Positions 1 to 64,000 of a DNA stretch of 64,000 nucleotides are shown piece by piece. The notes below the pieces were generated by a model, which was not told where the DNA came from, did no database searches, and was given only the letters and a program-made list of their open reading frames with translations. Source of the DNA: Dehalococcoidia bacterium (GTDB lineage Bacteria; Chloroflexota; Dehalococcoidia; Plut-88900). The position numbers were made by a program, and so were the translations under genes. The stretch is taken from positions 1 through 64,000 of the forward strand of contig CBDBLV010000003.1 of NCBI GenBank assembly GCA_965207225.1, in the 5' to 3' direction. Position 1 is the stretch's first letter, and the number at the start of each line of letters is the position of its first letter.

Positions 1-811
1 AAGGCCCTCTTCGACACGCGGAGAGCGCGGGCCAGGCGCGAGGTCGTGACCAAGGTGTGGCGGGCGCTCACTCTGAGGTGGCGGCGGCCCTCGCAGTAGC
101 GCCCGGCGTTGCCGATGCGGGAGTGAACCCCAGAGCAATTCTCAGGGTGGGGGCATGCGTGGGGTCTTTTCGGCGTCGGAGACCTGCGATAATGACCCCA
201 CTGTTTGGCTTTCTCCAAGGTTTCCGACCATAGAAACCTGGGTGCGTGATCCCTGTTGCACGGGCTTCGCCCAAGAGGGAATGCTGGCAATGCGGAGTTT
301 GACGTTGGTCCTTCGCAACCAGCGCGGGCCGATTCGACGGAGTTGACGCAAGGGCCTCCGTCCCCGGCTCAGTCCGGCGGTTGAAGTTTGACGTTGATCC
401 TTCACCCGCTGGGCATAGGTCTGACGGCTGGGGTTGATCGCCTCATCCGTTGGGCCAAGGAGGACGGGTGCGCATGAGCGCCTCGTCCCCGGCAAACTGG
501 TCGAAGTGCGCCTGTCGCCTCGGCCAGTTCGACACGTCTGCGGGATGGCTGGCACGCGGCTACACCGCAGCTACGACACGCGCCGGTCTGCCGCTCCGAG
601 CAGGCTGGCCGCTTCACGTCTCGCAACTCTTCCCCACTGACCGACTTCACCTTGGGCGAGCTGCGTCTTCTTTCACCCCGGTCTCCCATGCGTTTGCATC
701 GCTGGCGGTCCGGGTGCGTCTTCGGAACGGAGTCAACGGCACACAACACACAAGGGGGTATCGCACATGGACGAATCAAGGGCACAGGACAACGGAGAAG
801 GAGGTACGAGC

Positions 812-1282
812 ATGGCGGAGCAGTACGTCGGACCCAGCGCGGCGCGGATCGCAGACCTGCTGGCGCATCGCGTGAGTTTCCACAACGGGTGGTTCTGGAC
901 CAGCACGGCGGTGTGCCACGGCGGGAAGTCCGACGGGCTGGCGTTTCGGCAGCGACCCGACGGCAACGGCATCGACGTACGGTGCCACACACGGGGCTGC
1001 GGTCGCGGCGTGATAGTCACCGAGCTTGAGGCCCTCACCGGTCTGCCGATCTGGACGGCCTGCGAGCCGGTCAGGGATGCGGCGGTTGGGGCTGAGGCCA
1101 AGAAACCCTGGTGGAAGCGGAAGAAGGTCGTGGTGGCCGGGGTCGTCGCCCTGGTCGTCGCCGCGCCGCTGCTCACCCTCGACCTGGAGCTGTTCTTCCT
1201 GAACCTGTTCGGTCTGGGCATCGGCTGGCTGCTGCTCAGGCGGTTCATGCCCCGTCGTTCGGCGCGGAGGTTCCGTCGCTGA
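812..1282 (+). CDS. hypothetical membrane protein with N-terminal Cys/His (primase Zn-finger-like) domain
   Basis: AAGGAGGT RBS before ATG 812; VCHGG...VRCHTRGC motif; two hydrophobic C-terminal segments. Confidence 0.7.
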   Translation: MAEQYVGPSAARIADLLAHRVSFHNGWFWTSTAVCHGGKSDGLAFRQRPDGNGIDVRCHTRGCGRGVIVTELEALTGLPIWTACEPVRDAAVGAEAKKPWWKRKKVVVAGVVALVVAAPLLTLDLELFFLNLFGLGIGWLLLRRFMPRRSARRFRR

Positions 1283-1317
1283 CGGCTTCGGGCTTCTCAC
1301 AACCCATCACAACACGC

Positions 1318-1354
1318 AGGGGTCGCTCTCTCCGAGGGCGGCCCCTACTTCTTT
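1318..1354 (+). terminator. putative intrinsic terminator
   Basis: AGGGGTCGCTCTC-tcc-GAGGGCGGCCCCT hairpin followed by ACTTCTTT, just after the 1282 stop. Confidence 0.5.
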
Positions 1355-1415
1355 GCCCGAAAGCGGGCGCAACGGATTCAAGGCAACACAAACACAGGCA
1401 CGTAGGAGGTGCACG

Positions 1416-1922
1416 ATGACGACGGCAACGGCAGCAATAGGCAATCGGACGATGGAGACCACAGAGACGATGCGGCCCCGGCGCAGCCTGGAGGAGCTGG
1501 TGGACCGGGTGTTCGCGGCGATGGGATTCACGGGGGAGACGGAGACTCAGCCGGTTGAGCGGAGCGCAACCCGCTCCATCCACGAGGCCCGACGGCTCAG
1601 GCAGGCGGGGGACGTGGACGGGGCGCTGGCGGCGCTGGGCAGTGCGAACGTGGCGCAGGCGACGCCGAGGGAGGCTCGGTGGGCCTTCTCCGAGTGGAAG
1701 CAGATGGTCAGGCGGCGCTTCAGCGGCCGGGGCGCGGTGCTCTACAGCCAGGGCGTAGGCAGAGCCTCAGCGCTGGTTCCCCACGGCGACGGGACGCTGG
1801 AGGTGGCTGCGGTCCTGGGGATGCGCTGGCGGCCCGGCAAGCTGGTCTCGGAGCGCAGCCTCCGGGGCCTCCAGCCTCTCGTATCGAGTACGAGGCAGGC
1901 TCTAGCGAAGGCTTGCCCTTGA
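1416..1922 (+). CDS. hypothetical protein
   Basis: AGGAGGT RBS before ATG 1416; same strand as neighbours; no motif recognised. Confidence 0.65.
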   Translation: MTTATAAIGNRTMETTETMRPRRSLEELVDRVFAAMGFTGETETQPVERSATRSIHEARRLRQAGDVDGALAALGSANVAQATPREARWAFSEWKQMVRRRFSGRGAVLYSQGVGRASALVPHGDGTLEVAAVLGMRWRPGKLVSERSLRGLQPLVSSTRQALAKACP

Positions 1923-2381
1923 CCCGGCTCTCCGCACCCTCCTCGGTCGCATCGGCGGCGCGGTTGTTCTTGCAACCCGGGCGAGGACGCGCTGCCTTCT
2001 TACACCTGCTTGCTTGGGCCGAGTGCGCCGCTAGCTAGCGCTCCCCTCGTTCCGACTCTCCACATCGTTTGCCACGCCGGAGCCTGACCGCTCCGCCCCT
2101 TGCTTGCGGGACCCAGTCCCGCACCACCCATCCACTAACCCACCCAGGAGGAACTATGCCCAACGCACGGCGGGCACTGACATTGCCCGCACACGGCTTC
2201 CCCACGTAGAGCCTGCCCAGTACAGCGACACGGAGGACGCCGCAGCCGGCCATCGGCCACAACGACAACACAAAACCCACGGAGACAGTCCCGGCATTCG
2301 GGACAACCAATTCGAGCGGGACTGTCTCCACCCCACGGGGGTGGTGGGCCGTCCCGCTTCTTCATTGAAAGGAGAAGCGAC

Positions 2382-3539
2382 ATGACGACGGCAACCACGA
2401 CGAGGACCAATAGGACCAAGGGCACGGAAACCACGACGGATGCGGCGGCGACCGCCGAGCGCAGGGGCAGGCCGGAGAGCGAGCTCAGGGCGGCGGCCAG
2501 GAAGCGGGGCCTCACCATGAAGGAGCTCGCGGCCCTGATGGGCGTCAGCGCAAGCCACCTCTCCCAGGTCGGCACGGGCAAGAAGCCCTGGACCCCCAGC
2601 CTGCGGGAGAAGGCGATGGCCGTGCTGGGAGAGGTCCCCGGACAGGGCATCGTCTACCGACAGACCCGCGAGGTAGATGCAGAAAGTACCTTCATCCGGG
2701 AGCGCGCACGCGAGATAGGAATCACCATGCTGGAACTGTCCGACCGGTCGGGGGTGAGCTACGGCTACCTGACGCAGGTGGCCCGTGGCCGCAGGAACAT
2801 GGGACCCAAGGTGCAGGCCAGCATCGAGTCGGTCCTGAACGCTCCGGCCAGGGTCGCCCCCGCACAGTGCGCCAACCGCCAGGGTGACGTGATCGAGAGT
2901 GAGGCCAGCAGCTTCATCCGGGAGACCGCCCGGGCCCTCGGACTAACCATGAGGGAGCTGGCCGAGAAGGTGGGAGTGTCCGCCGGGTACTTGTCGCAGG
3001 TGTCACGCGGCCACAGAAACATGGGGGTGAAGCTCCAGGCCAGGGTCGAGGCCGTGCTTGAGGGACGTGCGAAGGTCGAGTCCGCCCAGTGCCCCGACGT
3101 AGACCGGCAGTTCATCTGGGAGCGGATGGAGGAGCTCGACGTCAGCCAGAACGAGGTGGCGCGCCGGGCGGGCATCAGCTCCGGCCACCTCTCCCAGATC
3201 ATGAACGGCCAGCGCAACCCGTCGGCTACGGTACTCAAGAAGCTGCACGGAGCGCTGTTCCAGCGGACGAAGGCCGATGAGCGGGTGATGCCCGCGGCCT
3301 TGAAGGTGCTGGGCTGGAAGAAGGGGGAGCGCAGCGGCATGGTGGTGCACGGCGCTCGCGGTAGAGACGGCACGGCCAGGGGCGGTGCGGTGCGCGTCGG
3401 CGGGCGCGTGCCCTGGGGAGCCGAGGTGGAGTACGCCTTCCGCGCTGGGTACGACGGCGCAGGGAAGGTGTCCGTGGATCACGTGGTGGCGCCGGGCTAC
3501 TCCGCACTGTTGATGCGGCCGGGGGCGGCGACCGCTTAG
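2382..3539 (+). CDS. transcriptional regulator with four tandem XRE-type HTH domains
   Basis: AAAGGAGA RBS; four repeats of the GLTMxELA..GVS.xyLSQV pattern. Confidence 0.85.
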   Translation: MTTATTTRTNRTKGTETTTDAAATAERRGRPESELRAAARKRGLTMKELAALMGVSASHLSQVGTGKKPWTPSLREKAMAVLGEVPGQGIVYRQTREVDAESTFIRERAREIGITMLELSDRSGVSYGYLTQVARGRRNMGPKVQASIESVLNAPARVAPAQCANRQGDVIESEASSFIRETARALGLTMRELAEKVGVSAGYLSQVSRGHRNMGVKLQARVEAVLEGRAKVESAQCPDVDRQFIWERMEELDVSQNEVARRAGISSGHLSQIMNGQRNPSATVLKKLHGALFQRTKADERVMPAALKVLGWKKGERSGMVVHGARGRDGTARGGAVRVGGRVPWGAEVEYAFRAGYDGAGKVSVDHVVAPGYSALLMRPGAATA

Positions 3540-3544
3540 GTACA

Positions 3545-3583
3545 AGAGAGGGAGGCTATCCGAATTGGATGGCCTCCCTCTCT
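3545..3583. terminator. hairpin between convergent genes, probable bidirectional terminator
   Basis: AGAGAGGGAGGCTATCC-gaatt-GGATGGCCTCCCTCTCT 17-bp stem with one G-U pair. Confidence 0.65.
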
Positions 3584-3713
3584 ACCGGCATGTATCCCGC
3601 TCTCTTTGCGTTTCACCAAGTCCGCATCAGCACCGGCGCGTTGGCGTCCAATGGTCGGCAGCCGAACTGCCGCCTTCAGCCCATGGCCCCGTGGGGACGC
3701 CGGCCGGTTGCTT

Positions 3714-6700
3714 CTAGTCAATGATGGTGATGGTGAGCTCGGTGGGCTCCTCGACGGTGTAGCCTGGGCCGTTCAACACCCGGAGGATAACCGTCTCGCC
3801 GCCTTCCCGCTCCTGGTCTCGTATCGGGTCGAACGTGAACCTGGCCCAACGGAGGCCCGCTTCCCTGTCGGAGTCGTGGGGGGACTCAAGGGACCGGACC
3901 GTGAAGGTGTCGCCCACCTTCTCGATCTGACCCTGTATGCGGAACAAGCGGAAGTCCTCGTCCAGGGTCGCCGTTCCGCCGACGTACTGGAAGATCACAT
4001 CCCCCGCGAAGTTCCCGGTCACGTACCACGTCGGGATCCGCGTATGGCCTTCGTAGACTTCAAGTTGTGTCGAGCCCTGCCCGTGGGCATGGGGATGGTC
4101 GCGACTGGCCACCGGGGTGTTCACGTCCGCGTCGTTGTCCACGATGGTCAGCGTGTACTCCGTGGGCTTGTCCTGCGACAGGGAGTACCCCGTGCCGGGC
4201 TCCAGAGTCAGGACGACCACCTCGTCGGCCTCGTTGAGGTTGTCGTCGGTGATGGTCACCGTAATCTCGGTTTCAAGCGTCCCCGCCGGAATCGTAACGC
4301 TGCCGGGAATGGCGCTGTGGTCATCGGTGTTGTCAGAGCCGATATTGGGCGGGAAGCTGACGCTGACGTCCACTGTCACCGGATTGTCCGTCTGCCCGTC
4401 CAGCCTGACCAGCACCACGTGCGTGCCGGCGCCCTCGCCCGGCTCGCCCGAGGCCGTCGTGAAGAATACCTCCGGCGCGTCGTCGTCCAGGATGGTCAGC
4501 TCGTAGATGTTCGCCGACGTATCGAGGGCGTAGCCGTCGCCGCCGGTCAACGTCAGCGTCAGAGTCTCGTCGCCCTCGGCGTCTGAGTCGTTGACGATGG
4601 TTATCGGCACGAAGACCTGGTTCCGCCCGCGCGGGACCGTGACCGTCCCGGAGTTGCTGATGGTGAAGTCGTCGCCCGGGCCGTGCTGGCCGTGCACTCC
4701 CTCCGTGGACGTGCCACCAACGGTGTAGCCGATGGTGAGATCCTCGTGGGGCGCCGGGTCCAGGGTGATGACCGCCCGGTGCGTGCGGCCCGTCTCACTC
4801 ACGCTGGCCTCCGCCGTCTCAAAGGCGACCATAGGCAGGTTGTTGTCCGTGATGGTCAGCGTATGCACGCTTTCTTCGCCCACGTTGTTTCCCGAGCCGA
4901 CCCGCAGCGTCAGCTCCACCGTCTCGTCCGGCTCGCTTTCGCCGTTGTGGATGATCTCCACCAGAATGTCAACACTGGTAGCGCCTTCCGAAACCCGCAT
5001 CGTGTTGGGGACGCGGTAGTCCCGGTTGCGCGTGGCCGTGCTTCTCACGTCATAGCTCAGGGTCAGGCCGCCCGCGGGCGCGGCAGGGCGGAGATTGACC
5101 TGCACGGGGTGCGGGGTGTCCGCCTCGACGACGGTGGATTCAGCGGAGGCAAACTCCGCCCGCGGCCGGTCGTCGTCCAGGATGGTCAGCGTGTGCGTCC
5201 GAGTCGTCCCGACGGTGTAGTCCGAGCCGTTCCCCAGCGTCAGCACCACCGTCTCGTCGCGCTCGGAGTCGCCGTCGGGGTTGATGGTTACCGGGATGCC
5301 GACGCTGGTGATCCCGGCGGAGACCGTCACCGACCCGGAAGAGCCGGTTAAGCCTTCGATGCTGTAGTCAGTGCCCCGCGTGGCCGTGCCGCCGCCAAGG
5401 GTGTAGTTTATGGTCACGTCCTCGGTGGGCGCCGGGACCAGGTTGACGGTGACGCCCACGCTCCCGTCGGACTCGCCAACCTCGCTATCGGCCCGGGCGA
5501 ACTGCGCCCCGGGGCCGTCGTTGTCGGTGATGGTCAGCGTGTAGCGGGACGGAGTTCCCACGTCGTAGTTCTCTCCCGCGCGCAGGTAGATGTCCACCCA
5601 CTCATCATCCTCGCTCGTGCCGTCGTCGCTCAGCCGCACCCGGATGGGAACGCTGCTTTGCCCGGGCCCGACCCAGACCGACCCAAAGCCGTTGCTCAGG
5701 CCGCCGATCGTGAAATCCTCGCCGGCCTCGGCGACGCCCCCGATCTGGTAGTTGATGTTGGTGGCGGCATGGGGCGCCGGAACCAGGTTGACCACCACGT
5801 TGTGCGTGCCGTCCCCCTCGCTCACGGTGGCCGTGGCCGGGTCGTCGGCGAAGAACACCGCGGGATTGTCGTCGTCCCTCACCACGACGCTGGCCGACCG
5901 GGCCGAAGACGCCGTGTAGCCCTCGCCGTTGTTCAGGGTGACGAATACCTCCCCGTCGGCGTCGTCGGTATCGTTCCCCACGGTGAGGACGGTTATGGTG
6001 GCGCGGCCGCTGTTGCCTATGGTTGCATGCTTCTGGCCCAACTCTCTGTCGGCTACGTAGTCGCCACGCTGGATCACCGTGTAGCCAAAGGTGAGACTGT
6101 CTCCGGCGGCGGGGGCCGGGGAGGCGCTGACCGTGAATTGGGCGGCGTCGCCCTCGTCGACTGGATCGCCTCCCTGCACCGACAGCCGCGGCTGGTCCGG
6201 GCTGTCGCCGGTCGCCATCACCGGCCCCGCCCAGTAGCCGGGAACTTTATGAGTATTCACTGCCCGCACGTAGTAGCACGTGAGCTCGCCCTCCTTCGCA
6301 CGGCGGTCCGCGTACGTCGTTCCCGTGAGCCGCTCTCCCGCTTGGTCCGTACTCGGCGCCTGGCAGGCTCCACCATTCGGCCGCTCCGTGAACACCTCGT
6401 AGCGGGACACAGGGAAGCCGTTCACCGACTCAAGCTCGGCCCACCACACGAGGGCGGTCGTGAATGGAACGGTGTAGAACTGCGCTTGCAGGTCCTGTGG
6501 CGTTCCCGGCACTGGCCCGCCGGCTCCGGCCCGGGCAGCGATGTGAGCGCTGTTGTTCTCATCGATGTAGTCGAAGTAGGCGGTGGAGTGGACCGTGCCG
6601 TCGATGGTAACCGAGTAGGGCTCGGTGCTTTCGATGCTGGCCTCAATGCCCGACGTGGACGCGCCGTCCGGGGCGATCAGGGTCAGCGTGGGGAAGGGCA

Positions 6701-8525
6701 TCTTGCCGATGGAGGTCCTGCCAGAGGAAACGGACATCTTTCCGATGGTCCAGGTGGCTTCGCAGAATCCGTCTACGCAGTCGCCCTGCGCGTACCTTCC
6801 ATCGCTGCCGCTGACGTCTTCGTCGTCCACGCGCTTGGTGCTGCCACTGACGATGGCCTCCGCGCCCTGGGGTACGCCTGTGAGGGTTACCCGCACGGCC
6901 CCAGCCGCGTCTGGTCCGTTGTTGGCCGCGAGGATGGTGTAGGCTTGCTGGTCCGGCGCCGCCAGTGGGCTGCGACCGCCGTCCCGCACCGCAAGCTCCG
7001 CTATCGGCCCCACGTGGAAGGTGTAGACGCCGCTGTCGGTGTACGCCGTCCCCGACTTGGTAGCCCCAACGGTTATCTTTACCTTATATGTGCCCAAAGT
7101 GCCGAAAACTACTAATGCGGGAATTGGTTCATTAAGGTTGTACGGTCCCGCGGACAGCATTGTGTCGGCGTCCAAGATGGTAATGTTTCCTTCGTTGCCG
7201 GCCACAACTGTAAATTTGCCGGGCCGTTGTTTTGGCACCACGTCGCTAATTGCAAAAGTGTATGCGTTGTACCCGCTATCAATGACTTCGAAGATGACAC
7301 CAACACCAGGGATCGAAGGAACAGAAGCAAGGTGCCTTGCCGTCTTGCCGGTGCTCCATCCCGCCTCAACCCTTCCCTGGACGTCCCTGACTTGGACAAT
7401 GACATCTTCAGGCTGCCAGAATGCCGCTTCATGCTTTGCCACCAATTCCAGTGTGTCATCGCTGGTGCAGGGGTAAGATGTGCGGCCAACGCAGGAAACG
7501 TACTTGAAAACAGCAATATCGCCCTCGTTCAATATCGGATCTTCGCCCAGGCACTCGGTGGAGAAGTCGTTCACCAGCACCCCCGGGTCCAGCTCGAAGT
7601 CGGGTGTGGAGCTCACCACCGTCGCCGTCAGGCACCGCTGCTCCAAGGGAACGTTATCCGCGGCGAGGAGTACCGGCAAAGACATTGTCGTACCACTATT
7701 TGCGCCACTAATTAACCCCACATTCCAGATACCGCTTTCGGCGTCAAAGGATGTGCCGGTCGGCGCAGTCCATCCGGGAGCTAAAGACAACCCCGGCGAA
7801 AGATCGATCTTGATCTTCACATCCCATACTTTGTCAATCTGCTTGCTTGGTACTATTAGAACTCTTGGGTCTGGGTCAATGTAGGGTACATTAGCCGCAC
7901 GAACATCAAACGTGGTCTGCGTCTGCGTACCTAACGCTGGAACCCTGTTGTTAAGGCTGTGAACTCTTACGCCTACTTCTGCACCTGGCCATGCAAAAAG
8001 ATAAGCATTCGCTTTCCTAATATACCAATCCTCGGTTTCAATACTCCCTTGGCTGCCTGCTTCGCTGGCGAGGTAACGATGTGAAACCAATTCAGCGTGC
8101 AGGCGGACTGGTGTATCCTGATTGAATCGAGGAAAGAATGCTGCGGGCTGAATGATCACGTCAGCGGTGCCCCCCGGCGGTATAAAGGGGATGACCCACT
8201 CTCCAGCGTCCCTGTCAATGTACCCGGCTGAAGGGTTGCTAACAGTTGTGTGCTGCTTGTACTCCTGACCATTGGCCGTGGCGGTAATGCGAACGACTAC
8301 ATCATAAGCCGCCGCCGGTGGGTGACCGGGGACTGGATCGTTGCGCACGAAGAGCTCCCACCAGACATTTGAGGTTCCTCTTGGCTTCGGCAGACTGTCC
8401 AGGGAGATGCTGCTCGCCGGGGGCGAGGGGGCAGCAAAAGCGGGCTCGGCAGCGCTGGTCGCCATCGCGACCAGCGCTGCAAACAGGCACAGCGTTACAA
8501 GCCTAAGGGCCACAGCAACCGCCAT
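3714..8525 (-). CDS. large secreted surface protein with FN3-like and multiple Calx-beta domains
   Basis: signal peptide; repeated TAT.G.DY / I.DD...E.DETV.LTL / LTI.DDD Calx-beta motifs; YYVRAVN FN3-like motif. Confidence 0.85.
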   Translation of the reverse strand: MAVAVALRLVTLCLFAALVAMATSAAEPAFAAPSPPASSISLDSLPKPRGTSNVWWELFVRNDPVPGHPPAAAYDVVVRITATANGQEYKQHTTVSNPSAGYIDRDAGEWVIPFIPPGGTADVIIQPAAFFPRFNQDTPVRLHAELVSHRYLASEAGSQGSIETEDWYIRKANAYLFAWPGAEVGVRVHSLNNRVPALGTQTQTTFDVRAANVPYIDPDPRVLIVPSKQIDKVWDVKIKIDLSPGLSLAPGWTAPTGTSFDAESGIWNVGLISGANSGTTMSLPVLLAADNVPLEQRCLTATVVSSTPDFELDPGVLVNDFSTECLGEDPILNEGDIAVFKYVSCVGRTSYPCTSDDTLELVAKHEAAFWQPEDVIVQVRDVQGRVEAGWSTGKTARHLASVPSIPGVGVIFEVIDSGYNAYTFAISDVVPKQRPGKFTVVAGNEGNITILDADTMLSAGPYNLNEPIPALVVFGTLGTYKVKITVGATKSGTAYTDSGVYTFHVGPIAELAVRDGGRSPLAAPDQQAYTILAANNGPDAAGAVRVTLTGVPQGAEAIVSGSTKRVDDEDVSGSDGRYAQGDCVDGFCEATWTIGKMSVSSGRTSIGKMPFPTLTLIAPDGASTSGIEASIESTEPYSVTIDGTVHSTAYFDYIDENNSAHIAARAGAGGPVPGTPQDLQAQFYTVPFTTALVWWAELESVNGFPVSRYEVFTERPNGGACQAPSTDQAGERLTGTTYADRRAKEGELTCYYVRAVNTHKVPGYWAGPVMATGDSPDQPRLSVQGGDPVDEGDAAQFTVSASPAPAAGDSLTFGYTVIQRGDYVADRELGQKHATIGNSGRATITVLTVGNDTDDADGEVFVTLNNGEGYTASSARSASVVVRDDDNPAVFFADDPATATVSEGDGTHNVVVNLVPAPHAATNINYQIGGVAEAGEDFTIGGLSNGFGSVWVGPGQSSVPIRVRLSDDGTSEDDEWVDIYLRAGENYDVGTPSRYTLTITDNDGPGAQFARADSEVGESDGSVGVTVNLVPAPTEDVTINYTLGGGTATRGTDYSIEGLTGSSGSVTVSAGITSVGIPVTINPDGDSERDETVVLTLGNGSDYTVGTTRTHTLTILDDDRPRAEFASAESTVVEADTPHPVQVNLRPAAPAGGLTLSYDVRSTATRNRDYRVPNTMRVSEGATSVDILVEIIHNGESEPDETVELTLRVGSGNNVGEESVHTLTITDNNLPMVAFETAEASVSETGRTHRAVITLDPAPHEDLTIGYTVGGTSTEGVHGQHGPGDDFTISNSGTVTVPRGRNQVFVPITIVNDSDAEGDETLTLTLTGGDGYALDTSANIYELTILDDDAPEVFFTTASGEPGEGAGTHVVLVRLDGQTDNPVTVDVSVSFPPNIGSDNTDDHSAIPGSVTIPAGTLETEITVTITDDNLNEADEVVVLTLEPGTGYSLSQDKPTEYTLTIVDNDADVNTPVASRDHPHAHGQGSTQLEVYEGHTRIPTWYVTGNFAGDVIFQYVGGTATLDEDFRLFRIQGQIEKVGDTFTVRSLESPHDSDREAGLRWARFTFDPIRDQEREGGETVILRVLNGPGYTVEEPTELTITIID

Positions 8526-8531
8526 CCGATA

Positions 8532-10166
8532 CTACGGGTTGCCCCAGGTGACGGTGACATTCTCGGCGTGAATGACACGTCGGTTCGAGCCATCATCATC
8601 AACGTCGTAAGTGGCACTGAAGGTGAAAGTTTCCGTTAGGGCGCTATTTCGGGTGGTGGTGTACACAATGGCGTTGTTGGTGGTAACCCGCCCAGTGAGG
8701 GTATCGGAATTCGACAGACTGTCGAAATCATACAGATACTCTCCCACTTCTTCGAAGTGTTGGAACACCGCCCTAAAGGTCACCGTGTCACCCACCGCCG
8801 GGCTGGCATTATCGACTGCAAGGCTCACGGTGGGGGCGACGTCGTCCAAACTGATCCGCACCACCAGGGTGTCGTCTACGGTGGGGTCGGGATTGCTCTC
8901 GTGGTCGATCTTGTTTGTCACTCCCAAGGTGAGGTCATAGGTGGCCTTGGTCTCGTAGTCCAGGCTGGCCCCCTCGGCCACCTTGATTTGGACGCCGTAG
9001 GGGTCCGCGTCGGTCGTGGCCGTTGCTACGAAGTTTTCGTGGCCGACGCCGGAGAGGCTGTACCCCAGATCACTCGCTTCCGAGTAGACCAGGAACGGGT
9101 CGCCGACGTTGGTCCCGGCCGGGGAGTTTTCCGGCACACTGCGGCTGACGCCCAATAGTGGCGGCTCCACCTCGACGAGAGTCCCCACTTGGATGACGTA
9201 CTTTTTCACCTCGCCGGCCTCGGTGACGTTTGCACTGATCGCCTTCCAGTTCTCGTCGTAACCCTCGTCAGTAGGTTCCTTAGGATTCTTTTGGCGCACG
9301 TACCCCACGGGTTGAGCAGATATTTCGTAGGTCCCGGGCTTGGTGAAGACCCACTGTAGGTCATTGATGAGTTCGCCGGGCGCCATCTCCATGGATGCGA
9401 TGCCTGCCTCAGCGCTGTCCCAGACCTTGGTCGCGCCGGGCACACCCGACTGGCGCGCCCGGTAGGCGAGGAGGTGGGGATGCTCGCTCGGGGCAATGCC
9501 GGGGTTGCGCAAGAGCCTGAACTCGTAGCTAATCTTGGTCCAGTACTTCTTGTCGAATCGGTGCGTCGAGAATCCGAGGGTGAGGTCGGATTTCTGGTTC
9601 CCGCTGAGGTCCGGGTCGTCCAGCCGCAGCCACCAGACCTTTTCACCAACATTGGCGTGGTCACGAACCCCTGGGTACTGGTCCAAACGCAAATGGTGGG
9701 TGCTGAAATCATCCGGATTGCCCTCCACCACAGTCGCCTGACGCGAGTTCTCGACGTGGATTATGAGCTCGTCGATGTCGACGCCGGAGTCGGTCAGGGT
9801 GGTTACGGTTTGGAGGTCTTGCGTTTCGGTGGTCAACAGCGGCGGGCACTCGTTGGTGTGCAGGATGCCGGTGTTGTCAGGGGTTTGGTCAGGGTCCAGC
9901 CCTGGGGTCTGCGCCTGATCCGGCCCCGTATCCTCCCAGTAGGCGTCAAAGAGTGCGTAGTGGCCGGTGGTCTTCTCGTGCGGTTCGGCCTGGAATGCAG
10001 TGGATGCGCCTTGGCCGAACCCACAAGGCTGCGGGTCGTCGTAGGTGTTGTCCGGGCTTTGCGCCGAGGTGGGGGTGACCAACAGGGCGGCCACCGCTAC
10101 TAGGGCCAGCGCCAAGACGACGCCGAAGAGTTTCAGGGGCATTGATGCGTTGGTAAAGCTGTTCAT
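8532..10166 (-). CDS. secreted protein with choice-of-anchor M-like and cadherin-like domains
   Basis: signal peptide; WVFTKPGTYEI motif; VPENSPAGTNVG...LDYETKATYDLTL cadherin motif. Confidence 0.75.
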   Translation of the reverse strand: MNSFTNASMPLKLFGVVLALALVAVAALLVTPTSAQSPDNTYDDPQPCGFGQGASTAFQAEPHEKTTGHYALFDAYWEDTGPDQAQTPGLDPDQTPDNTGILHTNECPPLLTTETQDLQTVTTLTDSGVDIDELIIHVENSRQATVVEGNPDDFSTHHLRLDQYPGVRDHANVGEKVWWLRLDDPDLSGNQKSDLTLGFSTHRFDKKYWTKISYEFRLLRNPGIAPSEHPHLLAYRARQSGVPGATKVWDSAEAGIASMEMAPGELINDLQWVFTKPGTYEISAQPVGYVRQKNPKEPTDEGYDENWKAISANVTEAGEVKKYVIQVGTLVEVEPPLLGVSRSVPENSPAGTNVGDPFLVYSEASDLGYSLSGVGHENFVATATTDADPYGVQIKVAEGASLDYETKATYDLTLGVTNKIDHESNPDPTVDDTLVVRISLDDVAPTVSLAVDNASPAVGDTVTFRAVFQHFEEVGEYLYDFDSLSNSDTLTGRVTTNNAIVYTTTRNSALTETFTFSATYDVDDDGSNRRVIHAENVTVTWGNP

Positions 10167-10659
10167 CGATTCTCCTAGCTTCCTTGCTTTCGAAATCTAG
10201 ATCGAGTTGGTTCGTTGTTCTTTGCCTCGCGCCCAAGACGGGTGCGTGTTTCTACACTGGTTTTGCTCCGTGCGGGACGACTGATATCACAATCGTCAGC
10301 TATCGTTTCCGCCATCGTGTTGAGTCTTAGTATCATTGTTCCCTGTCGTCGCCAACCGTGGAGTACGTTCGGATCATTGGTATTGAGCTTCGTATGCGTC
10401 CAATTGACGAGGTACGGTCTCGACACGGACAGTGGGCAAGGCCACCATTACGTTGATAATTGAGATATAGTATCATTACTATCCACCTATTACCTTAAAC
10501 CACCGAAACGGATGTTGTCAATAGCGCCGACCAAGAAAAGGCAGCGTTTCCATTGATGATCAGCAGCCATCAGGAGTATGATGAGGGCAGAACGGTCTTG
10601 AGCACACATAGGACGCTGAGAGTTGCCCGAAGGCCGTAGCCATGTCAGAGGGGAGCGTC

Positions 10660-10926
10660 ATGATTGCGAACGTGAAGGCCAAGTACTCCAACGGCGTTCT
10701 CACGCCCCTGGAGCCCTTGGACATTGCCGAGGGAGCGGAAGTGGCCCTGGTGATTGAGGAGATTCCCGTTCAAGCCGCGGCGAAGGGCGCGAATGCTATC
10801 GGAGACATGTCAATGTTGGCCAGGCACCTCATTGAGAAGTACCCGGATGACGGACGAGACCGACCCACCGATGGCTCTGTCAACTACAAACACTACATGT
10901 ACGGTCATCCGAAGAAGGAACCGTAA
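10660..10926 (+). CDS. antitoxin, AF2212/DUF104-like
   Basis: KAKYSNGVLTPLEPLDIAEG motif; stop/start overlap with PIN toxin. Confidence 0.8.
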   Translation: MIANVKAKYSNGVLTPLEPLDIAEGAEVALVIEEIPVQAAAKGANAIGDMSMLARHLIEKYPDDGRDRPTDGSVNYKHYMYGHPKKEP

Positions 10927-11348
10927 TGCGTGTGGTGTTCGCTGACAGTGGATATTGGATCGCACTACTCGACAACCGAGACGACCTTCACGCCCGCGCA
11001 CTCGACTTGAGCTCAGAATCCATCGCGGACCAACTGGTCACGACCCATATGGTTGTGGTCGAGGTACTCAATTTCGCATCGACCCGTGGCGAGTACATGC
11101 GACAGCGTGCAACTGAATGGGCGAAGAGTCTTCGTGGCAGACCAAGCATTGAGGTTGTCTGGCTTACTGAGGACCAGTTTTGGACAGCGGTGGGACGATA
11201 CGAGGCACGCCAGGATCAGACCTGGAGCCTAACGGACTGCGCGAGCTTCCTCATAATGGAAGAACGTGACCTGACTGAGGCGCTCGCCTACGACCGAGAC
11301 TTTGAGCAGGCTGGATTCGTCGCCCTGCTGAGAGGCAGTCACGAGTGA
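10926..11348 (+). CDS. vapC: PIN-domain (VapC-family) toxin
   Basis: VFADSGYWIAL...SLTDCASF...ALAYDRDFEQAGF. Confidence 0.88.
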   Translation: MRVVFADSGYWIALLDNRDDLHARALDLSSESIADQLVTTHMVVVEVLNFASTRGEYMRQRATEWAKSLRGRPSIEVVWLTEDQFWTAVGRYEARQDQTWSLTDCASFLIMEERDLTEALAYDRDFEQAGFVALLRGSHE

Positions 11349-11492
11349 CGCAAAATGCTGGGATTGTGAATGCGTGCGCCCCATTGAATATGCTGGAAGC
11401 CACGATAGGCGCAACGCTGGTAGGCAGCCCAAGAGAGACCACGCAACATCGTTTCGGTGGGTTTACAGACTGCCCAGCCTCAATTCGAAGAC

Positions 11493-11544
11493 GGTTCTGT
11501 CTACCGTCAAAATAGGCCCACCAGACTTGATAAAATCAAGAACC
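11493..11544. other. hybrid serine-recombinase att site A (left junction of element 1a)
   Basis: GGTTCTGTCTACCGTCAA-aata-GGCCCACCAGACTTGA-TAAAATCAAGAACC; shares a 16-bp core with 24842-24857 and has reciprocal arms. Confidence 0.9.
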
Positions 11545-11902
11545 TTCCGGTTGGCCTTGGTGCTGGACCTGTAGGGGCAATCCTACGGGCGAACCGCCTT
11601 GGGGAAGGCACGTCTCAGTGATGGGCGCACCCCGAGCCCTCTACGCGTGCTCGCTATTCTATGGTTGCCCTTCTCCATCCGGTAGCCGGTGCGAGGCTCG
11701 CTCAACAGGTAAGTGAGGTCCGTCTATTCCTAGTCGGGGCAGAGAGTGCCGAAGAGGGCCGGTACATCTCAGACGGCCACCACTCCACCGACCAGTCGCT
11801 TCACGGCAACTTGGTGACCCTTGCCTGTCAATGTCTTGACTTTTGTAGCAGACTGCATCACACTGTCGCACAGTTGCTACATATTGATGCGAGTGTCTTG
11901 AA

Positions 11903-12109
11903 TTGGCCAGAAAGCGACGAACGGTTTCCTATCCCGAAGGGGTTACTCCTGACCTCGAAGAGTTGCTGAACCGACTTCGCGAGTGCAGGGACGGCCCATA
12001 CTGGAACAGAAGCCTGAGTGACATCGGCGGAATGGTCCTGCTGAAAGGAGCTCAGTCGGAGCTAGAAAAATACAGTAACCAGGATCAACAAGGGGGGGCG
12101 GAGTCATGA
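11903..12109 (+). CDS. small hypothetical protein, possible regulator
   Basis: TTG start; ATGA overlap with the downstream methylase. Confidence 0.45.
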   Translation: MARKRRTVSYPEGVTPDLEELLNRLRECRDGPYWNRSLSDIGGMVLLKGAQSELEKYSNQDQQGGAES

Positions 12110-14631
12110 CCCTGACTCATGACCAGGTGCTGGAACACCTAAAGCACGAGTTCCATGGTCTCGGTTATGTCGGCGGACTCCTGCAAGAAGACTATGCATT
12201 CGCTGATGTCCTAGCCTCCCACTATGCGGTAAAACGCATCCCACTCGCAGCATTCGTTCAAGAACCTCCCTCCTACCGAACCGCCTCGTTCGGCGTGGCC
12301 GTAGCCAACGGACGGTCTGGAATCGACTCCATCCTTGACCATCGCTCCTTGGGCGCTCCGCAGATTCTTGAGATCAACGACGACCGAGTGCTCAGGTGGA
12401 AGGTCACAGGAAAGGGTAGGCCTATACTCTTGGATGAAGTAGGTGTGGATAGGCTCCATGGCTTCTTCAGCCAGCACCGTGATGATTGGTCACCCCAGCA
12501 AGTTCTGCGGGCCAAGTCCGCAGGGCCTGTGGCTACGCAACTCGACTTCCTTGACCTAGACTTAATGCCGCTTCTTGACTACGAGGTGCGTACCAAGCTT
12601 GATGTGCTCTTACGCGACACTGTAGCTTTGGCACGTAGGACATTCCAGAGAAACTTGCCGTTCACAGAAAAGCACTATCCTCCGCTGTTCCGTCTGATCT
12701 TCAGACTGATTGCCGCTAAAGTGCTAGCAGATCGTCGCTATCAAGGGGACTGGGATTTGGCTGATCCCACATCTGCGATAGAGGCTGTGGAGAACTTGTA
12801 CTTCGGGGACGCAGCTCTGGAACCCGTTCTTCAGGATTATGAAACGCAACTTGCCGTTTGGCAGCGTATCAAGGAGACCTTCCATTTCCAAAACCTTTCG
12901 GTCGATTCTCTTGCCTACGTCTATGAGAATACTCTGGTAACCCAAGAGACTAGAAAACTGTTTGGAATACATAGTACTCCACCAGAAATCGCCGAGTACA
13001 TTGTCAGAAGACTTCCGTTCGACAGCTTGGAGACCCATGAGCGCCGCGTCTTTGAACCCTTCTCTGGTCACTCAGTGTTTCTGGTGGCCGCGATGCAACG
13101 AATGCGTGAACTTCTGCCCGGAGAGATGAACTCTCGCCAGCGACACGATTACTTTGTTGACATGCTCTCTGGGATCGAGATAGACGACTTTGCCAGAGAA
13201 GTCGCCAAGCTGTCTCTCATGCTAGCCGACTATCCCAATCCCGACGGGTGGAGGCTGTATGGTGGAGATGCTCTGAGGTCTCCACTATTTGAGCAAGAAT
13301 TGGCGAAGGCCAACATCGTCCTATGCAACCCACCGTTTGAGATGTTCAGTGAGGATGAAAGAGGTCGTTACGACAATCTGTTCTCAGTACGGAAGCCAGC
13401 GGAAATCCTAAGTCGTGTGCTTCAGAACCCCCCCGAACTCTTAGGTTTCGTCCTCCCACGAGTATTCCTGAAGGGGCTGGGATACAGGAAGCTCCGGTCT
13501 CAGCTTGGGAATACTTACGCCTCTGTCGAGCTACTGGCCTTGCCAGAGCGTGTCTTCAAACGCTCGCGCGCCGAGACCGTGTTGTTGCTCTCCTATGGGC
13601 GTGGCCAGGGGACCGTGCGCCTAAAGGCAGGGGAGGTATATGAAGGAGACCACAAGGGCTTCTACTCTATTCAACCGTCGTACGAATTCGAAGAACACGT
13701 AGAAGACGCAGGGAAGGTGTTTGGCCATGGCATGTGGCGCCCGCCTCTTCACGATGTCTGGCGTGCGACGGCCAACTTGAAGCGCTTGAGCGACATTTCC
13801 TCCGTTCATCGTGGCATCGAATATAACCTACCCTTCGGGGGAAACGAATCACAACTAGTATCCGATAGGGACTCGCCCGGTTTTGTACCGGGAGTCCACA
13901 GGGTAAGGGGCACGGTAGAGCCATTTGCCGTTCTCAATACCGTTTTCCTCAACGCTTCCGTTGACTTCATGCGTGGGTCCGCTTACACGCTTCCTTGGGA
14001 CAAACCGAAGCTCATTGTAAACGCTAGTCGTCAGTCCGTAGGACATTGGAAGATTACGGCTTCATTGGACAATGGAGGTCTCGTCTGTTATCAGAACTTT
14101 CATGGAGTTTGGCCGAACGACGGCACTCCTTTGGAAGTCCTGGCTGCCGTGCTCAATGGCCCTGTTGCTAACGCATTTGTGAGCACCCATGGAACTGGTC
14201 GGCATGTTACAGTTCAGTCCTTGAAGGGCATCCCAGTCCCCGAGTTTGGCCATACACAGCAGCAGCACATATCGTCACTAGTCAAGCAATACTTGAATGC
14301 CCGTAGCCTTTGGCTGACTGAAGGGGTCGGTGCAGATGAAGCGCGCCAGCTTTGCACGTGGCTCCTGAAGTCGATAGACGCCGAAGTACTAAGGGCCTAC
14401 GATCTATCACCTCGCATAGAGCGTATGCTGTTGGATTACTTCGCCGGGCATTCCCGCCTTGGACCTGTCGAGTTCACGGAGTACTATCCTCGAGGCTTCG
14501 GTCCATACATTCCGTGGCACATTTACATTTCAGAGGAATTCAAGGAGGCCCAAGCCAAGAATACTCTGGACCGACTTCCCGTCATTCCAGCATCGACTAT
14601 TATCAATGAAGCCCTTTCCTATGTGGAATAG
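12106..14631 (+). CDS. N6-adenine DNA methyltransferase domain protein (RM-like, with TRD-like C-terminus)
   Basis: GIHSTPPEIA, FEPFSGHS (motif I), CNPPF (motif IV). Confidence 0.85.
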   Translation: MTLTHDQVLEHLKHEFHGLGYVGGLLQEDYAFADVLASHYAVKRIPLAAFVQEPPSYRTASFGVAVANGRSGIDSILDHRSLGAPQILEINDDRVLRWKVTGKGRPILLDEVGVDRLHGFFSQHRDDWSPQQVLRAKSAGPVATQLDFLDLDLMPLLDYEVRTKLDVLLRDTVALARRTFQRNLPFTEKHYPPLFRLIFRLIAAKVLADRRYQGDWDLADPTSAIEAVENLYFGDAALEPVLQDYETQLAVWQRIKETFHFQNLSVDSLAYVYENTLVTQETRKLFGIHSTPPEIAEYIVRRLPFDSLETHERRVFEPFSGHSVFLVAAMQRMRELLPGEMNSRQRHDYFVDMLSGIEIDDFAREVAKLSLMLADYPNPDGWRLYGGDALRSPLFEQELAKANIVLCNPPFEMFSEDERGRYDNLFSVRKPAEILSRVLQNPPELLGFVLPRVFLKGLGYRKLRSQLGNTYASVELLALPERVFKRSRAETVLLLSYGRGQGTVRLKAGEVYEGDHKGFYSIQPSYEFEEHVEDAGKVFGHGMWRPPLHDVWRATANLKRLSDISSVHRGIEYNLPFGGNESQLVSDRDSPGFVPGVHRVRGTVEPFAVLNTVFLNASVDFMRGSAYTLPWDKPKLIVNASRQSVGHWKITASLDNGGLVCYQNFHGVWPNDGTPLEVLAAVLNGPVANAFVSTHGTGRHVTVQSLKGIPVPEFGHTQQQHISSLVKQYLNARSLWLTEGVGADEARQLCTWLLKSIDAEVLRAYDLSPRIERMLLDYFAGHSRLGPVEFTEYYPRGFGPYIPWHIYISEEFKEAQAKNTLDRLPVIPASTIINEALSYVE

Positions 14632-14644
14632 AAGTTGATGGCTC

Positions 14645-15154
14645 ATGACAACGGAAGGCTATCTCTTAGATACAAACATCGCCAGTTGGGCCTGCCACGA
14701 GGGTAGTAAACCTCATGCCAGAGTAAGGGCAAGGGTGGATGGCCTCGGAGATGATGTAGCGTTCATTTCAGCAGTTTCCTTAGCTGAAGTTGAATATGGT
14801 CTCAATCTTGTCCCCTCAGGCGTGCAAGAGCCAGCTAACTTCGGGCGTGCAATGGATATGTATCAGGTTCTGCCTATTGATCGCCATACGGCAGAAATCT
14901 ACGGCAGCATACGAGCCGACCTCTTTAGGGCATACGCACCTAGAGACCGCCGGAACAGATTCGCCTCCCGTTACGTTGAGGATCTGCGCGAGCGCACTTC
15001 AGGTAAGGAACTTGGTATTCAAGAGAATGACCTGTGGATCGTGAGCGTTGCCGTCGAGTACAACTTGATATTCGTTACCGGAGATCGTGGCGGTGGCATG
15101 AAGAAGATCGTTGAGGTAGCAAACTACGCTCATCGGACACAGTATTGGAGCTAG
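14645..15154 (+). CDS. PIN-domain ribonuclease
   Basis: YLLDTNI...SAVSLAEVEYG...ENDLWI...FVTGD. Confidence 0.85.
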   Translation: MTTEGYLLDTNIASWACHEGSKPHARVRARVDGLGDDVAFISAVSLAEVEYGLNLVPSGVQEPANFGRAMDMYQVLPIDRHTAEIYGSIRADLFRAYAPRDRRNRFASRYVEDLRERTSGKELGIQENDLWIVSVAVEYNLIFVTGDRGGGMKKIVEVANYAHRTQYWS

Positions 15155-15236
15155 GTTGTATGAGTGCATTACCTAACCAAGCAGGCTTAGGGTTTACTGG
15201 CCATTCGAACACAGGCCGACAGGGTTCATAGAGCAA

Positions 15237-18125
15237 ATGCCACGACAGACAGAACCGAACGCGAACAACGCACTAGGCGACTTGCTACGAGGCATGATGC
15301 CGGGCTGTGAGGTCCGCTCTGAGAACACCCAGACTTTCCCTGACTATCCAGGCCGCCATGCCGACGTGCTGATTGCCGCTCCTGGCCGCTCCCCTGTAGT
15401 AGTCGAAGCCGAATATGAGCCGGCCGCTGAAGTGGAGAGGGATGCGTCCGAACGCTTGGGGCTTCGCGTGCAGGGACAACCCCGAACGGTCGAAGCCGCT
15501 ATAGCCGTGCGCTACCCGAAGGTTGTAGAGGATGCCTATGATGTGCGCCAGACCCTCTCCGAAGCTCGTCTCTCGTACTACGTCCTGCATCAAGACGGCA
15601 GTCGGTTTCCTGAATCGGGGTGGCTAGAAGGTTCAGCGACCGACTTGGCTGACCTAGCCCGTCTGGTGTCTGTCCCGCAGAAAGCGGTGGAGCAGGCGGC
15701 TGACACGCTTGAGCGCGGCATTGGCCAGGCCGCCAACCGCTTGGAGGAAATGGCTAAGCTGCGCCCTAACGTCACGCCAGTTATTGCCCGGTTGTTGGGA
15801 ATGAGCGACGTTCCCCAGACCCGTCGCATGGCCTGCGCCATTATCGCCAACGCCATGGTCTTCCACCAGCGCATCGCAGGGATACATGAGGGTGTGAAGC
15901 TTCTGCGCTTGGTGTGCGGTCCCAATGTCGCAAACCCGCAGGGTGAAACGCTAACGGCCTGGGAAGACATCCTGAAGATCAACTACTGGCCCATCTTTGC
16001 AATTGCCAAAGACATCTTGGAGCAGCTTCCTGGAGACGCTGCCACCGACATCTTGCGGGAGTTGCTGGAGACCGCTCAGGAGGTTGAATCCACCGGCGTC
16101 GACAACGCCCACGACTTGACCGGACGCATCTTCCAACGGCTTATCGCCGACCGGAAGTATCTTGCTACCTTCTACACCCTGCCAGCGTCAGCTGCGCTCT
16201 TGGCCAGACTCGCCGTAGCGAAGATGGATGGCGTGGACTGGTCCGACGCCGAGGCCATCGGCAGGCTGCGCATCGGGGATTTCGCCTGCGGCACCGGTGC
16301 TCTGTTGTCGGCGGTATATGAGCAAGTTGCTTCCCGCCACGAGCGCGCCGGGGGTGACTCCACAGCCCTGCATCCAGTGATGATGGAGGAAATCTTGTAT
16401 GGCTGCGACGTCATGCCCTCGGCCATTCACATCACCGGCTCCACCTTGTCCGGTATGCGGCCCAACGTGGGATTCAAGCAGTCCCGCCTCTACACCCTAC
16501 CGTATGGTGAGTTGGGGGACGGCAGCGTCTCCATCGGCTCCTTGGAACTGTTGATTTCAGATTCTCAGTTGACACTAGCAAATTTCAGCGATCCTGCCCT
16601 GCGCACAGGAAGCGTTGGAGAAGAGACTGCGGCTCAGGTCACCCTCGACATTCCCCATGGAGGATTTGACCTTGTGATCATGAATCCGCCGTTCACTCGA
16701 AACACTACGAATGAAGGTGAACACGCTGGTGAGTTCAATTCTGCCTTCGCTGCCTTCGATACGACCGACGAAACTCAGAGGGCAATGAGTAAGCGAATGG
16801 CCATCCTCAAGAAGGGCACGTGTTACCACGGCAATGCTGGTTTGGCATCGGCCTTCGCAGCGTTAGGTGACAAGAAGCTTAAGCCCGGCGGTGTATTGGC
16901 CTTGGTTCTGCCACTTTCAACTGCGTCTGGGCTGTCGTGGAAGGAATTCCGAAAGATGTTGGCGACCGACTACACTGATTTGACGGTCTTGAGCCTCGCG
17001 GCCAATGGCAGGGAGATGTCTTTCTCATCGGATACGGGAATGGGGGAATGCCTGATAGTCGCTCGAAAGCGCATAAAGGATGACCCGGCACGCGGCGCGC
17101 AGTTTGTGTCTCTTCGACATCGACCCAAGGGGTTCGCACAAGCCAGCACTATGGCAATTAGCATCACGCATCATGATAGTGTGAGGCAGATCGAAGACGG
17201 GCCTTATGGAGGGGCACACCTTCTCGTAGGGGGCGACACGGTTGGTGAAACGCTGACAGCCCGGCCGTCAACAGGCGGAGATAGTTGGGGCGGAGTCCGC
17301 GTTCTAGACTACTCTCTAGCCCAAACTGCCTACGCCCTCTTGAGCTCTAACTTATGGCTTCCTTCGAAGAAGCCACTGAAGCTGAATATGACCTTGCTCG
17401 GTAAGATGAGCAGGATCGGGCTGCATCATCGAGACATTACAGGCCCAACCCCAAGAGGCCCCTTTACGAAGGCTGCACCTAGTCCGACTGCCACCTATCC
17501 GTCCCTGTGGAATCACGATGCTAAGGAAGAAACCAGGATCGTGTGCTCACCCGATGCTCAGTTACTGGTAAAGACTGGGATGGAGGACAAAGCAGACAGG
17601 CTTTGGGCAGTCGCCAGTCGGACACACCTAAATGCAGAGTTTACATTTGGGTCTCAGCCTCTTGCTGTTGCCTTCACAGAGTTCAGGACCATGGGAGGAA
17701 GGGTATGGCCCAATGTGAAGCTCGCTGATCAGCGGTTCGACTACGCTTTCGCCGTGTGGGGCAATAGTACGATGGGCCTATTGTCGTACTGGTGGCACAC
17801 AAGCCGGCAACAGTCTAGCAAGGCTACTACTTCATTGGGCTCCGCGGAGATGTTGCCCGTGCTCGATTTCCGCGCCTTGAGCGATGCGCAGCTGGTGATG
17901 GCGGAGACGATATTCGACGAGTTCAGGGGCAAGGAGTTGAAGCCTGCCTACCTTGCCGACGCTGACCCTAACCGCGCGTTGCTGGACAGGCGCGTGATCT
18001 GCGGCCTCTTGGGCTTCGACGAGGAAGTGTACAAGGCAGTTCGGAGGCTGTCGGCCAAGTGGTGCGCCGAGCCGTCCGTTCACGGTGGGAAGGCACGCCC
18101 AAAGACTGCCAAGCTCGTCATCTAG
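15237..18125 (+). CDS. type IIG-like restriction-modification fusion (nuclease + N6 methyltransferase + specificity region)
   Basis: N-terminal HADVLI...VVVEAE nuclease-like motif; TFYT, DFACGTG, MNPPF. Confidence 0.8.
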   Translation: MPRQTEPNANNALGDLLRGMMPGCEVRSENTQTFPDYPGRHADVLIAAPGRSPVVVEAEYEPAAEVERDASERLGLRVQGQPRTVEAAIAVRYPKVVEDAYDVRQTLSEARLSYYVLHQDGSRFPESGWLEGSATDLADLARLVSVPQKAVEQAADTLERGIGQAANRLEEMAKLRPNVTPVIARLLGMSDVPQTRRMACAIIANAMVFHQRIAGIHEGVKLLRLVCGPNVANPQGETLTAWEDILKINYWPIFAIAKDILEQLPGDAATDILRELLETAQEVESTGVDNAHDLTGRIFQRLIADRKYLATFYTLPASAALLARLAVAKMDGVDWSDAEAIGRLRIGDFACGTGALLSAVYEQVASRHERAGGDSTALHPVMMEEILYGCDVMPSAIHITGSTLSGMRPNVGFKQSRLYTLPYGELGDGSVSIGSLELLISDSQLTLANFSDPALRTGSVGEETAAQVTLDIPHGGFDLVIMNPPFTRNTTNEGEHAGEFNSAFAAFDTTDETQRAMSKRMAILKKGTCYHGNAGLASAFAALGDKKLKPGGVLALVLPLSTASGLSWKEFRKMLATDYTDLTVLSLAANGREMSFSSDTGMGECLIVARKRIKDDPARGAQFVSLRHRPKGFAQASTMAISITHHDSVRQIEDGPYGGAHLLVGGDTVGETLTARPSTGGDSWGGVRVLDYSLAQTAYALLSSNLWLPSKKPLKLNMTLLGKMSRIGLHHRDITGPTPRGPFTKAAPSPTATYPSLWNHDAKEETRIVCSPDAQLLVKTGMEDKADRLWAVASRTHLNAEFTFGSQPLAVAFTEFRTMGGRVWPNVKLADQRFDYAFAVWGNSTMGLLSYWWHTSRQQSSKATTSLGSAEMLPVLDFRALSDAQLVMAETIFDEFRGKELKPAYLADADPNRALLDRRVICGLLGFDEEVYKAVRRLSAKWCAEPSVHGGKARPKTAKLVI

Positions 18126-18222
18126 TCGCAGCGCCTGCGCTGAATCCAGAGAGCACGTTTCCTATCCCCGGTGTGCCACGTGACGATTGCCCATCGGGTC
18201 ACTCAATCGCTACCCTCGTGCT

Positions 18223-18555
18223 ATGGCGATCTCAGACCTACAACTACTCGACACCCTCAGCAGAACGCCCTTCGTCGATTCAACGGAGCTGGCGGGCATC
18301 CTGGGCGAGCCCCACGCGACCGTGCACCGCAGGCTGTCCGAGTTGCTGGATGACGGCATCGTGGGGCGCATCACCCACGGCACCGTCCACCTGCCGTCGA
18401 GCGGAAGGTATTGCCTGACGACGAAGGGCATCAGCGAGGACGCCGACTTTCTAGACTTCGACACGCCCTCGGACTTCGTGCGGGCCTACCCCATGTCGAG
18501 GGAGTGGCTGACGCTGCTCCTGCGCCGGATGGACACCGTTTACCACCTGTCTTGA
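18223..18555 (+). pseudogene. truncated replication-relaxation protein (N-terminal fragment)
   Basis: closely matches the first ~105 aa of 52571-54301 (PFVDSTELA...DFVRAYPMSREWL...RRMD), then stops. Confidence 0.85.
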
Positions 18556-18559
18556 TTCT

Positions 18560-18848
18560 CCGCTTCCGACTCCTTCACTTGTTCTTCGAGAGCCATGACT
18601 TTCTCCGTTATGTCACCGGCGTCATCGTCCTGCACATCCCCGGCGTCAACGCCCACGGCCCGACACTCCTCCAACGCCCTTCGCATCCGCCAGAGACGCG
18701 ACTAGACTCTCGACAGGCCACCACCATGACGCCGCTTCATCCCCAGAGCCTCTGTCACGGTCCGATAGGGGCTGTCCAATAGGAGCCTTCACGCCGTCGC
18801 CGGAATCCCTACGCCTACCTCCATGACAGGCTCATCGCGGTCAACCAC
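18560..18848 (-). pseudogene. decayed paralog of HTH/coiled-coil protein 31437-32306
   Basis: reverse complement aligns by eye with 31437-31750 (e.g. GCGGATGCGAAGGGCGTTGGAGGAG vs GCGGATGCGGAAGGCGTTGGCGGAG); no intact ORF; left end approximate. Confidence 0.6.
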
Positions 18849-20059
18849 GTGGGTCGTCATGCCTCAGAAAGTACAATTCCTACAATACAATCACTACAAT
18901 GAAGTTGCGATGGAGCCGCAGTAAAACTGCTCCCTGGATTCCCTTCGCTTCGCCCTGATTTCCCTTCATTCAGCTACGAATGTCAACCAGATTGTATTCT
19001 GCAATGCACTTCAATCCTCCCTACTGCCCTCCCACTGCGATAACATCCTCTGAGCGATTGTAGTCTGACGCATCAGCCCCCTGAACACCGGCACAGTGAA
19101 TTCCCGGCTGTTGACGTTCTCCCTGAGGATGCTCGACTCCCCATCGCTTGCTCCCGCCATGTTCATCACAGAGCACCGCCGACATCGCGAACGCCAGCCC
19201 TCTCCACGATGTCGTGTCTGGCGGTCGCCCGGTGTCAGTGCTCTCAGCCGGTGATGAGCCTGACACTGGCTTTCCGTCTTTGACGCTCGGCCTCTCCCTT
19301 CACTTCGCCCGCGAGGTCACTCACGGCGTCCTGCATCACGAGGTCGTGCTGATGACTGCGAATAACCGGGAGGCCGTCGCCGCGTTCTACGCATCACCAC
19401 CGACACGCTCGCATGGATACTTCCGCCGCCGTATTCCTTCGACAGCCCCGCGATGGCCCTGATGCATCAGGCACAACAATGTCCACAGTTTCCGTTCCGA
19501 GCACTTCCATTAGGAGCTCTCCCAGCAGCCTTGCTGGGACAACTTGCAGACGCGACCGGTCACGCATCTCCCCTTCCGCCCACAAATGTACAATCCGTTG
19601 CAGAACCGACCGGTCAGGGGTGGTCAGCATCGTCGCTCATGCCTCTCACCCTCCAGCTACGGCCAAAGCTACGCAGCCCTGTCCGAAACCCTCACCCAAC
19701 GGAGACGCAGGCCCTCGCAACTTGCCGCCAACTTGTCGCCGAAACCGTTCCCAGGGCTTCCTATAGGGCGGAAAAGGGCATTCCCTCTACTCACCGTGTC
19801 GGCCCCCAACAGCTCCCAAAAGTACATTTCGTTGCAGAACCGGCGGGATGACGGAGACCTCGCCGATCACGTCCTCCCCGACCTGTTCGACGCTATCGAC
19901 AGGCTGACGTGTCACCATGTAACGACCGGGACCAGGGATTCGTCATCGTCTTCAGGGAGACGAAAACGCGCTCCAACACGCCGGTCTGCTCGACGTCACG
20001 CACCCCCGCCTCAAGCGCCTCTTTTGCCCTGTTTTGTCATCGGAGGGCCACCACGACGC

Positions 20060-20082
20060 CGCGTCATGCACCCCCACCTCAA
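20060..20082. promoter_or_regulatory. conserved 23-bp non-coding backbone motif, candidate oriT/nic site
   Basis: CGCGTCATGCACCCCCACCTCAA, identical at 63853-63875 and 20/23 in reverse at 54684-54706. Confidence 0.45.
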
Positions 20083-21439
20083 GCATCTTTTTGTCATTTC
20101 CGACCGGACTGGGGACTTTCACGAAAGTGTTCACAGATTATGCGGACAAAAGGCCGATTTACCCCTGTCTCAGCTTTGCCGCGACCCGTTTGATGCGTCA
20201 CCGACAAAACTCAGATTCGTGTACACCCCTCGCACTGCGCCGACGGCCTCGATTTTCGAAGACCTCGGAAGGGGTCCCCTGGACGCCCCCATCTTGGAGG
20301 GCTGATGTCCCCATCAGAGCATCCACCATTCTCACGACACCACGGGTTCCATGCGCCCAACGTCGCCGTTCACGTCGTCCCGTTCAACCTGTCCGACACA
20401 GACGAACAATCAGGAACCGTAGGCCATGCATTCAGACTCTACGGCGATCCTGCGCTTCGGCTTGGCGATCATCTCTGCGTCCCGGCTGACGCTCACCGCA
20501 GCCTCTCTTGCCTGCTGACCCATCCCGATTTCAGCCTTTCCATCGCCTCGCAAAAATCCAACTTTCAGCTATGGCCTTTCCAACTCGGACCCCAGGTCAG
20601 GCACTTGCATAAACGCAACTCTCAGCTACGGCTCATCCAGCTCCAGACCGGAACGTACCCGCAAGTCGAACTGTTCACTGGTTACGGCCTGTAGAGGCCG
20701 ATTTCTCCCTTCATCAGCTACGAAACGACCCGACTTGGATTTTTCCAACTGACTTCATATCCCTGTACAGCCCTGCGGCATCGCTATAGGGCTTGTTGGC
20801 CCGAGGCCCTACATGGGCGCTCATGTGAGTGCCCTCGCAGGTAGTTACGCCCGGTATCTCGACCGCTCAGACTGGAACGCACATCCCTGGCCCATGCAAC
20901 GCCGGGACGGGATGAGCGACATGAGAGACGCCAACTTGAGAAATCCATCGACTGACCGCCGGACGATGGCGGACCCCGCCGAGCAGCGGGAGGCAGTGCG
21001 CCCACCTTCGGCGGCAGGCGTCCCGGTCCCTGTCAGTACCCAAGCCGCTTGCTGAGCGTGAGGGCGGCGACTGAGAGGCCGACCGGCCCGGATTTCCACT
21101 TCAAGCCACTACGCCGTTAGGTTCTCAAACCTCACCGGCACTTTGTCCACTTTCGTAGCTGCCGCTGTCCAGTGGCGCCCGACTCGCTCACCGGCGTTTT
21201 GTCCACTCCCCTAGCTGACACTGTCCGGTAGGGGTGGAGGGAGCACCGGAATCGAATTGCTTACTCCGATGCGACAGGCTTCCCCATCCGCTTCGATTCC
21301 AGCTACGACATCGCCCGATTGCCTCTTGTCCGCCAAAGCCCAATTGCTGTACACGGGTACGACCTCATCGACGACGCCATGAATGGCTCGCCCTGAAAGG
21401 GAGGATGTGGGCGTCCCCTCCGGGATGCTGGATTGCCTC

Positions 21440-21468
21440 TTGCATTGATTCTGTATCTGGAATATAAT
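21440..21468 (+). promoter_or_regulatory. sigma70-type promoter of the TA operon (probably leaderless transcript)
   Basis: TTGCAT-17 bp-TATAAT; ATG 6 nt downstream with no RBS. Confidence 0.65.
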
Positions 21469-21474
21469 ACGCTC

Positions 21475-21837
21475 ATGACCTGGGAGGTCGAGTACACGGA
21501 CGAGTTCGGGGAGTGGTGGCGGGAACTCTCGGAGGGCCAGCAGGACGCAGTGGCCGCCAGAGTCGAGTTGCTCATGGAGCACGGCACCAACCTGCCGTAC
21601 CCCTTCTCCTCGGACATCAGAAGCACAAGGCACGGGGTCATGCGGGAGCTTCGAGCGCAGAGCGGCGGGAGGCCCCTCAGGGTCTTCTACGCCTTCGACC
21701 CCAGGCGAACGTCGATCCTGCTCATCAGAGGAGACAAGACGAGCAGCGACCGGTTCTACGAGGAGTACGTGCCGGTGGCCTACGGCCTCTACGACGAGCA
21801 TCTGGAAGATCTGCGAAAGGAGGGGTTGATCCAATGA
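21475..21837 (+). CDS. RelE/HigB-family toxin
   Basis: WEVEYTDEFGEWW...MRELRAQSGGRPLRVFYAFDPRR; toxin-first gene order. Confidence 0.88.
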   Translation: MTWEVEYTDEFGEWWRELSEGQQDAVAARVELLMEHGTNLPYPFSSDIRSTRHGVMRELRAQSGGRPLRVFYAFDPRRTSILLIRGDKTSSDRFYEEYVPVAYGLYDEHLEDLRKEGLIQ

Positions 21838-22169
21838 GTGGACGTCATCCGTTCAGCGAGTTGACCAGGGACTTCACGCCGGAGCGCCGACGGCGCATTG
21901 AGGAGATGAAGGGTGAGTTGCTCGCCGAGATGCCGCTGCACGAGCTTCGCCGGGCGCGGGAGTTGACCCAGCGGGACATGGCGAAGCTGCTGAAGGTGAA
22001 CCAGCCCGCCGTCTCCAAGATGGAGCAGCGGGCGGACGTGTACGTTTCCAGCCTGCGGTCCTACATCGAGGCCGTGGGCGGGAAGCTCAAGATCGTGGCC
22101 GAGTTTCCCGAAGGTGAGATCGCCATCACCAACTTCTCCGACGTGGGAGAGGCCAAGGAGACTACGTAG
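21834..22169 (+). CDS. HigA-like XRE antitoxin
   Basis: ATGA overlap with toxin; LHELRRARELTQ...VSKMEQRAD...YIEAVGGKL. Confidence 0.88.
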   Translation: MSGRHPFSELTRDFTPERRRRIEEMKGELLAEMPLHELRRARELTQRDMAKLLKVNQPAVSKMEQRADVYVSSLRSYIEAVGGKLKIVAEFPEGEIAITNFSDVGEAKETT

Positions 22170-22192
22170 TTGGACGGCGGTGTAGAAGCAAG

Positions 22193-23260
22193 ATGATGAA
22201 TGACCCTCATTGGCAATCTCTATCTCGTTTTGAGTCCTACGATTTCGTATCGCGCTGGTATGAGAAAGCTCACAAGAGAGTGCCGAGCGCCGCGAAGGTC
22301 TCGCAAATCAATGCTTGTTTCATCCAGGGTCGTGAGTACTTCTCAAACGCCCGTTCCTCAGCGATGGCCGTAAAGCCGCTGCTGCTCTACTACGGTGCAT
22401 TGTCCCTCAGCAGAGGAGTCATTCTCGCAAACAATCCCAACAAAAAAGAGGAGTCTCTCAAGCCAACACACGGATTGGAACCTGTTGACTGGCAGGGAAC
22501 ATTGAAAGGCCACATCAGCAACGTGCTGGAATTGCAGATACGCGCTACTGACGGAACATTCTCCGAACTGGCAGAGGTTTGCCATAACTTGAAGACGATG
22601 CACAAGTTTCAAGGCCCGACCGACCGGATGGGTTCGGATGGTCACAATTTGGGAGACATCGAATTCGCCAGAGGCCAGAGCATGTTGACGCTCGACGACT
22701 TGATTTCTCGACTGATACGAACAGGAGGGATGTACGAGGAAATTACTGGAAAGCCGGGCAGAATGTTCACGGGTTGCAGAATCGCATCGCATCCACCTGG
22801 CACGCATTTTGCCTTTCCCCTAGTAGGAATTCCTTCAGAGCTGAAGAAACTCTCTGATGGTACGAATGTCATCATAGGTTCGTCTAATCAGATCGCACCC
22901 GGATTGATGCAGAGTGATGATGCCGGAGACACATTGATCTTTGTTCACAAGGGTCACGCGGCATACGAAAACGCCAACAAGCTGTTCCCGGTTTCCCATT
23001 ACGAGAGCGGTGAGTTCATGGCCACTGTCCTGGATTTTCCGAATGGCGACAAGATGACAGAATTCTTCAAGCTATATTTGGTCTCGTACTGCCTTGGGAT
23101 GCTGTGCCGGTATTACCCCTCGGTCTGGATGGCGCTATTGCGGAACGAAAAGGGAGATTTCGCTCAGCCCCTCTTGGTCAGGGCTGTCGAAGCAATTGAA
23201 AGCGACTTTCCAGAGAATGCGTTACACCAATTGACAGGGTATCCGAAGAAGCTGACTTAG
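22193..23260 (+). CDS. YaaC-like protein
   Basis: QGREYF...KPLLLYYG...HGL...LGMLCRYYPSVW motifs; lower GC than flanks. Confidence 0.7.
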   Translation: MMNDPHWQSLSRFESYDFVSRWYEKAHKRVPSAAKVSQINACFIQGREYFSNARSSAMAVKPLLLYYGALSLSRGVILANNPNKKEESLKPTHGLEPVDWQGTLKGHISNVLELQIRATDGTFSELAEVCHNLKTMHKFQGPTDRMGSDGHNLGDIEFARGQSMLTLDDLISRLIRTGGMYEEITGKPGRMFTGCRIASHPPGTHFAFPLVGIPSELKKLSDGTNVIIGSSNQIAPGLMQSDDAGDTLIFVHKGHAAYENANKLFPVSHYESGEFMATVLDFPNGDKMTEFFKLYLVSYCLGMLCRYYPSVWMALLRNEKGDFAQPLLVRAVEAIESDFPENALHQLTGYPKKLT

Positions 23261-24943
23261 ATGAAGCAGGAGGACGACATGAAGAAGAAGCATCTACAGC
23301 CCCTGACGTCGGCGGTGCTCTACGCCAGGGTGTCCAGCGACCGCCAGGACATGGACCTGTCCGTGTCCGCACAGCTGCGGGCGCTCAAGGAGTACGCGAA
23401 GGCCAACGGCTACTCCGTTGCCAGGGAGTACATCGACGAGGCCGAGAGCGGCAGAGTCGCCGACCGGCCCCAGTTCCGGGAGATGATCGAGGAGGGATCC
23501 AAGCCCCAGGCTCCTTTTGAAGTGATTCTCGTCTGGAAGTTTTCGAGGTTCACCAGGAAGCGGGAGCACGCCGTGGCCTTCAAGTCCCAGCTGCGGCGCA
23601 AGGGCATCCGCGTGGTGTCCATCACCGAGCAGGCCGAGGACAACGCCACTGGCAGGTTGCTTGAGGGCATCATCGAGAGCGTGGACGAATATTACAGCGA
23701 AAATCTTGCGCAGGAGGTCGTCCGGGGCATGAGGGAGGCCGCGTCGAGAGGTTTCTTCCTCGGCTCCAAGGCCCCCTTTGGCTACCGGAAGATCAAGGTG
23801 CAGGACGGGGCGAAGGAGCGTCCCACCCTGGAGGTGGACCCGGCCACCGCCCCGGTGGTGAGGGAGATATTTCAGAAGTCCCTGGGAGGCCACGGCCTCA
23901 AGGAACTGTGCAGGGAGTTGAACGAGAGGGGCGTCACCAATCGGGGCAAGCGCTGGTACAAGGGCGGTCTCCACTACGTGCTGCGAAACGAAGCCTATAC
24001 GGGAACCGCAGTGTGGGGACTCAAAGGCAAGGGAGAGAAGGCCCAGGACCCGGTGAGGGTCAAGGGAGCGTGGCCCGCCCTGGTGTCGAAGGAGCTGTAC
24101 GACGAGGTGCAGCGGGCGATGAGCGAGCGGGCCCCGAAGGTGCAGAGGCCCGGCAGAGTGGGGAGCCAGTACCTGCTGAGCGGGCTGCTCAAGTGCGGTG
24201 TGTGCGGCAGGCCCTACTCGGCCCAGGGAGCCAAGAGTGGACAGTTCGCCTACTACATCTGCGGCACGCTGTTCAGAGAGGGAGCGGGGACGTGCAGCGC
24301 CCGCTACCTGAACGCCCCCAAGCTGGAGACCTTTGTGGTTGAGAAGATCAGGGAGCGAATCCTGACCGAGGAGACCATTGTGGAGCTTGTGCAGCTTGTG
24401 GCGGAGGAGATAGACGCGATGGCGGGAGAGCTGTCCGATAGGCTGGAGACGGTGGAGACTGAGCTAGGAGACGTGCGGAGGCGTCTGGGGAAGCTCTACG
24501 AGGCCATCGAGACGAGCGAGTTGACCCTGGAGATGCTCTCGCCCCGCATCATGTCCCTGCGGCACCGCGAGGAGCAGCTTGAGGCTGCCAGGGAGGACGC
24601 CGAGGCGCAGCTTGAGCGGCGCAGGGTTGCCCTACCCGACGCAGAGGAGATAGCGGAGTACGTGGAGGACTTCCGGGAGTTCCTGAAGGAGGGGACGATC
24701 CCCGAGCGCAAGGCGCTGATCCGCAACTTCGTCGAGGGCATCGAGGTGGTGGGAGACGAGGCGACGCTGACGTACACGGTGCCCATGCCCAGGGACGGAG
24801 TGAGGCGGGAGTCGGCCTCGGTTCTTGATTTCGTCCAGTCCGGCCCACCAGACTTGACGGTAGACAGAACCGGGGCGTGGAGAGCCACCTCCTCGGCGTC
24901 CCTTCCGCCTATGGGAGCATCATCCGGCATAGGTATGGTGTAG
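23261..24943 (+). CDS. large serine recombinase Int1a (resolvase + recombinase + Zn ribbon)
   Basis: LYARVSS catalytic motif, LLSGLLKCGVCG Zn ribbon, coiled coil; alternative start 23279; last ~28 aa are read-through across the att site. Confidence 0.95.
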   Translation: MKQEDDMKKKHLQPLTSAVLYARVSSDRQDMDLSVSAQLRALKEYAKANGYSVAREYIDEAESGRVADRPQFREMIEEGSKPQAPFEVILVWKFSRFTRKREHAVAFKSQLRRKGIRVVSITEQAEDNATGRLLEGIIESVDEYYSENLAQEVVRGMREAASRGFFLGSKAPFGYRKIKVQDGAKERPTLEVDPATAPVVREIFQKSLGGHGLKELCRELNERGVTNRGKRWYKGGLHYVLRNEAYTGTAVWGLKGKGEKAQDPVRVKGAWPALVSKELYDEVQRAMSERAPKVQRPGRVGSQYLLSGLLKCGVCGRPYSAQGAKSGQFAYYICGTLFREGAGTCSARYLNAPKLETFVVEKIRERILTEETIVELVQLVAEEIDAMAGELSDRLETVETELGDVRRRLGKLYEAIETSELTLEMLSPRIMSLRHREEQLEAAREDAEAQLERRRVALPDAEEIAEYVEDFREFLKEGTIPERKALIRNFVEGIEVVGDEATLTYTVPMPRDGVRRESASVLDFVQSGPPDLTVDRTGAWRATSSASLPPMGASSGIGMV

Positions 24944-26427
24944 CGCAGCAAAGCGTTGCCGGGCATCACCACGATCTCCTTCACGAAGGACTCGATGAAG
25001 GCCCTGCGTTCGGTCAGTTCGCTCTTGTTGAGGAACATGCTCATGTCCTGGGCATAGGCCGTGATGGTCTCCACGTCGTCCAGCACCTCCCTGCGCTGGG
25101 AGAGCATCGCACGTGCCTCCTGCGCTGACGCCTCCAGCTTCTCCTGCCGCTCCCTGTGGTCTCTGATGCGGGGCTTGAAGTCCTCGATGTCCAGGTCCGT
25201 GGTCTCCGCCAGGTCGTAGAGCCGTCCCAGCCTGCGCTTCACGTCCTCTAGCTCTGCCTCGACGGTCTGAAGCTTCTGCCGCTGCTCCCTGGCGATGCCG
25301 TCCATCTCCTCGTCCACCAGCTTCACCAGCTCCCGGATGTTGGACTCGGTGAGCACGTTCTCCCTGATCTTGCCCACCACCATCTCCTCGAAGCGCCGGG
25401 CGTTGAGCCTGGGGGTCTCGCAGGCGTCCCTGCCCCGCTTCATGATGGACTGGCAGACGTAGTAGGCGTACTTCCCGCTCTTGGCGTCCTGGCCGCTGAG
25501 CGCCCCGTTGCACGTCCTGCACCGGACCATCCCGCTGAGCAGGTAGGTGCTGCCGACCCTGCGGGGGTGCGTCTTCCTGGGCGCCCTTGAACGCATCCGC
25601 CTGTTCACCCTCTTGAACTGCGCCTTCGAGATGATTCCGGGGAAGGCCTTGTCCACTCTGACCGGCTCGGCCTTGTCCTTCCCGCCGACGCCCCACAGAA
25701 GGGTTCCCGTGTAGGCTTCGTTGCGGAGAATGATGTGGACGCCGTTCTTGGACCAGAGCCTGCCCGTAGGGTTGGCGATGCCCTCGGCGTTGAGGGTCTG
25801 GGTGATGTCCAGGATGCCCCTGCCCGACTCGGCCATGGAGAAGATGCGCTGCACCACGGGAGCGGTGGCGGGATCGGGTTCCAGGGTGGGTCTCTTCTTG
25901 GCCCCGTCCTGTACCATGCGCTTCTGGTAGCCATAGGGCACCCTGCTTGCGACCCAGAAGCCGCGTGAGGCGGCCTCCCGCATCCCCCGGCGAACCTCCT
26001 CTGCCAAATTTTCGCTATAGAATTCATCGACCGACTCGATGATGGCCTCCATGAGCCTGCCGGTGGCGGAGTCGTCGGCGTGCTCGGTGATGGACACGAC
26101 GCGGACGCCCTTGCGCCTGAGCATGGACTTGAAGGCAACGGCGTGCTCCCGCTTACGGGTGAACCTGCTAAATTTCCAGACCAATATCTCCGCAAACGGG
26201 GCCTCCGGCTTGCTGGCCTCGTCCAGCATCTTGCGGAACTCCGGTCTGTCGGCGATGCGGCCGCTCTCGGCCTCGTCGATGTACTCCCGTGCGACGGTGT
26301 AGCCGTTCTTGTCGGCGTGGTCGCGCAATGCCCGCAGCTGGGCGGCGACGGACAGGTCCACGTCCTGCCGATCGCTGGATACCCTGGCGTACAGGGCCAC
26401 GGGGGTCGGGGTTGTTTCGTTAATCAT
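24496..26427 (-). CDS. large serine recombinase Int2a, convergent with Int1a
   Basis: LYARVSS, LLSGMVRCRTCNG; ATG 26427 overlaps RHH stop; C-terminal ~115 aa is antisense read-through of int1a. Confidence 0.95.
   Translation of the reverse strand: MINETTPTPVALYARVSSDRQDVDLSVAAQLRALRDHADKNGYTVAREYIDEAESGRIADRPEFRKMLDEASKPEAPFAEILVWKFSRFTRKREHAVAFKSMLRRKGVRVVSITEHADDSATGRLMEAIIESVDEFYSENLAEEVRRGMREAASRGFWVASRVPYGYQKRMVQDGAKKRPTLEPDPATAPVVQRIFSMAESGRGILDITQTLNAEGIANPTGRLWSKNGVHIILRNEAYTGTLLWGVGGKDKAEPVRVDKAFPGIISKAQFKRVNRRMRSRAPRKTHPRRVGSTYLLSGMVRCRTCNGALSGQDAKSGKYAYYVCQSIMKRGRDACETPRLNARRFEEMVVGKIRENVLTESNIRELVKLVDEEMDGIAREQRQKLQTVEAELEDVKRRLGRLYDLAETTDLDIEDFKPRIRDHRERQEKLEASAQEARAMLSQRREVLDDVETITAYAQDMSMFLNKSELTERRAFIESFVKEIVVMPGNALLRYTIPMPDDAPIGGRDAEEVALHAPVLSTVKSGGPDWTKSRTEADSRLTPSLGMGTVYVSVASSPTTSMPSTKLRISALRSGIVPSFRNSRKSSTYSAISSASGRATLRRSSCASASSLAASSCSSRCRRDMMRGESISRVNSLVSMAS
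24820..24871. other. hybrid att site B1 (right junction of element 1a) inside both integrase ORFs
   Basis: GGTTCTTGATTTCGTCCA-gtcc-GGCCCACCAGACTTGA-CGGTAGACAGAACC. Confidence 0.9.
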
Positions 26428-26654
26428 GCCTGTCCTCCTTCGTCTTGGTCGGTCTTTGCAACCGTGCGGGAGCGCAGTCTCTCCAATCGCTCCCGTCTGC
26501 GCCACTCCCGCTCCTCCATGAACAGGCGTATACCCTGCCGGAGGAGCTCGCTCACGGAGAGGTCGTCCTCACGCATCACCCTCCGCACCTGGGCTTCCAT
26601 CTCCGGGGGCAGCGAGAACGTGATGGTCTTGGATCGTCGGGTATTGGTCGGCAT
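26424..26654 (-). CDS. CopG/RHH regulator coupled to int2a
   Basis: KTITFSLPPEM...SVSELLRQGIRLFMEE. Confidence 0.85.
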   Translation of the reverse strand: MPTNTRRSKTITFSLPPEMEAQVRRVMREDDLSVSELLRQGIRLFMEEREWRRRERLERLRSRTVAKTDQDEGGQA

Positions 26655-26686
26655 AGTCTCTCTAGGCTCGCATCCTACATTGCATT

Positions 26687-26726
26687 GTCTTACTCTACAC
26701 TATCGGACGTCCAGCTTCAACTGCAA
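26687..26726 (-). promoter_or_regulatory. promoter with GAGTAAGAC box for RHH-int2a
   Basis: TTGCAG-18 bp-TAGTGT then GAGTAAGAC; same layout as three other promoters in the window. Confidence 0.5.
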
Positions 26727-26747
26727 TAGCCGTGGACGAGGCCGGAC

Positions 26748-28415
26748 TCATGGCCTTCCCATGAAGGCATGGCTGGGTTCCATCACGTCGGGATTGCGCC
26801 AGGCTTTGCCCAGCGGCCCCATCTTCTCCAGTCTCTCCCTATGGGACACCCAAAGGGGCACCCCGACCCTGGCGCGTTCCATCTCCCTGCGAGCCACGCC
26901 GAGGAAGTTGGCCTCGGCCAGGGGGTCGTCGAAGACGATCAGCACCATAGGCCGGTGTCCGTGGTCTTCCAGGGGCCGGTTGGAGGAGTAGTAGCGCAGG
27001 TAGGGTGCGAGGCGGGAGGACATGGTGGACGGGTTCGCAGCCCGGCGCTCGTACTCAAGGAAGAAGGGGAAGGTTTTGCTCCCGGTCTGCACAACGCCGA
27101 AGCCGTCGGGATGGACGGAGCGGAGGCTGCCGCCGTACCGGAAGTACCGGACGGCGTGATGGGGTGGCGCAACCTGCACCACTCGGTAGCCCTTTGTCCC
27201 ATTCGCCTGCCGCTCCAGCGCAGCCATGAACCGGTGCACCGCCTGGGTGTGTTCGATGGTGCGGGCCAGGGGACGGCTTCGAGCGCCCGGCAGGTCTCGC
27301 CAGGACAACGGGGGATGTTCGTCCATCGGCTCGACGCTCCAGCGGCGTACCGCGGCCCCCACGGAGGCACGGTCCCTGCGGGCCAGGAGGGCCAGTCCTC
27401 CATCGCTGAGGGCATAGCGGCGCCGGCCTGCAAAATTAGCCGGCGCGACCAAATCCAACCTGTTCAGGCGCGCGGCAAGCCGCCATGTACGGGAGTCGGA
27501 GAGACCAAGGATGCCCGACAGGTCTTCGACGGTGACCAGAGGCCAGTCGGCGAGGCAGTCCAGCATCCGCTTCTCGGCGGGCTTGAGGGCGGCGGGGAGC
27601 AGATGGTCGGCGGCGTCATCGTCAATATCGCTCAGGTCGGCGTCGTCGGGCAGAGAGAGCCTCGAAGTTGGTCGTTCCCAGGGCAACGTACCGCCCGTGC
27701 GTAGGCGAGCGAGTATCTCGCTGATGGACATGAGTCCGGGAGTGGACGCTCCGTGCCACACCCTGTCTTCGTCCGACAGGCTACCTGCCTCCCGCTCAAG
27801 GGCCAGGTACACCGGGCCGGGATAGGGGCTCAACAGCCGCCGTGCCTGGCGCAGCCTCGGCTCGTCGGGCATGAGAACAAGCAGAGCGCGGGGCCTGGGC
27901 TGCTCCTGGTCCAGGGTACGGCGCACCCGGTCGGAGAAGGATGTCCGGTCGGCGGTGGGACCCTGCCGCAGCACGCCGAAGGTCCGGTTGTCGGGGAGCA
28001 GCATGGCGGCGTCCAGCGGGGCGGCCCGATACCACCTGAAGCGGGGAGGGCCGACCGCGTCCGCCACCGCCGATGTCAGCCGGTAGACAACCGCCAAAGC
28101 GTCCAGCCGTGCCAGGAGGATGCGCCGCCAGTGGGCCGATGCCGGATGCGTCCGCAGAAGACTGTCGATGCCGACCCCGCTCTCCGAGGCCAGCGACCGC
28201 ATCCCCTCTGCTGTGGCGTACCAACGCCTGGTGGTCGTTGTCAGGGGAGAGGCGTGACGTATGGAGCCCGCCAACCCCTTCCGCCGCAGCTGGCCCAAGA
28301 CGTGGCGGGCCGTGCTCTCGGCCATGTCCGATACGGCAGCCAACTCCAGGTAGTCGAGGAAGGGCATGGCCGCCAGGGTCCCCAGGGCCAGCCCTTCTCG
28401 TTCTCCTAGCCTCAT
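26748..28415 (-). CDS. replication-relaxation family protein (duplicated wHTH + nuclease architecture)
   Basis: EHTQAVHRF, VHPDGFG, FFLEYER motifs; adjacent to coupling-protein gene. Confidence 0.75.
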   Translation of the reverse strand: MRLGEREGLALGTLAAMPFLDYLELAAVSDMAESTARHVLGQLRRKGLAGSIRHASPLTTTTRRWYATAEGMRSLASESGVGIDSLLRTHPASAHWRRILLARLDALAVVYRLTSAVADAVGPPRFRWYRAAPLDAAMLLPDNRTFGVLRQGPTADRTSFSDRVRRTLDQEQPRPRALLVLMPDEPRLRQARRLLSPYPGPVYLALEREAGSLSDEDRVWHGASTPGLMSISEILARLRTGGTLPWERPTSRLSLPDDADLSDIDDDAADHLLPAALKPAEKRMLDCLADWPLVTVEDLSGILGLSDSRTWRLAARLNRLDLVAPANFAGRRRYALSDGGLALLARRDRASVGAAVRRWSVEPMDEHPPLSWRDLPGARSRPLARTIEHTQAVHRFMAALERQANGTKGYRVVQVAPPHHAVRYFRYGGSLRSVHPDGFGVVQTGSKTFPFFLEYERRAANPSTMSSRLAPYLRYYSSNRPLEDHGHRPMVLIVFDDPLAEANFLGVARREMERARVGVPLWVSHRERLEKMGPLGKAWRNPDVMEPSHAFMGRP

Positions 28416-31054
28416 TCAACTCTTGTCTGGCCGCCGCCGGAAGCTCCGGGAGCGTCCTGGTTGCCGCCCCCGCGCCGCTTGCGGGGCCTCTTGTTCTTCT
28501 TGGGCTTGGGCTGGCTTGCCGTCCCGTTGACGGCGCTGGATTGCGGCGGCGCTCCAGCATTCTGCTGCTGCCTCTGCTCCTCCTCCTCATGCTCCAGTTC
28601 ATCCCGGTACTCCTGCGCCATCTTATCGACCTCCGGGTCCTGGGAGGCGATGGCCTCCGCCGTGGTCGTGTACGTCTCGGCCCGCGCCTTCACCCGCTCC
28701 TCGGCGGCGTAACTCCCCGCCTCGGGCTCACGCACTCCCAGGGAGTAGGTGGGCTGCCTCAGCCCGTCCACCGTGGCCCGCACGTAGCAGTGGTGCGTCG
28801 GCAACGACACCAGGTCCTCCTCGTCCAATATGTCCCTGTCCAGCTCGCCTATCAACTGCCTAGCGTCGGACGCCGCCACCTGGAACACCGCCAGGCACCC
28901 AACGTTCGCAAGCAGCGTGTCCTGCATGGTGTCCGACAGCTCCTTCAGCCTAGCAAGGCTCTGGGTGGCCAGGATGAACGACGCCCCAAACTTGCCCAGC
29001 TCGCTGAGCATCGACTCGTAGTCCACCCCGGGCATGGCCTGCATCTCGTCCACCACCACCAGAGCCCCGCGCCTCTCCCCAGGCGGCAGGCTCCCCTGCT
29101 CCCTTATCACCGCGTCCGTCAGGTTGAGCAAAGAGCCTCCCACCAGGCCGGACACGTCCTGCCCCGCAGCCGACTGGGAGGTGGCGACCAAGAGCACGCC
29201 GCCCTCGGCTATGACCTTCCGCAGGTCCAGGGTGGAGCGGCGCTGCCCCAGGATGGCCCTCGCCTTCTTCGACGTGGCGTAGTAGGCCAGGCGGGTCTGC
29301 ACCGGGGCGACGGCGTCGGCCTTCAGCGTACGGGTCCAGTTGCGGAAGTCCCTGGCCCACCACCCCAGCACGTAGGGGTCGGTCACCCTCCTCAGCACCC
29401 GCTTGCGGTACTGAAGGTCGGACAGCATACGCAGCCCGTCCAGGATGGTGCACTGCTCGTCCTCCCTCGTGTCCGGGTGGGTGTTGTACTCGTGCAGGCT
29501 CTTGATCGTGTGCTCCAGGATGGACTGCATCCTCGGCCCCCAGACCTGGTCCCACAGACCCCTGGCGATGCGCACCACCGAGTCGGCCGTCCGGTCCCGG
29601 TCGGGGAAGATACGGGCGTCAAGCAGGTTGATGCCCGGCGAGCGCTCCTCGTCTTTCAGGTCGATGAGGTACGTCCTGTCCACGATCTCCTCGGGCACGT
29701 GCCCCAGCAGGGAGTCCACCAGGTCGTCGTGGGGATCGACGACCACGATGGCGTCCTCGTTGCGGCCCGCCGCCTTCTCCCGCATCTTGTGGACCACCAG
29801 GTGGTGCATCAGGGTGGACTTGCCCATGCGGGTGCGGGCCACGTAGAGGTGGTGGCGGCCCATCGCGTCGGCGGGGAAGTGCACCTTCCTCGGCTTGCCC
29901 ACCACGGTGTCTCCCACGTAGGCCCCGCCTGAGCCGTTCCTCGACGAGGGGGACAGCGCCTTCGCCCCGGTGCGGGCCACCATGGGCAGCTGGTCTCCCG
30001 CCCCCAGGGGGTGCCATAGGGACGCAAGCTCCCGCACCCCCAGCACGTTCCGGCCCGCCAACATACTCCTGCGGGGAGGCGACGGCTCCGTGTCGGGAAC
30101 CACAGTAGGACGAACCCTGGTCGCCCGGAAGCTGGCCCCTGCGGGGTTGTTGTAGTGGCTGTAGGCCGCAGCCACGTTGCGCAATAGCTCCCTGGCCCTG
30201 TTCTCGGTGCCGTGCTCCGACAGCACGGCGGTGACCTCCAGCTGGGCCTCGTAGGCGAGCTTGGAGACCTTCTCCTTGATCATCACCGGGTCCTGGTACT
30301 TGCCCCCGGAGCGCCACTTCTTGAAACGCCACAAGGCCCAGCCCGCCAGGGCTGCCAGGGACGCCACCCCCAGACCAAGCAGGACGGCCTTCCACGTCTC
30401 GCCCCGCTGCACCCACAGGTAGCCCTGGAGGGCGGGCAGGGCCAACAGCGCCAGGATGGTCAGGGTAGCCGCGTTGGTGCGGTCGATCCTGGGCTGGGCG
30501 CTGGAGGCGGAGGTGTTGGGGTCGTAGGCGGGCTTGGGGTTCGTCTTCTCCTGGTGGGCGGCGGACCAGTCCGAACCCAGGGACGACAGCCGCAGCCGCG
30601 CCACCAGCCTCTCCCCCTCCTCAAGGTCGGACAGAGAGCCGATGACGGAGATCAGCGGGTCGGAGCCGGGGTCCAGCAGGTCGTCGTCCCGGTAGGGACG
30701 CAGGGGCAGGTACTCCGGCCCCCTCAGCCGCAGGTCCATCGACCACGCCTGCTCTCCCTCGGCCAGCCTGAGCGGGTCGTCCTCGGCGGAGACCTCGTTC
30801 ACCCTGGCCTGGGGGTAGTGGACGCCCACCTGCTGGCGGACGAAGGAGCCCTCTCTACAGCGGGCCAGCAGGGTGACGCCGTCAACGTCCCCGGCGATCT
30901 CCAACGAGAAGGGTTCGGGGACGGCGATGGACTCCACCATGTTCTGCACGCCCAGCATGGTGCGCTCCCCGGAGCGGGGCGGCGTTATGGCCATCAGCTT
31001 GACGGCGGGCTTCTCCCCGCCCTTGAACAACTTGGCTATCGGGTTGAGTTTCAT
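28412..31054 (-). CDS. type IV coupling protein-like (VirD4/TraD/HerA) ATPase with TM segments
   Basis: Walker A ARTRMGKS, VVDPHDDL, Walker B VVVDEMQ, LATQSL; two TM helices. Confidence 0.85.
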   Translation of the reverse strand: MKLNPIAKLFKGGEKPAVKLMAITPPRSGERTMLGVQNMVESIAVPEPFSLEIAGDVDGVTLLARCREGSFVRQQVGVHYPQARVNEVSAEDDPLRLAEGEQAWSMDLRLRGPEYLPLRPYRDDDLLDPGSDPLISVIGSLSDLEEGERLVARLRLSSLGSDWSAAHQEKTNPKPAYDPNTSASSAQPRIDRTNAATLTILALLALPALQGYLWVQRGETWKAVLLGLGVASLAALAGWALWRFKKWRSGGKYQDPVMIKEKVSKLAYEAQLEVTAVLSEHGTENRARELLRNVAAAYSHYNNPAGASFRATRVRPTVVPDTEPSPPRRSMLAGRNVLGVRELASLWHPLGAGDQLPMVARTGAKALSPSSRNGSGGAYVGDTVVGKPRKVHFPADAMGRHHLYVARTRMGKSTLMHHLVVHKMREKAAGRNEDAIVVVDPHDDLVDSLLGHVPEEIVDRTYLIDLKDEERSPGINLLDARIFPDRDRTADSVVRIARGLWDQVWGPRMQSILEHTIKSLHEYNTHPDTREDEQCTILDGLRMLSDLQYRKRVLRRVTDPYVLGWWARDFRNWTRTLKADAVAPVQTRLAYYATSKKARAILGQRRSTLDLRKVIAEGGVLLVATSQSAAGQDVSGLVGGSLLNLTDAVIREQGSLPPGERRGALVVVDEMQAMPGVDYESMLSELGKFGASFILATQSLARLKELSDTMQDTLLANVGCLAVFQVAASDARQLIGELDRDILDEEDLVSLPTHHCYVRATVDGLRQPTYSLGVREPEAGSYAAEERVKARAETYTTTAEAIASQDPEVDKMAQEYRDELEHEEEEQRQQQNAGAPPQSSAVNGTASQPKPKKNKRPRKRRGGGNQDAPGASGGGQTRVE

Positions 31055-31436
31055 GGGGCATATTCTCCTTATTGTCTAGCGTCACAGCGAAAAGAACGTA
31101 TGAGCTATTATCGGCCATCCGACACGGGGAAAGCAAGGCCCAGATGGCCGCAGAGGACGCTCACGACGCACCGACTCGGCCCGGACTCAGGCGGCGGGCC
31201 GAGGAGCCTGACGTGTCGGACTACAATCGCTCAGGGACGGCTTTCGCCCTGGGAGGGCTGTAAGGAGATTAGGAGCACATTGTAGAATACAATCTCGGTG
31301 ATATCGGTAGCTGTTTGAAGTGGAATCCGGGATGCCTGTAGACAATCCGGCGAGCAGTTTTACTGCGGGTCAGTGCCAAGTTTATTGTACTGATTGTATT
31401 GTAGTCTGTTGTAGTTTCTGACGCAAGGAGGAGCCA

Positions 31437-32306
31437 ATGGTTGACCATGAGGAACCCAGCGTGGACGGGTCGAAGGGTGCTGGCGACGGCAAGAGCATCC
31501 CTCTATCGGATGCCCCCCTATCGGACGATCCCCTACTGGACCTGCTGGACGCTCTGGTGAATGACCGGGGCAAGGTGGCTGCGGCCGAGGCCCTGGGGGT
31601 GAACTACCGCACTATGGTGACCTGCCACGAGTCTCGTCACGTATCGCGGCGGATGCGGAAGGCGTTGGCGGAGTTCAGGGACAAGCACGGTGACGGCGGG
31701 GATGAGCAGGACGATGAGGCCGGTGACATTGTAGCGAGGGTAACGGCGCTGGAAGAACGGGTGGCGGCGATGGAGGAAGCGCATGGAGCACTGGTGGAGA
31801 CCGTCGAGGCCCAGGCGAAGCAGCTGACGGAGTTGCAACGCAATGTTGGAGGATCGGAGGACGGGGCGGAGGAAGAGAAACGGGAGCGGAGCAAGCCTGA
31901 TCGGGTCGATGATGGCGACGGTCAGCGCAGGGAGTGGCGGCCTCCCAGACGGGAGCACGGACTACCCGACGCCGGTGTGGTCACGTCGGAGGAACAGCCC
32001 GACGAGGAGCACGCCTTCGGCCCGGCTGCCCAGTTGGTGGCGGAATGGCGAGGGCTGCGCACCAGAGGTGAGGCTTCGGGCGGCCGGGTTGACCGGGCGA
32101 AGGCTGCGGTGCGCCGGTGGGAGCTGGAGATAGCCATGCTCGGCGACTACGGCCTGACGCTGCCGCCGGAGACCGAACCCCTGGACGCTTCGCGCAGGGA
32201 AGACCACCTGCGGTGGCGGAAGGAGGCGCTGGCAGCGGCCTTGGCGAAAGCAAGGCGGCTGCGCTGGCTGCGGCGAGCACTCACCCTGGGTCTGCGATGG
32301 GGGTAG
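31437..32306 (+). CDS. HTH + coiled-coil hypothetical backbone protein
   Basis: AAGGAGG RBS; AAAEALGVNYRT HTH similar to TAALLGVNRKT of 54861 and 63698. Confidence 0.8.
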   Translation: MVDHEEPSVDGSKGAGDGKSIPLSDAPLSDDPLLDLLDALVNDRGKVAAAEALGVNYRTMVTCHESRHVSRRMRKALAEFRDKHGDGGDEQDDEAGDIVARVTALEERVAAMEEAHGALVETVEAQAKQLTELQRNVGGSEDGAEEEKRERSKPDRVDDGDGQRREWRPPRREHGLPDAGVVTSEEQPDEEHAFGPAAQLVAEWRGLRTRGEASGGRVDRAKAAVRRWELEIAMLGDYGLTLPPETEPLDASRREDHLRWRKEALAAALAKARRLRWLRRALTLGLRWG

Positions 32307-32506
32307 CCGACTGAAGTAGCTCAAGGCGCCCTTCGCCGTCGGCCAGCAGATCGGACAGTCCGCGGCGGACTCGGCTCTTTCCAAGCGATGGACGGAGGTG
32401 GTAGAATGCAACCCGTAGAAGAACGCTCTGTTGGAGGAGCCTCGGAGTGGATGCGCCGGTGTCGGTTGGAGATGGCGCAGGCTCCGGGCCGACTGTCGGG
32501 TGAGAT

Positions 32507-33286
32507 ATGACGACGCCAGACACATTCACCAAAACCGCAGAAGTGCAAGGCGGCTTCCGGCTGCCCGACCCCCCGCAGCGGGAACCGGATGAGATGACGC
32601 AGTACGACCAGCTCTTCAAGTACGGCTACTCCCATGCCTTGGCAGTGCATCTGGGCAACCCGGAGACCACCTTGGTGGAGGCGGACCGCTGGATAGTCGC
32701 CAGGCCGGAGTTCAACAAGGCCCGCGCCCGGCGTCCCGACCTCTTGGTGGCCTTTGGTGTTGATCCCGAGGTGTATCGCCGGAGCAACGGGTACATCGTC
32801 TCGGAGCAGGGGAAGCCGCCGGACTTCGTGCTTGAGGTGGCGTCGGAGAGCACCGGAGCAGTGGACGTGGGGGCCAAACGGGTGGACTATGCCCGTTTGG
32901 GCATACCCGAGTACTGGCGCTTCGACGAGACGGGAGAGTATCACGGGGCGAGGTTGGCCGGTGACCGGCTGGTTGATGGCCGGTACGAACCCATACCGAT
33001 AGAGACCGTGTCCGATGGAGTCCTCCAAGGATACAGTGCCGTGTTGGGCCTGAATCTGCGATGGTCGGATGGTGAGCTGCTGTTCTACGATCCTACCACG
33101 GGACGTCCCATCGCCAGCCTGGAAGACGAGCGGCAGGCGCGAGCGGCCGCCGAGTCCCGCGCCGACACAGAGCAAGCCCGCGCCGAGGCCGAAAGGGAAG
33201 GTCGTTCCGCCGCCGAGTCCCGCGCCGAGGCCGCCGAAGCCCGTATACGGGAGTTGGAGGAGCGGCTTCGCGGCCAGGGAGGGTAA
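32507..33286 (+). CDS. Uma2/DUF820 family endonuclease
   Basis: PDLLVAFGV...PPDFVLEVAS.ST...K..DYARLGIPEYWRFD; C-terminal RAEA coiled coil. Confidence 0.9.
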   Translation: MTTPDTFTKTAEVQGGFRLPDPPQREPDEMTQYDQLFKYGYSHALAVHLGNPETTLVEADRWIVARPEFNKARARRPDLLVAFGVDPEVYRRSNGYIVSEQGKPPDFVLEVASESTGAVDVGAKRVDYARLGIPEYWRFDETGEYHGARLAGDRLVDGRYEPIPIETVSDGVLQGYSAVLGLNLRWSDGELLFYDPTTGRPIASLEDERQARAAAESRADTEQARAEAEREGRSAAESRAEAAEARIRELEERLRGQGG

Positions 33287-33415
33287 ACCTCCGGCTGGCC
33301 TGACGATTGAGAAAATACAGTAAAACCAGGGGGGCACAGAGATGACTAAGGACAGGGGGAATATATCACCGTTGAGAGATGCGACCTCACCAGGTCGCAT
33401 CGTAAACGCCTTCTA

Positions 33416-33436
33416 CCCCCCCCCCCCCCCCCCCCC
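33416..33436. repeat. poly-C homopolymer (21 C) at the 5' end of the giant adhesin gene
   Basis: read directly; preceded by a perfect 10-bp inverted repeat at 33378-33401. Confidence 0.9.
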
Positions 33437-33459
33437 GCATTTCGTGGGGGTTCTCTCTC

Positions 33460-36400
33460 ATGAGGCGCCCCTGGACGGCGCTTCTTGCCCTCGCGCTGCT
33501 GGCGGCGTTCGTCACGCTGAGCACGGAGCAGGCTGACGCGCAGCAGGCATCGCAGACGCTGACCAGCAACATCGGCCAAGCCCACTCCAACGCCGACTTT
33601 GACTCCATCGCACATGACAACGCCCAGGCGTTCACCACTGGCAGCGCCGCCCGCGGCTACACCCTGACCAGCGTTGATGTGGTCTTTCGGACGATCAGTG
33701 ATGCGTCTCTTGCTTCGAAGCTGGCGGTCACAATCAACGAGGACTCCGGCGGAGAGCCGGGCACGGTGTTGGGCACCCTGACGAACCCCGGCACGATTGC
33801 CACCGGCACGAACAGCTTCACGCACGCAGGTCTGGAGCTTGAGGCAGGCACCGCTTACTGGGTGGTGGTGGGCCCCGGGGGATATACTGGTGCTCTCACT
33901 GGAATCAACTGGATCTCACTTACAGCTTCGGACGCCGAGGACACTGGCGGCGCGGACGGCTGGAGCATCGGAGACGATGGATATCAGAATGCGGGCGGCT
34001 CTTGGCAGATGATTCAGGGAAGTTGGAACCTGCGAATCACCATCAAGGGCTTCGCCACCCCACCGCCTCCGCTGGTTTCGAACTTCGGGCAGGCGAACGG
34101 CGGCACCGGCAACTTCGTCCAGCACGACCACGCGCAGGCGTTCACGACGGGCGCCAACGCCGGCGGGTACACCCTGACGGGCGTCGACTTCTCGTTTCCG
34201 CAAATCAACGACGGCGCGCTGGCGGGGAAGCTGACTGCCGAGATCAGAAGCGACAGCGGCGGAGCGCCGGGCGCGGTGGTCGCCACCCTGACCAAGCCCG
34301 GCACGATCGCCGCGGGCACGAACAGCTTCACGCACTCGGGCGTGGCGCTCGCGGCGAACACCACGTACTGGGCGGTGCTGGACGTCACGCTGGTCCTGGT
34401 GCCCGGCGCCAACACCATCCAGAACACCGCGTCGGACGCCGAGGACGCCGGCGGCGCGGACGGCTGGACCATCGCCGACGACGGCCACTACCGGACCTGG
34501 AACACCTCGGGCGCCTGGACCTCCTTCAGCCAGTCCCGCAAGATCACCATCCACGGCACGGCCGTCGAGACGGTCGAGACGGAGACCTTCGTCGCCAACA
34601 CCGGCCAGGCGGACGCTGGTTCAGTAAATCTGTCCAACGATATCGCTCAGGCCTTCACCACCGGCTCCAACAGCTTCGGCTACAGCCTGCGCAGCGTCGA
34701 CGTGCGATTCAACGCTATCCAAAGCGGCTTCAGCTCTTCGGACCTCACCGCCAGCATCCACGCCGCCTCCGGAGGGTCTCCGGGCAGCTCGCTGGGGACC
34801 CTGACCAACCCCGCCAGCTTCCCCGTCTCCAGTTCGGACCAGACGCTGACCTTCACGAGCACGGGCATCGACCTTGCAGCGAACACCTCGTACTTCCTCG
34901 TGATCGATATGAGCGTTAGTCGGGGTAGCAGCTCTTTGGATTACACGGTTTCGGACAGCGAGGACAGCGGAGGCCTGCCCGGCTGGAGCATCAGCCGCAA
35001 CTATTTGGATAGACCCGTTGCCTCGACAGGCGGATGGGGCAACGCCCCGAATGAGTCACTGCAAATCAGCCTCGACGGCCTCAGCAAGCCGGAGCCGCCG
35101 CGGGTGAGCATCCTTGGCGGCGGCGCCGTCACCGAGGGCGTCAGCGCCAGCTTCACGCTGAGGGCGGTCCCGGCGCCCACGGCGGACCTGCCGGTGAGCG
35201 TGACCGTGGCCACGACCGGCGACTTCGGGTACGGCGCGCTGCCCACCAGCGTCACCATTCCGGCCTCGGGCACCGCGACGCTGGAGATCGCCACCACCAA
35301 CGACGACGTGGACGAAGCCCACGGCTCGGTCACGGTGACGCTGGTGGACGGGTCGGACTACGACCTCGCCACGTCGCTGGGGACGGCGACGGTCCGGGTG
35401 CGGGACGACGACCCGCCGCTGGTGAAGAACACCGGTCAGTCGAGCGGCCTGGTGCAGGGCCTGCACGTGGACCTGGCGCAGGGTTTCGACACCGGCGGCA
35501 ACCCCTCGGGGTACACCCTGACCAGCGTGGACGTGGCCTTCAACCGGTCCACCGAGGACTTCGGCTCCAAGCTGACGGTCACCGTCCACAAAGGTGCCAA
35601 CGGGGCTCCCGGCACGGTCGTGGGGACCCTGACCAATCCCGACTGGGTGAACCGGCAGGCCGGCACGTACAGCTTCACGCACCCGGGCGTCGCGCTCGAG
35701 GCGGACACCCGCTACTGGGTCGTGCTGGACGCAGCCGGACTCACGGAAGGCAACAGCCAGGTGAAGTTCACGCAGAGCAACTCCGAGGACGAGGGCGCCG
35801 CGCCCGGCTGGAGCATCAACAACGACGCTCGCATCCGCGCGCAGGGGGGCGGCAACTGGATCACCCTGGTCGGCGGCTCCACTCTGTCGATGGGAGTCAA
35901 CGGCCGGCTGCTGCCCCACGCGGACGGTTCCTACACCGTGCCCCTGGACTGGCCGCTGAAGCCGCTCGGTCTGGGCGCGGGCGAGACGTTCCGGCTGCTG
36001 TTCATGACCGAAGACCACCGCGACGCCACCGCCGCCGACATCGGCGTCTACGACGCCCACGTGCGGGAGGCGGCCCGCGACGGGCACGCCGCCGTCCGGC
36101 GCTACGCCGACCACTTCCGGGTGGTGGGCTCCACCGCCGCGGTGGACGCCCGGGACCACACCCGGACCAACCCCAACAACGCCGGGCACACGGACGCGGA
36201 GGTCTGGTGGCTGAACGGCGAGCGCGTCGCGGCGAACAACGCCGGCTTCTGGTCCGACACCTGGGAGAACTGGGCGATGGCGGACCGGCGCTTCGAGAGC
36301 GGCGAGAGGAGCACCTCGAACGACTGGCCGTGGACGGGCACCCGCACCGACGGTGCGAAGGAGGCGAACCCTCTGGGCGCCAGCAACGCCCGGCGCGGAC

Positions 36401-39400
36401 GGTTCTCGACCACCGACGCGGACACCGGCCCCATCAGCTACAACACCATCGCCAGCACCCAGGACCACGCGTTCTACGGCATCTCGCCCCTGTTCCGGGT
36501 CGAGCCCACGCCGGTGAACGCGCCGCCCGGCGAGCCGGCGGTGATGAGCAACCTGGGCCAGGCGGACGGCGCGGCGTTGACCGTGACGACTGCCAGTACC
36601 GTACGTGACCGCGCGCAGTCGTTCCGCACCGGCAAGAACGGCGGCCACTACCGCCTCAACAGCGTCGACGTCGAGTTTGCCGAGATCGGCGACTCCGACG
36701 CCGCCCGTGATCTGAGGGTACAGATCTGGGCCGGCTCCGGCGGCTCGCCGGGCAGCACCGCCGCCGACGTCCTGGCCGACCTGGCGCGCCCCTCCATGCC
36801 GGTGGGCAGCGCCGACCGGACCTTCACCTTCACCTACCAGGGCGACGACGGTTCGGGGCTGCGGCTTGAGCCGAACACCACCTACTGGGTGTATGTATAC
36901 GACGCGTCCGTGCAGCCCAACAGCACGTACACCCTTCGCGCCACCGCGTCGAACTCCGAGCGCCTGCAGGGCCTGCGCCTGCCCGAGGGCTGGAGCATCG
37001 GCGACGGCCACAGTTCCTGGTCGCTCTACCCCAACCCCGCCGTCTCCTGGAGCACCCACTCCGAGGCGCTCAAGATCGGCCTGAACCTGGGGGCCGCCGA
37101 CGCCTTCGTGCAGTTCCGCACCTGCGCGGGCACGGTGTCGGGCAACGACTGCGACACGGGCTGGGTGATCGCCAACTACAACAGGCACGACCCGCCGCCG
37201 ACGATCACGCTGACCGAGGGCGGCCCGGCGGTGACCTACCAGTGGCAGGCGGTGGACCCCCACGAGCGCCGGCACTTCTACGTCGCCAGCCAGGTGGCTG
37301 AGCCGCTCAGCCACTTCGGCGGCTACATCGGGCCGGGCAAACCGGACCGGGACCGGCTGATGTGCCACACCGGGAGCCGCAGCCCCTACAACCTGGGCGA
37401 CCCCATCGTCGAAGGGCTTGGCCGGGATGGGATCAACTTCGGCTACGGGAGCACCGCCGGCCCGCTGCTGGACCGCCACGACGGCTGCCCCTTCTCGTCG
37501 CAGTCCGTCTACGAGAGCGACGCCAACAAGTGGCGTCCGGTGAGCCTCGCCGCGGGCCAGGACAGCGACGCCTTCGACCACGGGACGTTCCTGATCCACC
37601 GGCCCCACGCCGTCGGCCACAACTTCTATGAAAATGGCGTGCTGTACCAGGTGGGAGGCTTCGACTACCCCGAGGTGCGGGTGCCGCTCATCATCAGGGA
37701 CGACGACGAGTGGGAGCAGACCCTGGAGTTCTCCATCGACGACGGGACCACCTGGACGTCCATCGAGGACGGCGGGCTCAATCTGGCCTTCCCGGCCTCG
37801 CTGAACACGGGGCGCAAGGCGCACTACTTCTGGGTGCGGACGAAGAACGACCCGCCGGCGGACCAGGACAAGCGCTTCTCCATCAGCGCCGACTTCGCCA
37901 AGCCGCTGTTGCGGAGCGGCACGTCGGAGTACTTCCGGTCCCACCGGGTCTGGTTCACCAGCCCCGCCGCCTCGCACCTGCACACCTTCAGAACTGACTC
38001 TGCCGTCAGCGCCGGCTCGGTCACGGTCGGCCGCACGCCGGTCCAGGTCGACATCCACGTCGGCGCCAACGTGGTCGGCAACGTGACCTTCCAGGTCGAG
38101 GGCTACAAGCTGTACGAGCGCAGCGACAACCAGATCTCGACGGAGACGCCGCCGAAGACGGTGCGCACCGACAGCTTCAGCTTCCACCGCACGCTGGGCT
38201 CCTGCGTGGGCTGCCAGCGGCTGCTGGGCGACCTGCCCGACCCGGTGGTGGAGCGCGTGGGCGATTTGAGCTACGCCAACCTGTCCGACACGGGCATCGA
38301 CCTGAGCTGGCCGCAGGTGGTCGGCGCCGAGGGCTACGAGGTGCGCTACTGGTCCACCACCTCGCCCTTCCCCGGCGTCCCGGCCGACGAGGCCTGGTTC
38401 GGGGCCGAGCCCAACGACCCGGCCTGGAACATCCGCCACCTGGAGCCGGACACCGAGTACCGGGCGGTGGTCTACTACGCCGACCACGGCGCGACGCAGC
38501 TGAGCACCGCCAGCCCGGTGATTCGCTTCACCACCCTTGCGGCGGGCTCGCCGGTGGAGGCGGAGCCCACGTCGGTGATCGTGGAGCGGGTGCCCGAGGT
38601 GTCGATCAGCGCCGCCGGCGGGACGATCACCGAGGGCGAGGACGCGGTCTACACGGTCACCGTGAACCCCGCGCCCGACGCGCCGCTGGACGTCAGGGTG
38701 GGCGTGGCCGGCCCCGGCTCCGTGGTCGCCGCCCAGCACCTGGGCGAGCGCACGGTCAACGTGCCCACCGGCGGCAGCGTCTCGTTCACCATCCCCACCG
38801 TCGACGACACCGGTTGGGGCTCCAACGGGATGCTCGGCGCGACGGTGCAGTTCGGCGAGGGCTACCGGCTGAACAGGTTCAGGAGCTACGCCTCGGTCTA
38901 TATCGCCAACAACGACCTGCCGCCGCCGCCGCCGGTCCAGCTCAAGCGCGTCTCCGACACCACGGCGACCGTCGCCTGGAAGCCGCAGGGGGACGGCGCG
39001 TCCTACCTGGTCGTCTGGCACGAGAGCTTCACGGGCGTCCCGGTCCTGACGGAAGTCACGACCACCGCCACCGAGCACCAGCTCACCGGCCTTAATCCGC
39101 AGTCGCATTACGTGGTCTCCGTCCTTCACGGGACGACCCAGCTGGACAAGATCACCGTGCGGACCCTGGCCGCCGGCGCGACGCCGAAGACCTTCACGGT
39201 GGACTTCGAGACGCCCGCGCCCAACACGTCCGTGCCGCTGATCAGCGTGACCGCCGACGGCAACGTGACCGAGGGCGGGGACGCGACCTTCACGGTCAGC
39301 GCCAACCCGGCCCCGGCTGCGGACCTGGACGTGAGCGTCACGGTGTCGCAGAGCGACGACTCCGGGATATCCATAGAACATCGGACGGTGACCATCCCGA

Positions 39401-41979
39401 CTGCGGGCTACGCCACGCTGACGGTGGCCACCACCAACGACGAGGTGGACGAGCCCGACGGATCGGTCACGGTCACCGTCGACGCCAGCGCCAACCTCGA
39501 ATACCGGGTGTCCTCGTCCCAGGGGACGGCCGTCGTGGTCGTGTCCGACGACGACGGCGGCTACACGGTCAACCAGGGAACGATCGCCAGGGTCAAGGAG
39601 CTGGCGTCGCAGACGCAGCACGGCGCGGCCCACGTGAACCGCTGGAACCGGGTGCTGCTGGCCTTCGGCGAGCACGACGGGACCGGCGTCACCGGCGGCC
39701 CGATGACGGCGGCCGAGGCCCAGGACATGGCCGACAATCACAGCAGCCCCGTCTGGGACCTGGTGGTCGTCGAGCTGACGGCCCTGGAAGCGGCCGCGGC
39801 ACAGACGCCGCCGCCGCCGCCCACGCCCGAGGTGAGTATCACCGCTGGCAGCGGGGTGACCGAGGGCGGCGACGCCACCTTCACGGTGACGGCCAGCCCG
39901 GCCCCGACCGCGAACCTGGACGTGAGCGTCACGGTGTCGCAGAGCGGCGACTACGGCGCGACCACGGGCCAGCGGACGGTGACGATACCCACCTCGGGCA
40001 GCGTCACCCTGACTGTCGCTACCACCGACGATACTACCGACGAAACCGACGGGTCGGTCACCGCAACGGTGAACGCGGGCAGCGGCTACACGGTGTCCTC
40101 GTCCCAGGGCGCGGCCACGGTCGGCGTCGCAGACAACGACGACCCGGTCGTTGAGGAGCAGACGGGCTACACGGTGGACCCGGACGTGATCGCGAAGGTC
40201 AGGGAGCTGGCGTCGCAGACGCAGCATGGCACGGCCCACGTGAACCGCTGGAACCGGGTGCTCGTCGCCTTCGGCGAGCACGACGGCACCGGCGTCACGG
40301 GCGGCCCGATGACGGCGTCCGAGGCGCAGGAGATGGCGAACCGGCACAGCAGCCCGGTGTGGGACGAGGTGGTGACCGAGCTGACGGCCCTGGAGGCGGC
40401 GGCGGCGCAGACGCCGCCGCCGCCGCCCACGCCTGAGGTGAGCGTCACTGCGGGCAGCGGCATCACCGAGGGCGGCAGCGCCACCTTCACGGTGACGGCC
40501 AGCCCGGCCCCGGCGTCCAACCTGGCGGTGAGCGTCACGGTGTCGCAGAGCGGCGACTACGGCGCCACCACGGGCCAGCGCACGGTGACGATACCCACCA
40601 CGGGCAGCGTCACCCTCACCGTCGGCACCACCGACGACGCCGCCGACGAGACCGACGGCTCGGTGACGGCCACGGTGAACGCCGGCAGCGGCTACACCGT
40701 GTCCTCGTCCCAGGGCGCGGCCACGGTGGCGGTGTCCGACAACGACGACGCCCCCACGCCGGTGGTGAGCGTCACCGCGGGCAGCGGCATCACCGAGGGC
40801 GGCGACGCCGTCTTCACGGTGACGGCCAGCCCGGCCCCGGCGTCCAACCTGGACGTGAGCGTCACGGTGTCCCAGAGCGGCGACTACGGCGCGACCACGG
40901 GCCAGCGCACGGTGACCGTCCCCACCACGGGCAGCGTCACCCTCACCGTTGGCACCACCGACGATACTACCGACGAGACCGACGGGTCGGTGACGGCGAC
41001 GGTGAACGCGGGCAGCGGCTACACGGTGTCCTCGTCCCAGGGCGCGGCCACGGTCGGCGTGGCCGACAACGACGCCGCCCCCACGCCGGTGGTGAGCGTC
41101 ACCGCTGGCAGCGGGGTGACCGAGGGCGGGGACGCCGTCTTCACGGTGACGGCCAGCCCGGCGCCTTCGTCCAACCTGGCGGTGAGCGTCACGGTGTCCC
41201 AGAGCGGCGACTACGGCGCGACCACGGGCCGGCGGACGGTGACGATACCCACCACGGGCAGCGTCACCCTCACCGTCGGCACCACCGACGATACTACTGA
41301 CGAGACCGACGGGTCGGTGACGGCCACGGTGAACGCGGGCAGCGGCTACACGGTGTCCTCGTCCCAGGGCGCGGCCACGGTCGGCGTTGCCGACAACGAC
41401 GACGCCCCCACGCCGGTGGTGAGCGTCACCGCTGGCAGCGGGGTGACCGAGGGCGGGGACGCCGTCTTCACGGTGACGGCCAGCCCGGCGCCTTCGTCCA
41501 ACCTGGCGGTGAGCGTCACGGTGTCCCAGAGCGGCGACTACGGCGCGACCACGGGCCGGCGGACGGTGACGATACCCACCACGGGCAGCGTCACCCTCAC
41601 CGTCGGCACCACCGACGATACTACTGACGAGACCGACGGGTCGGTCACCGCGACGGTGAACGCGGGCAGCGGCTACACGGTGTCCTCGTCCCAGGGCGCG
41701 GCCACGGTCGGCGTGGCCGACAACGACGATGCTGCGCCGGAGGTGGAGATAACCGTCACCGTCGAGGCCGCGTCGGCGGTGGAGGGCGACGTGCTGGAGT
41801 TCCGGGTGCGGCTGTCCGAGGCGTCCACCGAGGAGATCAGGATCAGATGGAACACCGCGCCTGCGTACCACCTGCTGGACGACCGGGCGCACATGACCGA
41901 CTATCAGTACACGGAGGGTGAGCTGGTGTTCGCGCCGGGGGTGACGGAGCTGACGGCGGAGGTGTGGCTGGAGTACTGA
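33460..41979 (+). CDS. giant secreted adhesin-like protein (choice-of-anchor R-like repeats, lectin-like domain, FN3, Calx-beta repeats), 3'-truncated
   Basis: signal peptide; five SN.GQ...AQ.F.TG...Y.L.SVDV repeats; Calx-beta repeats; ends mid-domain at an att half-site. Confidence 0.88.
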   Translation: MRRPWTALLALALLAAFVTLSTEQADAQQASQTLTSNIGQAHSNADFDSIAHDNAQAFTTGSAARGYTLTSVDVVFRTISDASLASKLAVTINEDSGGEPGTVLGTLTNPGTIATGTNSFTHAGLELEAGTAYWVVVGPGGYTGALTGINWISLTASDAEDTGGADGWSIGDDGYQNAGGSWQMIQGSWNLRITIKGFATPPPPLVSNFGQANGGTGNFVQHDHAQAFTTGANAGGYTLTGVDFSFPQINDGALAGKLTAEIRSDSGGAPGAVVATLTKPGTIAAGTNSFTHSGVALAANTTYWAVLDVTLVLVPGANTIQNTASDAEDAGGADGWTIADDGHYRTWNTSGAWTSFSQSRKITIHGTAVETVETETFVANTGQADAGSVNLSNDIAQAFTTGSNSFGYSLRSVDVRFNAIQSGFSSSDLTASIHAASGGSPGSSLGTLTNPASFPVSSSDQTLTFTSTGIDLAANTSYFLVIDMSVSRGSSSLDYTVSDSEDSGGLPGWSISRNYLDRPVASTGGWGNAPNESLQISLDGLSKPEPPRVSILGGGAVTEGVSASFTLRAVPAPTADLPVSVTVATTGDFGYGALPTSVTIPASGTATLEIATTNDDVDEAHGSVTVTLVDGSDYDLATSLGTATVRVRDDDPPLVKNTGQSSGLVQGLHVDLAQGFDTGGNPSGYTLTSVDVAFNRSTEDFGSKLTVTVHKGANGAPGTVVGTLTNPDWVNRQAGTYSFTHPGVALEADTRYWVVLDAAGLTEGNSQVKFTQSNSEDEGAAPGWSINNDARIRAQGGGNWITLVGGSTLSMGVNGRLLPHADGSYTVPLDWPLKPLGLGAGETFRLLFMTEDHRDATAADIGVYDAHVREAARDGHAAVRRYADHFRVVGSTAAVDARDHTRTNPNNAGHTDAEVWWLNGERVAANNAGFWSDTWENWAMADRRFESGERSTSNDWPWTGTRTDGAKEANPLGASNARRGRFSTTDADTGPISYNTIASTQDHAFYGISPLFRVEPTPVNAPPGEPAVMSNLGQADGAALTVTTASTVRDRAQSFRTGKNGGHYRLNSVDVEFAEIGDSDAARDLRVQIWAGSGGSPGSTAADVLADLARPSMPVGSADRTFTFTYQGDDGSGLRLEPNTTYWVYVYDASVQPNSTYTLRATASNSERLQGLRLPEGWSIGDGHSSWSLYPNPAVSWSTHSEALKIGLNLGAADAFVQFRTCAGTVSGNDCDTGWVIANYNRHDPPPTITLTEGGPAVTYQWQAVDPHERRHFYVASQVAEPLSHFGGYIGPGKPDRDRLMCHTGSRSPYNLGDPIVEGLGRDGINFGYGSTAGPLLDRHDGCPFSSQSVYESDANKWRPVSLAAGQDSDAFDHGTFLIHRPHAVGHNFYENGVLYQVGGFDYPEVRVPLIIRDDDEWEQTLEFSIDDGTTWTSIEDGGLNLAFPASLNTGRKAHYFWVRTKNDPPADQDKRFSISADFAKPLLRSGTSEYFRSHRVWFTSPAASHLHTFRTDSAVSAGSVTVGRTPVQVDIHVGANVVGNVTFQVEGYKLYERSDNQISTETPPKTVRTDSFSFHRTLGSCVGCQRLLGDLPDPVVERVGDLSYANLSDTGIDLSWPQVVGAEGYEVRYWSTTSPFPGVPADEAWFGAEPNDPAWNIRHLEPDTEYRAVVYYADHGATQLSTASPVIRFTTLAAGSPVEAEPTSVIVERVPEVSISAAGGTITEGEDAVYTVTVNPAPDAPLDVRVGVAGPGSVVAAQHLGERTVNVPTGGSVSFTIPTVDDTGWGSNGMLGATVQFGEGYRLNRFRSYASVYIANNDLPPPPPVQLKRVSDTTATVAWKPQGDGASYLVVWHESFTGVPVLTEVTTTATEHQLTGLNPQSHYVVSVLHGTTQLDKITVRTLAAGATPKTFTVDFETPAPNTSVPLISVTADGNVTEGGDATFTVSANPAPAADLDVSVTVSQSDDSGISIEHRTVTIPTAGYATLTVATTNDEVDEPDGSVTVTVDASANLEYRVSSSQGTAVVVVSDDDGGYTVNQGTIARVKELASQTQHGAAHVNRWNRVLLAFGEHDGTGVTGGPMTAAEAQDMADNHSSPVWDLVVVELTALEAAAAQTPPPPPTPEVSITAGSGVTEGGDATFTVTASPAPTANLDVSVTVSQSGDYGATTGQRTVTIPTSGSVTLTVATTDDTTDETDGSVTATVNAGSGYTVSSSQGAATVGVADNDDPVVEEQTGYTVDPDVIAKVRELASQTQHGTAHVNRWNRVLVAFGEHDGTGVTGGPMTASEAQEMANRHSSPVWDEVVTELTALEAAAAQTPPPPPTPEVSVTAGSGITEGGSATFTVTASPAPASNLAVSVTVSQSGDYGATTGQRTVTIPTTGSVTLTVGTTDDAADETDGSVTATVNAGSGYTVSSSQGAATVAVSDNDDAPTPVVSVTAGSGITEGGDAVFTVTASPAPASNLDVSVTVSQSGDYGATTGQRTVTVPTTGSVTLTVGTTDDTTDETDGSVTATVNAGSGYTVSSSQGAATVGVADNDAAPTPVVSVTAGSGVTEGGDAVFTVTASPAPSSNLAVSVTVSQSGDYGATTGRRTVTIPTTGSVTLTVGTTDDTTDETDGSVTATVNAGSGYTVSSSQGAATVGVADNDDAPTPVVSVTAGSGVTEGGDAVFTVTASPAPSSNLAVSVTVSQSGDYGATTGRRTVTIPTTGSVTLTVGTTDDTTDETDGSVTATVNAGSGYTVSSSQGAATVGVADNDDAAPEVEITVTVEAASAVEGDVLEFRVRLSEASTEEIRIRWNTAPAYHLLDDRAHMTDYQYTEGELVFAPGVTELTAEVWLEY
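39560..41741 (+). repeat. intragenic tandem repeats: a 606-bp duplication then four 327-bp Calx-beta units
   Basis: unit starts at 40434, 40761, 41088, 41415 (period 327); 39828 to 40434 spacing is 606. Confidence 0.9.
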
Positions 41980-42023
41980 TAAAATCAAGAACCTTCGCAA
42001 TTTCCTTCAAGCTGGAGGTATAG
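41977..42023 (+). repeat. att right arm + integrase tail, copy 1
   Basis: TGATAAAATCAAGAACCTTC identical to 11528-11547; encodes IKSRTFAISFKLEV*. Confidence 0.9.
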
Positions 42024-42051
42024 TCGAGGCTCAGGAATTTGAGGTGGTCAA

Positions 42052-44625
42052 GTGAGATGTATCGTCCTCATTGGACTGATAGCCATTCTTATATTCCTCG
42101 TGGCAGGTTGTGGTGATCGCTACTCTACCCCCTCGCCCAGGGCTACTCAAGAGGCAACGGACACCAGCACCTCGACACCTGCCATCGGCGGCACCAACGC
42201 GTCCCAGTCACCCAGCGACGATATAGAGTTGGCTGGAGAGACCACATGGACCCTCGAATCGTTAGACGGTCAACCAGTCCTCGAAACGTCTGTAATAACG
42301 CTGAAGATTGGTGACAACTGGATTGACGGTATTGATGGATGCAACTCCTACAGCGGGCGATCCGAGGAGCGTACGCCTGTCACCGGTTCAGATGGGGTGT
42401 TCTCAATTCCACCCTTCGGAGTCACTGAGATGTTGTGCCCCGAGCCCGAGGGTGTCATGGACCAGGCCGATGCATATATGGCAGCCCTCGTGCAGGGGGA
42501 GAGGTTCCGCATTACCGATGACCGGCTGGAGATCCTCGACGGCGGCGGAGCGAGAAGACTGACTTTCGTCAGGCGGACGCCGCTGCCCGGGAGTCCCATT
42601 GACCTGAAGGGCACTGCTTGGCGGCTCCTCATCGAGGGTGGTGCGATGGACGGCGTTCGCGCACCGACCCTGGTCTTCTTGGATGATCGATTGGTCACCG
42701 GAGCGACTGCTTGTCGCAGCTACGTAGCGACGCACCAGGCGTCCGAGGGTGCTCTGAGGCTTCCAGGGAAGAGAACGTTAGGGTCCTCGCAATCATGGCA
42801 GTCGTGCGTAGAGCAAGAGCGGACTCTGGAGGTCGAGTTCACCGACTTTCTGACGTGGGCGAGGGAGTATTCGGTTGATGAGGAGGGAGGAGCGAGTCGC
42901 CTCAGAATCTGGAGCATCAAGGGCAAGACCCTGACCTTTGAGCCGCTGCCGCAGGCCGAGGACATATCCGACACGGATTGGTCCCTTACGGCGTTCGTCG
43001 AGCTCATGCTCGACTCCGGGATGTGGCACCACCGGACTGCCGAGGTGATCCAGGGGACCAAGATAACGATAGAGTTCGACGACCACGGCATCAGCGGATT
43101 CATGGGGTGCAACTCTTACGGGGGTCCGGCAATGTTCGAAAACGGATCGGTCACGGTGGATCGACAGTCCTTCTACTCTACGACGAAGCTGTGCGAAGTG
43201 CCGGAGGGTCTGACAGAGCAGGAAAAGCGCTACCTCTCTCTAGTACAGCGGGCCACACGGTATGGCATCTATGGCGACAGTCTGTTCATGCAGACGGATG
43301 ACGACGTGTTCCTGTTGTTCCAGGCCGAGGAGATGGCGGAAACGCCTGTTCCAGCTGCGGCTCCAGATGCACACCAACCCGCGATCCCGACTCCAGCGTC
43401 AGAGTCAAGCCCAGGGACCTTGTCAGCCAGAGAAGTCCTGGACTCAACGACCGCTGCCATGTCGGCACTGGACTCCGGGTATGTCGAGATAGAGGCGACG
43501 ACGAAGCTGTCGGCTGGGGACGGGTCGCAGCAGACCGTAACGATGGAGATAGTAGGTGACTTTCAAGCTCCTGCTCGAAGCCGGGTCAACATAAGCATCG
43601 GCGCCGACGACAACAGCACTGAGTTTGAGATAATCACCATTGAGGACACGACGTACCTGAATCTGCCCGATCTCGACAGGTGGGCTATCAGCACCGGTTC
43701 CATCACTCCTTACAGTGATCTGTTCTCGTTCGGCGCGTTCAGCACGGACTTTGACGCCGGGGTAGTCGCGTCCTTCGACTCGCCGATACGCCAGTTTTTT
43801 GCGGGTGAGAGTGTCCACTCCGTGAGGGGGCCAGTATCGGGGTATGCCCTGGCCGACCTGCTAGGCATCGTCGAAGATACCGATGGCGAAGACGTGGCCG
43901 AACTTGGCCAAGGCGTGGTCGAATTCTGGATTGGAGTCGATGACTTCCTAGTCCGGAAGATGGTGCTCGAGGCCGAACTGCCGGATGAGGAAGGCACCCT
44001 AAGCATGCAGATCATTATGGCGCTGTCTGATTTCGGCAAGCCTGTTGATATCCAGGTGCCCGATCCGGAGACGGGTGCCGACCAGCCGAGCGATCAGACT
44101 GGGGCAACCACGGAGGTTCTGGAGAACGGCTGGACCAGAGTTGACCTGACCCAGCAGGGTTTCGGGTTCGCCATTTCGGTGCCGCCGTCGTGGGAGTTGG
44201 ACACGACGAAAGACGAGGGGTTCAACCCGCGAAGTGCCCGCTGGCTCTTGGGCAAGGACACAACCGGCCCGGAATTCGATGGTATCCACCTGCTGTTCCA
44301 ACTCCAGATCGACCAGCTATTCTCTGCGTACGCCGACTTGGAGGAGTACACGGAAATCTACATAGCAAACACCGCCTTCTTCGCGGACATTGATGAGTCG
44401 GACATCGAGAGCGAGAAGGTCAGTCTGCCAGCAGTAGACGCTTTCGTTCAGAGCTTCTCAAACATCTCACCGACGCGAGGCATCCGGCTGTCACATGCTC
44501 AATACATCCTGGCGTATGGCGAAAACGCCTTCATCATCACCTTCACCTCACCGTCGGAAACCTTCGAGGAAGTGAGGCAGGTCCTTGAGCAGATCGCCGA
44601 GACGATAGAGTTGTACGACCCGTAA
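42052..44625 (+). CDS. lipoprotein with three META domains and a LppX/LprAFG-like region
   Basis: lipobox LVAGC; W.L...G..GCNSY.G...T..LC META motifs; FWIGVDDFLVRKM...LSDFGKPVDIQVP. Confidence 0.8.
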   Translation: MRCIVLIGLIAILIFLVAGCGDRYSTPSPRATQEATDTSTSTPAIGGTNASQSPSDDIELAGETTWTLESLDGQPVLETSVITLKIGDNWIDGIDGCNSYSGRSEERTPVTGSDGVFSIPPFGVTEMLCPEPEGVMDQADAYMAALVQGERFRITDDRLEILDGGGARRLTFVRRTPLPGSPIDLKGTAWRLLIEGGAMDGVRAPTLVFLDDRLVTGATACRSYVATHQASEGALRLPGKRTLGSSQSWQSCVEQERTLEVEFTDFLTWAREYSVDEEGGASRLRIWSIKGKTLTFEPLPQAEDISDTDWSLTAFVELMLDSGMWHHRTAEVIQGTKITIEFDDHGISGFMGCNSYGGPAMFENGSVTVDRQSFYSTTKLCEVPEGLTEQEKRYLSLVQRATRYGIYGDSLFMQTDDDVFLLFQAEEMAETPVPAAAPDAHQPAIPTPASESSPGTLSAREVLDSTTAAMSALDSGYVEIEATTKLSAGDGSQQTVTMEIVGDFQAPARSRVNISIGADDNSTEFEIITIEDTTYLNLPDLDRWAISTGSITPYSDLFSFGAFSTDFDAGVVASFDSPIRQFFAGESVHSVRGPVSGYALADLLGIVEDTDGEDVAELGQGVVEFWIGVDDFLVRKMVLEAELPDEEGTLSMQIIMALSDFGKPVDIQVPDPETGADQPSDQTGATTEVLENGWTRVDLTQQGFGFAISVPPSWELDTTKDEGFNPRSARWLLGKDTTGPEFDGIHLLFQLQIDQLFSAYADLEEYTEIYIANTAFFADIDESDIESEKVSLPAVDAFVQSFSNISPTRGIRLSHAQYILAYGENAFIITFTSPSETFEEVRQVLEQIAETIELYDP

Positions 44626-44637
44626 GGTGAGCTACCG

Positions 44638-44677
44638 TCTAGAACCTTCGGCAATTTCCTTTAAACTGGAGGTATAG
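44638..44677 (+). repeat. att right arm + integrase tail, copy 2 (degenerate)
   Basis: TCTAGAACCTTCgGCAATTTCCTTTAAACTGGAGGTATAG; copy 1 with a 1-bp insertion and few substitutions. Confidence 0.85.
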
Positions 44678-44710
44678 CCCATAGGCAATCGCTGATGGGC
44701 ACACGATGAG

Positions 44711-46150
44711 ATGAGACGTTGTGTGGCGCTCCTCCTATGCTCGCTGCCTGCGGCAGGAATCCGCTGGGCCGTGCTAATCGTCTCGTTGGCGGCTCTCGTG
44801 ATTTCGTTGTCGGCATGTAGCGACGAGTCGCCGATTCCCACCAACACCTCCACGCCAACCGTGACAGTCCCACCGACCTATAACCCCGGGCCTGCCCCGA
44901 CCTCGACTCCCACGCCGATCCCAACGGCCACGGCCACTCCTTCACCGACGCCTGTACCCATCGACACTCCCACACCCGCGCCTACGCCTACTCCCACGTC
45001 CACCCCAACGGCCACGGCTACTCCCACGCCAATCCCAACGGCCACGGCCACTCCTTCACCAACGCCAACCTCCACGCCCACACCTGTACCCACGCCAACG
45101 CCTCCTTCAAACACTAGGTTCTGGGAGCCGCTACGTCCAGCCTCTACTGAGTTCAACAGTTACCGGTCCCTCCAACATCCGCAGACGAGAGTCGGAGACC
45201 TCGTAGAGTTGCACCCGGTACAGTCCGAACACACCTCCACAATCAACCTTCCCTACGCCGGAGAGGTAGGACTGACCGTCCTCCGCGAAGGTCAGGAGCA
45301 TCCTGACACGACCGGCCTGATTGAAGCATCACTCCACAGGATTGAGGAGTTCATGGGATGGCCGTTCCCTGACGACCACGTCATCTACCACATGCACCAG
45401 CCACAGGACGGGGTCACCTCCTCGTACTTCTACGGCACTCACGTGCAAATCACCCTCGACTATCTGGGAGAGAAAGGACTGCACTACCCGCGCATCATCC
45501 AATGGAGCCGCGAGCCACTCATGCAGAGGGCAAACGGAGACCGGTATCGCAGCACCGGCTACACCACCAGCCCCATAACCGTGGTCGAGGCGGACGGTAC
45601 CACCTACACCAGGGGAGAACCCCGCCACATAGATGGGCAAAGCGCAGCATTAGGCAGAGCATTCTCAGGACTAGCCGTCCTCGCCCACGAAGCAGTCCAC
45701 TACTACTTCACGGGCGCGGGAGGTAACAGCGACAGTTACGCACCGTGGGTGGTGGAGGGGCCACCCGTATTCCTCACGTACCTCATCATCAAGCATCTCA
45801 ACCCGGAACTGCCGTTCCCCGACCTCAACACTTTCTACACCGCACATGATTTCAGCCTCTGCGAGGAAGATACGCTGGCAGAAACAGAGCGCATGGAAGA
45901 GTCATTTGAACGCTCAGATTGCATGTATCTGCTCGGCGGGCAACTCTTCGAGGACCTGCACAACCACATGGACGAGACCAACTTCCGCATGGGACTCAGG
46001 AGACTGTTCCTCCACACACGGGTCAACACCCCCGTGTGCGACAACGACCGAACCTCCATCTGCCACGTCAGAGAAGCCTTCTCCATGTATGCTTCGCCGG
46101 AGAAACGCCCCACCGTACAAGCTATCATCGAGCGGTGGTACGGTAACTAG
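44711..46150 (+). CDS. lipoprotein with Pro/Thr linker and HEXXH zinc metallopeptidase-like domain
   Basis: lipobox LSAC; (PT)n tract; [10 protein letters not shown]...WVVEG gluzincin-like motif. Confidence 0.8.
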
Positions 46151-46151
46151 A

Positions 46152-46211
46152 GGCCAACAGACTCGATAAGGTCAAGAATCCTTCACCTTGTGCTTCAAGT
46201 TGGAGCTGTAG
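46152..46211 (+). repeat. att core + right arm + integrase tail, copy 3
   Basis: GGCCAACAGACTCGATAAGGTCAAGAATC vs GGCCCACCAGACTTGATAAAATCAAGAACC; tail ...FTLCFKLEL*. Confidence 0.85.
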
Positions 46212-46222
46212 GAGGAAGCAAC

Positions 46223-46630
46223 GTGACCAGCAACGACATGGAGCTTGCCAGCCAGGGCCGCCGTCTCGCCGGATTCGTCTTGGACTGCTTCCTCGTTGTA
46301 CTCACGCTTGGCGTCGGCTGGGTCGTCTGGGATTTGATCGTGGCCCGGACTGGGCAGAGCCCTGCAAAGCGTCTATTGGGCACCCGCGTAATCCGCGATG
46401 ATGGAGCAGTAGCGGATCTGGGCTGGATGCTGATCAGGGACTTGGTAGTTCGAGGTGTCGCCTTCGGTGCGGTCTATGGAGTGCTGATGGCCGTGCTGGG
46501 TGAGGGAGTGGGCGGTGCCATCAACACCTTGGTGTTCACTCTGGCAACTCTGTGGTGTGTGTGGGATGCCAAGCGCCAATGCGTTTGGGACAAGATCGTG
46601 CGGACGCGGGTGGTTAGCTCCCGTGGCTGA
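46223..46630 (+). CDS. RDD family membrane protein
   Basis: LASQGRRLAGFVLD...GQSPAKRLLGTRVI...RQCVWDKIVRTRVV; GGAGG RBS. Confidence 0.85.
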   Translation: MTSNDMELASQGRRLAGFVLDCFLVVLTLGVGWVVWDLIVARTGQSPAKRLLGTRVIRDDGAVADLGWMLIRDLVVRGVAFGAVYGVLMAVLGEGVGGAINTLVFTLATLWCVWDAKRQCVWDKIVRTRVVSSRG

Positions 46631-46640
46631 GAGGGAGTTT

Positions 46641-47600
46641 GTGCTGCGCCTGTCGCAATTTTGTCTGATTCTCGTCGTGCTTCTCTTGGGGGGTTGCGTC
46701 ACTGACATAAACCCCTCTCTAACCGTAGTCCCGACCTCCACACCTGCTCCAACCTCTTCGCCGATACCGGAATCCGCAGTTACTGACACCCCGGTCATCA
46801 TTCCCACGGCCACTTCCGCACCCACAGTCACAGTCACGCCCAAGAGTGCCCGCGATTTGCCAACGCTGACGCCCACGCCCGCACTCACCCCTGATTCCTC
46901 AATATCTCCAAGCCCCCTTGCCTCAGATGTATGGCGTGGGCTTGTGGTCGCCCCGGAGGCCCGATGCTCGCCTTACGATCCTGACGACTACCCTTATTCG
47001 CAGTCTGTCGAGCGACACATCGTCGCCGGCATGGGCGGCATCGTCTACGGCCCATACACGGGGGTATGGTTCGATAGCACGTCCGAGACTGACATTGAGC
47101 ATATCGTCGCTCGCTCCGAGGCACACGACAGCGGGCTGTGCGCGGCGGATGCCGAAACCAGACGACGGTTTGCTTCCGACCTGATCAACCTCACACTGGC
47201 CAGTCCCTCGGTGAATCGCCACCAGAAAAGTGGCAGGGACGCCGCTGAATGGATCCCCGACCTGAATCAGTGCTGGTTCGCTAATCGCGTCGTCGAGGTT
47301 CGACAGAAGTATGACCTGACCATCGACGAACGCGAAAGTGACGCACTGGAGAACATCTTGTCGGGTTGCACGTCCACTGAGATGATTGTGCGAGAAGCTT
47401 CCCAGGCCCCGACGCCGACTCCCGTTGCTGTGCAAGGAGACGGGGCAGCCAACAACGCCCTTGAGATGTACGACGACAATGGGAACGGTCGCATAACCTG
47501 CGCAGAGGCGCGCAACCACGGCATTGCTCCCGTGCACCGTGGGCATCCCGCATATGAGTACATGAACGACGCCGACAACGACGGCGTGGTCTGCGAGTGA
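46641..47600 (+). CDS. lipoprotein with HNH/DUF1524-like nuclease and excalibur Ca-binding domain
   Basis: lipobox LGGC; DIEHIVARSEAHDSG...NL...VNRHQKS; C-terminal DADNDGVVCE. Confidence 0.85.
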   Translation: MLRLSQFCLILVVLLLGGCVTDINPSLTVVPTSTPAPTSSPIPESAVTDTPVIIPTATSAPTVTVTPKSARDLPTLTPTPALTPDSSISPSPLASDVWRGLVVAPEARCSPYDPDDYPYSQSVERHIVAGMGGIVYGPYTGVWFDSTSETDIEHIVARSEAHDSGLCAADAETRRRFASDLINLTLASPSVNRHQKSGRDAAEWIPDLNQCWFANRVVEVRQKYDLTIDERESDALENILSGCTSTEMIVREASQAPTPTPVAVQGDGAANNALEMYDDNGNGRITCAEARNHGIAPVHRGHPAYEYMNDADNDGVVCE

Positions 47601-47682
47601 CGAGGCGTCTCTCGGTCCAATAGTGGCAAGGCCAAGGGGGTGAAGGAGTGCCCAGAACGGCCTGAGCGAGACTGGGCGAGCG

Positions 47683-47725
47683 AAATCTCAGAGTATTCAT
47701 CTTGTGCTTCAAGCTGGAGCTGTAG
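47683..47725 (+). repeat. att arm remnant + integrase tail, copy 4 (most degenerate)
   Basis: AGAGTATTCATCTTGTGCTTCAAGCTGGAGCTGTAG; RVFILCFKLEL*, nearly identical to the copy 3 tail. Confidence 0.8.
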
Positions 47726-47868
47726 TCCCGGCCACCTTCCTAGTCCCCCGCATGTGGGCACCAAGGCCACTTTTACTCCGTGAAATTGCAACACGGGCCA
47801 GTCATTGCTATAGTGGAATCTGGAGAGGGCCAGATTGTTACTTGCCTTCTCGTAGCATCCACAGGGAA

Positions 47869-48327
47869 ATGTCGGTGGCCAAGAGAGCAAGGTTCGATGG
47901 TGACGCCTTCTATGCTGCCCTTGACGGGGAGAGGCAAGCACGCCAGTACACCTGGAAGCGAGTGGCAGAAGAGAGCGGAGTCAGTGCGTCCACCCTCACG
48001 CGTTTCTCTCAGGGCAAGCGTCCTGATGTAGATGGCCTTGCCTCGCTTTCAGCATGGTCTGGCTTGGATGTTGACAGGTTCTTCAGAGGTGGTGATGCCA
48101 AGAAGGAGCCAGAGCCGCTGGCGTTGATTTCGTCCTGTCTCCGTTCCGATCCTCGGTTGAACGTGGACTCCGCCATAGCAATTGACCAGATGGTGAAAGC
48201 GGCCTATAGAAGTATGAGCGGCCCAGATGAAGAAACGGAGGACTCATTCACGCCTGAGACAGCGACTACCATGAGCGAGGAAGTCACCGAGGCGCTCAAT
48301 GAAGGCACAGACAGGAGATTGCCTTGA
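47869..48327 (+). CDS. XRE-type HTH regulator upstream of the RM genes
   Basis: TWKRVAEESGVSASTLTRFSQGKRPDVD; overlaps methylase start. Confidence 0.8.
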   Translation: MSVAKRARFDGDAFYAALDGERQARQYTWKRVAEESGVSASTLTRFSQGKRPDVDGLASLSAWSGLDVDRFFRGGDAKKEPEPLALISSCLRSDPRLNVDSAIAIDQMVKAAYRSMSGPDEETEDSFTPETATTMSEEVTEALNEGTDRRLP

Positions 48328-49694
48328 ACAAGGTGGACCTAAGCCCCGGTTACGAACTTCAGATTGAGGATAACGGTGGCCGACTTGGCACGATGCGTGC
48401 AGCATTGCGAGCGGACTTGGATTTCCACGGCGCCAACGGCAGCTACGGGTCTCATGCCTGGCACCCCTTTCCCGCAAAGTTTCCGCCGCAGTTGCCGGAG
48501 TTCATGATTCGCCAACTCTCGGACCCGGGCGACCTAGTTTTCGATCCTATGCTCGGCTCTGGGACGACACTCGTTGAAGCTCTCCGCCTCGGACGTCGAG
48601 CGGTTGGTTGCGACATCGACCCCTTGGCGCGACTGATTGCGGAAACTAAGTTGACTCCCATAGACCCCATCGCCGCCCTCCATGAGGGCAACAGGATATT
48701 GGCTGAGGCAATTGACGACTACCACACTTCCCGCCCGAGGCTGCAAAGAGACCTTGAGTTACGATTCGACGCTAAGACTGCGCAGTTCATCGACTACTGG
48801 TTCCTTCCCCAGCAACAGCTTGAACTCCTTGCTCTGGTGCAGCGTATTGATGCTTTGCCGGAAGGAGGTACGCGAGATTTCCTCAAGGTGGCATTCTCTT
48901 CGACCATTATTGCCAAGTCTGGTGGAGTCTCGTTGGCCCGCGACCTAGCCCACACGCGTCCCCACCGAGATACAGAGAAGACGCCCACGTCGGCCTTCGT
49001 GGAGTTCGGCAAGCGTCTAGAACGCAATGTCGCAGCCTTCAGAAGGGACGAATCGATCGACGCCGCCATGCCGTTCTGTCTCAATGGCGCTAGTGAACGA
49101 GAATCCTCTCTCTCAGCGTCCATCCACACAGCGAGTGCCGCAGACACTGGTTTGCCCGACACAAGCATCGACTTGATTGTGACGTCCCCGCCCTATGCCA
49201 ACAATGCAATCGACTATATGCGCGCTCACAAGTTCTCGCTGGTGTGGTTCGGCTGGAAGATCGCCGACCTGAGCCGGCTTCGCGCTCGATACGTGGGCCA
49301 CGATGCCTTATCCGGCCTGCGCAGCGATGCGCTGCCTAACCAGTGCGAAGAGACCTTGGACAGACTGGCAGACCTCGACGACAGGAAAGCACTGGTGTTG
49401 CGTCGCTATTTCCAGGAGATGAAGACGGTCATCGCCGAGATGGAACGGGTCCTGAAGGAAGGCAGGCCAGCTGTGATAGTCGTCGGCTCGTCAACGCTTC
49501 GGGGCTTGGACGTGGAGACACACAAGGGGCTCGCCGCAATCGGCGAAGATGTGGGCCTTGTCCTAGCCGGGATTGGCACCCGTCTCTTGGATCGTGACAA
49601 GCGCATGATGCCAGCACGATGGGGTAGCCGACGACATTCCCAGATCGAAGAGCGCATGCATAAGGAGTACGTGATCGGACTGGTGAAGCCGTAA
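48324..49694 (+). CDS. amino DNA methyltransferase, probably N4-cytosine
   Basis: HPFPAKF, FDPMLGSGTT (motif I), VTSPPY (motif IV). Confidence 0.88.
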   Translation: MNKVDLSPGYELQIEDNGGRLGTMRAALRADLDFHGANGSYGSHAWHPFPAKFPPQLPEFMIRQLSDPGDLVFDPMLGSGTTLVEALRLGRRAVGCDIDPLARLIAETKLTPIDPIAALHEGNRILAEAIDDYHTSRPRLQRDLELRFDAKTAQFIDYWFLPQQQLELLALVQRIDALPEGGTRDFLKVAFSSTIIAKSGGVSLARDLAHTRPHRDTEKTPTSAFVEFGKRLERNVAAFRRDESIDAAMPFCLNGASERESSLSASIHTASAADTGLPDTSIDLIVTSPPYANNAIDYMRAHKFSLVWFGWKIADLSRLRARYVGHDALSGLRSDALPNQCEETLDRLADLDDRKALVLRRYFQEMKTVIAEMERVLKEGRPAVIVVGSSTLRGLDVETHKGLAAIGEDVGLVLAGIGTRLLDRDKRMMPARWGSRRHSQIEERMHKEYVIGLVKP

Positions 49695-50530
49695 TGCCTG
49701 GCAGGATCGAAGCTCTTCGGCGGGCCTACCACCGCGAGATTGCCAATAGAGTCCTGCGGCAGAATCCGTCCGGCGTGCCGAATAACGCCGATAGCGGTAG
49801 TGCTTCAAGTGTGCGGATTGCCAAGGGCATTGTTCAGCATATTGGGCTTCCTCTGGGGTCCGACAAGCTGGCGGGACAGACGGCGGGACATCGCTTCGAA
49901 GAGGCCACAAAGAACTTCCTGCGTGAAGCATTTGGGTTGCTTTCTCATCTACGGCCTGGGGAGTGGGAATTCTCACTGGGCGGGAACATCCGCGACTACG
50001 AGCAATACTTACACTTATCAGACGTGCGACGGATGGTCGAGCAGCATGAGGAACTGCGGATTATCTTCGGTGACTATATTGTGACGCCTGACATCGTTGT
50101 CTGCCGGGAGCCGGTTTCAGACTCCACGATCAACGAGAAGGAAGCTCTGCTCAATGACGACACCGTGGCAAGCTACACGCCACTGCGTCGCGCCAACTCA
50201 CAGGCGAGTATCCTCCACGCGAGCGTGTCCTGCAAATGGACGATTCGCAGTGACCGGTCCCAAAACGCACGCACCGAAGGCTTGAACCTCGTGCGCAACC
50301 GTAAGGGTAAGACGCCGCACATAGTCGTCGTCATAGGAGAACCTCTTCCCGGAAGAATAGCATCGCTGGCCTACGGCACAGGCGACATTGACTGTGTCTA
50401 CCATTTTGCGCTTAGGGAATTGAAGACCGCGGTAGCAGGCAACGATTCGGATGCTGAACTGCTTGACACATTGGTCTCCGGCAGACGACTACGTGACATT
50501 AGTGACCTGCCGTTTGACTTGGCGACCTGA
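49694..50530 (+). CDS. NgoMIV-family type II restriction endonuclease
   Basis: PDIV...SCKWTIRSDRSQNARTEGLNLVRNRKG...GTGDIDCVYH. Confidence 0.9.
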   Translation: MPGRIEALRRAYHREIANRVLRQNPSGVPNNADSGSASSVRIAKGIVQHIGLPLGSDKLAGQTAGHRFEEATKNFLREAFGLLSHLRPGEWEFSLGGNIRDYEQYLHLSDVRRMVEQHEELRIIFGDYIVTPDIVVCREPVSDSTINEKEALLNDDTVASYTPLRRANSQASILHASVSCKWTIRSDRSQNARTEGLNLVRNRKGKTPHIVVVIGEPLPGRIASLAYGTGDIDCVYHFALRELKTAVAGNDSDAELLDTLVSGRRLRDISDLPFDLAT

Positions 50531-50533
50531 GGG

Positions 50534-52426
50534 ATGAGATGGATGTCGCCAAATGAAGCCTGTGGGCTGAAGCAAATCCCTCTGGCTCTAGCTTTGATTA
50601 TGGCGCTGTTTGTCCTGATCTCGTGCGACGATGATTCTATTCCATCCCCACAGCAGGACGCAAACGTCCCAGCCCCAGTCGCAGTGTTCCCATCCGAGTC
50701 AGATATTGAAACAGCCGCAGATGACAAGACAAGCTGGGATGCCTTCACTTCCATTAGCGCAGGAAGCACCCATAGCTGTGGAGTCAGGAACGACGGTAAC
50801 GTCATCTGCTGGGGAGACAGCGTCGGAGGGCAGGCCTCACCACCAACAGGCACGTTCACCTCGGTCAGCTCTGGATCGGCGCATACCTGCGGGCTCAGGG
50901 CAGACGGCTCCGTCGTCTGCTGGGGTGATGATTGGGAGGGTCGAGCCTCCCCGCCCGAGGGTGTCTTCATTTCAGTCAGCGTCGGACGACGTCACAGCTG
51001 TGGCGTGCGGGACGACAACTCCGTCGCTTGCTGGGGCTATGATGCACATGGCCGGTCTACTCCGCCTGAAGGCCACTTTATTGCAGTCAGCGCCGGGGAG
51101 AATCATACCTGTGCAGTGCGTGACAAAGGCACACTAGCCTGTTGGGGTTATGACAGCCATGTCCAGACTTCCCCGGGAGACAGTTTCATCTCTGTCAGTG
51201 TAGGGCGGCTCCACACTTGCGGGCTGAGAGAAGACGGCTCTTTCGTCTGCTGGGGTGGTGATCTTGATGGCCATGTCTCCCCGCCGGAATATCACTTCAC
51301 CTCGGTCAGTGTCGGGTCGTACCAAATCTGCGGCCTGAAGGATGACGCTTTCGTTACGTGCTGGGGTGATGATCCCTATGATCAGGCCCCCTTCGCTCAG
51401 ACTCCCACGCCGGAGGGTTCATTCATCTCGGTGAGCAGCGGGGGAAACCATACCTGCGGAGTTCGGGAGGATGCCTCTGTCACTTGCTGGGGCTATGACC
51501 GGTATGGTCAGGCTTCACCTCCCGCAGGCAGTTTTGCTTCCGTAGATGCAGGGGAATACCAAGTTTGCGCAGTTAGATACGACAAGTCTCTGGCCTGCTG
51601 GCGCGGAACTGAAATCGACATGCCAGCAGGCATCTTCGCATCAGTCAGTGCTGGAGGGCACCAAGTCCCGCGCCGTTGGAATCCTCCTGCCTGCACGCAA
51701 GAACCCTGTCCCACTCTGGTACCCCCGCCACCTTTTGAATCCCTCAGGCACACCTGCGGGGTGCGCGACGATGGTTCTATCGTCTGCTGGGGCAATGACG
51801 AATATGGCCAAGCCTCCCCGCCCGAGGACACGTTCATCTCTGTCAGTGCCGGGGGAAATCACACCTGCGGAGTGCGAGTCAACGGTTCGGTGGCCTGCTG
51901 GGGAAACGATACTCATAGACAAGCCAGCCCCCCATCAATGGCCTTCATTTCGGTTAGTTCCGGAGGAGGACATGGCCACGTTGGGCAGGCAGACCTAGTT
52001 GAAGCCGCCCACACCTGTGGGCTGAGGACAGACAGAGCCGTCGTCTGCTGGGGTGATGACCGGTATGGTCAAGCCTCCCCGCCCGAGGGCACATTTACGT
52101 CGGTCAGTGCGGGAGGCCACCACACCTGTGGGCTGAGGGACGATGGCTCCGTCGTCTGCTGGGGTGATGACTGGCATGGTCAGACTTCCCCACCGGAGGG
52201 CACATTCACATCCCTCAGTGCAGGAGGCCACCACACCTGTGGCGTGCGGGATGACGGTTCGATAGCCTGTTGGGGCAATGATTACGATGGCCGAGCCTCT
52301 CCGCCCCACGGCTCTTTTGTTTGGCTGGACTGCGGAGTGGGGCACTCCTGCGGGATAAGGGACAACGGTTCCATCATTTGCTGGGGAAGATTTGCAATGG
52401 TGGTACCCGCGGCATCTGGGCACTAG
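50534..52426 (+). CDS. RCC1/BLIP-II repeat beta-propeller lipoprotein
   Basis: lipobox LISC; many F.SVSAG..HTCG.R.DGSV.CWG.D..GQASPP repeats. Confidence 0.9.
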   Translation: MRWMSPNEACGLKQIPLALALIMALFVLISCDDDSIPSPQQDANVPAPVAVFPSESDIETAADDKTSWDAFTSISAGSTHSCGVRNDGNVICWGDSVGGQASPPTGTFTSVSSGSAHTCGLRADGSVVCWGDDWEGRASPPEGVFISVSVGRRHSCGVRDDNSVACWGYDAHGRSTPPEGHFIAVSAGENHTCAVRDKGTLACWGYDSHVQTSPGDSFISVSVGRLHTCGLREDGSFVCWGGDLDGHVSPPEYHFTSVSVGSYQICGLKDDAFVTCWGDDPYDQAPFAQTPTPEGSFISVSSGGNHTCGVREDASVTCWGYDRYGQASPPAGSFASVDAGEYQVCAVRYDKSLACWRGTEIDMPAGIFASVSAGGHQVPRRWNPPACTQEPCPTLVPPPPFESLRHTCGVRDDGSIVCWGNDEYGQASPPEDTFISVSAGGNHTCGVRVNGSVACWGNDTHRQASPPSMAFISVSSGGGHGHVGQADLVEAAHTCGLRTDRAVVCWGDDRYGQASPPEGTFTSVSAGGHHTCGLRDDGSVVCWGDDWHGQTSPPEGTFTSLSAGGHHTCGVRDDGSIACWGNDYDGRASPPHGSFVWLDCGVGHSCGIRDNGSIICWGRFAMVVPAASGH

Positions 52427-52570
52427 CGACTGCTTGGCGATCTATTCGCTCGGCTTGCTGGTCGCACGACCTTAAGAGTAGTCCAAGAGAACTGGGCCTG
52501 CCGGATTCCGCCCACAGCCACTGACACGCAGCAGTTGCCCATCGAAGCGCTTCCTCGCTACAGTCAAACC

Positions 52571-54301
52571 ATGTCCTTGTCCGACCACCAGCTGCTCGAC
52601 GCACTTGCCCGGCTGCCCTTCGTCGAATCGACGGAACTGGCGCTCCTCCTGGGCGAGCCCCACGCGACCGTCCATCGCAGATTGTCCGAGCTGCTGACCG
52701 ACGGCGTCGTGGGGAAGGCCACCCACGGCACCGTCCACCTGCCGTCGAGCGGGAGATACTTCATCGCCGCCGACGGCATCGGCGAGACCGCCGACCTCCT
52801 GAGCTACGACACGCCCTCGGACTTCGTGCGGGCCTATCCCATGAGCAGGGAGTGGCTGAACCTGCTCCTGCGCCGCATGGACGCGGTGGCCGCAGTCTAC
52901 CGCCTGGCCGCCACCATGTCCCCCGGCTCGGATTCACATCAGACCCGCGTGGAGTTCCACCGCAAGGGGCGGTTCGACGCCGTGATCACCCTCCACGACG
53001 GCCGCAGCTTTGGCGTGGTGCGTCAGGGTCTCGCCCTGCGGCGGCGGTCCCTCTACGACCGGCTGAAGGCCATAGCGCAGTACAACCACAGCCGACGCCC
53101 CGACGTGATTCTCATCCTGGTGCCCAGCGTGTGGGAGCGGAGGCAGACGGGGAGCTTCTGCGAACGGGTCGATCTGACGGACTTCTTCATCGCCGTGGAG
53201 TCCAGGACCGCCCTGGAAAGACGGAACCGCCGCGTCTGGCAGGAGACGACGGGGTGGGTCGGGAACGTCTTCCACACGTTGGAAGATGTCATCTCCCGGG
53301 GCAGGACAGGCAGAAGACGACGCCCCCTCACCGCGTCGCCGGAGCGGAAGCGAGCTTCCCTGCCTCAACCTGAGCGGATGGTGCAGACCGCCCCGGCCTT
53401 CGGCCCCAGCCCCTCGGAGAAGCGGACGCTGGACCTGATCACCGACCACCCCATGATCCCCCGCGAGCACCTGGCCCTCTGGCTCGGCGTCTCCGATGGA
53501 AGACTCAGCCAGATGATGCGCAGCCTGGTGAAGACCTGGGGCCTCGTGGAGCGTCACGGCAAACGCGGAGAAGTTCGCTACACGCTGTCCGACGAGGGGA
53601 TACGCTACGTCACCCACCGGGACCGGGCGGAGCTGCCCACCACGCGGGGCATCTGGAGCACGGAGCTCACCACTGACAAAGAGGAACGCCCACGACACGT
53701 GGGGCACCGCATCGAGACGTGGGCGCGGCAGACGAAACACGCCGACGGCATCACCTGGTTCCTGTCGAAGCTGAAAGCCGAAACCCGTTCCGACCCCGAC
53801 AGCGCGCTGGTGTGGGTGGTTCCCACGGCCAGGTCGGACCGGGCCTACAACTGGGGCCGCTCCGCCATCGCCCCCGACGCCGTGGGGCATCTTCTCGCCG
53901 GTGGCCATCCCGTGCCCTTCTACCTTGAGCACGAGCTTAGAGCCCGTCACCCCAGGGGAGTGATCGCCCGCCTGGACCCCTACGAAGACTACTACTGGTC
54001 GAATGAGCAGAAAGAGGACCTGCCGCCGTACCCGGTCACGCTGTTCGTCGTGGACACCGAGGAGGTGGAGGAGACCTACGTGAGCACCGCAGGCCGGATG
54101 CACCGGATGTCGCTGCCCATCCTGGCGTCCTGCACGCCCGTGCTGTCACGCCGGGGGATACTGGGGGAGTCCTGGCGTCCCTTGTGGGAGCCGTCCTCCC
54201 CCCGACTGGCGTTGTCAGGGCTGAGCGTCTACCAGTGGGACGGTCTCTACCACCGGATGCGGCAGAGTCCTGTAGAGGCATCCTATAGAAGGGGGCGATA
54301 A
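52571..54301 (+). CDS. replication-relaxation family protein
   Basis: paralog of 26748-28415; IAPDAVG...FYLEHEL...RLDPY. Confidence 0.75.
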   Translation: MSLSDHQLLDALARLPFVESTELALLLGEPHATVHRRLSELLTDGVVGKATHGTVHLPSSGRYFIAADGIGETADLLSYDTPSDFVRAYPMSREWLNLLLRRMDAVAAVYRLAATMSPGSDSHQTRVEFHRKGRFDAVITLHDGRSFGVVRQGLALRRRSLYDRLKAIAQYNHSRRPDVILILVPSVWERRQTGSFCERVDLTDFFIAVESRTALERRNRRVWQETTGWVGNVFHTLEDVISRGRTGRRRRPLTASPERKRASLPQPERMVQTAPAFGPSPSEKRTLDLITDHPMIPREHLALWLGVSDGRLSQMMRSLVKTWGLVERHGKRGEVRYTLSDEGIRYVTHRDRAELPTTRGIWSTELTTDKEERPRHVGHRIETWARQTKHADGITWFLSKLKAETRSDPDSALVWVVPTARSDRAYNWGRSAIAPDAVGHLLAGGHPVPFYLEHELRARHPRGVIARLDPYEDYYWSNEQKEDLPPYPVTLFVVDTEEVEETYVSTAGRMHRMSLPILASCTPVLSRRGILGESWRPLWEPSSPRLALSGLSVYQWDGLYHRMRQSPVEASYRRGR

Positions 54302-54860
54302 CGTGATACATAGATAGCACCGATGCGTCGCTATCTGCCCTCCCTGCTGTCTGGGGGCCGTAAAAGTGGACATTTTGTCCAGTAGGCGGGGTCTGGAGGG
54401 GGCCGAAGACCGGTCATTTGCCCCTGATTCAGCTACGAAACGGCCTTTCGGACCCCTCGACCGGTCAACGACTGAAAATGCAAGTCTCGGAGAAGCTATG
54501 CTAAAATACGTCACCGCTCAAAACACGCCCGAATTGCACTTTTACCACCTCGACCGGTCAGCCGTTGGAGGGGGATTTAGCTACGGATGCCCCTGTCCGT
54601 GGAGTCTGAGGCATCGATTGGGACATGATCTGGAACTCCAGTGGCGTCCCCGGCCCACGTTGGCCCACCGGAAATTGCAGGAATTGAGGTGGGGGTGTGC
54701 GACGCGAAACGGGGTGGTGGGCAGGAACGGACATTTCGGGCCACGCAGGTTTGGATTTATGCAACGATCGGGGAGATTGGCTAAAAATTGTGACCGGTCG
54801 GTGTCAAGGGCTGGTTCCGCCGAAAATTGCAGAAGCGGCCCATCCCAATAGAGGACGAAA

Positions 54861-55328
54861 ATGACATCTCGGAAGTCGAAGATGAAATCGGGGGCCGGAG
54901 ACGTTAAGCCCGACCAGAAGTGGGTCGTGGAGTACCTCGTCCAGCGCGAAGGGCAGCGCAAGACGGCGGCCCTCCTGGGGGTGAACCGGAAGACGGTGGC
55001 CCTGGCCCTGAGCAAAGAGCGCTTGACGGGCAGGATGACCCTGGCCGTCAAGCGGTTCATGGCCAGCTTGGACGATCCCGATGGGGAGAGGGCGAGTCCC
55101 TTGGACAGGCTGGAGGCGAGGATACAGGTGGCGCTCGAAGTGGCGCACGAGCTGGCGGCGCTGGTGGAGAGCTTGACCCAGCGCGTCGAGGCCCTGGAGG
55201 CGGCGCGGCAGGAAGATGATGCCGGGGGCCGGGCGTCGGATGCGCCCGACGCCGGGGGCCGTGGTCTGCGCCTGTTGGACCGGTGGCGGAGACGGAGAGC
55301 GCAGGACGAGGACGAGAGCGATGGCTGA
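54861..55328 (+). CDS. HTH + coiled-coil backbone protein
   Basis: GAGGA RBS; paralog at 63261-63698. Confidence 0.8.
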   Translation: MTSRKSKMKSGAGDVKPDQKWVVEYLVQREGQRKTAALLGVNRKTVALALSKERLTGRMTLAVKRFMASLDDPDGERASPLDRLEARIQVALEVAHELAALVESLTQRVEALEAARQEDDAGGRASDAPDAGGRGLRLLDRWRRRRAQDEDESDG

Positions 55329-55764
55329 GCGGGTGCGCTGGGTGGCGAAGGCGGAGGCGGCGCGGGAGATGGAAGTCTCCATCTCGACCCTTGACCGGAT
55401 GATCCGGCGGGCAGAGGTCGAGGTGCGCAGGGAAGGCCGCCGGGTTTACGTGCGGATCGAGGGGCCGGAGCGCGTGGACGACGAGGAACTGCTGCGCCGG
55501 GCTCTTGGCCGGGAGGACAAGCTTCAACGGAGGCTGGTGGATTTGGACCGGCGGGCACTGGCGTTGGAGCGGGAGCGGGACGAGGCGGTGCACGCCGCGT
55601 CCACCGACAGGCAGGCCCTTGAGGAGGTTGAGGAGGCGTATCAGAAGGAACGGGCCGGGCACGAGAAGACGAAGGAAGGACTCATCGCGGCCCGCGTGAC
55701 CGCCTTGGTGCTGTTAGCGCTGCTGATTGGCAGCGTTCTTCTGTGGTGGCTCGTGCTGAGATAG
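55321..55764 (+). CDS. excisionase/AlpA-like HTH + coiled coil + C-terminal TM protein
   Basis: KAEAAREMEVSISTLDRMIRR; hydrophobic C-terminus; paralog at 62834-63268. Confidence 0.8.
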   Translation: MAERVRWVAKAEAAREMEVSISTLDRMIRRAEVEVRREGRRVYVRIEGPERVDDEELLRRALGREDKLQRRLVDLDRRALALERERDEAVHAASTDRQALEEVEEAYQKERAGHEKTKEGLIAARVTALVLLALLIGSVLLWWLVLR

Positions 55765-55959
55765 AGACAGCGTCGCAGGCGCATCAATGCAGGGAGAACT
55801 GGCAGTGGGATTAACGTTGACTGTGACGCTTCGAGGTTGCCTCACCCGCGAGCTAAGTAATATGATTCAGATAGGTATCACCGAGTAAGCAGCGTGCGTT
55901 TGGCAAGCAAGGAACCGAATTGACAGAGGCGAGTTTGCACTGCGGGATCAGGTGTAGTT

Positions 55960-56445
55960 ATGGCCAATCCGCGGCACCCTGATAAGTTGATCTACCTCCA
56001 CGTGGCAAAAGGGAAGATATTGCCTCGGGTGGTCCCGCTTGTTGTGCTCATCGTCGTGTTCTTGGCCTCAGCCTGTGGATTGACTAACCAGGAAACCGCT
56101 CCAACACGCAAACATCTCACAGCCGAACAGTTCTACAATTCGTTGAAGAGTGAGCTCAAGAGCAATCCGACCCGGTTGAAGTCGTTGGTGGGTCAAGAGC
56201 TACGTCCCTTCGAGGGTGAAATAACCAATATCGAAGGAGCAAGCATCCAGTTTCACGTCGATAAACGCTTCCTCAGGAGGGACCACTACATAACATGCAC
56301 TTTTCGTTCGAGCACTGATGTAGTACCTCTCAACAACGGAGAATATGTAGCGGTACAGGGGGTACTAGAAGAAGCGTTTCCCAATTCCTTCATGGCCGAA
56401 GCTGGGGCAGTGAAACTCAGGAACTGTCGACAGGTCGATAGGTAA
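55960..56445 (+). CDS. putative lipoprotein with OB-fold (tRNA_anti-like)
   Basis: lipobox ASAC; LTAEQFY...GEITNI...ITCTF...LNNGEYVAVQG...LRNC. Confidence 0.6.
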   Translation: MANPRHPDKLIYLHVAKGKILPRVVPLVVLIVVFLASACGLTNQETAPTRKHLTAEQFYNSLKSELKSNPTRLKSLVGQELRPFEGEITNIEGASIQFHVDKRFLRRDHYITCTFRSSTDVVPLNNGEYVAVQGVLEEAFPNSFMAEAGAVKLRNCRQVDR

Positions 56446-56660
56446 ATGGCCTGCAAATCCCCACCCTTCCCGTCACAGTAGAACCCCGTATCAGTCTCGC
56501 ATAAGTTTGTGGCCGGGACCAATGGTGATCGGGGAGTTTGGCGGTGTCTTGTGTCCCCCATTGGGAGGTGATCTGTGCATCTCCTCGAACTATGCCGTCG
56601 AGTACATGTCCGACGAGGTTGTTGTAGAGAAGCCATCATTCAAGGTAACGAGGAATACAG

Positions 56661-56858
56661 ATGAGTGAAGATAAGGGTGAGCGTGTCGTAACACAAAAGG
56701 AGATCATGGGAAGCCTTGTGGCTGTCAGATCAGTGCTGGAGCGCGCGCTGAATCTGTTGACGCGCGAGCAGTTGCAGTTCATGCATGAGGTTGAAGCGGG
56801 CACTTACGTGCACTGTGGGGTGACCGGAGGCCTGATGACTTCACCTCCGGCATCTTAG
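56661..56858 (+). CDS. small hypothetical protein
   Basis: GAGGA RBS before ATG; no motif recognised. Confidence 0.35.
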   Translation: MSEDKGERVVTQKEIMGSLVAVRSVLERALNLLTREQLQFMHEVEAGTYVHCGVTGGLMTSPPAS

Positions 56859-57127
56859 AAGAGTATGACCGCCTCACGTTCAGGCTTCGTCATAAAGTGC
56901 ACCTCCTTGATACTGGCCAAAGGGAATCGCGGCGCAGTGATGCGATAGACCGGCAATCCTTCCGCCGTAAGTGTGAGATGCTGGCAGTGCCTCCTCTCTT
57001 GACCTTGCCAATTCGAGATGCCCGAAGTGTGGAAGTTACGAATTCCTTGAACTTATCTAGCGTCACGATGCCCCCGACGCTCACCTAAGTTGGGGGGAAT
57101 TGATACAGCGCCCGGAGTAGACTCTAC

Positions 57128-57178
57128 TTGACAATCGCCTCTCAATTCGGTCATGATACGAGTATGACGTGGTCATAC
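57128..57178 (+). promoter_or_regulatory. promoter and palindromic operator of RHH-int1b
   Basis: TTGACA-18 bp-CATGAT; GTATGAC-gtg-GTCATAC at 57162-57178. Confidence 0.7.
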
Positions 57179-57196
57179 AATAGGAGGTAGGAGAGA

Positions 57197-57394
57197 GTGC
57201 CCACGACCCGGAAGGCCATCACCTTCTCCATGCCTCCGGAGATGGCCGAGCAGGTGCAGCAGATGGTGAAGGAAGAGGGCCGCACCATGAGTGAGTTCCT
57301 CCGCGATGCCATCCGCCTATACATGGAGGAGCGGGAGTGGCTGCGGCAGGAGCGCCGCCAACGGGCGAATGCCCGCAGGAGCGACCAGGAATGA
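57197..57394 (+). CDS. CopG/RHH regulator coupled to int1b
   Basis: AGGAGG RBS; KAITFSMPPEMA...MSEFLRDAIRLYMEE. Confidence 0.85.
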   Translation: MPTTRKAITFSMPPEMAEQVQQMVKEEGRTMSEFLRDAIRLYMEEREWLRQERRQRANARRSDQE

Positions 57395-59073
57395 GTAAGG
57401 AGGACGACATGACGAAGAAGCACCTACAGCCGCTGACACCGGCGGCGCTCTACGCCAGGGTGTCCAGCGACCGGCAGGACGTGGACCTGTCCGTGTCCGC
57501 CCAGCTAAGGGCGCTCAAGGAGTACGCGAAGGCCAACGGCTACTCCGTGGCCCGCGAGTACGTGGACGAGGCCGAGAGCGGCCGCGTCGCCGACCGGCCC
57601 CAGTTCCGAGAGATGATCGAGGAAGGCAGCAAGGCCAAGGCTCCTTTTGACGTGATTCTCGTCTGGAAGTTTTCGAGGTTCACCCGCAAGCGGGAGCACG
57701 CCGTGGCCTTCAAGTCCCAGCTCAGACGCAAGGGCATCCGCGTGGTGTCCATCACCGAACAGGCCGAGGACAACGCCACCGGCAGGCTGCTTGAGGGCAT
57801 CATCGAGAGCGTCGATGAATACTACAGCGAGAATCTTGCCCAGGAGGTCGTCCGGGGCATGAGAGAAGCCGCGTCGAGGGGCTTCTTCCTCGCCTCCAAC
57901 GCCCCCTTCGGCTACAGGAAGATCAAGGTGCAGGACGGTCCCAAGGAGCGCCCCTCGCTTGAGGTAGACCCGGCCACGGCTCCTGTAGTGAAGGAGATAT
58001 TCGAGAAGTCCCTGCGGGGCAGCGGCCTCAAGGAGCTGTGCAAGGAGCTGAACGACCGGGGCATCACCAACAGGGGGAAGCGCTGGTACAAGGGCGGTCT
58101 CCACTACGTACTGAGAAACGAGGCGTACACCGGCACCGCCGTCTGGGGCAAGACGAACAAGGGTGGCGAGGCACCGGACCCGGTGAGGGTTGAGGGAGCG
58201 TGGCCCGCCCTGGTTTCGAGGGAGCTGTTCGAGGACGTGCAACAGGCGATGAGCGAGCGTGCCCCGAAGGTGCAGAGGCCCGGTAGAGTGGGGAGCAAGT
58301 ATCTCCTGAGCGGGCTGCTCAAGTGCGGGGTGTGCGGCAGGCCCTACTCGGCCCAGGGAGCCAAGAGCGGCCAGTTCGCCTACTACATCTGCGGCACCCT
58401 GTTCAGGGAGGGAGCGGGGACGTGCAGCGCCGGCTACCTGAACGCCCCGAAGCTGGAGACCTTCGTGGTGGAGAAGATCAGGGAACGGATACTGAACGAG
58501 GAGACCATCGTGGCCCTGGTGCAGCTTGTGGCCGAGGAGACCGACGCCATGGCCGGAGAGCTGTCCGGCAGGCTGGAGGTCGTCGAGGCAGAGCTAGGGG
58601 ACGTGAGGAAGCGGCTTGAGAAGCTCTACGAGGCCATCGAGACCAGCGAGCTGACCGTTGAGGTCTTGTCGCCCCGCATCATGTCCCTGAGGCATCGTGA
58701 GGAGCAGTTGGAGGCTGCGAGAGAGGACGCCGAGACCCAGCTTGAGCAGAGGCGAGTGGAGCTGCCCGACACCGAGGAGATAGCCCGGTACGTGGCGGAC
58801 TTCCGGGACTTCCTGAAGGAGGGGACGATCCCGGAGAAGAAGGCGCTCATCCGCAATTTCGTGGAGGGCATCGAGGTGGCGGGAAACGATGCGACGCTGA
58901 CGTACACGGTCCCCATGCCGAGCGATGGGGTGACCAGGGAGTCGGCCTCGGTTCTTGATTTCGTCAAGTCCAGCCCACCAGACTTGACGGTAGACAGAAC
59001 CGGGGAGTGGAGAGCCACCTCCTCGGCGTCCCTTCCGCCTATCGGAGCATCCTCCGGCATAGGGATGGAGTAG
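57391..59073 (+). CDS. large serine recombinase Int1b
   Basis: close paralog of Int1a; ATGA overlap with RHH (alternative start 57409); read-through tail past the att site. Confidence 0.95.
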   Translation: MSKEDDMTKKHLQPLTPAALYARVSSDRQDVDLSVSAQLRALKEYAKANGYSVAREYVDEAESGRVADRPQFREMIEEGSKAKAPFDVILVWKFSRFTRKREHAVAFKSQLRRKGIRVVSITEQAEDNATGRLLEGIIESVDEYYSENLAQEVVRGMREAASRGFFLASNAPFGYRKIKVQDGPKERPSLEVDPATAPVVKEIFEKSLRGSGLKELCKELNDRGITNRGKRWYKGGLHYVLRNEAYTGTAVWGKTNKGGEAPDPVRVEGAWPALVSRELFEDVQQAMSERAPKVQRPGRVGSKYLLSGLLKCGVCGRPYSAQGAKSGQFAYYICGTLFREGAGTCSAGYLNAPKLETFVVEKIRERILNEETIVALVQLVAEETDAMAGELSGRLEVVEAELGDVRKRLEKLYEAIETSELTVEVLSPRIMSLRHREEQLEAAREDAETQLEQRRVELPDTEEIARYVADFRDFLKEGTIPEKKALIRNFVEGIEVAGNDATLTYTVPMPSDGVTRESASVLDFVKSSPPDLTVDRTGEWRATSSASLPPIGASSGIGME

Positions 59074-60557
59074 CGCAGCAAAGCATTGCCGGGCATGACC
59101 ACGATCTCCTTGACGAAGGACTCAATGAAGGCCCTGCGCTCCGTCAGTTCGCTCTTGTTGAGGAAGAGGCTCATGTCCTGGGCGTAGGCCGTGATGGTAT
59201 CCACGTCGTCCAGGACCTCCCTGCGCTGCGAGAGCATAGCCCTGGCCTCCTGCGCCGACATCTCCAGCTTCTCCTGCCGCTCCCGGTGGTCTCTGATGCG
59301 GGGCTTGAAGTCCTCGATGTCCAGGTCGGTGGTCTCCGCCAGGTCGTAGAGCCGTCCCAGCCTGCGCTTCACGTCATCAAGCTCCGACTCGATGGTCTCC
59401 AGCTTCTGCCGCTGCTCCCTGGCGATGCCGTCCATCTCCTCGTCTACCAGCTTCACCAGCTCCCGGATGTTGGAGTCGGTGAGCACATTCTGACGTATCT
59501 TCCCGACCACCATCTCCTCGAAGCGCCGTGCGTTGAGCCTGGGGGTCTCGCAGGCGTGCCTGCCTCGCTTCATGATGGACTGGCAGACGTAGTAGGCGTA
59601 CTTCCCGCTCTTGGCGTCCTGGCCGGAGAGCGCCCCGTCGCACGTCCTGCACCGGACCAGCCCGCTGAGCAGGTAGGTGCTTCCCACACGGCGCGGGTGC
59701 GCCTTCCTGGGGGCACGGGAGCGCATGCGCCTGTTCACTCTCTTGAACTGCGCTTTGGATATGATGCCGGGGAACGCTTTGTCCACCCTGACCGGCTCGT
59801 CCTTGCCCTTCCCGCCGACGCCCCAGAGAAGGGTTCCCGTGTAGGCTTCGTTGCGGAGGATGATGTGGACGCCGTTCTTGGACCAGAGCCTGCCGGTGGG
59901 GTTGGCGACGCCCTCGGCGTTGAGGGTCTGGGTGATGTCCAGGATGCCTCTGCCCGACTCGGCCATATTGAAGATGCGCTGCACCACGGGAGCGGTTGCG
60001 GGATCGGGCTCCAGGGTGGGGCGCTTCTTGGCCCCGTCCTGCACCATGCGCTTGCTGTAGCCGTAGGGCACCCGGCTGGCGACCCAGAAGCCGCGTGAGG
60101 CGGCCTCCCGCATCCCCCGCCGAACTTCTTCCGCCAAATTTTCGCTGTAGAACTCATCGACGCTCTCGATGATGGCCTCCATGAGCCTGCCGGTGGCGGA
60201 GTCGTCGGCGTGCTCGGTGATGGAGACGACGCGGACGCCCTTCCGTCTCAGCATGGACTTGAAGGCGACGGCGTGCTCCCGCTTGCGGGTGAAGCGACTG
60301 AATTTCCAGACCAGAATCTCGGCAAAAGGTGCCTCGGGCTTGCTGGCCTCGTCCAGCATCTTGCGGAACTCCGGGCGGTCGGCGATACGGCCGCTCTCAG
60401 CCTCGTCGATGTACTCCCTAGCCACGAAGTAGCTGTTCTTGTCGGCGTAGTCCCTGAGCGCCCTCAGCTGGGCCGCAACGGACAGGTCCACGTCCTGGCG
60501 GTCGCTGGACACCCTGGCGTACAGGGCCACCGGCGTGTTGTTATTCGTCTGTTTCAT
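58626..60557 (-). CDS. large serine recombinase Int2b, convergent with Int1b
   Basis: close paralog of Int2a; GGAGGAGG RBS; antisense read-through tail. Confidence 0.95.
   Translation of the reverse strand: MKQTNNNTPVALYARVSSDRQDVDLSVAAQLRALRDYADKNSYFVAREYIDEAESGRIADRPEFRKMLDEASKPEAPFAEILVWKFSRFTRKREHAVAFKSMLRRKGVRVVSITEHADDSATGRLMEAIIESVDEFYSENLAEEVRRGMREAASRGFWVASRVPYGYSKRMVQDGAKKRPTLEPDPATAPVVQRIFNMAESGRGILDITQTLNAEGVANPTGRLWSKNGVHIILRNEAYTGTLLWGVGGKGKDEPVRVDKAFPGIISKAQFKRVNRRMRSRAPRKAHPRRVGSTYLLSGLVRCRTCDGALSGQDAKSGKYAYYVCQSIMKRGRHACETPRLNARRFEEMVVGKIRQNVLTDSNIRELVKLVDEEMDGIAREQRQKLETIESELDDVKRRLGRLYDLAETTDLDIEDFKPRIRDHRERQEKLEMSAQEARAMLSQRREVLDDVDTITAYAQDMSLFLNKSELTERRAFIESFVKEIVVMPGNALLRYSIPMPEDAPIGGRDAEEVALHSPVLSTVKSGGLDLTKSRTEADSLVTPSLGMGTVYVSVASFPATSMPSTKLRMSAFFSGIVPSFRKSRKSATYRAISSVSGSSTRLCSSWVSASSLAASNCSSRCLRDMMRGDKTSTVSSLVSMAS
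58950..59001. other. hybrid att site B2 inside both integrase ORFs
   Basis: GGTTCTTGATTTCGTCAAGTCCAGCCCACCAGACTTGACGGTAGACAGAACC; 2 differences from B1. Confidence 0.9.
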
Positions 60558-60589
60558 GGGTGCGTTCCTCCTCCCAGACTACATACGGA

Positions 60590-60631
60590 GTCTTACTCAG
60601 TATCATGATGTATCCGGTCATTCATTGTCAA
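60590..60631 (-). promoter_or_regulatory. int2b promoter with GAGTAAGAC box
   Basis: TTGACA-18 bp-CATGAT then GAGTAAGAC. Confidence 0.65.
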
Positions 60632-60687
60632 GGATCAGGAGTTTTGGAGGAGTTCCTTAGACGTAGAGCCAACTGATACTGACCTGC

Positions 60688-61971
60688 CTACCGGATCTTG
60701 CCAATCTCGTACTCCACGGCACTCAGTGACCCCCGCGCAGACTCCAGTTGTCGGGTAGATAGAAAGGCCCTTTGCTTCGCTTCGCTCCAAGTGCGCCTCC
60801 CCTTCTCAGAATAGAACAGAGCAACATTGTCGAGGCTTGCCACAAGCCTTTGGAAAGCCAGGTCGACGTCGCTGCATTCATACGGAGCAAGCGGCATGTT
60901 CGAAAACTCTTCTTCAATCTGGCTAATTCTAGTGCGTGATGCCTCGGTCCTCGACAAGAACACATCCTCCGAGACGATACCGTCTGTTAGCATGGCACTT
61001 TGTCCCTCTATCGCTGTAAGCAGCCCAGATATCTCGCATTTGAGCGAGAGGGCACTAGTGAGATACTCTGCCTTTGTCGCAGTGTTCTTAGCAACGTGTC
61101 GAGCCAGTTCTGTGTGCATTGAGTGCCAAGCAACGTATATGTGGTCTCCGATGTTTTCGCCGCACAAGTCTAACGGCCGATCTCGCTCGGGCAGATCAGG
61201 GTCAACCCAAAGACTGCGACAAACGGGGTTGCCTGTAGCGTAATCGTCGGCACTAGCATAGAGTGAAGTCCAGACGACCTTTGCCTCTGAGTCTCCCCAA
61301 CGGCCCTGGGTAAGGTGGTTCCGGTGGTATGTCCTCTTGGCACCGTCGTTCGTAAGCTGACGAACAATCGAAGCAACCTCAATTTTGTTCAAGGCTCCAT
61401 TCACAACCACTTTGAAGGAGCACCTCTTTGCCCCTTCGTGACTTACGTCCTTTTCTTCGAAGATGGTATACCGACTCACAGAAACGACCGGGGTCAAGAA
61501 GTCAACCAAAGTGGGTGCTGACGCAGAGTCAATCTTCTGGGACATCGGTATCAGGAGCTTGTAGCCTTTTCCTGTCGATATAGCTGTCTGTGAGTTTACA
61601 ACCTGCCAATAGATCTGACGATTGTCCACATCGCAAAGACACACTAGCACTGGCAGACAGTGATCAATCCAATAGTCAACGTGAGCACGGTCAGCTCTGA
61701 AAACGTAGGAATCGTCCTGTCGTTCGGTGAAGTAGCTCGGGCCGGACTTTAGTTGGATTCCTAGTAACCTGCCTGTAGCGTACTCAGCCTCAATTAATTC
61801 GGCATGAGCATCTATGCCATAGTCCGGAGCAGGTTGGGTTCTGAAGGCAAAACTGATGGCAACGAACTTGTCCATCGCCAATGCCACACCACGCTCCTCC
61901 ATTTGATGTGACTTGGGAGATTTCAAATCATCACCGCCCTTAGGAAAGCCTCTCCTATTGTCATCCAGCAT
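60688..61971 (-). CDS. DUF4365-domain (PD-(D/E)xK-like) protein
   Basis: PDYGIDAHAEL...GIQLKSGPSYF...YWIDHCLPVLV; low GC; true start may be near 61902. Confidence 0.8.
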   Translation of the reverse strand: MLDDNRRGFPKGGDDLKSPKSHQMEERGVALAMDKFVAISFAFRTQPAPDYGIDAHAELIEAEYATGRLLGIQLKSGPSYFTERQDDSYVFRADRAHVDYWIDHCLPVLVCLCDVDNRQIYWQVVNSQTAISTGKGYKLLIPMSQKIDSASAPTLVDFLTPVVSVSRYTIFEEKDVSHEGAKRCSFKVVVNGALNKIEVASIVRQLTNDGAKRTYHRNHLTQGRWGDSEAKVVWTSLYASADDYATGNPVCRSLWVDPDLPERDRPLDLCGENIGDHIYVAWHSMHTELARHVAKNTATKAEYLTSALSLKCEISGLLTAIEGQSAMLTDGIVSEDVFLSRTEASRTRISQIEEEFSNMPLAPYECSDVDLAFQRLVASLDNVALFYSEKGRRTWSEAKQRAFLSTRQLESARGSLSAVEYEIGKIR

Positions 61972-62079
61972 ATCATCTGGTGGTATTGAAACGAACCTTG
62001 TACCATAGCTCGCTCCCCTAGACGCAGCCTACTCCTCAGACTTTACGAACTGCACTGCTAGGTGCCCGTAAGGGCGCGG

Positions 62080-62484
62080 TCACCCCTCCAGCGCCGACAG
62101 GAACCGGGGAGCGTTGAGGATTCTCACGCCCCGGTGTTCTCCAAGAGGCAGCAGATGCCGCCGGTCTCCGGTCACCAGGTAGTCTGCGGACGCCTCCACC
62201 GCGCACTCCAGGATGCGGTTGTCGGCGTGGCCTTCCCCGATGACCTCCGGCAGCCTGCGCGGGTAGATGACAGTGGCGGCTTTGCTCAACGTCCTGAGGG
62301 CCTCGGACGCGCGCTCCTCGTCCCAGTCGAACTTGCGTCGCAGTACCCCTGCGGCCTCCTCCAGGATGAAGGAGGACAGGTAGAGATCGAACCGTCCCCT
62401 GACGGCCAGTTCGAGCACCAGCCGCTCGTTGCCGGGGAAGTTCAGGCCCGAAACGATGACGTTGGTGTCGAGGACGACCCTCAT
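62080..62484 (-). CDS. PIN-family TA toxin
   Basis: MRVVLDTNVIVSG...DNRILECAV...LVTGDRRHLL. Confidence 0.88.
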   Translation of the reverse strand: MRVVLDTNVIVSGLNFPGNERLVLELAVRGRFDLYLSSFILEEAAGVLRRKFDWDEERASEALRTLSKAATVIYPRRLPEVIGEGHADNRILECAVEASADYLVTGDRRHLLPLGEHRGVRILNAPRFLSALEG

Positions 62485-62738
62485 GCACGGCCCGAGCCGA
62501 CCTCGGCCCGGTACTCTTCGACCAGATCGGCCACGTCCTCAGGGCCGATGCCCTTCTCCCTGGCCCGCTCCTCTCCGTACTGGAGAAGCTGCCGCCATTC
62601 CAACTCCTCGATGTAGCGCAGCAGCGCCTCTCGAAGGAACTCGCTCCTGGACTGCCCCTGCTGCTTCATCACAGCGTCCACCCGGTCCGCCATCTCCGGC
62701 GGCAGCGAGAAGGTGATAGTCTTGGTCGTTCGCGACAT
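62481..62738 (-). CDS. RHH antitoxin
   Basis: KTITFSLPPEMA...RSEFLREALLRYIEE; ATGA overlap with PIN toxin. Confidence 0.88.
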   Translation of the reverse strand: MSRTTKTITFSLPPEMADRVDAVMKQQGQSRSEFLREALLRYIEELEWRQLLQYGEERAREKGIGPEDVADLVEEYRAEVGSGRA

Positions 62739-62757
62739 GTGCGCTCCTTGTTAGTGA

Positions 62758-62798
62758 GTCTTACCACAATAATGCAACGACGGCTCAGCTCATGTCAA
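62758..62798 (-). promoter_or_regulatory. TA promoter with GTAAGAC box
   Basis: TTGACA-18 bp-CATTAT then GTAAGAC. Confidence 0.6.
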
Positions 62799-62833
62799 TG
62801 TCAGATGGCCTGTAGAATAGCGTCTGCCCGCTC

Positions 62834-63268
62834 CTACGTGAACAGCTGCCATGTGAGCAGGCCGACGACCGCGAGCAGCACCACCACGGCCAGACCGAGC
62901 CTGACGGCCAACCGCCTCATACTTCTGCGGGCAGCCCGCTCGTTCTCGTACTCTTCCTCCATCTCCTCAAGCGCCTGCCGGTCGGCGGATGCGGCGTACA
63001 CCGCCTCGTGACGCTCCCGCTCCAACCCCTGCGCCCGCCGGTCCAGCTCCAACAGCCTCCGCCCAAGCTTCCCCTCCCGTGCGAGAGCCCGGCGCAGCAG
63101 CTCCTCGTCGCTCACCCGCTCCTGCCCCTCCATCCGCACGTAGACCCTCCGGCCATCCCTGCGCACCTCGACCTCTCCCCGCCGTATCATCCGGTCCAGG
63201 GTCGAGATGGAGACCTCCATCTCCCGCGCCGCCTCCGCCTTCGCCATCCAGCGCACCCGCTCAGTCAT
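62834..63268 (-). CDS. excisionase/AlpA-like HTH + coiled coil + TM protein
   Basis: paralog of 55321-55764. Confidence 0.8.
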   Translation of the reverse strand: MTERVRWMAKAEAAREMEVSISTLDRMIRRGEVEVRRDGRRVYVRMEGQERVSDEELLRRALAREGKLGRRLLELDRRAQGLERERHEAVYAASADRQALEEMEEEYENERAARRSMRRLAVRLGLAVVVLLAVVGLLTWQLFT

Positions 63269-63698
63269 TGCTCTTGTCCTCGCACTGCGGCCTGCGCCGC
63301 CACCACCGGCTGAACAGGCGCAGCCCACCGCCCTCGGCGGCGTCCTGCTTCCGCGCCGCCTCCAGGGCCTCCACGCGCTCCGTCAGGTCATCCACGAGAT
63401 CCCTGAGATCATCCACAGCTTTGACCGTCCGCCGCATCCGCTCCTCCAGCCTGTCCAGGGGCGTCGTCCTCTCCGCATCTGGATCGTCCAGGCCGGCCAT
63501 GAACCGTTGCACGGCCAGGGCCATCTTCCCCGTCAAGCGCTCTTTGCTCAGCGCCAACGCCACCGTCTTCCGGTTCACCCCCAGGAGGGCCGCCGTCCTG
63601 CGCTGTCCCTCCCGCTGGACGAGGTACTCCACGACCCACTTCTGGTCGGGCTTGCCGTCTCCGGCCCTCGTTTTCATCTTCGACTTCCGAGAGGTCAT
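63261..63698 (-). CDS. HTH + coiled-coil backbone protein
   Basis: paralog of 54861-55328. Confidence 0.8.
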   Translation of the reverse strand: MTSRKSKMKTRAGDGKPDQKWVVEYLVQREGQRRTAALLGVNRKTVALALSKERLTGKMALAVQRFMAGLDDPDAERTTPLDRLEERMRRTVKAVDDLRDLVDDLTERVEALEAARKQDAAEGGGLRLFSRWWRRRPQCEDKSND

Positions 63699-64000
63699 TT
63701 TCGTCCTCTACAGGGGTGGGCCGCATTTGCAATTCTCTGCGGAACCAGCCCTTGACAGCGACCGGTCACCATTTTCGGCCAAACCCCCGAAATGTTGCAT
63801 AAATCCAAACCTGCGTGGCCCGAAATGTCCGTTCCTACCCACCACCCCATTTCGCGTCATGCACCCCCACCTCAATTCCTGCAATATCCGGTGGGCCACC
63901 CTGGGCCGCGGACGCCGCCGAAGCGCCGATTTTGCTCCTCATAGACGCTTTAGACCCGCATCCGTACCTACATCCCCCATGATCGGCTGACCGGTCAGGG

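Follow-up and report, generated by a model that had tools for sequence, protein, structure and literature searches.

The window, a stretch of 64,000 nucleotides that makes up positions 1 to 64,000 of contig C3 in a 4.03-Mb, five-contig assembly, carries two convergent pairs of recombinase genes and three att joints built on one 16-nt core, here called sites A, B and B2, together with two short reading frames (tail1 and tail2) that issue from site A in opposite directions.

23261–24943, + strand: Int1a, large serine recombinase with Resolvase, Recombinase and Zn_ribbon_recom domains
24496–26505, − strand: Int2a, large serine recombinase with the same three Pfam domains
57337–59073, + strand: Int1b, second Int1-type recombinase (Pfam), convergent with Int2b
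58626–60557, − strand: Int2b, second Int2-type recombinase (Pfam)
11492–11545, unstranded: site A, tail-to-tail att joint of 54 bp (beta arm, core, alpha′ arm)
24819–24872, unstranded: site B, body-to-body att joint of 54 bp (alpha arm, core, beta′ arm)
58949–59002, unstranded: site B2, second body-to-body joint (alpha arm, core with one mismatch, beta′ arm)
11515–11574, + strand: tail1, detached 3′ end of Int1a, with 13 genome copies that share a common stop codon
11463–11522, − strand: tail2, detached 3′ end of the recombinase gene of a left-hand element (E2x), a sequence that closes an intact ORF elsewhere

All four genes encode large serine recombinases (LSRs) and not tyrosine integrases: PF00239, PF07508 and PF13408 match every one of them (E 1e-11 to 1e-33), and the Pfam comparison found only serine-recombinase domains and no tyrosine recombinase fold of the SSV1 type, a correction to the original prediction, which had named SSV1-type tyrosine integrases as an analog. 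In an AlphaFold2 model of a 91%-identical copy, the zinc ribbon is followed by a long coiled-coil insert (helices 364–412 and 417–448) predicted with block-mean pLDDT values of about 80–94, and chains 9dxh and 9dxd of the phage integrase SPbeta SprA match at E about 2e-6. The listed GTG start of Int2a (region 26427–26505) yields 669 aa, against 643 aa for Int2b and most homologs, and the true start probably lies about 26 codons inside the listed one. Int2a adjoins genes for a Replic_Relax protein and a TrwB/TraG-like (coupling-protein-like) ATPase, and Int1a adjoins YaaC-like and HTH genes (all by Pfam). At the second pair, a 626-nt inverted repeat (54604–55229 against 63330–63955, 83% complementary) lies inside two paralogous ORFs without a Pfam match, at 54581–55558 (−) and 62989–63990 (+); since these ORFs flank the Int1b/Int2b pair on both sides, a gene located close to the recombinase end seems to be common to the two element types.

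Sites A and B and the reading frames across them

Int1a and Int2a converge and overlap, and the overlap contains site B. As the original prediction had it, each gene reads on into the antisense strand of the other: the Int1a product carries 28 aa encoded antisense to Int2a beyond ...VLDFVQSGPPDL, and the Int2a product carries 114 aa encoded antisense to Int1a beyond ...VLSTVKSGGP. Site B reads alpha arm CGGTTCTTGATTTCGTC, spacer, core GGCCCACCAGACTTGA and beta′ arm CGGTAGACAGAACCG, with its dyad centered at C24845/C24846. Site A has its beta arm at 11493–11508, the core GGCCCACCAGACTTGA at 11515–11530 and its alpha′ arm at 11531–11544, with the dyad centered at C11518/C11519. The center of the 54-bp dyad is the CC in GGC[CC]ACCA, and the protein sequence that spans it depends on gene type: Int1-type genes encode SGPP across CCACCA on the sense strand, and Int2-type genes encode SGGP across its antisense strand.

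Exact copies of the 16-nt core GGCCCACCAGACTTGA lie at 11515 and 24842, and a further copy, at 58972, has one mismatch. We rejected the number of cores within the window as sole evidence, because at up to three mismatches there are 3 sites against 0.91 expected, a count that 8 of 100 shuffles reach and that is not significant; the weight of the core comes instead from the arms, which form a 53-nt inverted repeat (77% complementary) and a 39-nt direct repeat, and from the recurrence of the same joints genome-wide. The cores at A, B and B2 share one and the same orientation, and inverted recombination sites of the kind used by shufflons and by Gin- or Pin-type systems were not found among them. 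Between A and B the arms are exchanged and inverted around the same-orientation core, with beta on the left and alpha′ on the right at A, and from this arrangement the two sites appear to stand to each other as attL to attR. An inversion between A and B as a way of giving Int1a the tail2 end was considered and rejected, given that the cores are direct; in addition, a join at the palindromic GGCC, when worked out from the sequences, would read ...SGLF-stop.

The observation made in the sequence of site A is confirmed, and the coordinates agree with the frames that had been proposed. On the + strand, tail1 reads GPPDLIKSRTFRLALVLDL with its stop at 11572–11574; it is in frame with Int1a ((24842 − 23261) mod 3 = 0), its stop at 11572 lying 57 nt past the core G at 11515. 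On the − strand, tail2 reads GGPILTVDRTVFELRLGSL with its stop at 11465–11463 and is in frame with Int2a ((26505 − 24849) mod 3 = 0; 11522 − 11465 = 57). A single crossover between A and B would indeed alter both genes, placing conserved-type tails on Int1a and Int2a at once. The distance from GGTTC to the CCA end is 31 nt in all arms at A and B and 25 nt in tRNAs. Serine integrases have shorter attB half-sites and longer attP half-sites, and the two spacings, 25 nt in the tRNA and 31 nt in the alpha and beta arms, would fit these half-site lengths. By the rules that we take to govern phage LSRs, a direct reaction of A with B would presumably not be a standard attL × attR pair.

A stack of integrative elements

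Beyond the recombinase genes, the window can be divided into elements and remnants of att sites:

1–11523, − strand: E2x, right-hand 11.5 kb of an Int2-type element, ending with VapBC-like genes (10642–11348) and tail2
11524–24850, + strand: E1a, 13.3 kb, running from tail1 on the left to the Int1a body on the right (Pfam)
24851–41976, − strand: E2a, with the Int2a body, the Replic_Relax protein, the coupling-protein-like ATPase and a 2839-aa repeat protein (Pfam)
41977–42023, + strand: site C, alpha′ arm and tail1 copy (..IKSRTFAISFKLEV, stop) joined to the truncated E2a
46148–46211, + strand: site D, decayed core, alpha′ arm with a 1-nt insertion, and tail1 copy
47680–47725, + strand: site E, decayed tail1 copy (FILCFKLEL, stop) with degenerate arms

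The recombinase body of E2x lies beyond the contig start, and no tRNA anchor was seen for the window's own stack, the contig beginning inside E2x. Copies of E2x are found at C5 2014937–2003423 (98.8% identity), C4 720514–709009 (96.8%) and C5 378140–379132 (100%); in all of them the match breaks off exactly at ...GGCCCACCA (11523), and to the right of that point the neighbors differ from copy to copy. By this comparison, tail2 at site A is part of the left-hand element E2x and not Int2a's own. The left 5 kb of E1a are 94.7% identical to an Int1-type element starting at C2 152073, and this match, together with the end of E2x identity at 11523, argues that 11524–24850 is one element. E1a carries MmeI-like and Eco57I-like methylase genes along with PIN, HTH and YaaC-like genes; those at 12106–18125 (an 841-aa N6_Mtase/MmeI-like gene, a PIN gene and a 962-aa Eco57I-like methylase gene) look like restriction-type defense cargo.

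E2a is truncated at its right end and is collinear up to there with a tRNA-Val element at C5 1036581–1053975. Comparison of window 41880–42040 with C5 1053880–1054330 shows a deletion of ~300 nt at 41976/41977 in which most of the att core was lost together with E2a's own tail2 and the end of the 2839-aa repeat-protein gene; site C is what remains, a deletion derivative of an A-type joint. The final three core bases, TGA, now serve as the stop codon of the 2839-aa ORF. Very large repeat proteins recur in several genome copies; the window has two as cargo of Int2-type elements, a 1603-aa repeat protein with Calx-beta domains (3714–8525, −) and the 2839-aa protein with 327-nt tandem repeats (33460–41979, +).

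The pairing of tail1 with Int1a can be read from a genome of the same genus, G008, in which tRNA-Val(tac) ends ...CCACCA and is followed directly by the alpha′ arm and tail1 (DLTKSRTFTLTLVLDL, stop), with an Int1-type gene ~24 kb downstream of tail1 whose alpha arm adjoins unique DNA (L027). This stretch (G008 630.9–656.8 kb) is a solitary element of the same type with a plain attL and attR; since tRNA-Val(tac) and tail1 bound it on one side and the Int1 body on the other, tail1 is identified as Int1a's own missing end. Of the proposal that site A stores the missing ends of both integrases, the part concerning Int1a therefore stands, and the part concerning Int2a falls, since tail2 at A is that of E2x and Int2a's own was deleted. 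Contigs from two sequencing runs (X8 and X10) have ends at 11516 in which the T-arm and acceptor end of a tRNA, both well formed, stand directly in front of the core upstream of tail1, a hint that tRNA/tail1 (alpha′) joints, of which the assembly has none, exist in the source sample.

The assembly contains 13 Int1-type ORFs and 20 Int2-type or related ORFs of at least 400 aa. A census in which this genome was searched for core and arms, and the real sites were sorted into joint classes, gave:

alpha-body to beta′-body: 7 joints, all convergent gene pairs
beta-tail to alpha′-tail: at least 7 joints, at C3 11515 and 67930, C4 709017 and 821832, C5 1054262 and 1973009, and C2 152064 (the last with a recombinase body on its left side)
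tRNA 3′ end to beta′-body: 5 joints
third arm type (gamma) to alpha′-tail: 3 joints
beta-tail or alpha-body to unique DNA: a further class

Convergent pairs account for 7 of the 13 close Int2-type genes (5 more lie beside tRNAs) and for 7 of 13 Int1-type genes. The five tRNA joints end real genes, checked with ARAGORN (Ile-gat, Ala-tgc, Lys-ctt, Val-gac and Met-cat), and two more distant LSRs overlap tRNA-Gln and tRNA-Val(tac), so that 7 of the 49 tRNA genes are used in total; the tmRNA gene at C1 198772–199125 has no LSR of the family beside it. In comparisons of the joints, tRNA-specific bases end just left of CCACCA and spacer variants (TTTTTGA/GACTTGA) begin just right of it, and this switch of bases at CCACCA would place the crossover within it, at the dyad center. 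For Int2-type genes next to tRNAs, the tail lies at the opposite end of the same element (C2 75328 and 88235 are an example), and none of these genes in this genome has a stored tail nearby; an Int2-type element also occurs on its own, at C2 75328–88235. A full stack spans 78 kb on C5 (1911994–1990340) in the order tRNA-Met, E2, E3 (a third type), E1, E2, E1. Site A is thus one of at least seven such joints in the genome, an ordinary tail-to-tail joint of two stacked elements and not the dedicated store or switch that had been proposed for it. Counting this genome, the recombinase family was found in 13 of the 41 related genomes searched.

A and B are very probably the recombination joints of integrative elements that LSRs mobilize and that lie stacked head to tail. 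In tRNA genes, the CCA at the 3′ end is where the family inserts, and attP lies within the last ~20 codons of each element's own recombinase gene. Because attP is inside the recombinase 3′ end, integration cuts off the last 14–17 codons and sends body and tail to opposite ends of the element. Two lineages share the same core in opposite gene orientation, and their alternate stacking produces body-to-body or tail-to-tail joints: at site B, two bodies meet as convergent genes that each read the other's antisense strand, and at site A, tail1 of Int1a meets tail2 of the left-hand element, the body of which is off the contig. Were the 13.3-kb element between A and B to excise, Int1a would regain tail1 on the resulting circle, and in the chromosome the neighbor's tail2 would be fused to Int2a. 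The crossover would fall at the central CC of GGC[CC]ACCA, and new elements would enter at the tRNA-proximal joint, with the tRNA arm as the constant half-site and the downstream DNA as the right half; this model of tRNA-proximal insertion accounts for the sequence in which all joints of the tRNA-Met stack occur. Full-length enzyme would be made from the circle only, and the native tail would plausibly matter only for the enzyme of the circular form. A more ambitious reading of the tail is speculative and, in our estimate, rather doubtful: this conserved amphipathic peptide could be a built-in state sensor, such that (i) the full-length enzyme, made only from the circle, is integration-competent or is short-lived by virtue of its hydrophobic C-terminus, (ii) the enzyme of the integrated form, lacking a tail or bearing a wrong one, differs in direction or stability, dispensing with a separate RDF, and (iii) excision from a stack re-arms the recombinase of the neighbor, giving elements control over one another's mobility.

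Coding status of the tails and alternative readings

Tail1 has 13 copies in the genome (the filter kept 15 rows, 2 of them spurious), all of which end at the same stop codon and follow the pattern F-x-L-x-[FLI]-x-L-x-[LV]. At five alternating codons, all 12 of its distinct sequences have T at position 2, while positions 1 and 3 vary. Tail2 has 17 copies with the pattern ..[DG]RT[VI]FE[LM][WR][LM]G.. (19 rows kept, 2 spurious), one of them with an internal stop. These patterns indicate that the tails are under protein-level selection and conserved as coding sequence. Where a body lies beside a neighbor's tail, the ORF closes normally, as at three loci: L041 (C5 379072–380708) is an intact 545-aa recombinase ORF closed by the exact 60 nt of the site-A tail2, L042 (540 aa) joins an Int1-type body to a tail2-type end, and L040 is a 398-aa ORF that ends in an intact tail1 (C2 150927–152123; L040 928–2124). 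The L040 ORF has no catalytic resolvase domain, and it shares the start MREA[AS]SRGFW with the homologs P0277, P0284, P0308, P0324, P0355 and P0359; ORFs with this start could be truncated copies or could reflect starts chosen by the gene caller.

Selection on the tails, and the conserved-type ends that one A × B crossover would place in frame on both genes, would also suit a regulated switch, in which A stores alternative C-termini and the regulated reaction of A with B sets both recombinases to a new activity, stability or directionality, perhaps in place of an RDF; the same idea was raised for the recombinase DsiB by McMurdie et al. 2011 (PMC3146451). We consider such a switch unlikely. Stacking explains the A- and B-type joints, which occur many times with varying neighbors; tail2 at A belongs to the left-hand element; and tRNA-adjacent Int2-type genes do without a nearby stored tail. 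Structure prediction by AlphaFold2 gives the tail no support either. The model of a 540-aa Int1-type copy whose end is of the tail2 type (106-sequence alignment) has a mean pLDDT of 82.3, residues 505–530 and 532–537 falling below 50 and a helix at 530–539 lying almost entirely in this low-confidence stretch, and the 398-aa copy that ends in tail1 (101-sequence alignment) was modeled with a mean of 89.8 and its last ~28 residues near 50. Across both models the bodies are well folded, and the att-encoded stretch and tail have pLDDT values of 26–50, with no sign of the β-sheet completion that had been suggested for the tail; in these monomer models, beyond whose reach lie contacts in the DNA-bound tetramer, the tail behaves like a flexible C-terminal peptide. 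Logan contigs from four runs of one sample (X7–X10), compared over 10800–25600, contain neither a joint of 24850 to 11524 nor a skip across E1a, a comparison that is uninformative for rare excision forms, as contigs drop them. Six further runs contain small shares of the stretch (0.07–0.16).

Database homologs bear on a second alternative, namely that Int1- and Int2-type units travel together as a composite element whose attP is the tail-to-tail joint, so that the convergent genes are the native state and the tails are never used. Among the 120 best homologs of Int1a, 73 end in an antisense-of-partner tail, 24 have a tail2-type end, 4 start like tail1 and then diverge, 8 have antisense-tRNA-like ends and 11 have others; for Int2a, the 120 best comprise 77 that run into an Int1-type partner, 21 that run into an antisense tRNA, 2 with a tail2-type end, 19 with others and 1 without the anchor. 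Convergent pairs therefore dominate both lists, and by coordinates they also occur in four other genomes (G001, G004, G008 and G011), as a composite element would have it; however, the lists are biased to the convergent layout, which is over-scored because the queries themselves carried antisense tails. Counts within the genome itself are free of this bias and give only 7 of 13 convergent genes for each type, with 5 Int2-type genes beside tRNAs; solitary elements of both types exist (C2 75328–88235 and G008 630.9–656.8 kb); and tails that are never used would not be expected to keep a fixed stop and a periodicity of xTx codons. All this makes a composite element decidedly improbable. The F-x-L-x-F-K-L-E-V form of tail1 is present in none of the 120 best database homologs of Int1a, a point against the stacking model that we favor. 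Distant representatives (30–56% identity) often have antisense-tRNA ends such as ..GWTRTN..SRMLHH, and a few of them (P0277, P0313, P0343 and P0356) have native-type tails; by source name, one homolog comes from a Dehalococcoidia MAG and others from Chloroflexi.

It is scarcely credible that the tails are a by-product of the dyad, an opposite-strand reading of palindromic arms without coding meaning, for although the inverted arms dictate the first 5–7 tail residues (IKSRT.., LTVDRT..) and an open run of 14–19 codons is not rare by chance, the 8–9 codons past the arm lie outside the dyad and still keep a fixed stop and an alternating hydrophobic pattern, the 12 distinct sequences differ beyond the arm by synonymous and conservative changes, and tail2-type ends close intact genes here and in 24 of the 120 best database homologs.

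Relation to known systems

Stacking of elements with attP in the recombinase gene has partial parallels in several systems. In archaeal tyrosine integrases of the SSV1 type, attP lies inside the ORF, tRNA genes are the targets and the gene is whole only on the circle. The elements described here would share all three traits, but SSV1-type genes encode a tyrosine fold and are divided into two large parts, whereas here a serine recombinase loses no more than its last 14–17 codons and keeps all Pfam domains. In mycobacteriophage BPs, attP lies in the 3′ end of the repressor gene, the tail is a degradation tag and the integrase is of the tyrosine type; there, as would be the case here, integration into the 3′ end of a gene alters the C-terminus of its protein, but the affected gene is the repressor and not, as in our elements, the serine recombinase itself. 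Large serine integrases of phages (Bxb1, phiC31 and SPbeta SprA) have attP outside the integrase ORF and a separate RDF that sets direction. Ours have the same domain order, with the long coiled-coil insert (helices 364–448 in the model), and similarly short, dyad-symmetric att sites with an apparently asymmetric center, but attP lies inside the recombinase 3′ end, and no RDF was identified. Finally, tandem accretion at tRNA genes, in which repeated insertion builds arrays of unlike elements separated by att repeats, resembles our stacks in the repeated use of one tRNA end; most described cases that we know of involve tyrosine integrases and intact genes, whereas each joint here also recombines the ends of recombinase ORFs.

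For serine recombinases, full-text literature searches found the layout described only by McMurdie et al. 2011 (BMC Genomics 12:287; PMC3146451), for the ssrA islands of Dehalococcoides and their 540-aa serine recombinase DsiB. According to that paper, these islands lie in tandem downstream of the tRNA-like 3′ end, and their integration module has six genes (DsiB, DsiA, RecF-like, ParB, Mom and an embedded tRNA). DsiB is on the reverse strand beside attL, its 3′ end overlapping the att repeat and its stop lying outside the island, and its authors suggested that it is perhaps complete, or fully functional, only on the circle or by virtue of a 3′ fragment supplied by a neighbor (PMC3146451). The available part of a 2026 Dehalogenimonas paper (PMC13390414) mentions ssrA islands and not the tails. 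As far as these descriptions go, the DsiB islands and the elements described here have in common a recombinase 3′ end laid over the att repeat, with its stop outside the island, and a tandem stacking of islands. They differ in target, ssrA (tmRNA) there and ordinary tRNA genes here (7 of 49); in neighboring genes, DsiA, RecF, ParB and Mom there and Replic_Relax with ATPase or YaaC-like with HTH genes here, where small ORFs were partly scanned; in the presence here of a second (Int1-type) lineage with the core on the sense strand, which gives rise to the convergent pairs and tail-to-tail joints; and in the tails, which here are conserved coding sequence.

Related arrangements occur elsewhere in the class. 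In one class-mate (G025), a 541-aa LSR overlaps the 3′ end of tmRNA by 68 nt, a DsiB-type layout, and Int2a is 32% identical over residues 32–349 (E 3e-21) to this tmRNA-side LSR. In another genome, a 473-aa serine recombinase with 25% identity to Int2a (L047, G037:C1:1196510–1200598) overlaps tRNA-Asn by 42 nt, and from this overlap the placement of a recombinase gene across its att site seems to be general in the class. The layout at the locus is an ordinary consequence of a design already in print, extended here to tRNA targets and to two gene orientations.

For annotation in this bacterial class, convergent overlapping recombinase genes mark the joints of stacked islands, as do short orphan ORF ends beside a CCACCA core, and the true end of a recombinase gene is to be sought at the other end of its element. 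If the tail is functional, a serine recombinase would sense its own integration state through its reading frame, and stacked elements could switch each other's recombinases; if true, both would bear on the control of direction without an RDF and on the design of integrase tools.

Follow-up and report, generated by a model that had tools for sequence, protein, structure and literature searches.

Hybrid attachment sites as probable seams of stacked serine-recombinase islands at tRNA gene ends in a sponge-associated Dehalococcoidia genome

Two 52-bp sites in a 64,000-nucleotide stretch of DNA (hereafter the window) from a sponge-associated Dehalococcoidia MAG raise the question of how two different recombination sites came to exchange halves. 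The assembly spans 4.03 Mb, with 8.3% contamination by marker count. Site A (11493-11544, +) and site B1 (24820-24871, +) bound a 13.3-kb element with its own large serine recombinase, identified by Pfam and PDB matches. A preliminary description had read the sites as reciprocal hybrids of two attP-like palindromes, left when one element entered the att site of a sister element rather than a host gene. The hybrid anatomy, the bounded element, the central CC dinucleotides (11518-19 in A and 24845-46 in B1) and the 18/21 inverted arms were all reproduced; the proposed target and the single nested event were not, as described below.

Both sites have the palindromic 52-bp architecture known from the att sites of large serine recombinases. 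Site A joins the far-end half-site of one island (M0) to the far-end half-site of the next (P1) around a tRNA-like core, with its geometric centre at the CC, and site B1 joins the integrase-end half-sites of P1 and a third island (M1). Exact copies of the 16-nt core lie in A (11515-11530) and in B1 (24842-24857), and a third copy with one mismatch (58972-58987) lies in site B2 (58950-59001, +), which repeats B1 and is not among the sites of the preliminary description. As 0.91 matches are expected by chance in a search allowing up to three mismatches, the core by itself is weak evidence. It is the arms, rather than the core, that are decisive for the relationship between A and B1. The 18-nt left arm of A has an exact inverted copy in the right arm of both B1 and B2, giving three matches versus 0.04 expected, and the 21-nt left arm of B1 has an inverted counterpart with three mismatches in the right arm of A and a direct copy in B2, giving three matches versus 0.00 expected. 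The three sites have asymmetric cores, all of them in direct orientation and none inverted. B2 itself lies inside the second copy of a 3.1-kb direct repeat (23268-26406 versus 57398-60536, 89% identity).

Site B1 falls within the overlapping 3′ ends of two convergent genes for large serine recombinases, IntP1 (23261-24943, +, 560 aa as it stands) and IntM1 (24496-26505, -). Both proteins contain Resolvase, Recombinase and Zn_ribbon_recom domains (PF00239, PF07508 and PF13408), all above cut-offs, and the PDB matches of the integrases are TP901-1, SPbeta and one other serine integrase. The string YARVSSDRQ, present near the N-terminus in both translations, is presumably the active-site motif with the catalytic serine. 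IntM1 shares 57% amino-acid identity with IntP1, and IntP2 (57337-59073, +), which is convergent with IntM2 (58626-60557, -), shares 89%. Site A lies within no integrase gene, being placed between a PIN gene that ends at 11348 and an open reading frame that starts at 11661. The earlier placement of each parental site at the 3′ end of an integrase gene would hold for the parental forms; for the DNA as it stands, it holds for B1, where two convergent genes are involved, but not for A.

The shared core, GGCC/CACCA, is the 3′ end of a tRNA gene. Integrase genes of this large-serine-recombinase family number 32 in the genome, full and near-full ones together, and there are 41 related junctions. Among the junctions are seven A-type seams, eight B-type seams (built like B1) and six in which a real tRNA gene, called by ARAGORN as Ile, Ala, Lys, Val, Met and Val, lies exactly against an integrase-end half-site. 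Two main sister families are distinguished by polarity: the integrase of P islands reads with the tRNA-like core and that of M islands reads against it. At least five arm types (M, P, Q, R and S) surround one common tRNA-derived core, and the arms of P and M have GGTTCT and GTCAA in common. Both A and B1 are composed of two half-sites in attP register, unlike the canonical make-up of attL and attR. The block common to all junctions is CCACCA, which contains the geometric centre CC, and sequence comparison would confine the crossover to CCACCA and no more narrowly. GTTC lies at -25 in 172 half-sites of the family (178 GTTC positions counted) and, in non-family partners, at -19 (18 of 40 on the left and 7 of 38 on the right), a 6-bp inward shift that matches the shift of the zinc-ribbon motif between attP and attB of serine integrases. 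No family junction was found near the tmRNA gene (C1:198772-199125) when all 41 genome junctions were checked. Seams of the A and B types are thus systematic in this genome and not the mark of a single nested event. A core that copies a tRNA 3′ end, together with tRNA junctions here and at P far ends in kin genomes, speaks against a sister att site in place of a host gene as the target.

The window covers a portion of an array that spans at least 107 kb, in the order M0, A, P1, B1, M1, a decayed seam, P2, B2 and M2; M2 continues past the end of the window as far as the following A-type seam, at C3:67908. The contig start falls inside M0, and the head of the array, with any tRNA gene, lies beyond the assembled sequence, which counts against a tRNA origin of this particular array. 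Its seams carry the tRNA-like core, save for the decayed seam, where the core is missing. M0 (1..11518) represents the right-hand 11.5 kb of an M-family island whose remainder lies beyond the contig start, and carries, by Pfam as for the genes that follow, a giant Calx-beta gene (3714-8525, -) and an AF2212-like/PIN pair (10642-11348). P1 (11519..24845, +), the 13.3-kb element of the preliminary description, is a P-family island whose cargo comprises an N6-methylase/MmeI-like gene (12106-14631), a PIN gene (14645-15154), an Eco57I-like methylase gene (15237-18125), an HTH remnant (18187-18555), an HTH gene (21513-22169) and a YaaC-like gene (22193-23260) that adjoins IntP1; the two methylase genes are accompanied by PADLOC methyltransferase matches in P1. 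Several small open reading frames of P1 have no Pfam matches.

Downstream of B1 lies the M-family island M1 (24846..41976, ~17 kb). Besides IntM1, it encodes a Replic_Relax protein (26748-28415, -), a TraG/TrwB-like coupling protein (28412-31054, -) and, at 33460-41979, a repeat protein of 2839 aa that includes fn3. At the decayed seam between M1 and P2 (41976..41993, +), only the outer arm of a P far-end half-site survives; relative to island M3, approximately 0.3 kb is absent, a gap that takes in both the core and the far-end half-site of M, and homology to C3:106300-106599 ends at 41976. The P-family island P2 (41977..58975, +, ~17 kb) encodes a META-domain protein, a GmrSD_C-like protein, an RCC1-repeat protein, an N6_N4 methylase and NgoMIV pair (48324-50530) and a Replic_Relax protein (52535-54301), in addition to IntP2.

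Copies of these islands were detected elsewhere in the genome. M0 aligns colinearly, at 96.8-98.8% identity, with the right-hand parts of two copies of 27-29 kb (C4:708988-735719 and C5:2003402-2032372), and its right end is present at 99-100% identity at three places besides its own, giving four copies in all with four different right-hand partners. The left 3.7 kb of P1 has a 97% copy at C2:152068-155744, adjoining another seam. These near-identical copies with other neighbours mark P1 and M0, as judged from sequence, as discrete and recently mobile units. M1 is 93.7% identical over 7.5 kb to a solitary M island at a tRNA-Lys gene (C2:75306-88286). One end of contig C1, where tRNA-Ala is followed by IntM, was considered as the missing left part of M0 and rejected, as it is 92% identical to M3-type islands and only 81% to M0-type copies.

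Arrays headed by a tRNA gene occur elsewhere in the genome at tRNA-Met, two tRNA-Val genes and tRNA-Lys, including a five-unit array at tRNA-Met (C5:1911972-1990364) and the order tRNA-Val(gac), M, A-type seam, P. The tRNA-proximal unit is of the M family in five cases and of the Q family in one. The far ends of the 13 P islands in this genome abut M (7), Q (3), other DNA (1) or a decayed seam (2). None of the 13 is tRNA-proximal, an observation that runs counter to integration of P at tRNA genes and would likewise be expected if P preferred sister ends. Apparently stacked islands add up to approximately 0.5 Mb, about one-eighth of the assembly, a sum of array spans that errs on the high side for two arrays on C4.

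The same junction grammar is present in 11 kin genomes, in other Dehalococcoidia MAGs and in metagenome contigs. Of 22 kin loci at the P far end, five have an ARAGORN-called tRNA directly against that end; in nine, the adjoining DNA is neither tRNA nor family half-site, suggesting that P integration is looser than tRNA-only. A tRNA lies against the half-site at kin M integrase ends in four of nine loci, and metagenome loci of IntM relatives (80 fetched, 31 with a site) show a tRNA junction in 7 of 31. One kin genome (G010) has the order tRNA-Val(tac), P (19 kb), B-type seam, M (17.7 kb), host DNA, and another (G002) has tRNA-Val(cac), P and a seam between P and Q integrase ends. These two arrays show that a B-type seam can exist without an A-type partner and without an intact sister attP. 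A comparison of the same P island at tRNA-Val(tac) in kin lacking the Q island present here was discarded, as the islands are not orthologous and the order of arrival is unreadable.

We consider it likely that A and B1 mark the joins between neighbouring units of a tandem array, in which integrative islands moved by large serine recombinases accrete at tRNA gene ends. This reading rests on what was observed: the build of the sites, the junctions with tRNA genes, near-identical islands present in several copies beside different neighbours, and stacking in both orders. Each family would carry an attP of about 52 bp within the 3′-terminal part of its integrase gene, with a centre that copies the last tRNA bases and arms that are family-specific inverted repeats starting with GGTTCT. 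An island would integrate at a tRNA 3′ end by a crossover at or beside the central CC, and the tRNA end would be rebuilt from the island's own copy. Integration of M would place the integrase gene next to the tRNA gene, reading against it; integration of P would place it at the far end, reading outward. With a regenerated tRNA end and a tRNA-like half at the far end, an island of another family could enter the same locus again, and stacking would yield both the seam of M and P far ends (A-type) and the seam of P and M integrase ends with convergent, overlapping integrase genes (B-type). For the exact crossover dinucleotide, the end of the array that receives newcomers and any remaining ability of P1 to excise through A x B1, we infer from these structures rather than observe.

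All three possible orders of events lead to identical final DNA. P1 could have entered an intact M/M site by attP(P) x attP(M) recombination, in the attP of a sister island or in a tandem seam between M0 and M1. Recombination of A with B1 does formally restore two more-symmetric sites, the motifs common to the P and M arms make cross-binding conceivable, and the absence of P islands from tRNA genes in this genome would fit. The required substrate, however, was found at none of the 41 junctions of this genome, at none of the 19 kin M-end loci (9 and 10) and at none of the 31 site-bearing metagenome loci, and kin genomes contain both P islands directly at tRNA genes and B-type seams without a matching A-type seam. 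In addition, serine integrases are described as not recombining pairings other than attP x attB without extra factors (available portion of PMC3783163). We regard this route as unlikely, though conceivable. Of the two reconstituted sites whose presence in related genomes was expected from the preliminary description, the P/P 'circle junction' type was seen three times, in other genomes (L033 and L040, from 80 IntP loci with 57 rows with a site, and L239), but the M/M 'empty site' at none of the junctions and loci just listed.

Arrays could alternatively grow distally, with newcomers entering the far-end junction of a resident (family half-site plus host DNA) and P following the far ends of M and Q. 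This would give the same structure as proximal growth and agrees with the P far ends of this genome, which abut M or Q and never tRNA, as well as with its M and Q tRNA-proximal units. In the kin arrays where P is tRNA-proximal and M or Q distal, however, M or Q would be the follower, so that the rule is not family-specific, and the excess of GTTC(-19) on the tRNA side (18/40) over the host-downstream side (7/38) points to the tRNA side as the better-conserved target half; growth of this kind appears improbable. That no site-specific event took place at all, the sites being due to chance, assembly artefact, homologous recombination or duplication, or inversion by convergent integrase pairs, might be suggested by the repeated 3.1-kb integrase pair and the contamination of the MAG. 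Yet the arm matches are far above chance, the grammar recurs across genomes and metagenomes, the repeats are too divergent at 89% to be collapsed copies, and the direct orientation of the three cores is the opposite of that expected for inversion, making such an origin very improbable.

In these islands, attP takes up the final 20-25 codons of the integrase gene, and integration therefore exchanges the tail of the protein. A comparison of tails showed that the last 33 codons of IntP1 are read from the neighbouring island M1, replacing approximately 20 of its own, and that IntM1 continues for approximately 125 codons past the site as antisense read-through of IntP1, replacing approximately 18 of its own. 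At the intact P/P sites elsewhere, the integrase stops 10-12 codons past the core, and the computed P1 form is similarly short-tailed. It is conceivable, if doubtful, that P and M form a coupled system in which same-family stacking is blocked, as the lack of M/M seams would suggest, and cross-family stacking favoured, each event rewriting the tails of both convergent integrases so that neighbours switch or lock each other, with P islands here as followers on M and Q ends.

Twenty public runs were found (sponge or marine metagenomes and 'organism A'), four of which were compared over 9500-27000. No excision product was seen: the joint from 11518 to 24846 was absent among the 15 joints listed out of 64 in these four runs. 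The runs were compared as contigs, in which rare forms are lost, and this result has no bearing on whether P1 excises. A five-fold higher depth left of A was considered as a sign of a P1-free subpopulation and is explained by the four near-identical copies of the M0 segment. Host DNA past the end of the array (C3:106914 onward) was compared in 12 genomes without an empty attB being found; one orthologue (G004, 92%) begins 194 nt further in, with no tRNA within the 1.5 kb examined.

One odd pair of sites has in this way led to a family-wide grammar in which natural copies allow the attP, attB, attL and attR forms to be read base by base. It offers a natural case of integration into a target class, tRNA 3′ ends with the T-loop GTTC in attB register, rather than into a single locus, and for sites composed of two attP-register halves from different integrases, the directionality model makes testable predictions. 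For the sponge symbionts, stacked islands bring restriction-modification, toxin-antitoxin and mobilisation genes; for tool building, the family provides many related integrases with distinct arms and a common core.

Among known systems, the closest precedent would appear to be the serine-recombinase ssrA islands of Dehalococcoides, likened here by layout. As far as the available text describes them, these islands encode the serine recombinase DsiB (~540 aa), are stacked one after another downstream of a gene for a small RNA and are bounded by direct repeats of its 3′ end, and accretion and cis-mobilisation have already been proposed for them (McMurdie et al. 2011, PMC3146451). They belong to the same bacterial class, and DsiB adjoins attL on the reverse strand, like the M-family integrase here. 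Their six-gene integration module consists of DsiB, DsiA, RecF-like, ParB and Mom genes and an embedded tRNA-like gene (PMC3146451). That module was not encountered: no DsiA-like small recombinase, ParB or Mom lies beside IntM1, where Replic_Relax and TraG-like genes are found instead, and the neighbour of IntP1 is YaaC-like. The present islands further differ in targeting many tRNA genes and not ssrA, in having a second family, P, of opposite polarity, and in having seams that are hybrids of two different 52-bp palindromes.

The SCC elements of staphylococci (CcrAB/CcrC) are also serine-recombinase islands, located at the 3′ end of the conserved gene rlmH/orfX, where the site is regenerated and composite tandem islands form. 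They have the 3′ end of a protein gene as target and two co-oriented recombinases per element, in contrast to the tRNA 3′ ends used here, and we know of no report of SCC integrase genes reading through the att site. SCC has been cited as a parallel to the ssrA islands (PMC3146451). The tRNA arrays of tyrosine integrases (ICE/IME/CIME and tycheposons), as the available descriptions present them, resemble the arrays here in reusing one tRNA locus, regenerating the tRNA end and carrying unrelated cargo and defence genes, and 910 of 937 tycheposon-like elements are reported with tyrosine recombinases (bioRxiv 10.1101/2020.12.28.424599). The difference here is serine-recombinase chemistry with palindromic sites of 40 to 52 bp. 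A non-exhaustive literature search without supplements found no paper on serine integrases targeting tRNA genes in arrays, and the available portion of Durrant et al. (PMC10083194) contains no occurrence of 'tRNA'.

The phage serine integrases A118/LI, Bxb1 and phiC31 have an attP approximately 10 bp longer than attB and a central, asymmetric crossover, and the zinc-ribbon motif is shifted 5 bp inward in attB relative to attP (in the sections available of PMC3783163). The integrases here have the same domain architecture and a similar inward shift of the attB-type outer motif. They differ in that the phage enzymes use single protein-coding or intergenic targets with attP outside the integrase frame, whereas here the target is the tRNA class and attP lies inside the frame. 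A recombination site in the integrase frame is also known from the SSV-type archaeal integrases, tyrosine recombinases whose attP lies inside the int gene and whose integration splits that gene, according to the part of PMC7253208 available; in the islands described here, by comparison, only a short C-terminal tail is exchanged.

Sites A (11493-11544) and B1 (24820-24871), which bound the 13.3-kb island P1, were confirmed as given in the preliminary description, sharing an identical 16-nt core in direct orientation. Inverting the 18-nt left arm of A gives the right arm of B1 without a mismatch (3 matches in the window vs 0.04 expected), and inverting the right arm of A gives a sequence that agrees with the 21-nt B1 left arm in 18 of its 21 bases (3 matches vs 0.00 expected). 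B2 (58950-59001), a third site built like B1, was recovered by both arm searches. B1 and B2 reside within a 3.1-kb direct repeat (23268-26406 vs 57398-60536, 89% identity), each copy of which carries two convergent integrase genes that are ~70% alike at the DNA level and whose 3' ends overlap across the site, over ~450 bp in each case (24496-24943 and 58626-59073). The crossover could be narrowed to the common CCACCA block, which includes the geometric centre.

Counted over all distinct sites collected, the motif GTTC lies at -25 from the centre in 172 family half-sites (178 GTTC positions in all), and at -19 in non-family partners, in 18 of 40 on the left, where it is the tRNA T-loop, and in 7 of 38 on the right. 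A structural model of serine integrases places the attB zinc-ribbon motif 5 bp inward of its attP position and makes attB ~10 bp shorter (PMC3783163); the 6-bp inward shift of the outer motif and the shorter target seen here match that prediction. Both halves of site A are thus in the attP register, as are both halves of B1, and within each site the halves derive from different families, a make-up that differs from the canonical attL and attR of serine integrases.

A scan of the 4.03-Mb, five-contig assembly for the core plus an arm hexamer returned 50 places, with 41 taken as family junctions and 9 as hexamer-only matches. Six of the junctions are exactly abutted by ARAGORN tRNA genes (Ile(gat), Ala(tgc), Lys(ctt), Val(gac), Met(cat) and Val(tac)), and in all six the tRNA's own ...CC/CACCA end continues into an integrase-end half-site, which shows the core of A and B1 to be copied from a tRNA 3' end. 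The integrase reads with this core in the P islands and against it in their sister family M. Seven junctions are of the type of A (M far end to P far end) and eight, one of them degenerate, of the type of B1 (P integrase end to M integrase end). The others join Q far end to P far end (3), M far end to Q integrase end (1), tRNA to M integrase end (5), tRNA to Q integrase end (1), non-tRNA DNA to a family half-site (2), M far end to other DNA (7, one of which, at C5:379102, is the integrase end of another large serine recombinase (LSR) family), P integrase end to host DNA (4) and Q far end to host DNA (3). The one core is common to no fewer than five arm families (M, P, Q, R and S). Two inverted P far-end half-sites lie 1.9 kb apart beside an A-type seam at C4:707136-709039 and could be a leftover or the result of an inversion.

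Contig C3, whose first 64,000 nt are the window, starts inside an M island, so that the head of its array and the tRNA expected there lie beyond it; the array on the contig extends over 107 kb with seven or more units. M0 (1-11518) is followed by site A, P1 (11519-24845) by B1, M1 (up to 41976) by a decayed seam and P2 (up to 58975) by B2; M2 then runs to an A-type seam at 67908, P3 to a B-type seam at 86825, and M3 to 106863, where an M far end is joined to host DNA. M0 corresponds to the right-hand 11.5 kb of an island of 27-29 kb, of which two full copies exist elsewhere (96.8-98.8% identity); the final 3 kb of M0 has copies in two other positions and the final 1 kb in one more (99-100% identity), giving its right end four different right-hand partners, window copy included. 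The left 3.7 kb of P1 has a 97% copy beside another seam on contig C2. As these near-identical copies have different neighbours, the units are discrete and recently mobile. Relative to island M3, the seam between M1 and P2 has lost ~0.3 kb, including the M half-site and core; at 41976-41993 the sole remnant is the outer arm of a P far-end half-site, and M1 and P2 are probably permanently fused.

The P integrase has its closest relatives in Dehalococcoidia MAGs, and the sequencing runs containing the window stretch are sponge and marine metagenomes. Fetching 80 P integrase loci from other genomes yielded 57 rows with a site and 25 loci without one; beyond the P integrase end, 29 rows have no classed arm, 15 an M arm, 9 a Q arm and 2 a P arm (loci L033 and L040), with two further rows. 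At 22 P far ends in kin genomes, the left partner is an ARAGORN tRNA in 5 (Val-tac twice, Val-cac, Lys-ctt and Ile-gat), a tRNA-like sequence in 1, an M far end in 2, a Q far end in 5 and other DNA in 9. The nine kin M integrase ends adjoin a tRNA (4), a Q far end (2) or a P integrase end (3). Among 80 metagenome loci of M integrase relatives, 31 have a site, with a called tRNA at the integrase end in 7, convergent pairs in 8 and a P/P site in 1. In kin genome G010, tRNA-Val(tac) is followed by a 19-kb P island, a B-type seam, a 17.7-kb M island and host DNA; in G002, tRNA-Val(cac) is followed by a 16-kb P island and a seam of P and Q integrase ends. These two arrays show that P islands do occur directly at tRNA genes and that B-type seams form at an occupied tRNA locus without an A-type partner.

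We consider accretion at tRNA loci the likely explanation of A and B1. Each island would enter the 3' end of a tRNA gene through attP x attB recombination, with the tRNA rebuilt from the island's own copy, and the locus would then be open to an island of another arm family. The newcomer would land at the regenerated tRNA or at the distal junction, the former being favoured because the tRNA half keeps the attB-register motif; strictly distal growth is given little credence. Stacking within one family would leave an intact attP between attL and attR, a product not seen among the junctions and loci examined. This accretion route requires only junction types observed as array ends. The preliminary description instead had P1 integrating into the att site of a sister element, an intact M/M "empty site", with P/P as the "circle junction". 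That route yields the same final DNA as accretion, but its M/M substrate was found nowhere: not among the 41 junctions of the genome itself, not at 10 kin M far ends, none of which meets an M integrase end, and not among the 31 site-bearing metagenome loci. We therefore regard it as improbable, though less so than strictly distal growth. P/P sites are likewise absent from the 41 junctions and exist elsewhere, at L033, L040 and the one metagenome locus. No excision joint linking 11518 to 24846 occurs among 15 listed of 64 joints, which come from metagenome contigs only. An artefact or some other explanation is very improbable.

The products of both convergent genes at B1, IntP1 (23261-24943, + strand) and IntM1 (24496-26505, - strand), are large serine recombinases that combine Resolvase, Recombinase and zinc-ribbon domains and have PDB relatives among serine integrases. 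Searching the genome by tblastn with the two integrases detected 32 full or near-full genes of this one LSR family, one apparently frameshifted, in addition to 4 genes that are partial or fragmentary and 4 distantly related serine recombinases; 13 of the 32 are of P type (>=80% identity to the gene at 23261). The arrays sum to roughly 0.5 Mb of the 4.03-Mb assembly. In the DNA as it stands, IntP1 reads 33 and IntM1 ~125 codons of neighbour DNA past the site centre; in the computed separated-element forms, both end 18-20 codons past it with mutually similar tails, and where L033 and L040 have an intact P/P site, the integrase ends 10-12 codons past the centre. The integrase C-terminus is therefore exchanged by integration and stacking. 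The same core nucleotides encode S-G-P-P in one integrase gene and S-G-G-P on the other strand, and the C-terminal peptide conserved in both families appears to owe its sequence to the palindrome of the att DNA, not to protein function.

Genes for two large N6-methylase/type IIG-like proteins, a PIN protein and a YaaC-like protein are carried by P1; M1 has a Replic_Relax and a TraG/TrwB-like gene, and P2 an NgoMIV restriction-modification pair together with a Replic_Relax gene. The islands are integrative and probably mobilisable, and their cargo includes defence genes. Other P integrase copies in metagenome contigs have no YaaC-like gene upstream: within 22150-23268, 1117 nt give way to ~32 nt in three contigs of X17 and two of X18. 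An ORF of 2839 aa (33460-41979), with one fn3 match and ~330-bp internal repeats (39.2-41.8 kb), terminates exactly in the decayed seam; the 2314-aa antisense ORF at 35056-42000 is probably spurious. A 1.1-kb inverted repeat (54552-55655 and 62934-63996, 81% identity), with arms in P2 and M2, flanks the integrase pair at B2 and contains ORFs of 325 and 333 aa without a Pfam match. Adjoining the M integrase of that pair, a DUF4365 protein (60688-61971, - strand) has PADLOC matches, at E = 1.8e-20, to the nuclease portion of proteins associated with Argonaute.

Finally, a non-exhaustive literature search found no account of such a system. The closest precedent is provided by Dehalococcoides, whose ssrA-specific islands stand in tandem downstream of that gene and are each delimited by a 20-bp repeat of its 3' end, with the 540-aa serine recombinase DsiB beside attL on the reverse strand (PMC3146451); a similar case has been described in Dehalogenimonas (PMC13390414). 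The islands described here target many tRNA genes rather than ssrA and do not carry the DsiA/ParB/Mom module of the Dehalococcoides islands. Unlike those islands, they include a second family of opposite polarity and place the att site within the integrase reading frame.

Follow-up and report, generated by a model that had tools for sequence, protein, structure and literature searches.

In the window (the whole 64,000-nt stretch of Dehalococcoidia DNA analyzed here), four short direct repeats stand among unrelated genes between positions 41977 and 50530. How was such an array built? The first-pass annotation had proposed an undescribed integron-like platform, in which a serine integrase (LSR) inserts "tail + gene" units, and had mentioned tandem whole elements trimmed by deletion as an alternative. 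We found that the alternative fits better. The repeats are probably leftover end-pieces of serine-integrase islands, produced by a known array-building route and not by a new integron-like machine.

A pattern search with CTTYAARYTGGAGSTRTAG returned four matches, all on the plus strand (42005, 44659, 46193, and 47707), compared with 0.01 expected, and a count of at least 4 was reached in 0 of 100 shuffles. The matches lie within direct repeats of about 60 nt, which start at 41977, 44626, 46152, and 47667 and are homologous to positions 11513 to 11575, the genuine left end of sister element A and a fifth copy of the tail. When the four copies were aligned, the likeness extended about 25 to 40 nt upstream of CTTYAARYTGGAGSTRTAG, and all four could be read to the same C-terminal ending, F-K-L-E-(V/L)-TAG. 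As had been claimed, each repeat is the right half of an attachment site followed by the last ~14 codons of an LSR that has the site inside its own 3' end. These four co-oriented tails divide the array into units:

41977..42023, plus strand: copy 1, truncated right half-site from TGATAAAATC and intact tail ORF, ending in FKLEV-TAG; left end of element B
44626..44677, plus strand: copy 2, partial tail, with likeness to other tails from about 44638 (TCTAGAACC)
46152..46211, plus strand: copy 3, complete half-site, with both the central CC and the inner arm (AACAGAC) present
47667..47725, plus strand: copy 4, the 3' 30 nt the same as copy 3 at 28/30 positions, the half-site part degenerate (15/30)

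The repeats begin at or near the preceding stop codon, as first described, with gaps of 0, 12, 1, and about 70 to 80 nt for copies 1 to 4. Before copy 1, the TGA taken as the previous stop codon belongs to the tail itself, since a deletion of 299 nt has joined a truncated giant gene onto this tail; the 7 other copies of this giant gene all read on past the fusion point. Homology of copy 1 to real left ends begins only at TGATAAAATC. The description of copy 1 as intact holds for its tail ORF and not for the crossover, which was lost with the deletion. Its proposed rejoining to the integrase upon circularization is impossible by site-specific recombination. Copy 2 has no core, its frame is broken by a 1-nt insertion, and its inner half-site matches at 3 of 11 positions by eye. 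Copy 3 keeps the core (GGCC-AACAGAC), as annotated, and is the only window copy with the crossover; its frame is broken by a 1-nt insertion in the outer arm. A usable crossover is thus absent from three of the four copies, with ordinary deletions at two of the three junctions (copies 1 and 2), which argues against a platform that inserts units. The unusual arm of copy 2 had no match in the metagenome contigs. A shorter pattern of this arm matched 65 times in the genome contigs, in unrelated phyla; we attribute these matches to chance, since none of the three in Dehalococcoidia corresponded to a tail at that place.

Our analysis recovered the cargo that had been recognized earlier, namely, META, HEXXH lipoprotein, RDD plus HNH-Excalibur, and HTH-methylase-NgoMIV genes. 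Together with their surroundings in the 33- to 60-kb region, these are as follows:

33460..41979, plus strand: giant repeat protein gene of the neighboring type-2 element, last 35 codons lost, fused to copy 1
42052..44625, plus strand: unit 1 cargo, META-domain (PF03724) lipoprotein, 857 aa
44711..46150, plus strand: unit 2 cargo, lipoprotein, 479 aa, HEAVH motif at residue 326
46223..47600, plus strand: unit 3 cargo, RDD membrane protein (to 46630), then GmrSD_C (HNH-type) plus Excalibur lipoprotein (ORF 46500-47600)
47704..50530, plus strand: unit 4 cargo, HTH protein (weak match), N6_N4_Mtase DNA methylase, NgoMIV-type restriction enzyme
50534..52426, plus strand: RCC1-repeat protein, cargo
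52496..55776, plus strand: conserved backbone of the element family, MarR-like/Replic_Relax protein (52535-54301) and small ORFs

The unit 2 lipoprotein matched no Pfam or NCBIfam family, and no relatives of it were found in the genome and metagenome contigs searched. Around 10 further loci of the genome share 76 to 84% identity with the backbone at 52496 to 55776.

The origin of the tails can be followed at the integrase genes of the window:

57337..59073, plus strand: type-1 LSR of element B, with left arm GGTTCTTGATTT at 58950-58961 and common core at 58972-58987
58944..60557, minus strand: type-2 LSR gene, convergent with the type-1 integrase of element B; the 3' ends overlap at the core
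23261..24943, plus strand: type-1 LSR of element A, with the right junction (left arm 24820-24831, core 24842-24857)
24814..26505, minus strand: type-2 LSR, convergent with the element A integrase
11463..11575: intact left junction of sister element A, with a type-2 LSR tail (minus strand, 11463-11515) and the core plus type-1 tail (11513-11575)

Resolvase (PF00239), Recombinase (PF07508), and Zn_ribbon (PF13408) domains were found in both type-1 integrases, and the type-2 LSRs have the same three domains. The top NCBIfam match of both types was CcrB (E value of 1.4e-47); the score of 162.6 bits is far under the 900-bit cutoff, and the LSR here is therefore not a Ccr orthologue. At the left junction of element A, the type-2 tail and the core with the type-1 tail stand back to back. 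A 16-nt core is common to this junction (11513-11575) and to the integrase 3' ends (24820-24871 and 58950-59001), and the outer arms of the junction and of the integrase 3' ends are exact inverted repeats. The attachment site lies inside the integrase 3' end, as previously proposed, with core and arms at the integrase ends. Both type-1 integrases lack a stop codon of their own, the ORF running 35 codons past the core, antisense through the neighboring LSR gene.

Comparison of 9 right junctions with 18 left junctions places the probable exchange point at CC/ACCA. The predicted site consists of the left arm GGTTCTTGATTT, the core GGCCCACCA, which appears to be a copy of a tRNA 3' end with the crossover CC before ACCA, and the right arm AAATCAAGAACC, downstream of which about 10 more codons precede the stop. 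The arms GGTTCTTGATTT and AAATCAAGAACC flank the core, and the GGTTC-CCA spacing is 31 nt in the integrase arm versus 25 nt in tRNA genes. In the geometry attributed to Rutherford and Van Duyne, attP and attB are about 40 to 50 bp long, with imperfect inverted arms and a central dinucleotide, the half-sites of attP being longer than those of attB. The arms, core, and spacing seen here fit this geometry.

The elements naturally target tRNA genes at the 3' end (CCACCA) or, in another LSR gene, a 3' end that resembles that of a tRNA. Type-2 LSRs adjoin seven different tRNA genes, and the junction is the CCA end of the tRNA. The tail is fused straight to a tRNA 3' end in 7 of 40 flanks from relatives and, across the class, in 15 of 88 tails (80 loci), as well as at locus L017; arrays begin at tRNA genes in L017, L126, and L141. 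On the right, conservation of the target flanks ends at ACCA(G) in 4/4 non-LSR cases. Because conservation of the target is confined to its tRNA-side half, each integration would regenerate the target, and elements would pile up into chains. No tmRNA gene was found in the window with ARAGORN. The genome holds 13 type-1 and 19 type-2 LSR matches, with 7 convergent, overlapping LSR pairs, and on contig C5 a tRNA-Val gene is followed by a type-2 element with a giant gene, a tail-to-tail junction, and a type-1 element. The tail model matched 29 of 151 genomes of the class. To judge from these sequences, the element family is widespread in Dehalococcoidia and accumulates in chains. Insertion of type-1 elements into an intact site of a type-2 element was considered and dropped in favor of serial integration at the tRNA-proximal junction, after the data on type-2 LSRs and tRNA genes.

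These features suggest how the array may have formed. The recombination site sits in the last codons of the integrase gene, so that integration would leave the right arm and tail behind at the element's far (left) end, while the integrase reads on into foreign DNA. The four tails would be the left ends of four arrivals, placed side by side or one within the cargo of another, and the redundant backbone and integrase modules of three arrivals would subsequently have been lost, some by recombination at the core (copy 3) and others by ordinary deletions ending within the half-site (copies 1 and 2). We thus favor a history in which site-specific recombination placed islands next to one another or within one another, with later trimming of the integrase modules. 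Positions 41977 to 59001 would then, with similar likelihood, be a single composite island, now immobile, of a mobilizable family with a CcrB-like LSR. Repeat identity, site anatomy, targets, chains, and deletions were observed, as was a backbone remnant in one sister array; only the order of events and the manner in which integrase modules were removed do we infer.

The first-pass annotation had named backbone remnants between the copies as a finding that would speak against its proposal. Such a remnant was found in a sister array on contig C4 of the same genome (C4:709019/707164), where the 152 nt to the left of an internal tail derive from the Replic_Relax backbone gene (81% identity); the joint lies at a CC that the intact Replic_Relax gene also has. 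The flanks at L032 and L038 resemble decayed LSR 3' ends by eye, and at L029 an intact LSR runs into the tail. Between the four copies of the window, no backbone or integrase remnant was seen, nor was one seen between the tails of the G008 array, which counts against trimming.

The units stand in direct order, as proposed, and similar arrays exist in other genomes, at least two tails being present in 8 of 80 loci. The G008 array has four tails in 3.9 kb. At L126, a tRNA-Val gene is followed by a tail, a 234-aa ORF, and a second tail, and L118 is similar; at L141, a tRNA-Val gene and four tails occupy 3.2 kb, with no LSR within 6 kb. Could these be the products of a true cassette system? Integrase-less minicircles of one or two genes with core, right arm, and tail would be moved in trans by resident LSRs and enter either an integrase 3' end or the tRNA-proximal junction, each donating a new tail, as the counterpart of integron cassettes. 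We regard this as unlikely. Several observations speak for it. In independent genomes (G008, L126, L118, and L141), tails again enclose small units without an integrase, 8/80 loci are multitail, and in L126 and L141 an integrase is missing from the tRNA-adjacent unit, which is expected to have arrived last. Units of a single gene are unusual, and their tight packing is not predicted by random trimming: the distance from a stop codon to the next tail is 1 to 12 nt at copies 2 and 3, 2 nt at L126, and 5 nt at L052 and L057. At least six internal tails keep their sequence precisely to the crossover with unrelated DNA on the left; that no left arm of the tRNA or integrase type was seen in several sets of flanks inspected by eye counts against stacked islands. 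At tail 2 of L017, a CGTCCA hexamer lies at the correct distance, the sole hint of a left arm. In two species, homologous META genes are flanked by tails on either side, and their neighbors differ. The roughly 32 LSR genes of the genome could act in trans.

Against the movement of single cassettes stand the window itself, with a crossover in one of four copies and deletion junctions at copies 1 and 2, and the backbone remnant that adjoins an internal tail on C4. No unit recurred in identical form at a second position, the nearest being META genes at 72% amino acid identity and RDD genes at 74.5% nucleotide identity. Homology between arrays stops at tail 3' ends or inside genes, not at cores, and between the window and the C5 arrays break-points also fall within genes (46802), not only at tails. 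The supposed circles show no conserved left arm by eye, and the units are not all co-oriented, the genes past tail 4 of G008 being on the opposite strand. Public data cover the stretch only in Logan contigs assembled from four runs of a single sample; over positions 41800 to 59300, these contigs, which cannot reveal rare circles and so bear on neither reading, contain no joint at any tail. The joints listed for them (e.g., 47586 to 52761, side 21) have short sides and lie in repeated backbone or RCC1 sequence. It is doubtful that CcrB-like LSRs across Dehalococcoidia maintain trans-mobilized one-gene arrays, both at tRNA genes and at the 3' ends of the LSR genes themselves. The same low probability applies to the idea that a unit consists of a right half-site plus a spare integrase C terminus, with one good half-site per partner being enough.

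A last explanation is that the tails form a shared front end, a leader or regulatory module of surface-lipoprotein and other accessory genes, whose att-site origin is merely historical; this is very unlikely. Shuffling by homologous recombination and gene conversion among many paralogous elements, which it invokes, has an equally slim chance. In its favor, lipoprotein-type signals were predicted in the cargo, and 3 of the 5 genes after or between tails encode lipoproteins. Neighboring tails are alike in their 3' halves (26/30 and 28/30) and not in their half-sites (15/31 and 15/30), which points to local conversion or to constraints that differ between the halves, and mosaic break-points fall at tail 3' ends and within genes. 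However, a promoter and terminator scan found nothing inside the tails (2 promoter-like sites in 6.5 kb versus 2.0 expected), the tails also precede nonlipoprotein genes (RDD, methyltransferase, and a nucleosidase-like ORF), and family-wide conservation peaks in the recombinase half-site rather than in the 3' half. No Rfam family was found from 41000 to 60000, and single-strand DNA folds of the five tails (z = -0.17, 0.68, -0.54, 2.48, and -0.95) were no better than those of shuffles.

Stacking of trimmed islands, the reading we prefer, has precedents. Like integrons, the array consists of ordered, mostly co-oriented small units with site remnants beside one recombinase gene, whereas a tyrosine IntI, folded attC sites, an attI/Pc platform, and evidence of single-unit movement are all absent. 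The earlier statement that neither a tyrosine integrase nor a hairpin site is present agrees with the fold scores above and with the Pfam scan, in which none of 11 ORFs of 42052 to 59073 had a tyrosine-recombinase domain, three small ORFs being scanned against NCBIfam only. In the ICESt1/CIME model, attributed to Pavlovic et al. 2004, integration beside a resident element reportedly gives tandem arrays with internal attachment sites, and loss of the recombination module is said to leave nonautonomous units able to travel with a neighbor. Tandem accretion resembles the array here, and module loss may do so. The ICESt1/CIME integrase is a tyrosine recombinase with its site outside the gene; here the site is within the serine integrase gene, and clean loss of the integrase therefore calls for explanation. 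The SCC/SCCmec elements of staphylococci use LSRs (CcrAB/CcrC) of the same broad branch as those here, as the top match to CcrB indicates. Each SCC element copies the last bases of its target gene, restoring the target; new elements stack beside old ones, and some units have no recombinase genes. SCC targets rlmH, which is not the case here, where the C terminus of the recombinase itself or a tRNA end is restored.

The closest precedent lies within the same class. The ssrA islands of Dehalococcoides, as described by McMurdie et al. 2011 (PMC3146451), carry a CcrB-like serine recombinase, DsiB, enter a tRNA-like gene at its 3' end, and form tandem stacks with direct repeats between them. In that account, the integrase overlaps attL and lacks its own stop codon, the requisite 3' fragment is suggested to lie on the circular form or on a neighboring island, and 15 islands without an integration module are read as cis-mobilizable elements arising by accretion (PMC3146451). 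By this description, the two systems are alike in being LSR driven, in the tRNA-like 3'-end target and the tandem stacks, and in an integrase gene that overlaps the attachment site without its own stop. The principle was already noted there, and the word "undescribed" is not supported. As far as the description goes, the differences are the target (ssrA versus ordinary tRNA genes and LSR 3' ends here), the repeat (20 bp versus about 60 nt with a recognizable coding tail), the tail rather than the integrase next to the tRNA gene in type-1 elements here, and units that may consist of one gene only (0.8 to 2.7 kb). The small second recombinase of the ssrA islands, DsiA, had no counterpart among the ORFs scanned here. 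The literature listings and abstract openings consulted describe no specific LSR cassette array and no insertion of an LSR element into an LSR gene.

If the one-gene units were independently mobile, they would represent a second, mechanistically different route to cassette arrays, and trans-mobilized arrays, if true, would parallel the integron with a serine recombinase acting on double-stranded DNA. The anatomy of the junctions also allows the sites of new LSRs to be predicted, with a left arm, a crossover at CC, a right arm, and a tRNA target of which only one half matters, and LSRs are of interest as genome-engineering tools. For the Dehalococcoidia of soil and marine habitats, our results point to serine-integrase islands, widespread yet poorly studied, as builders of large accessory regions with lipoproteins, restriction systems, and giant surface proteins, through repeated reuse of a tRNA-like site carried by the integrase gene itself.

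Four occurrences of CTTYAARYTGGAGSTRTAG were found across the 64-kb window, always on the plus strand (at 42005, 44659, 46193 and 47707), against an expected count of 0.01, and four or more matches were obtained in 0 of 100 shuffles. The four direct repeats proposed in the first-pass annotation are therefore real. A repeat search recovered the same copies (family D13), and their alignment showed similarity reaching about 25 to 40 nt upstream of CTTYAARYTGGAGSTRTAG. The cargo genes named in that annotation were also borne out: between the copies lie genes for a META lipoprotein, a lipoprotein with a HEAVH motif (the HEXXH gene), an RDD protein, a GmrSD_C/Excalibur protein, an HTH protein, a methylase and NgoMIV. 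The G+C content is about 58% across 42-59 kb, versus about 70% on the left side. The features of the region, including two genes for large serine recombinases (LSRs), are as follows.

About 11.5-24.9 kb: element A
11513-11575: fifth tail (right half-site plus the last integrase codons)
23261-24943: LSR gene; Resolvase, Recombinase and zinc-ribbon domains
About 41.98-59.0 kb: element B
41977, plus strand: copy 1, tail of the left end of element B; crossover lost via a 299-nt deletion
44626, plus strand: copy 2, tail-like only from about TCTAGAACC on; core absent
46152, plus strand: copy 3, immediately 3' of the HEXXH gene stop; central CC and inner arm kept
47667, plus strand: copy 4; against copy 3, 28/30 positions match in the 3' half and 15/30 in the half-site part
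57337-59073: LSR gene; Resolvase, Recombinase and zinc-ribbon domains

The two LSR genes are 89% identical, and a 16-nt core is common to the site at 11513-11575 and both integrase 3' ends. Left of the core, the integrase carries GGTTCTTGATTT; right of it, the tail carries AAATCAAGAACC, the exact inverted repeat of GGTTCTTGATTT. Judged from the sequence, this is the anatomy of a putative LSR attP divided by integration into left and right junctions. The tail extends the integrase frame by about 14 codons to a stop, while the integrase in the integrated state reads 35 codons into its neighbour instead. When the 4.03-Mb genome was searched with a profile of the five window tails, 18 matches were obtained at E <= 2e-4, including 13 new ones, and comparison of the left junctions with 9 right junctions placed the exchange point at the CC before ACCA. 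The cargo of element A is defence-like, with an MmeI/N6_Mtase-type protein, a PIN protein, an Eco57I-type methylase and a YaaC-like protein (12106-18125 and 22193-23260).

A minus-strand ORF overlapping each integrase 3' end encodes a second, convergent LSR (type 2, about 56% identity), the LSRs of elements A and B being type 1. CcrB was the best NCBIfam match of both types, but far under the cut-off. The genome held 13 type-1 and 19 type-2 matches, with 7 convergent overlapping pairs, and the type-2 LSRs lacking a type-1 partner adjoin tRNA genes (Ile, Ala, Lys, Val, Gln, Val and Met). At these junctions the core is the tRNA acceptor end plus CCA. GGTTC and CCA are 25 nt apart in the tRNAs, against 31 nt in the integrase arm, in agreement with the usual rule for LSRs that attB half-sites are shorter and attP half-sites longer. 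In the four elements with a non-LSR right neighbour, the right-hand target flank was not conserved past ACCA(G); the tRNA-side half therefore appears, on sequence comparison, to be the part of the target that counts. Each integration would leave a junction of tRNA and tail that is a target once more, which would explain the chains of elements. One such chain, on contig C5 of the same genome, runs from tRNA-Val through a type-2 element with a giant fn3/repeat gene and a tail-to-tail junction to a type-1 element, and type-1 and type-2 elements alternate on the window's contig. Altogether, about 32 LSR gene matches were present in the 4-Mb genome, with 7 tRNA genes occupied and chains showing both integrase-to-integrase and tail-to-tail junctions.

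The giant gene of the window (33460-41979; 2839 aa, about 70% G+C) is one of 8 copies in the genome, the others being on C2, C3, C4 and C5. A tail-to-tail junction follows about 290 nt downstream of at least two of the copies, and the gene thus seems to be carried as cargo by the type-2 elements that target tRNA genes. Its 3' end continues for 35 further codons in 7/7 other copies, and in two of them about 170 nt then lead to a type-2 tail, beyond which lie the core and a type-1 tail. In the window, a 299-nt deletion fuses ...GAGTAC to TGATAAAATC, and copy 1 has no crossover because of it. The stop codon that copy 1 had been said to abut proved, by comparison with the seven other copies, to be part of the tail. 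Precise excision of element B through copy 1 is accordingly not possible. Copies 1 and 2 match at 26/30 positions in the 3' half and 15/31 in the half-site part. Neighbouring tails are thus alike over their 3' 30 nt and unlike in their half-site parts, a pattern that uniform decay does not explain. Near the tails there is a single promoter-like site (47786-47814; TTGCAA, 17 nt, TATAGT), situated 60 nt beyond copy 4 and ahead of the position (about 47869) at which the HTH gene probably begins.

Related arrays were found on other contigs of the genome. The segment C5:1944396-1947097, in the sister element at C5:1944381-1962016, shares 93% identity with the tail-META-tail stretch 41977-44679, and its core is intact with the tail of another LSR on its left. 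The homology ends 2 nt past the TAG of copy 2 and returns partway through the Excalibur gene (46802-47672), up to the start of copy 4. The two arrays therefore differ by gene-internal mosaics and not by clean cassettes. In the array at C4:709019/707164, an RDD paralogue (74.5% nucleotide identity) follows the second tail, and the 152 nt on the left flank of this tail come from the Replic_Relax backbone gene, as a fragment with 81% identity to 52769-52920. The fragment joins the tail at a CC present in the intact Replic_Relax gene, so that the join is a recombinase-type junction within the backbone of a former element. Backbone between copies, named in the first-pass annotation as evidence against its own reading, is therefore present at the C4 array and absent from the window array.

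The tail model (R1) matched in 14 of 41 relatives and 29 of 151 genomes of the class, and an exact degenerate pattern was found in at least 83 stretches, nearly all titled Dehalococcoidia or Chloroflexota. One relative, G008, has four tails within 3.9 kb and no LSR inside 20 kb of the array; the META protein encoded by its unit 2 shares 72% identity with residues 1-425 of the window protein, and this META gene turned up in just 2 of 201 class genomes. A tail was fused straight to a tRNA 3' end in 7 of 40 flanks from relatives, at L017 (tRNA-Lys) and in 15 of 88 tails at 80 loci across the class. At L126, a tRNA-Val is followed by a tail, a 234-aa ORF and a second tail beginning 2 nt after the ORF stop, and L118 and L141 are arranged similarly. 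An intact LSR runs into the tail at L029, and two loci (L032 and L038) were classified by eye as decayed LSR ends. At L052 and L057 the tail lies 5 nt past the stop of an Excalibur gene. These two tails, from G006 and G002, have the variant junction AGAGG-CC-AACA in common with copy 3 (46152), and the likeness therefore extends a few bases left of the crossover. At L142 (G124:C1:1034901-1043900), tails follow two of the three tRNA-Ala genes that lie in 7.3 kb; these islands seem to duplicate the entire tRNA gene. ORFs of about 400 aa resembling LSRs (G000:C2:150894-152124, and in G010 and G011) run intact through the core into a type-1 tail. They align to query residues 144-540 only, so that the catalytic resolvase domain is missing, and could be either remnants or relatives confined to DNA binding.

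The repeats are scars marking the left junctions of successive LSR integrations, and the window array is a decayed composite. We consider it fairly probable that elements built up, by accretion or nesting, at a tRNA-like site that regenerates itself, and that backbone and integrase modules made redundant in this way were lost afterwards. At copy 3 and C4:707164 the loss would have gone through core recombination; other losses, at copies 1 and 2, were plain deletions. Core-joined loss may have arisen when a reconstituted integrase-plus-tail site recombined with a weak site of its own element, or alternatively from nested insertion followed by homologous recombination between backbones. No remnants were found in either the window or the G008 array, and several units are packed very tightly. 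Both points count against accretion followed by loss and keep alive a true cassette system mobilised in trans, which we nevertheless regard as unlikely given the deletions, the gene-internal mosaics and the C4 backbone fragment. Of the integron-like array proposed in the first-pass annotation, the repeats were confirmed, and the interpretation found partial support, for half-sites joined to an integrase tail but not for cassette capture. That a shared front-end module was shuffled by homologous recombination is more doubtful still.

The principle of such arrays is already known from the tandem ssrA islands of Dehalococcoides, which carry a CcrB-like serine recombinase. According to McMurdie et al. 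2011 (PMC3146451), the recombinase gene always overlaps attL and has no stop of its own, the requisite 3' fragment is suggested to lie on the circle or in an adjacent island, and 15 islands without an integration module are interpreted as accretion. A literature search found nothing closer than these islands. Compared with them, what is new here is the use of tRNA genes and LSR 3' ends as targets, the alternating chains, a recognisable coding tail inside the repeat, the size of the units (one gene), and a class-wide distribution.
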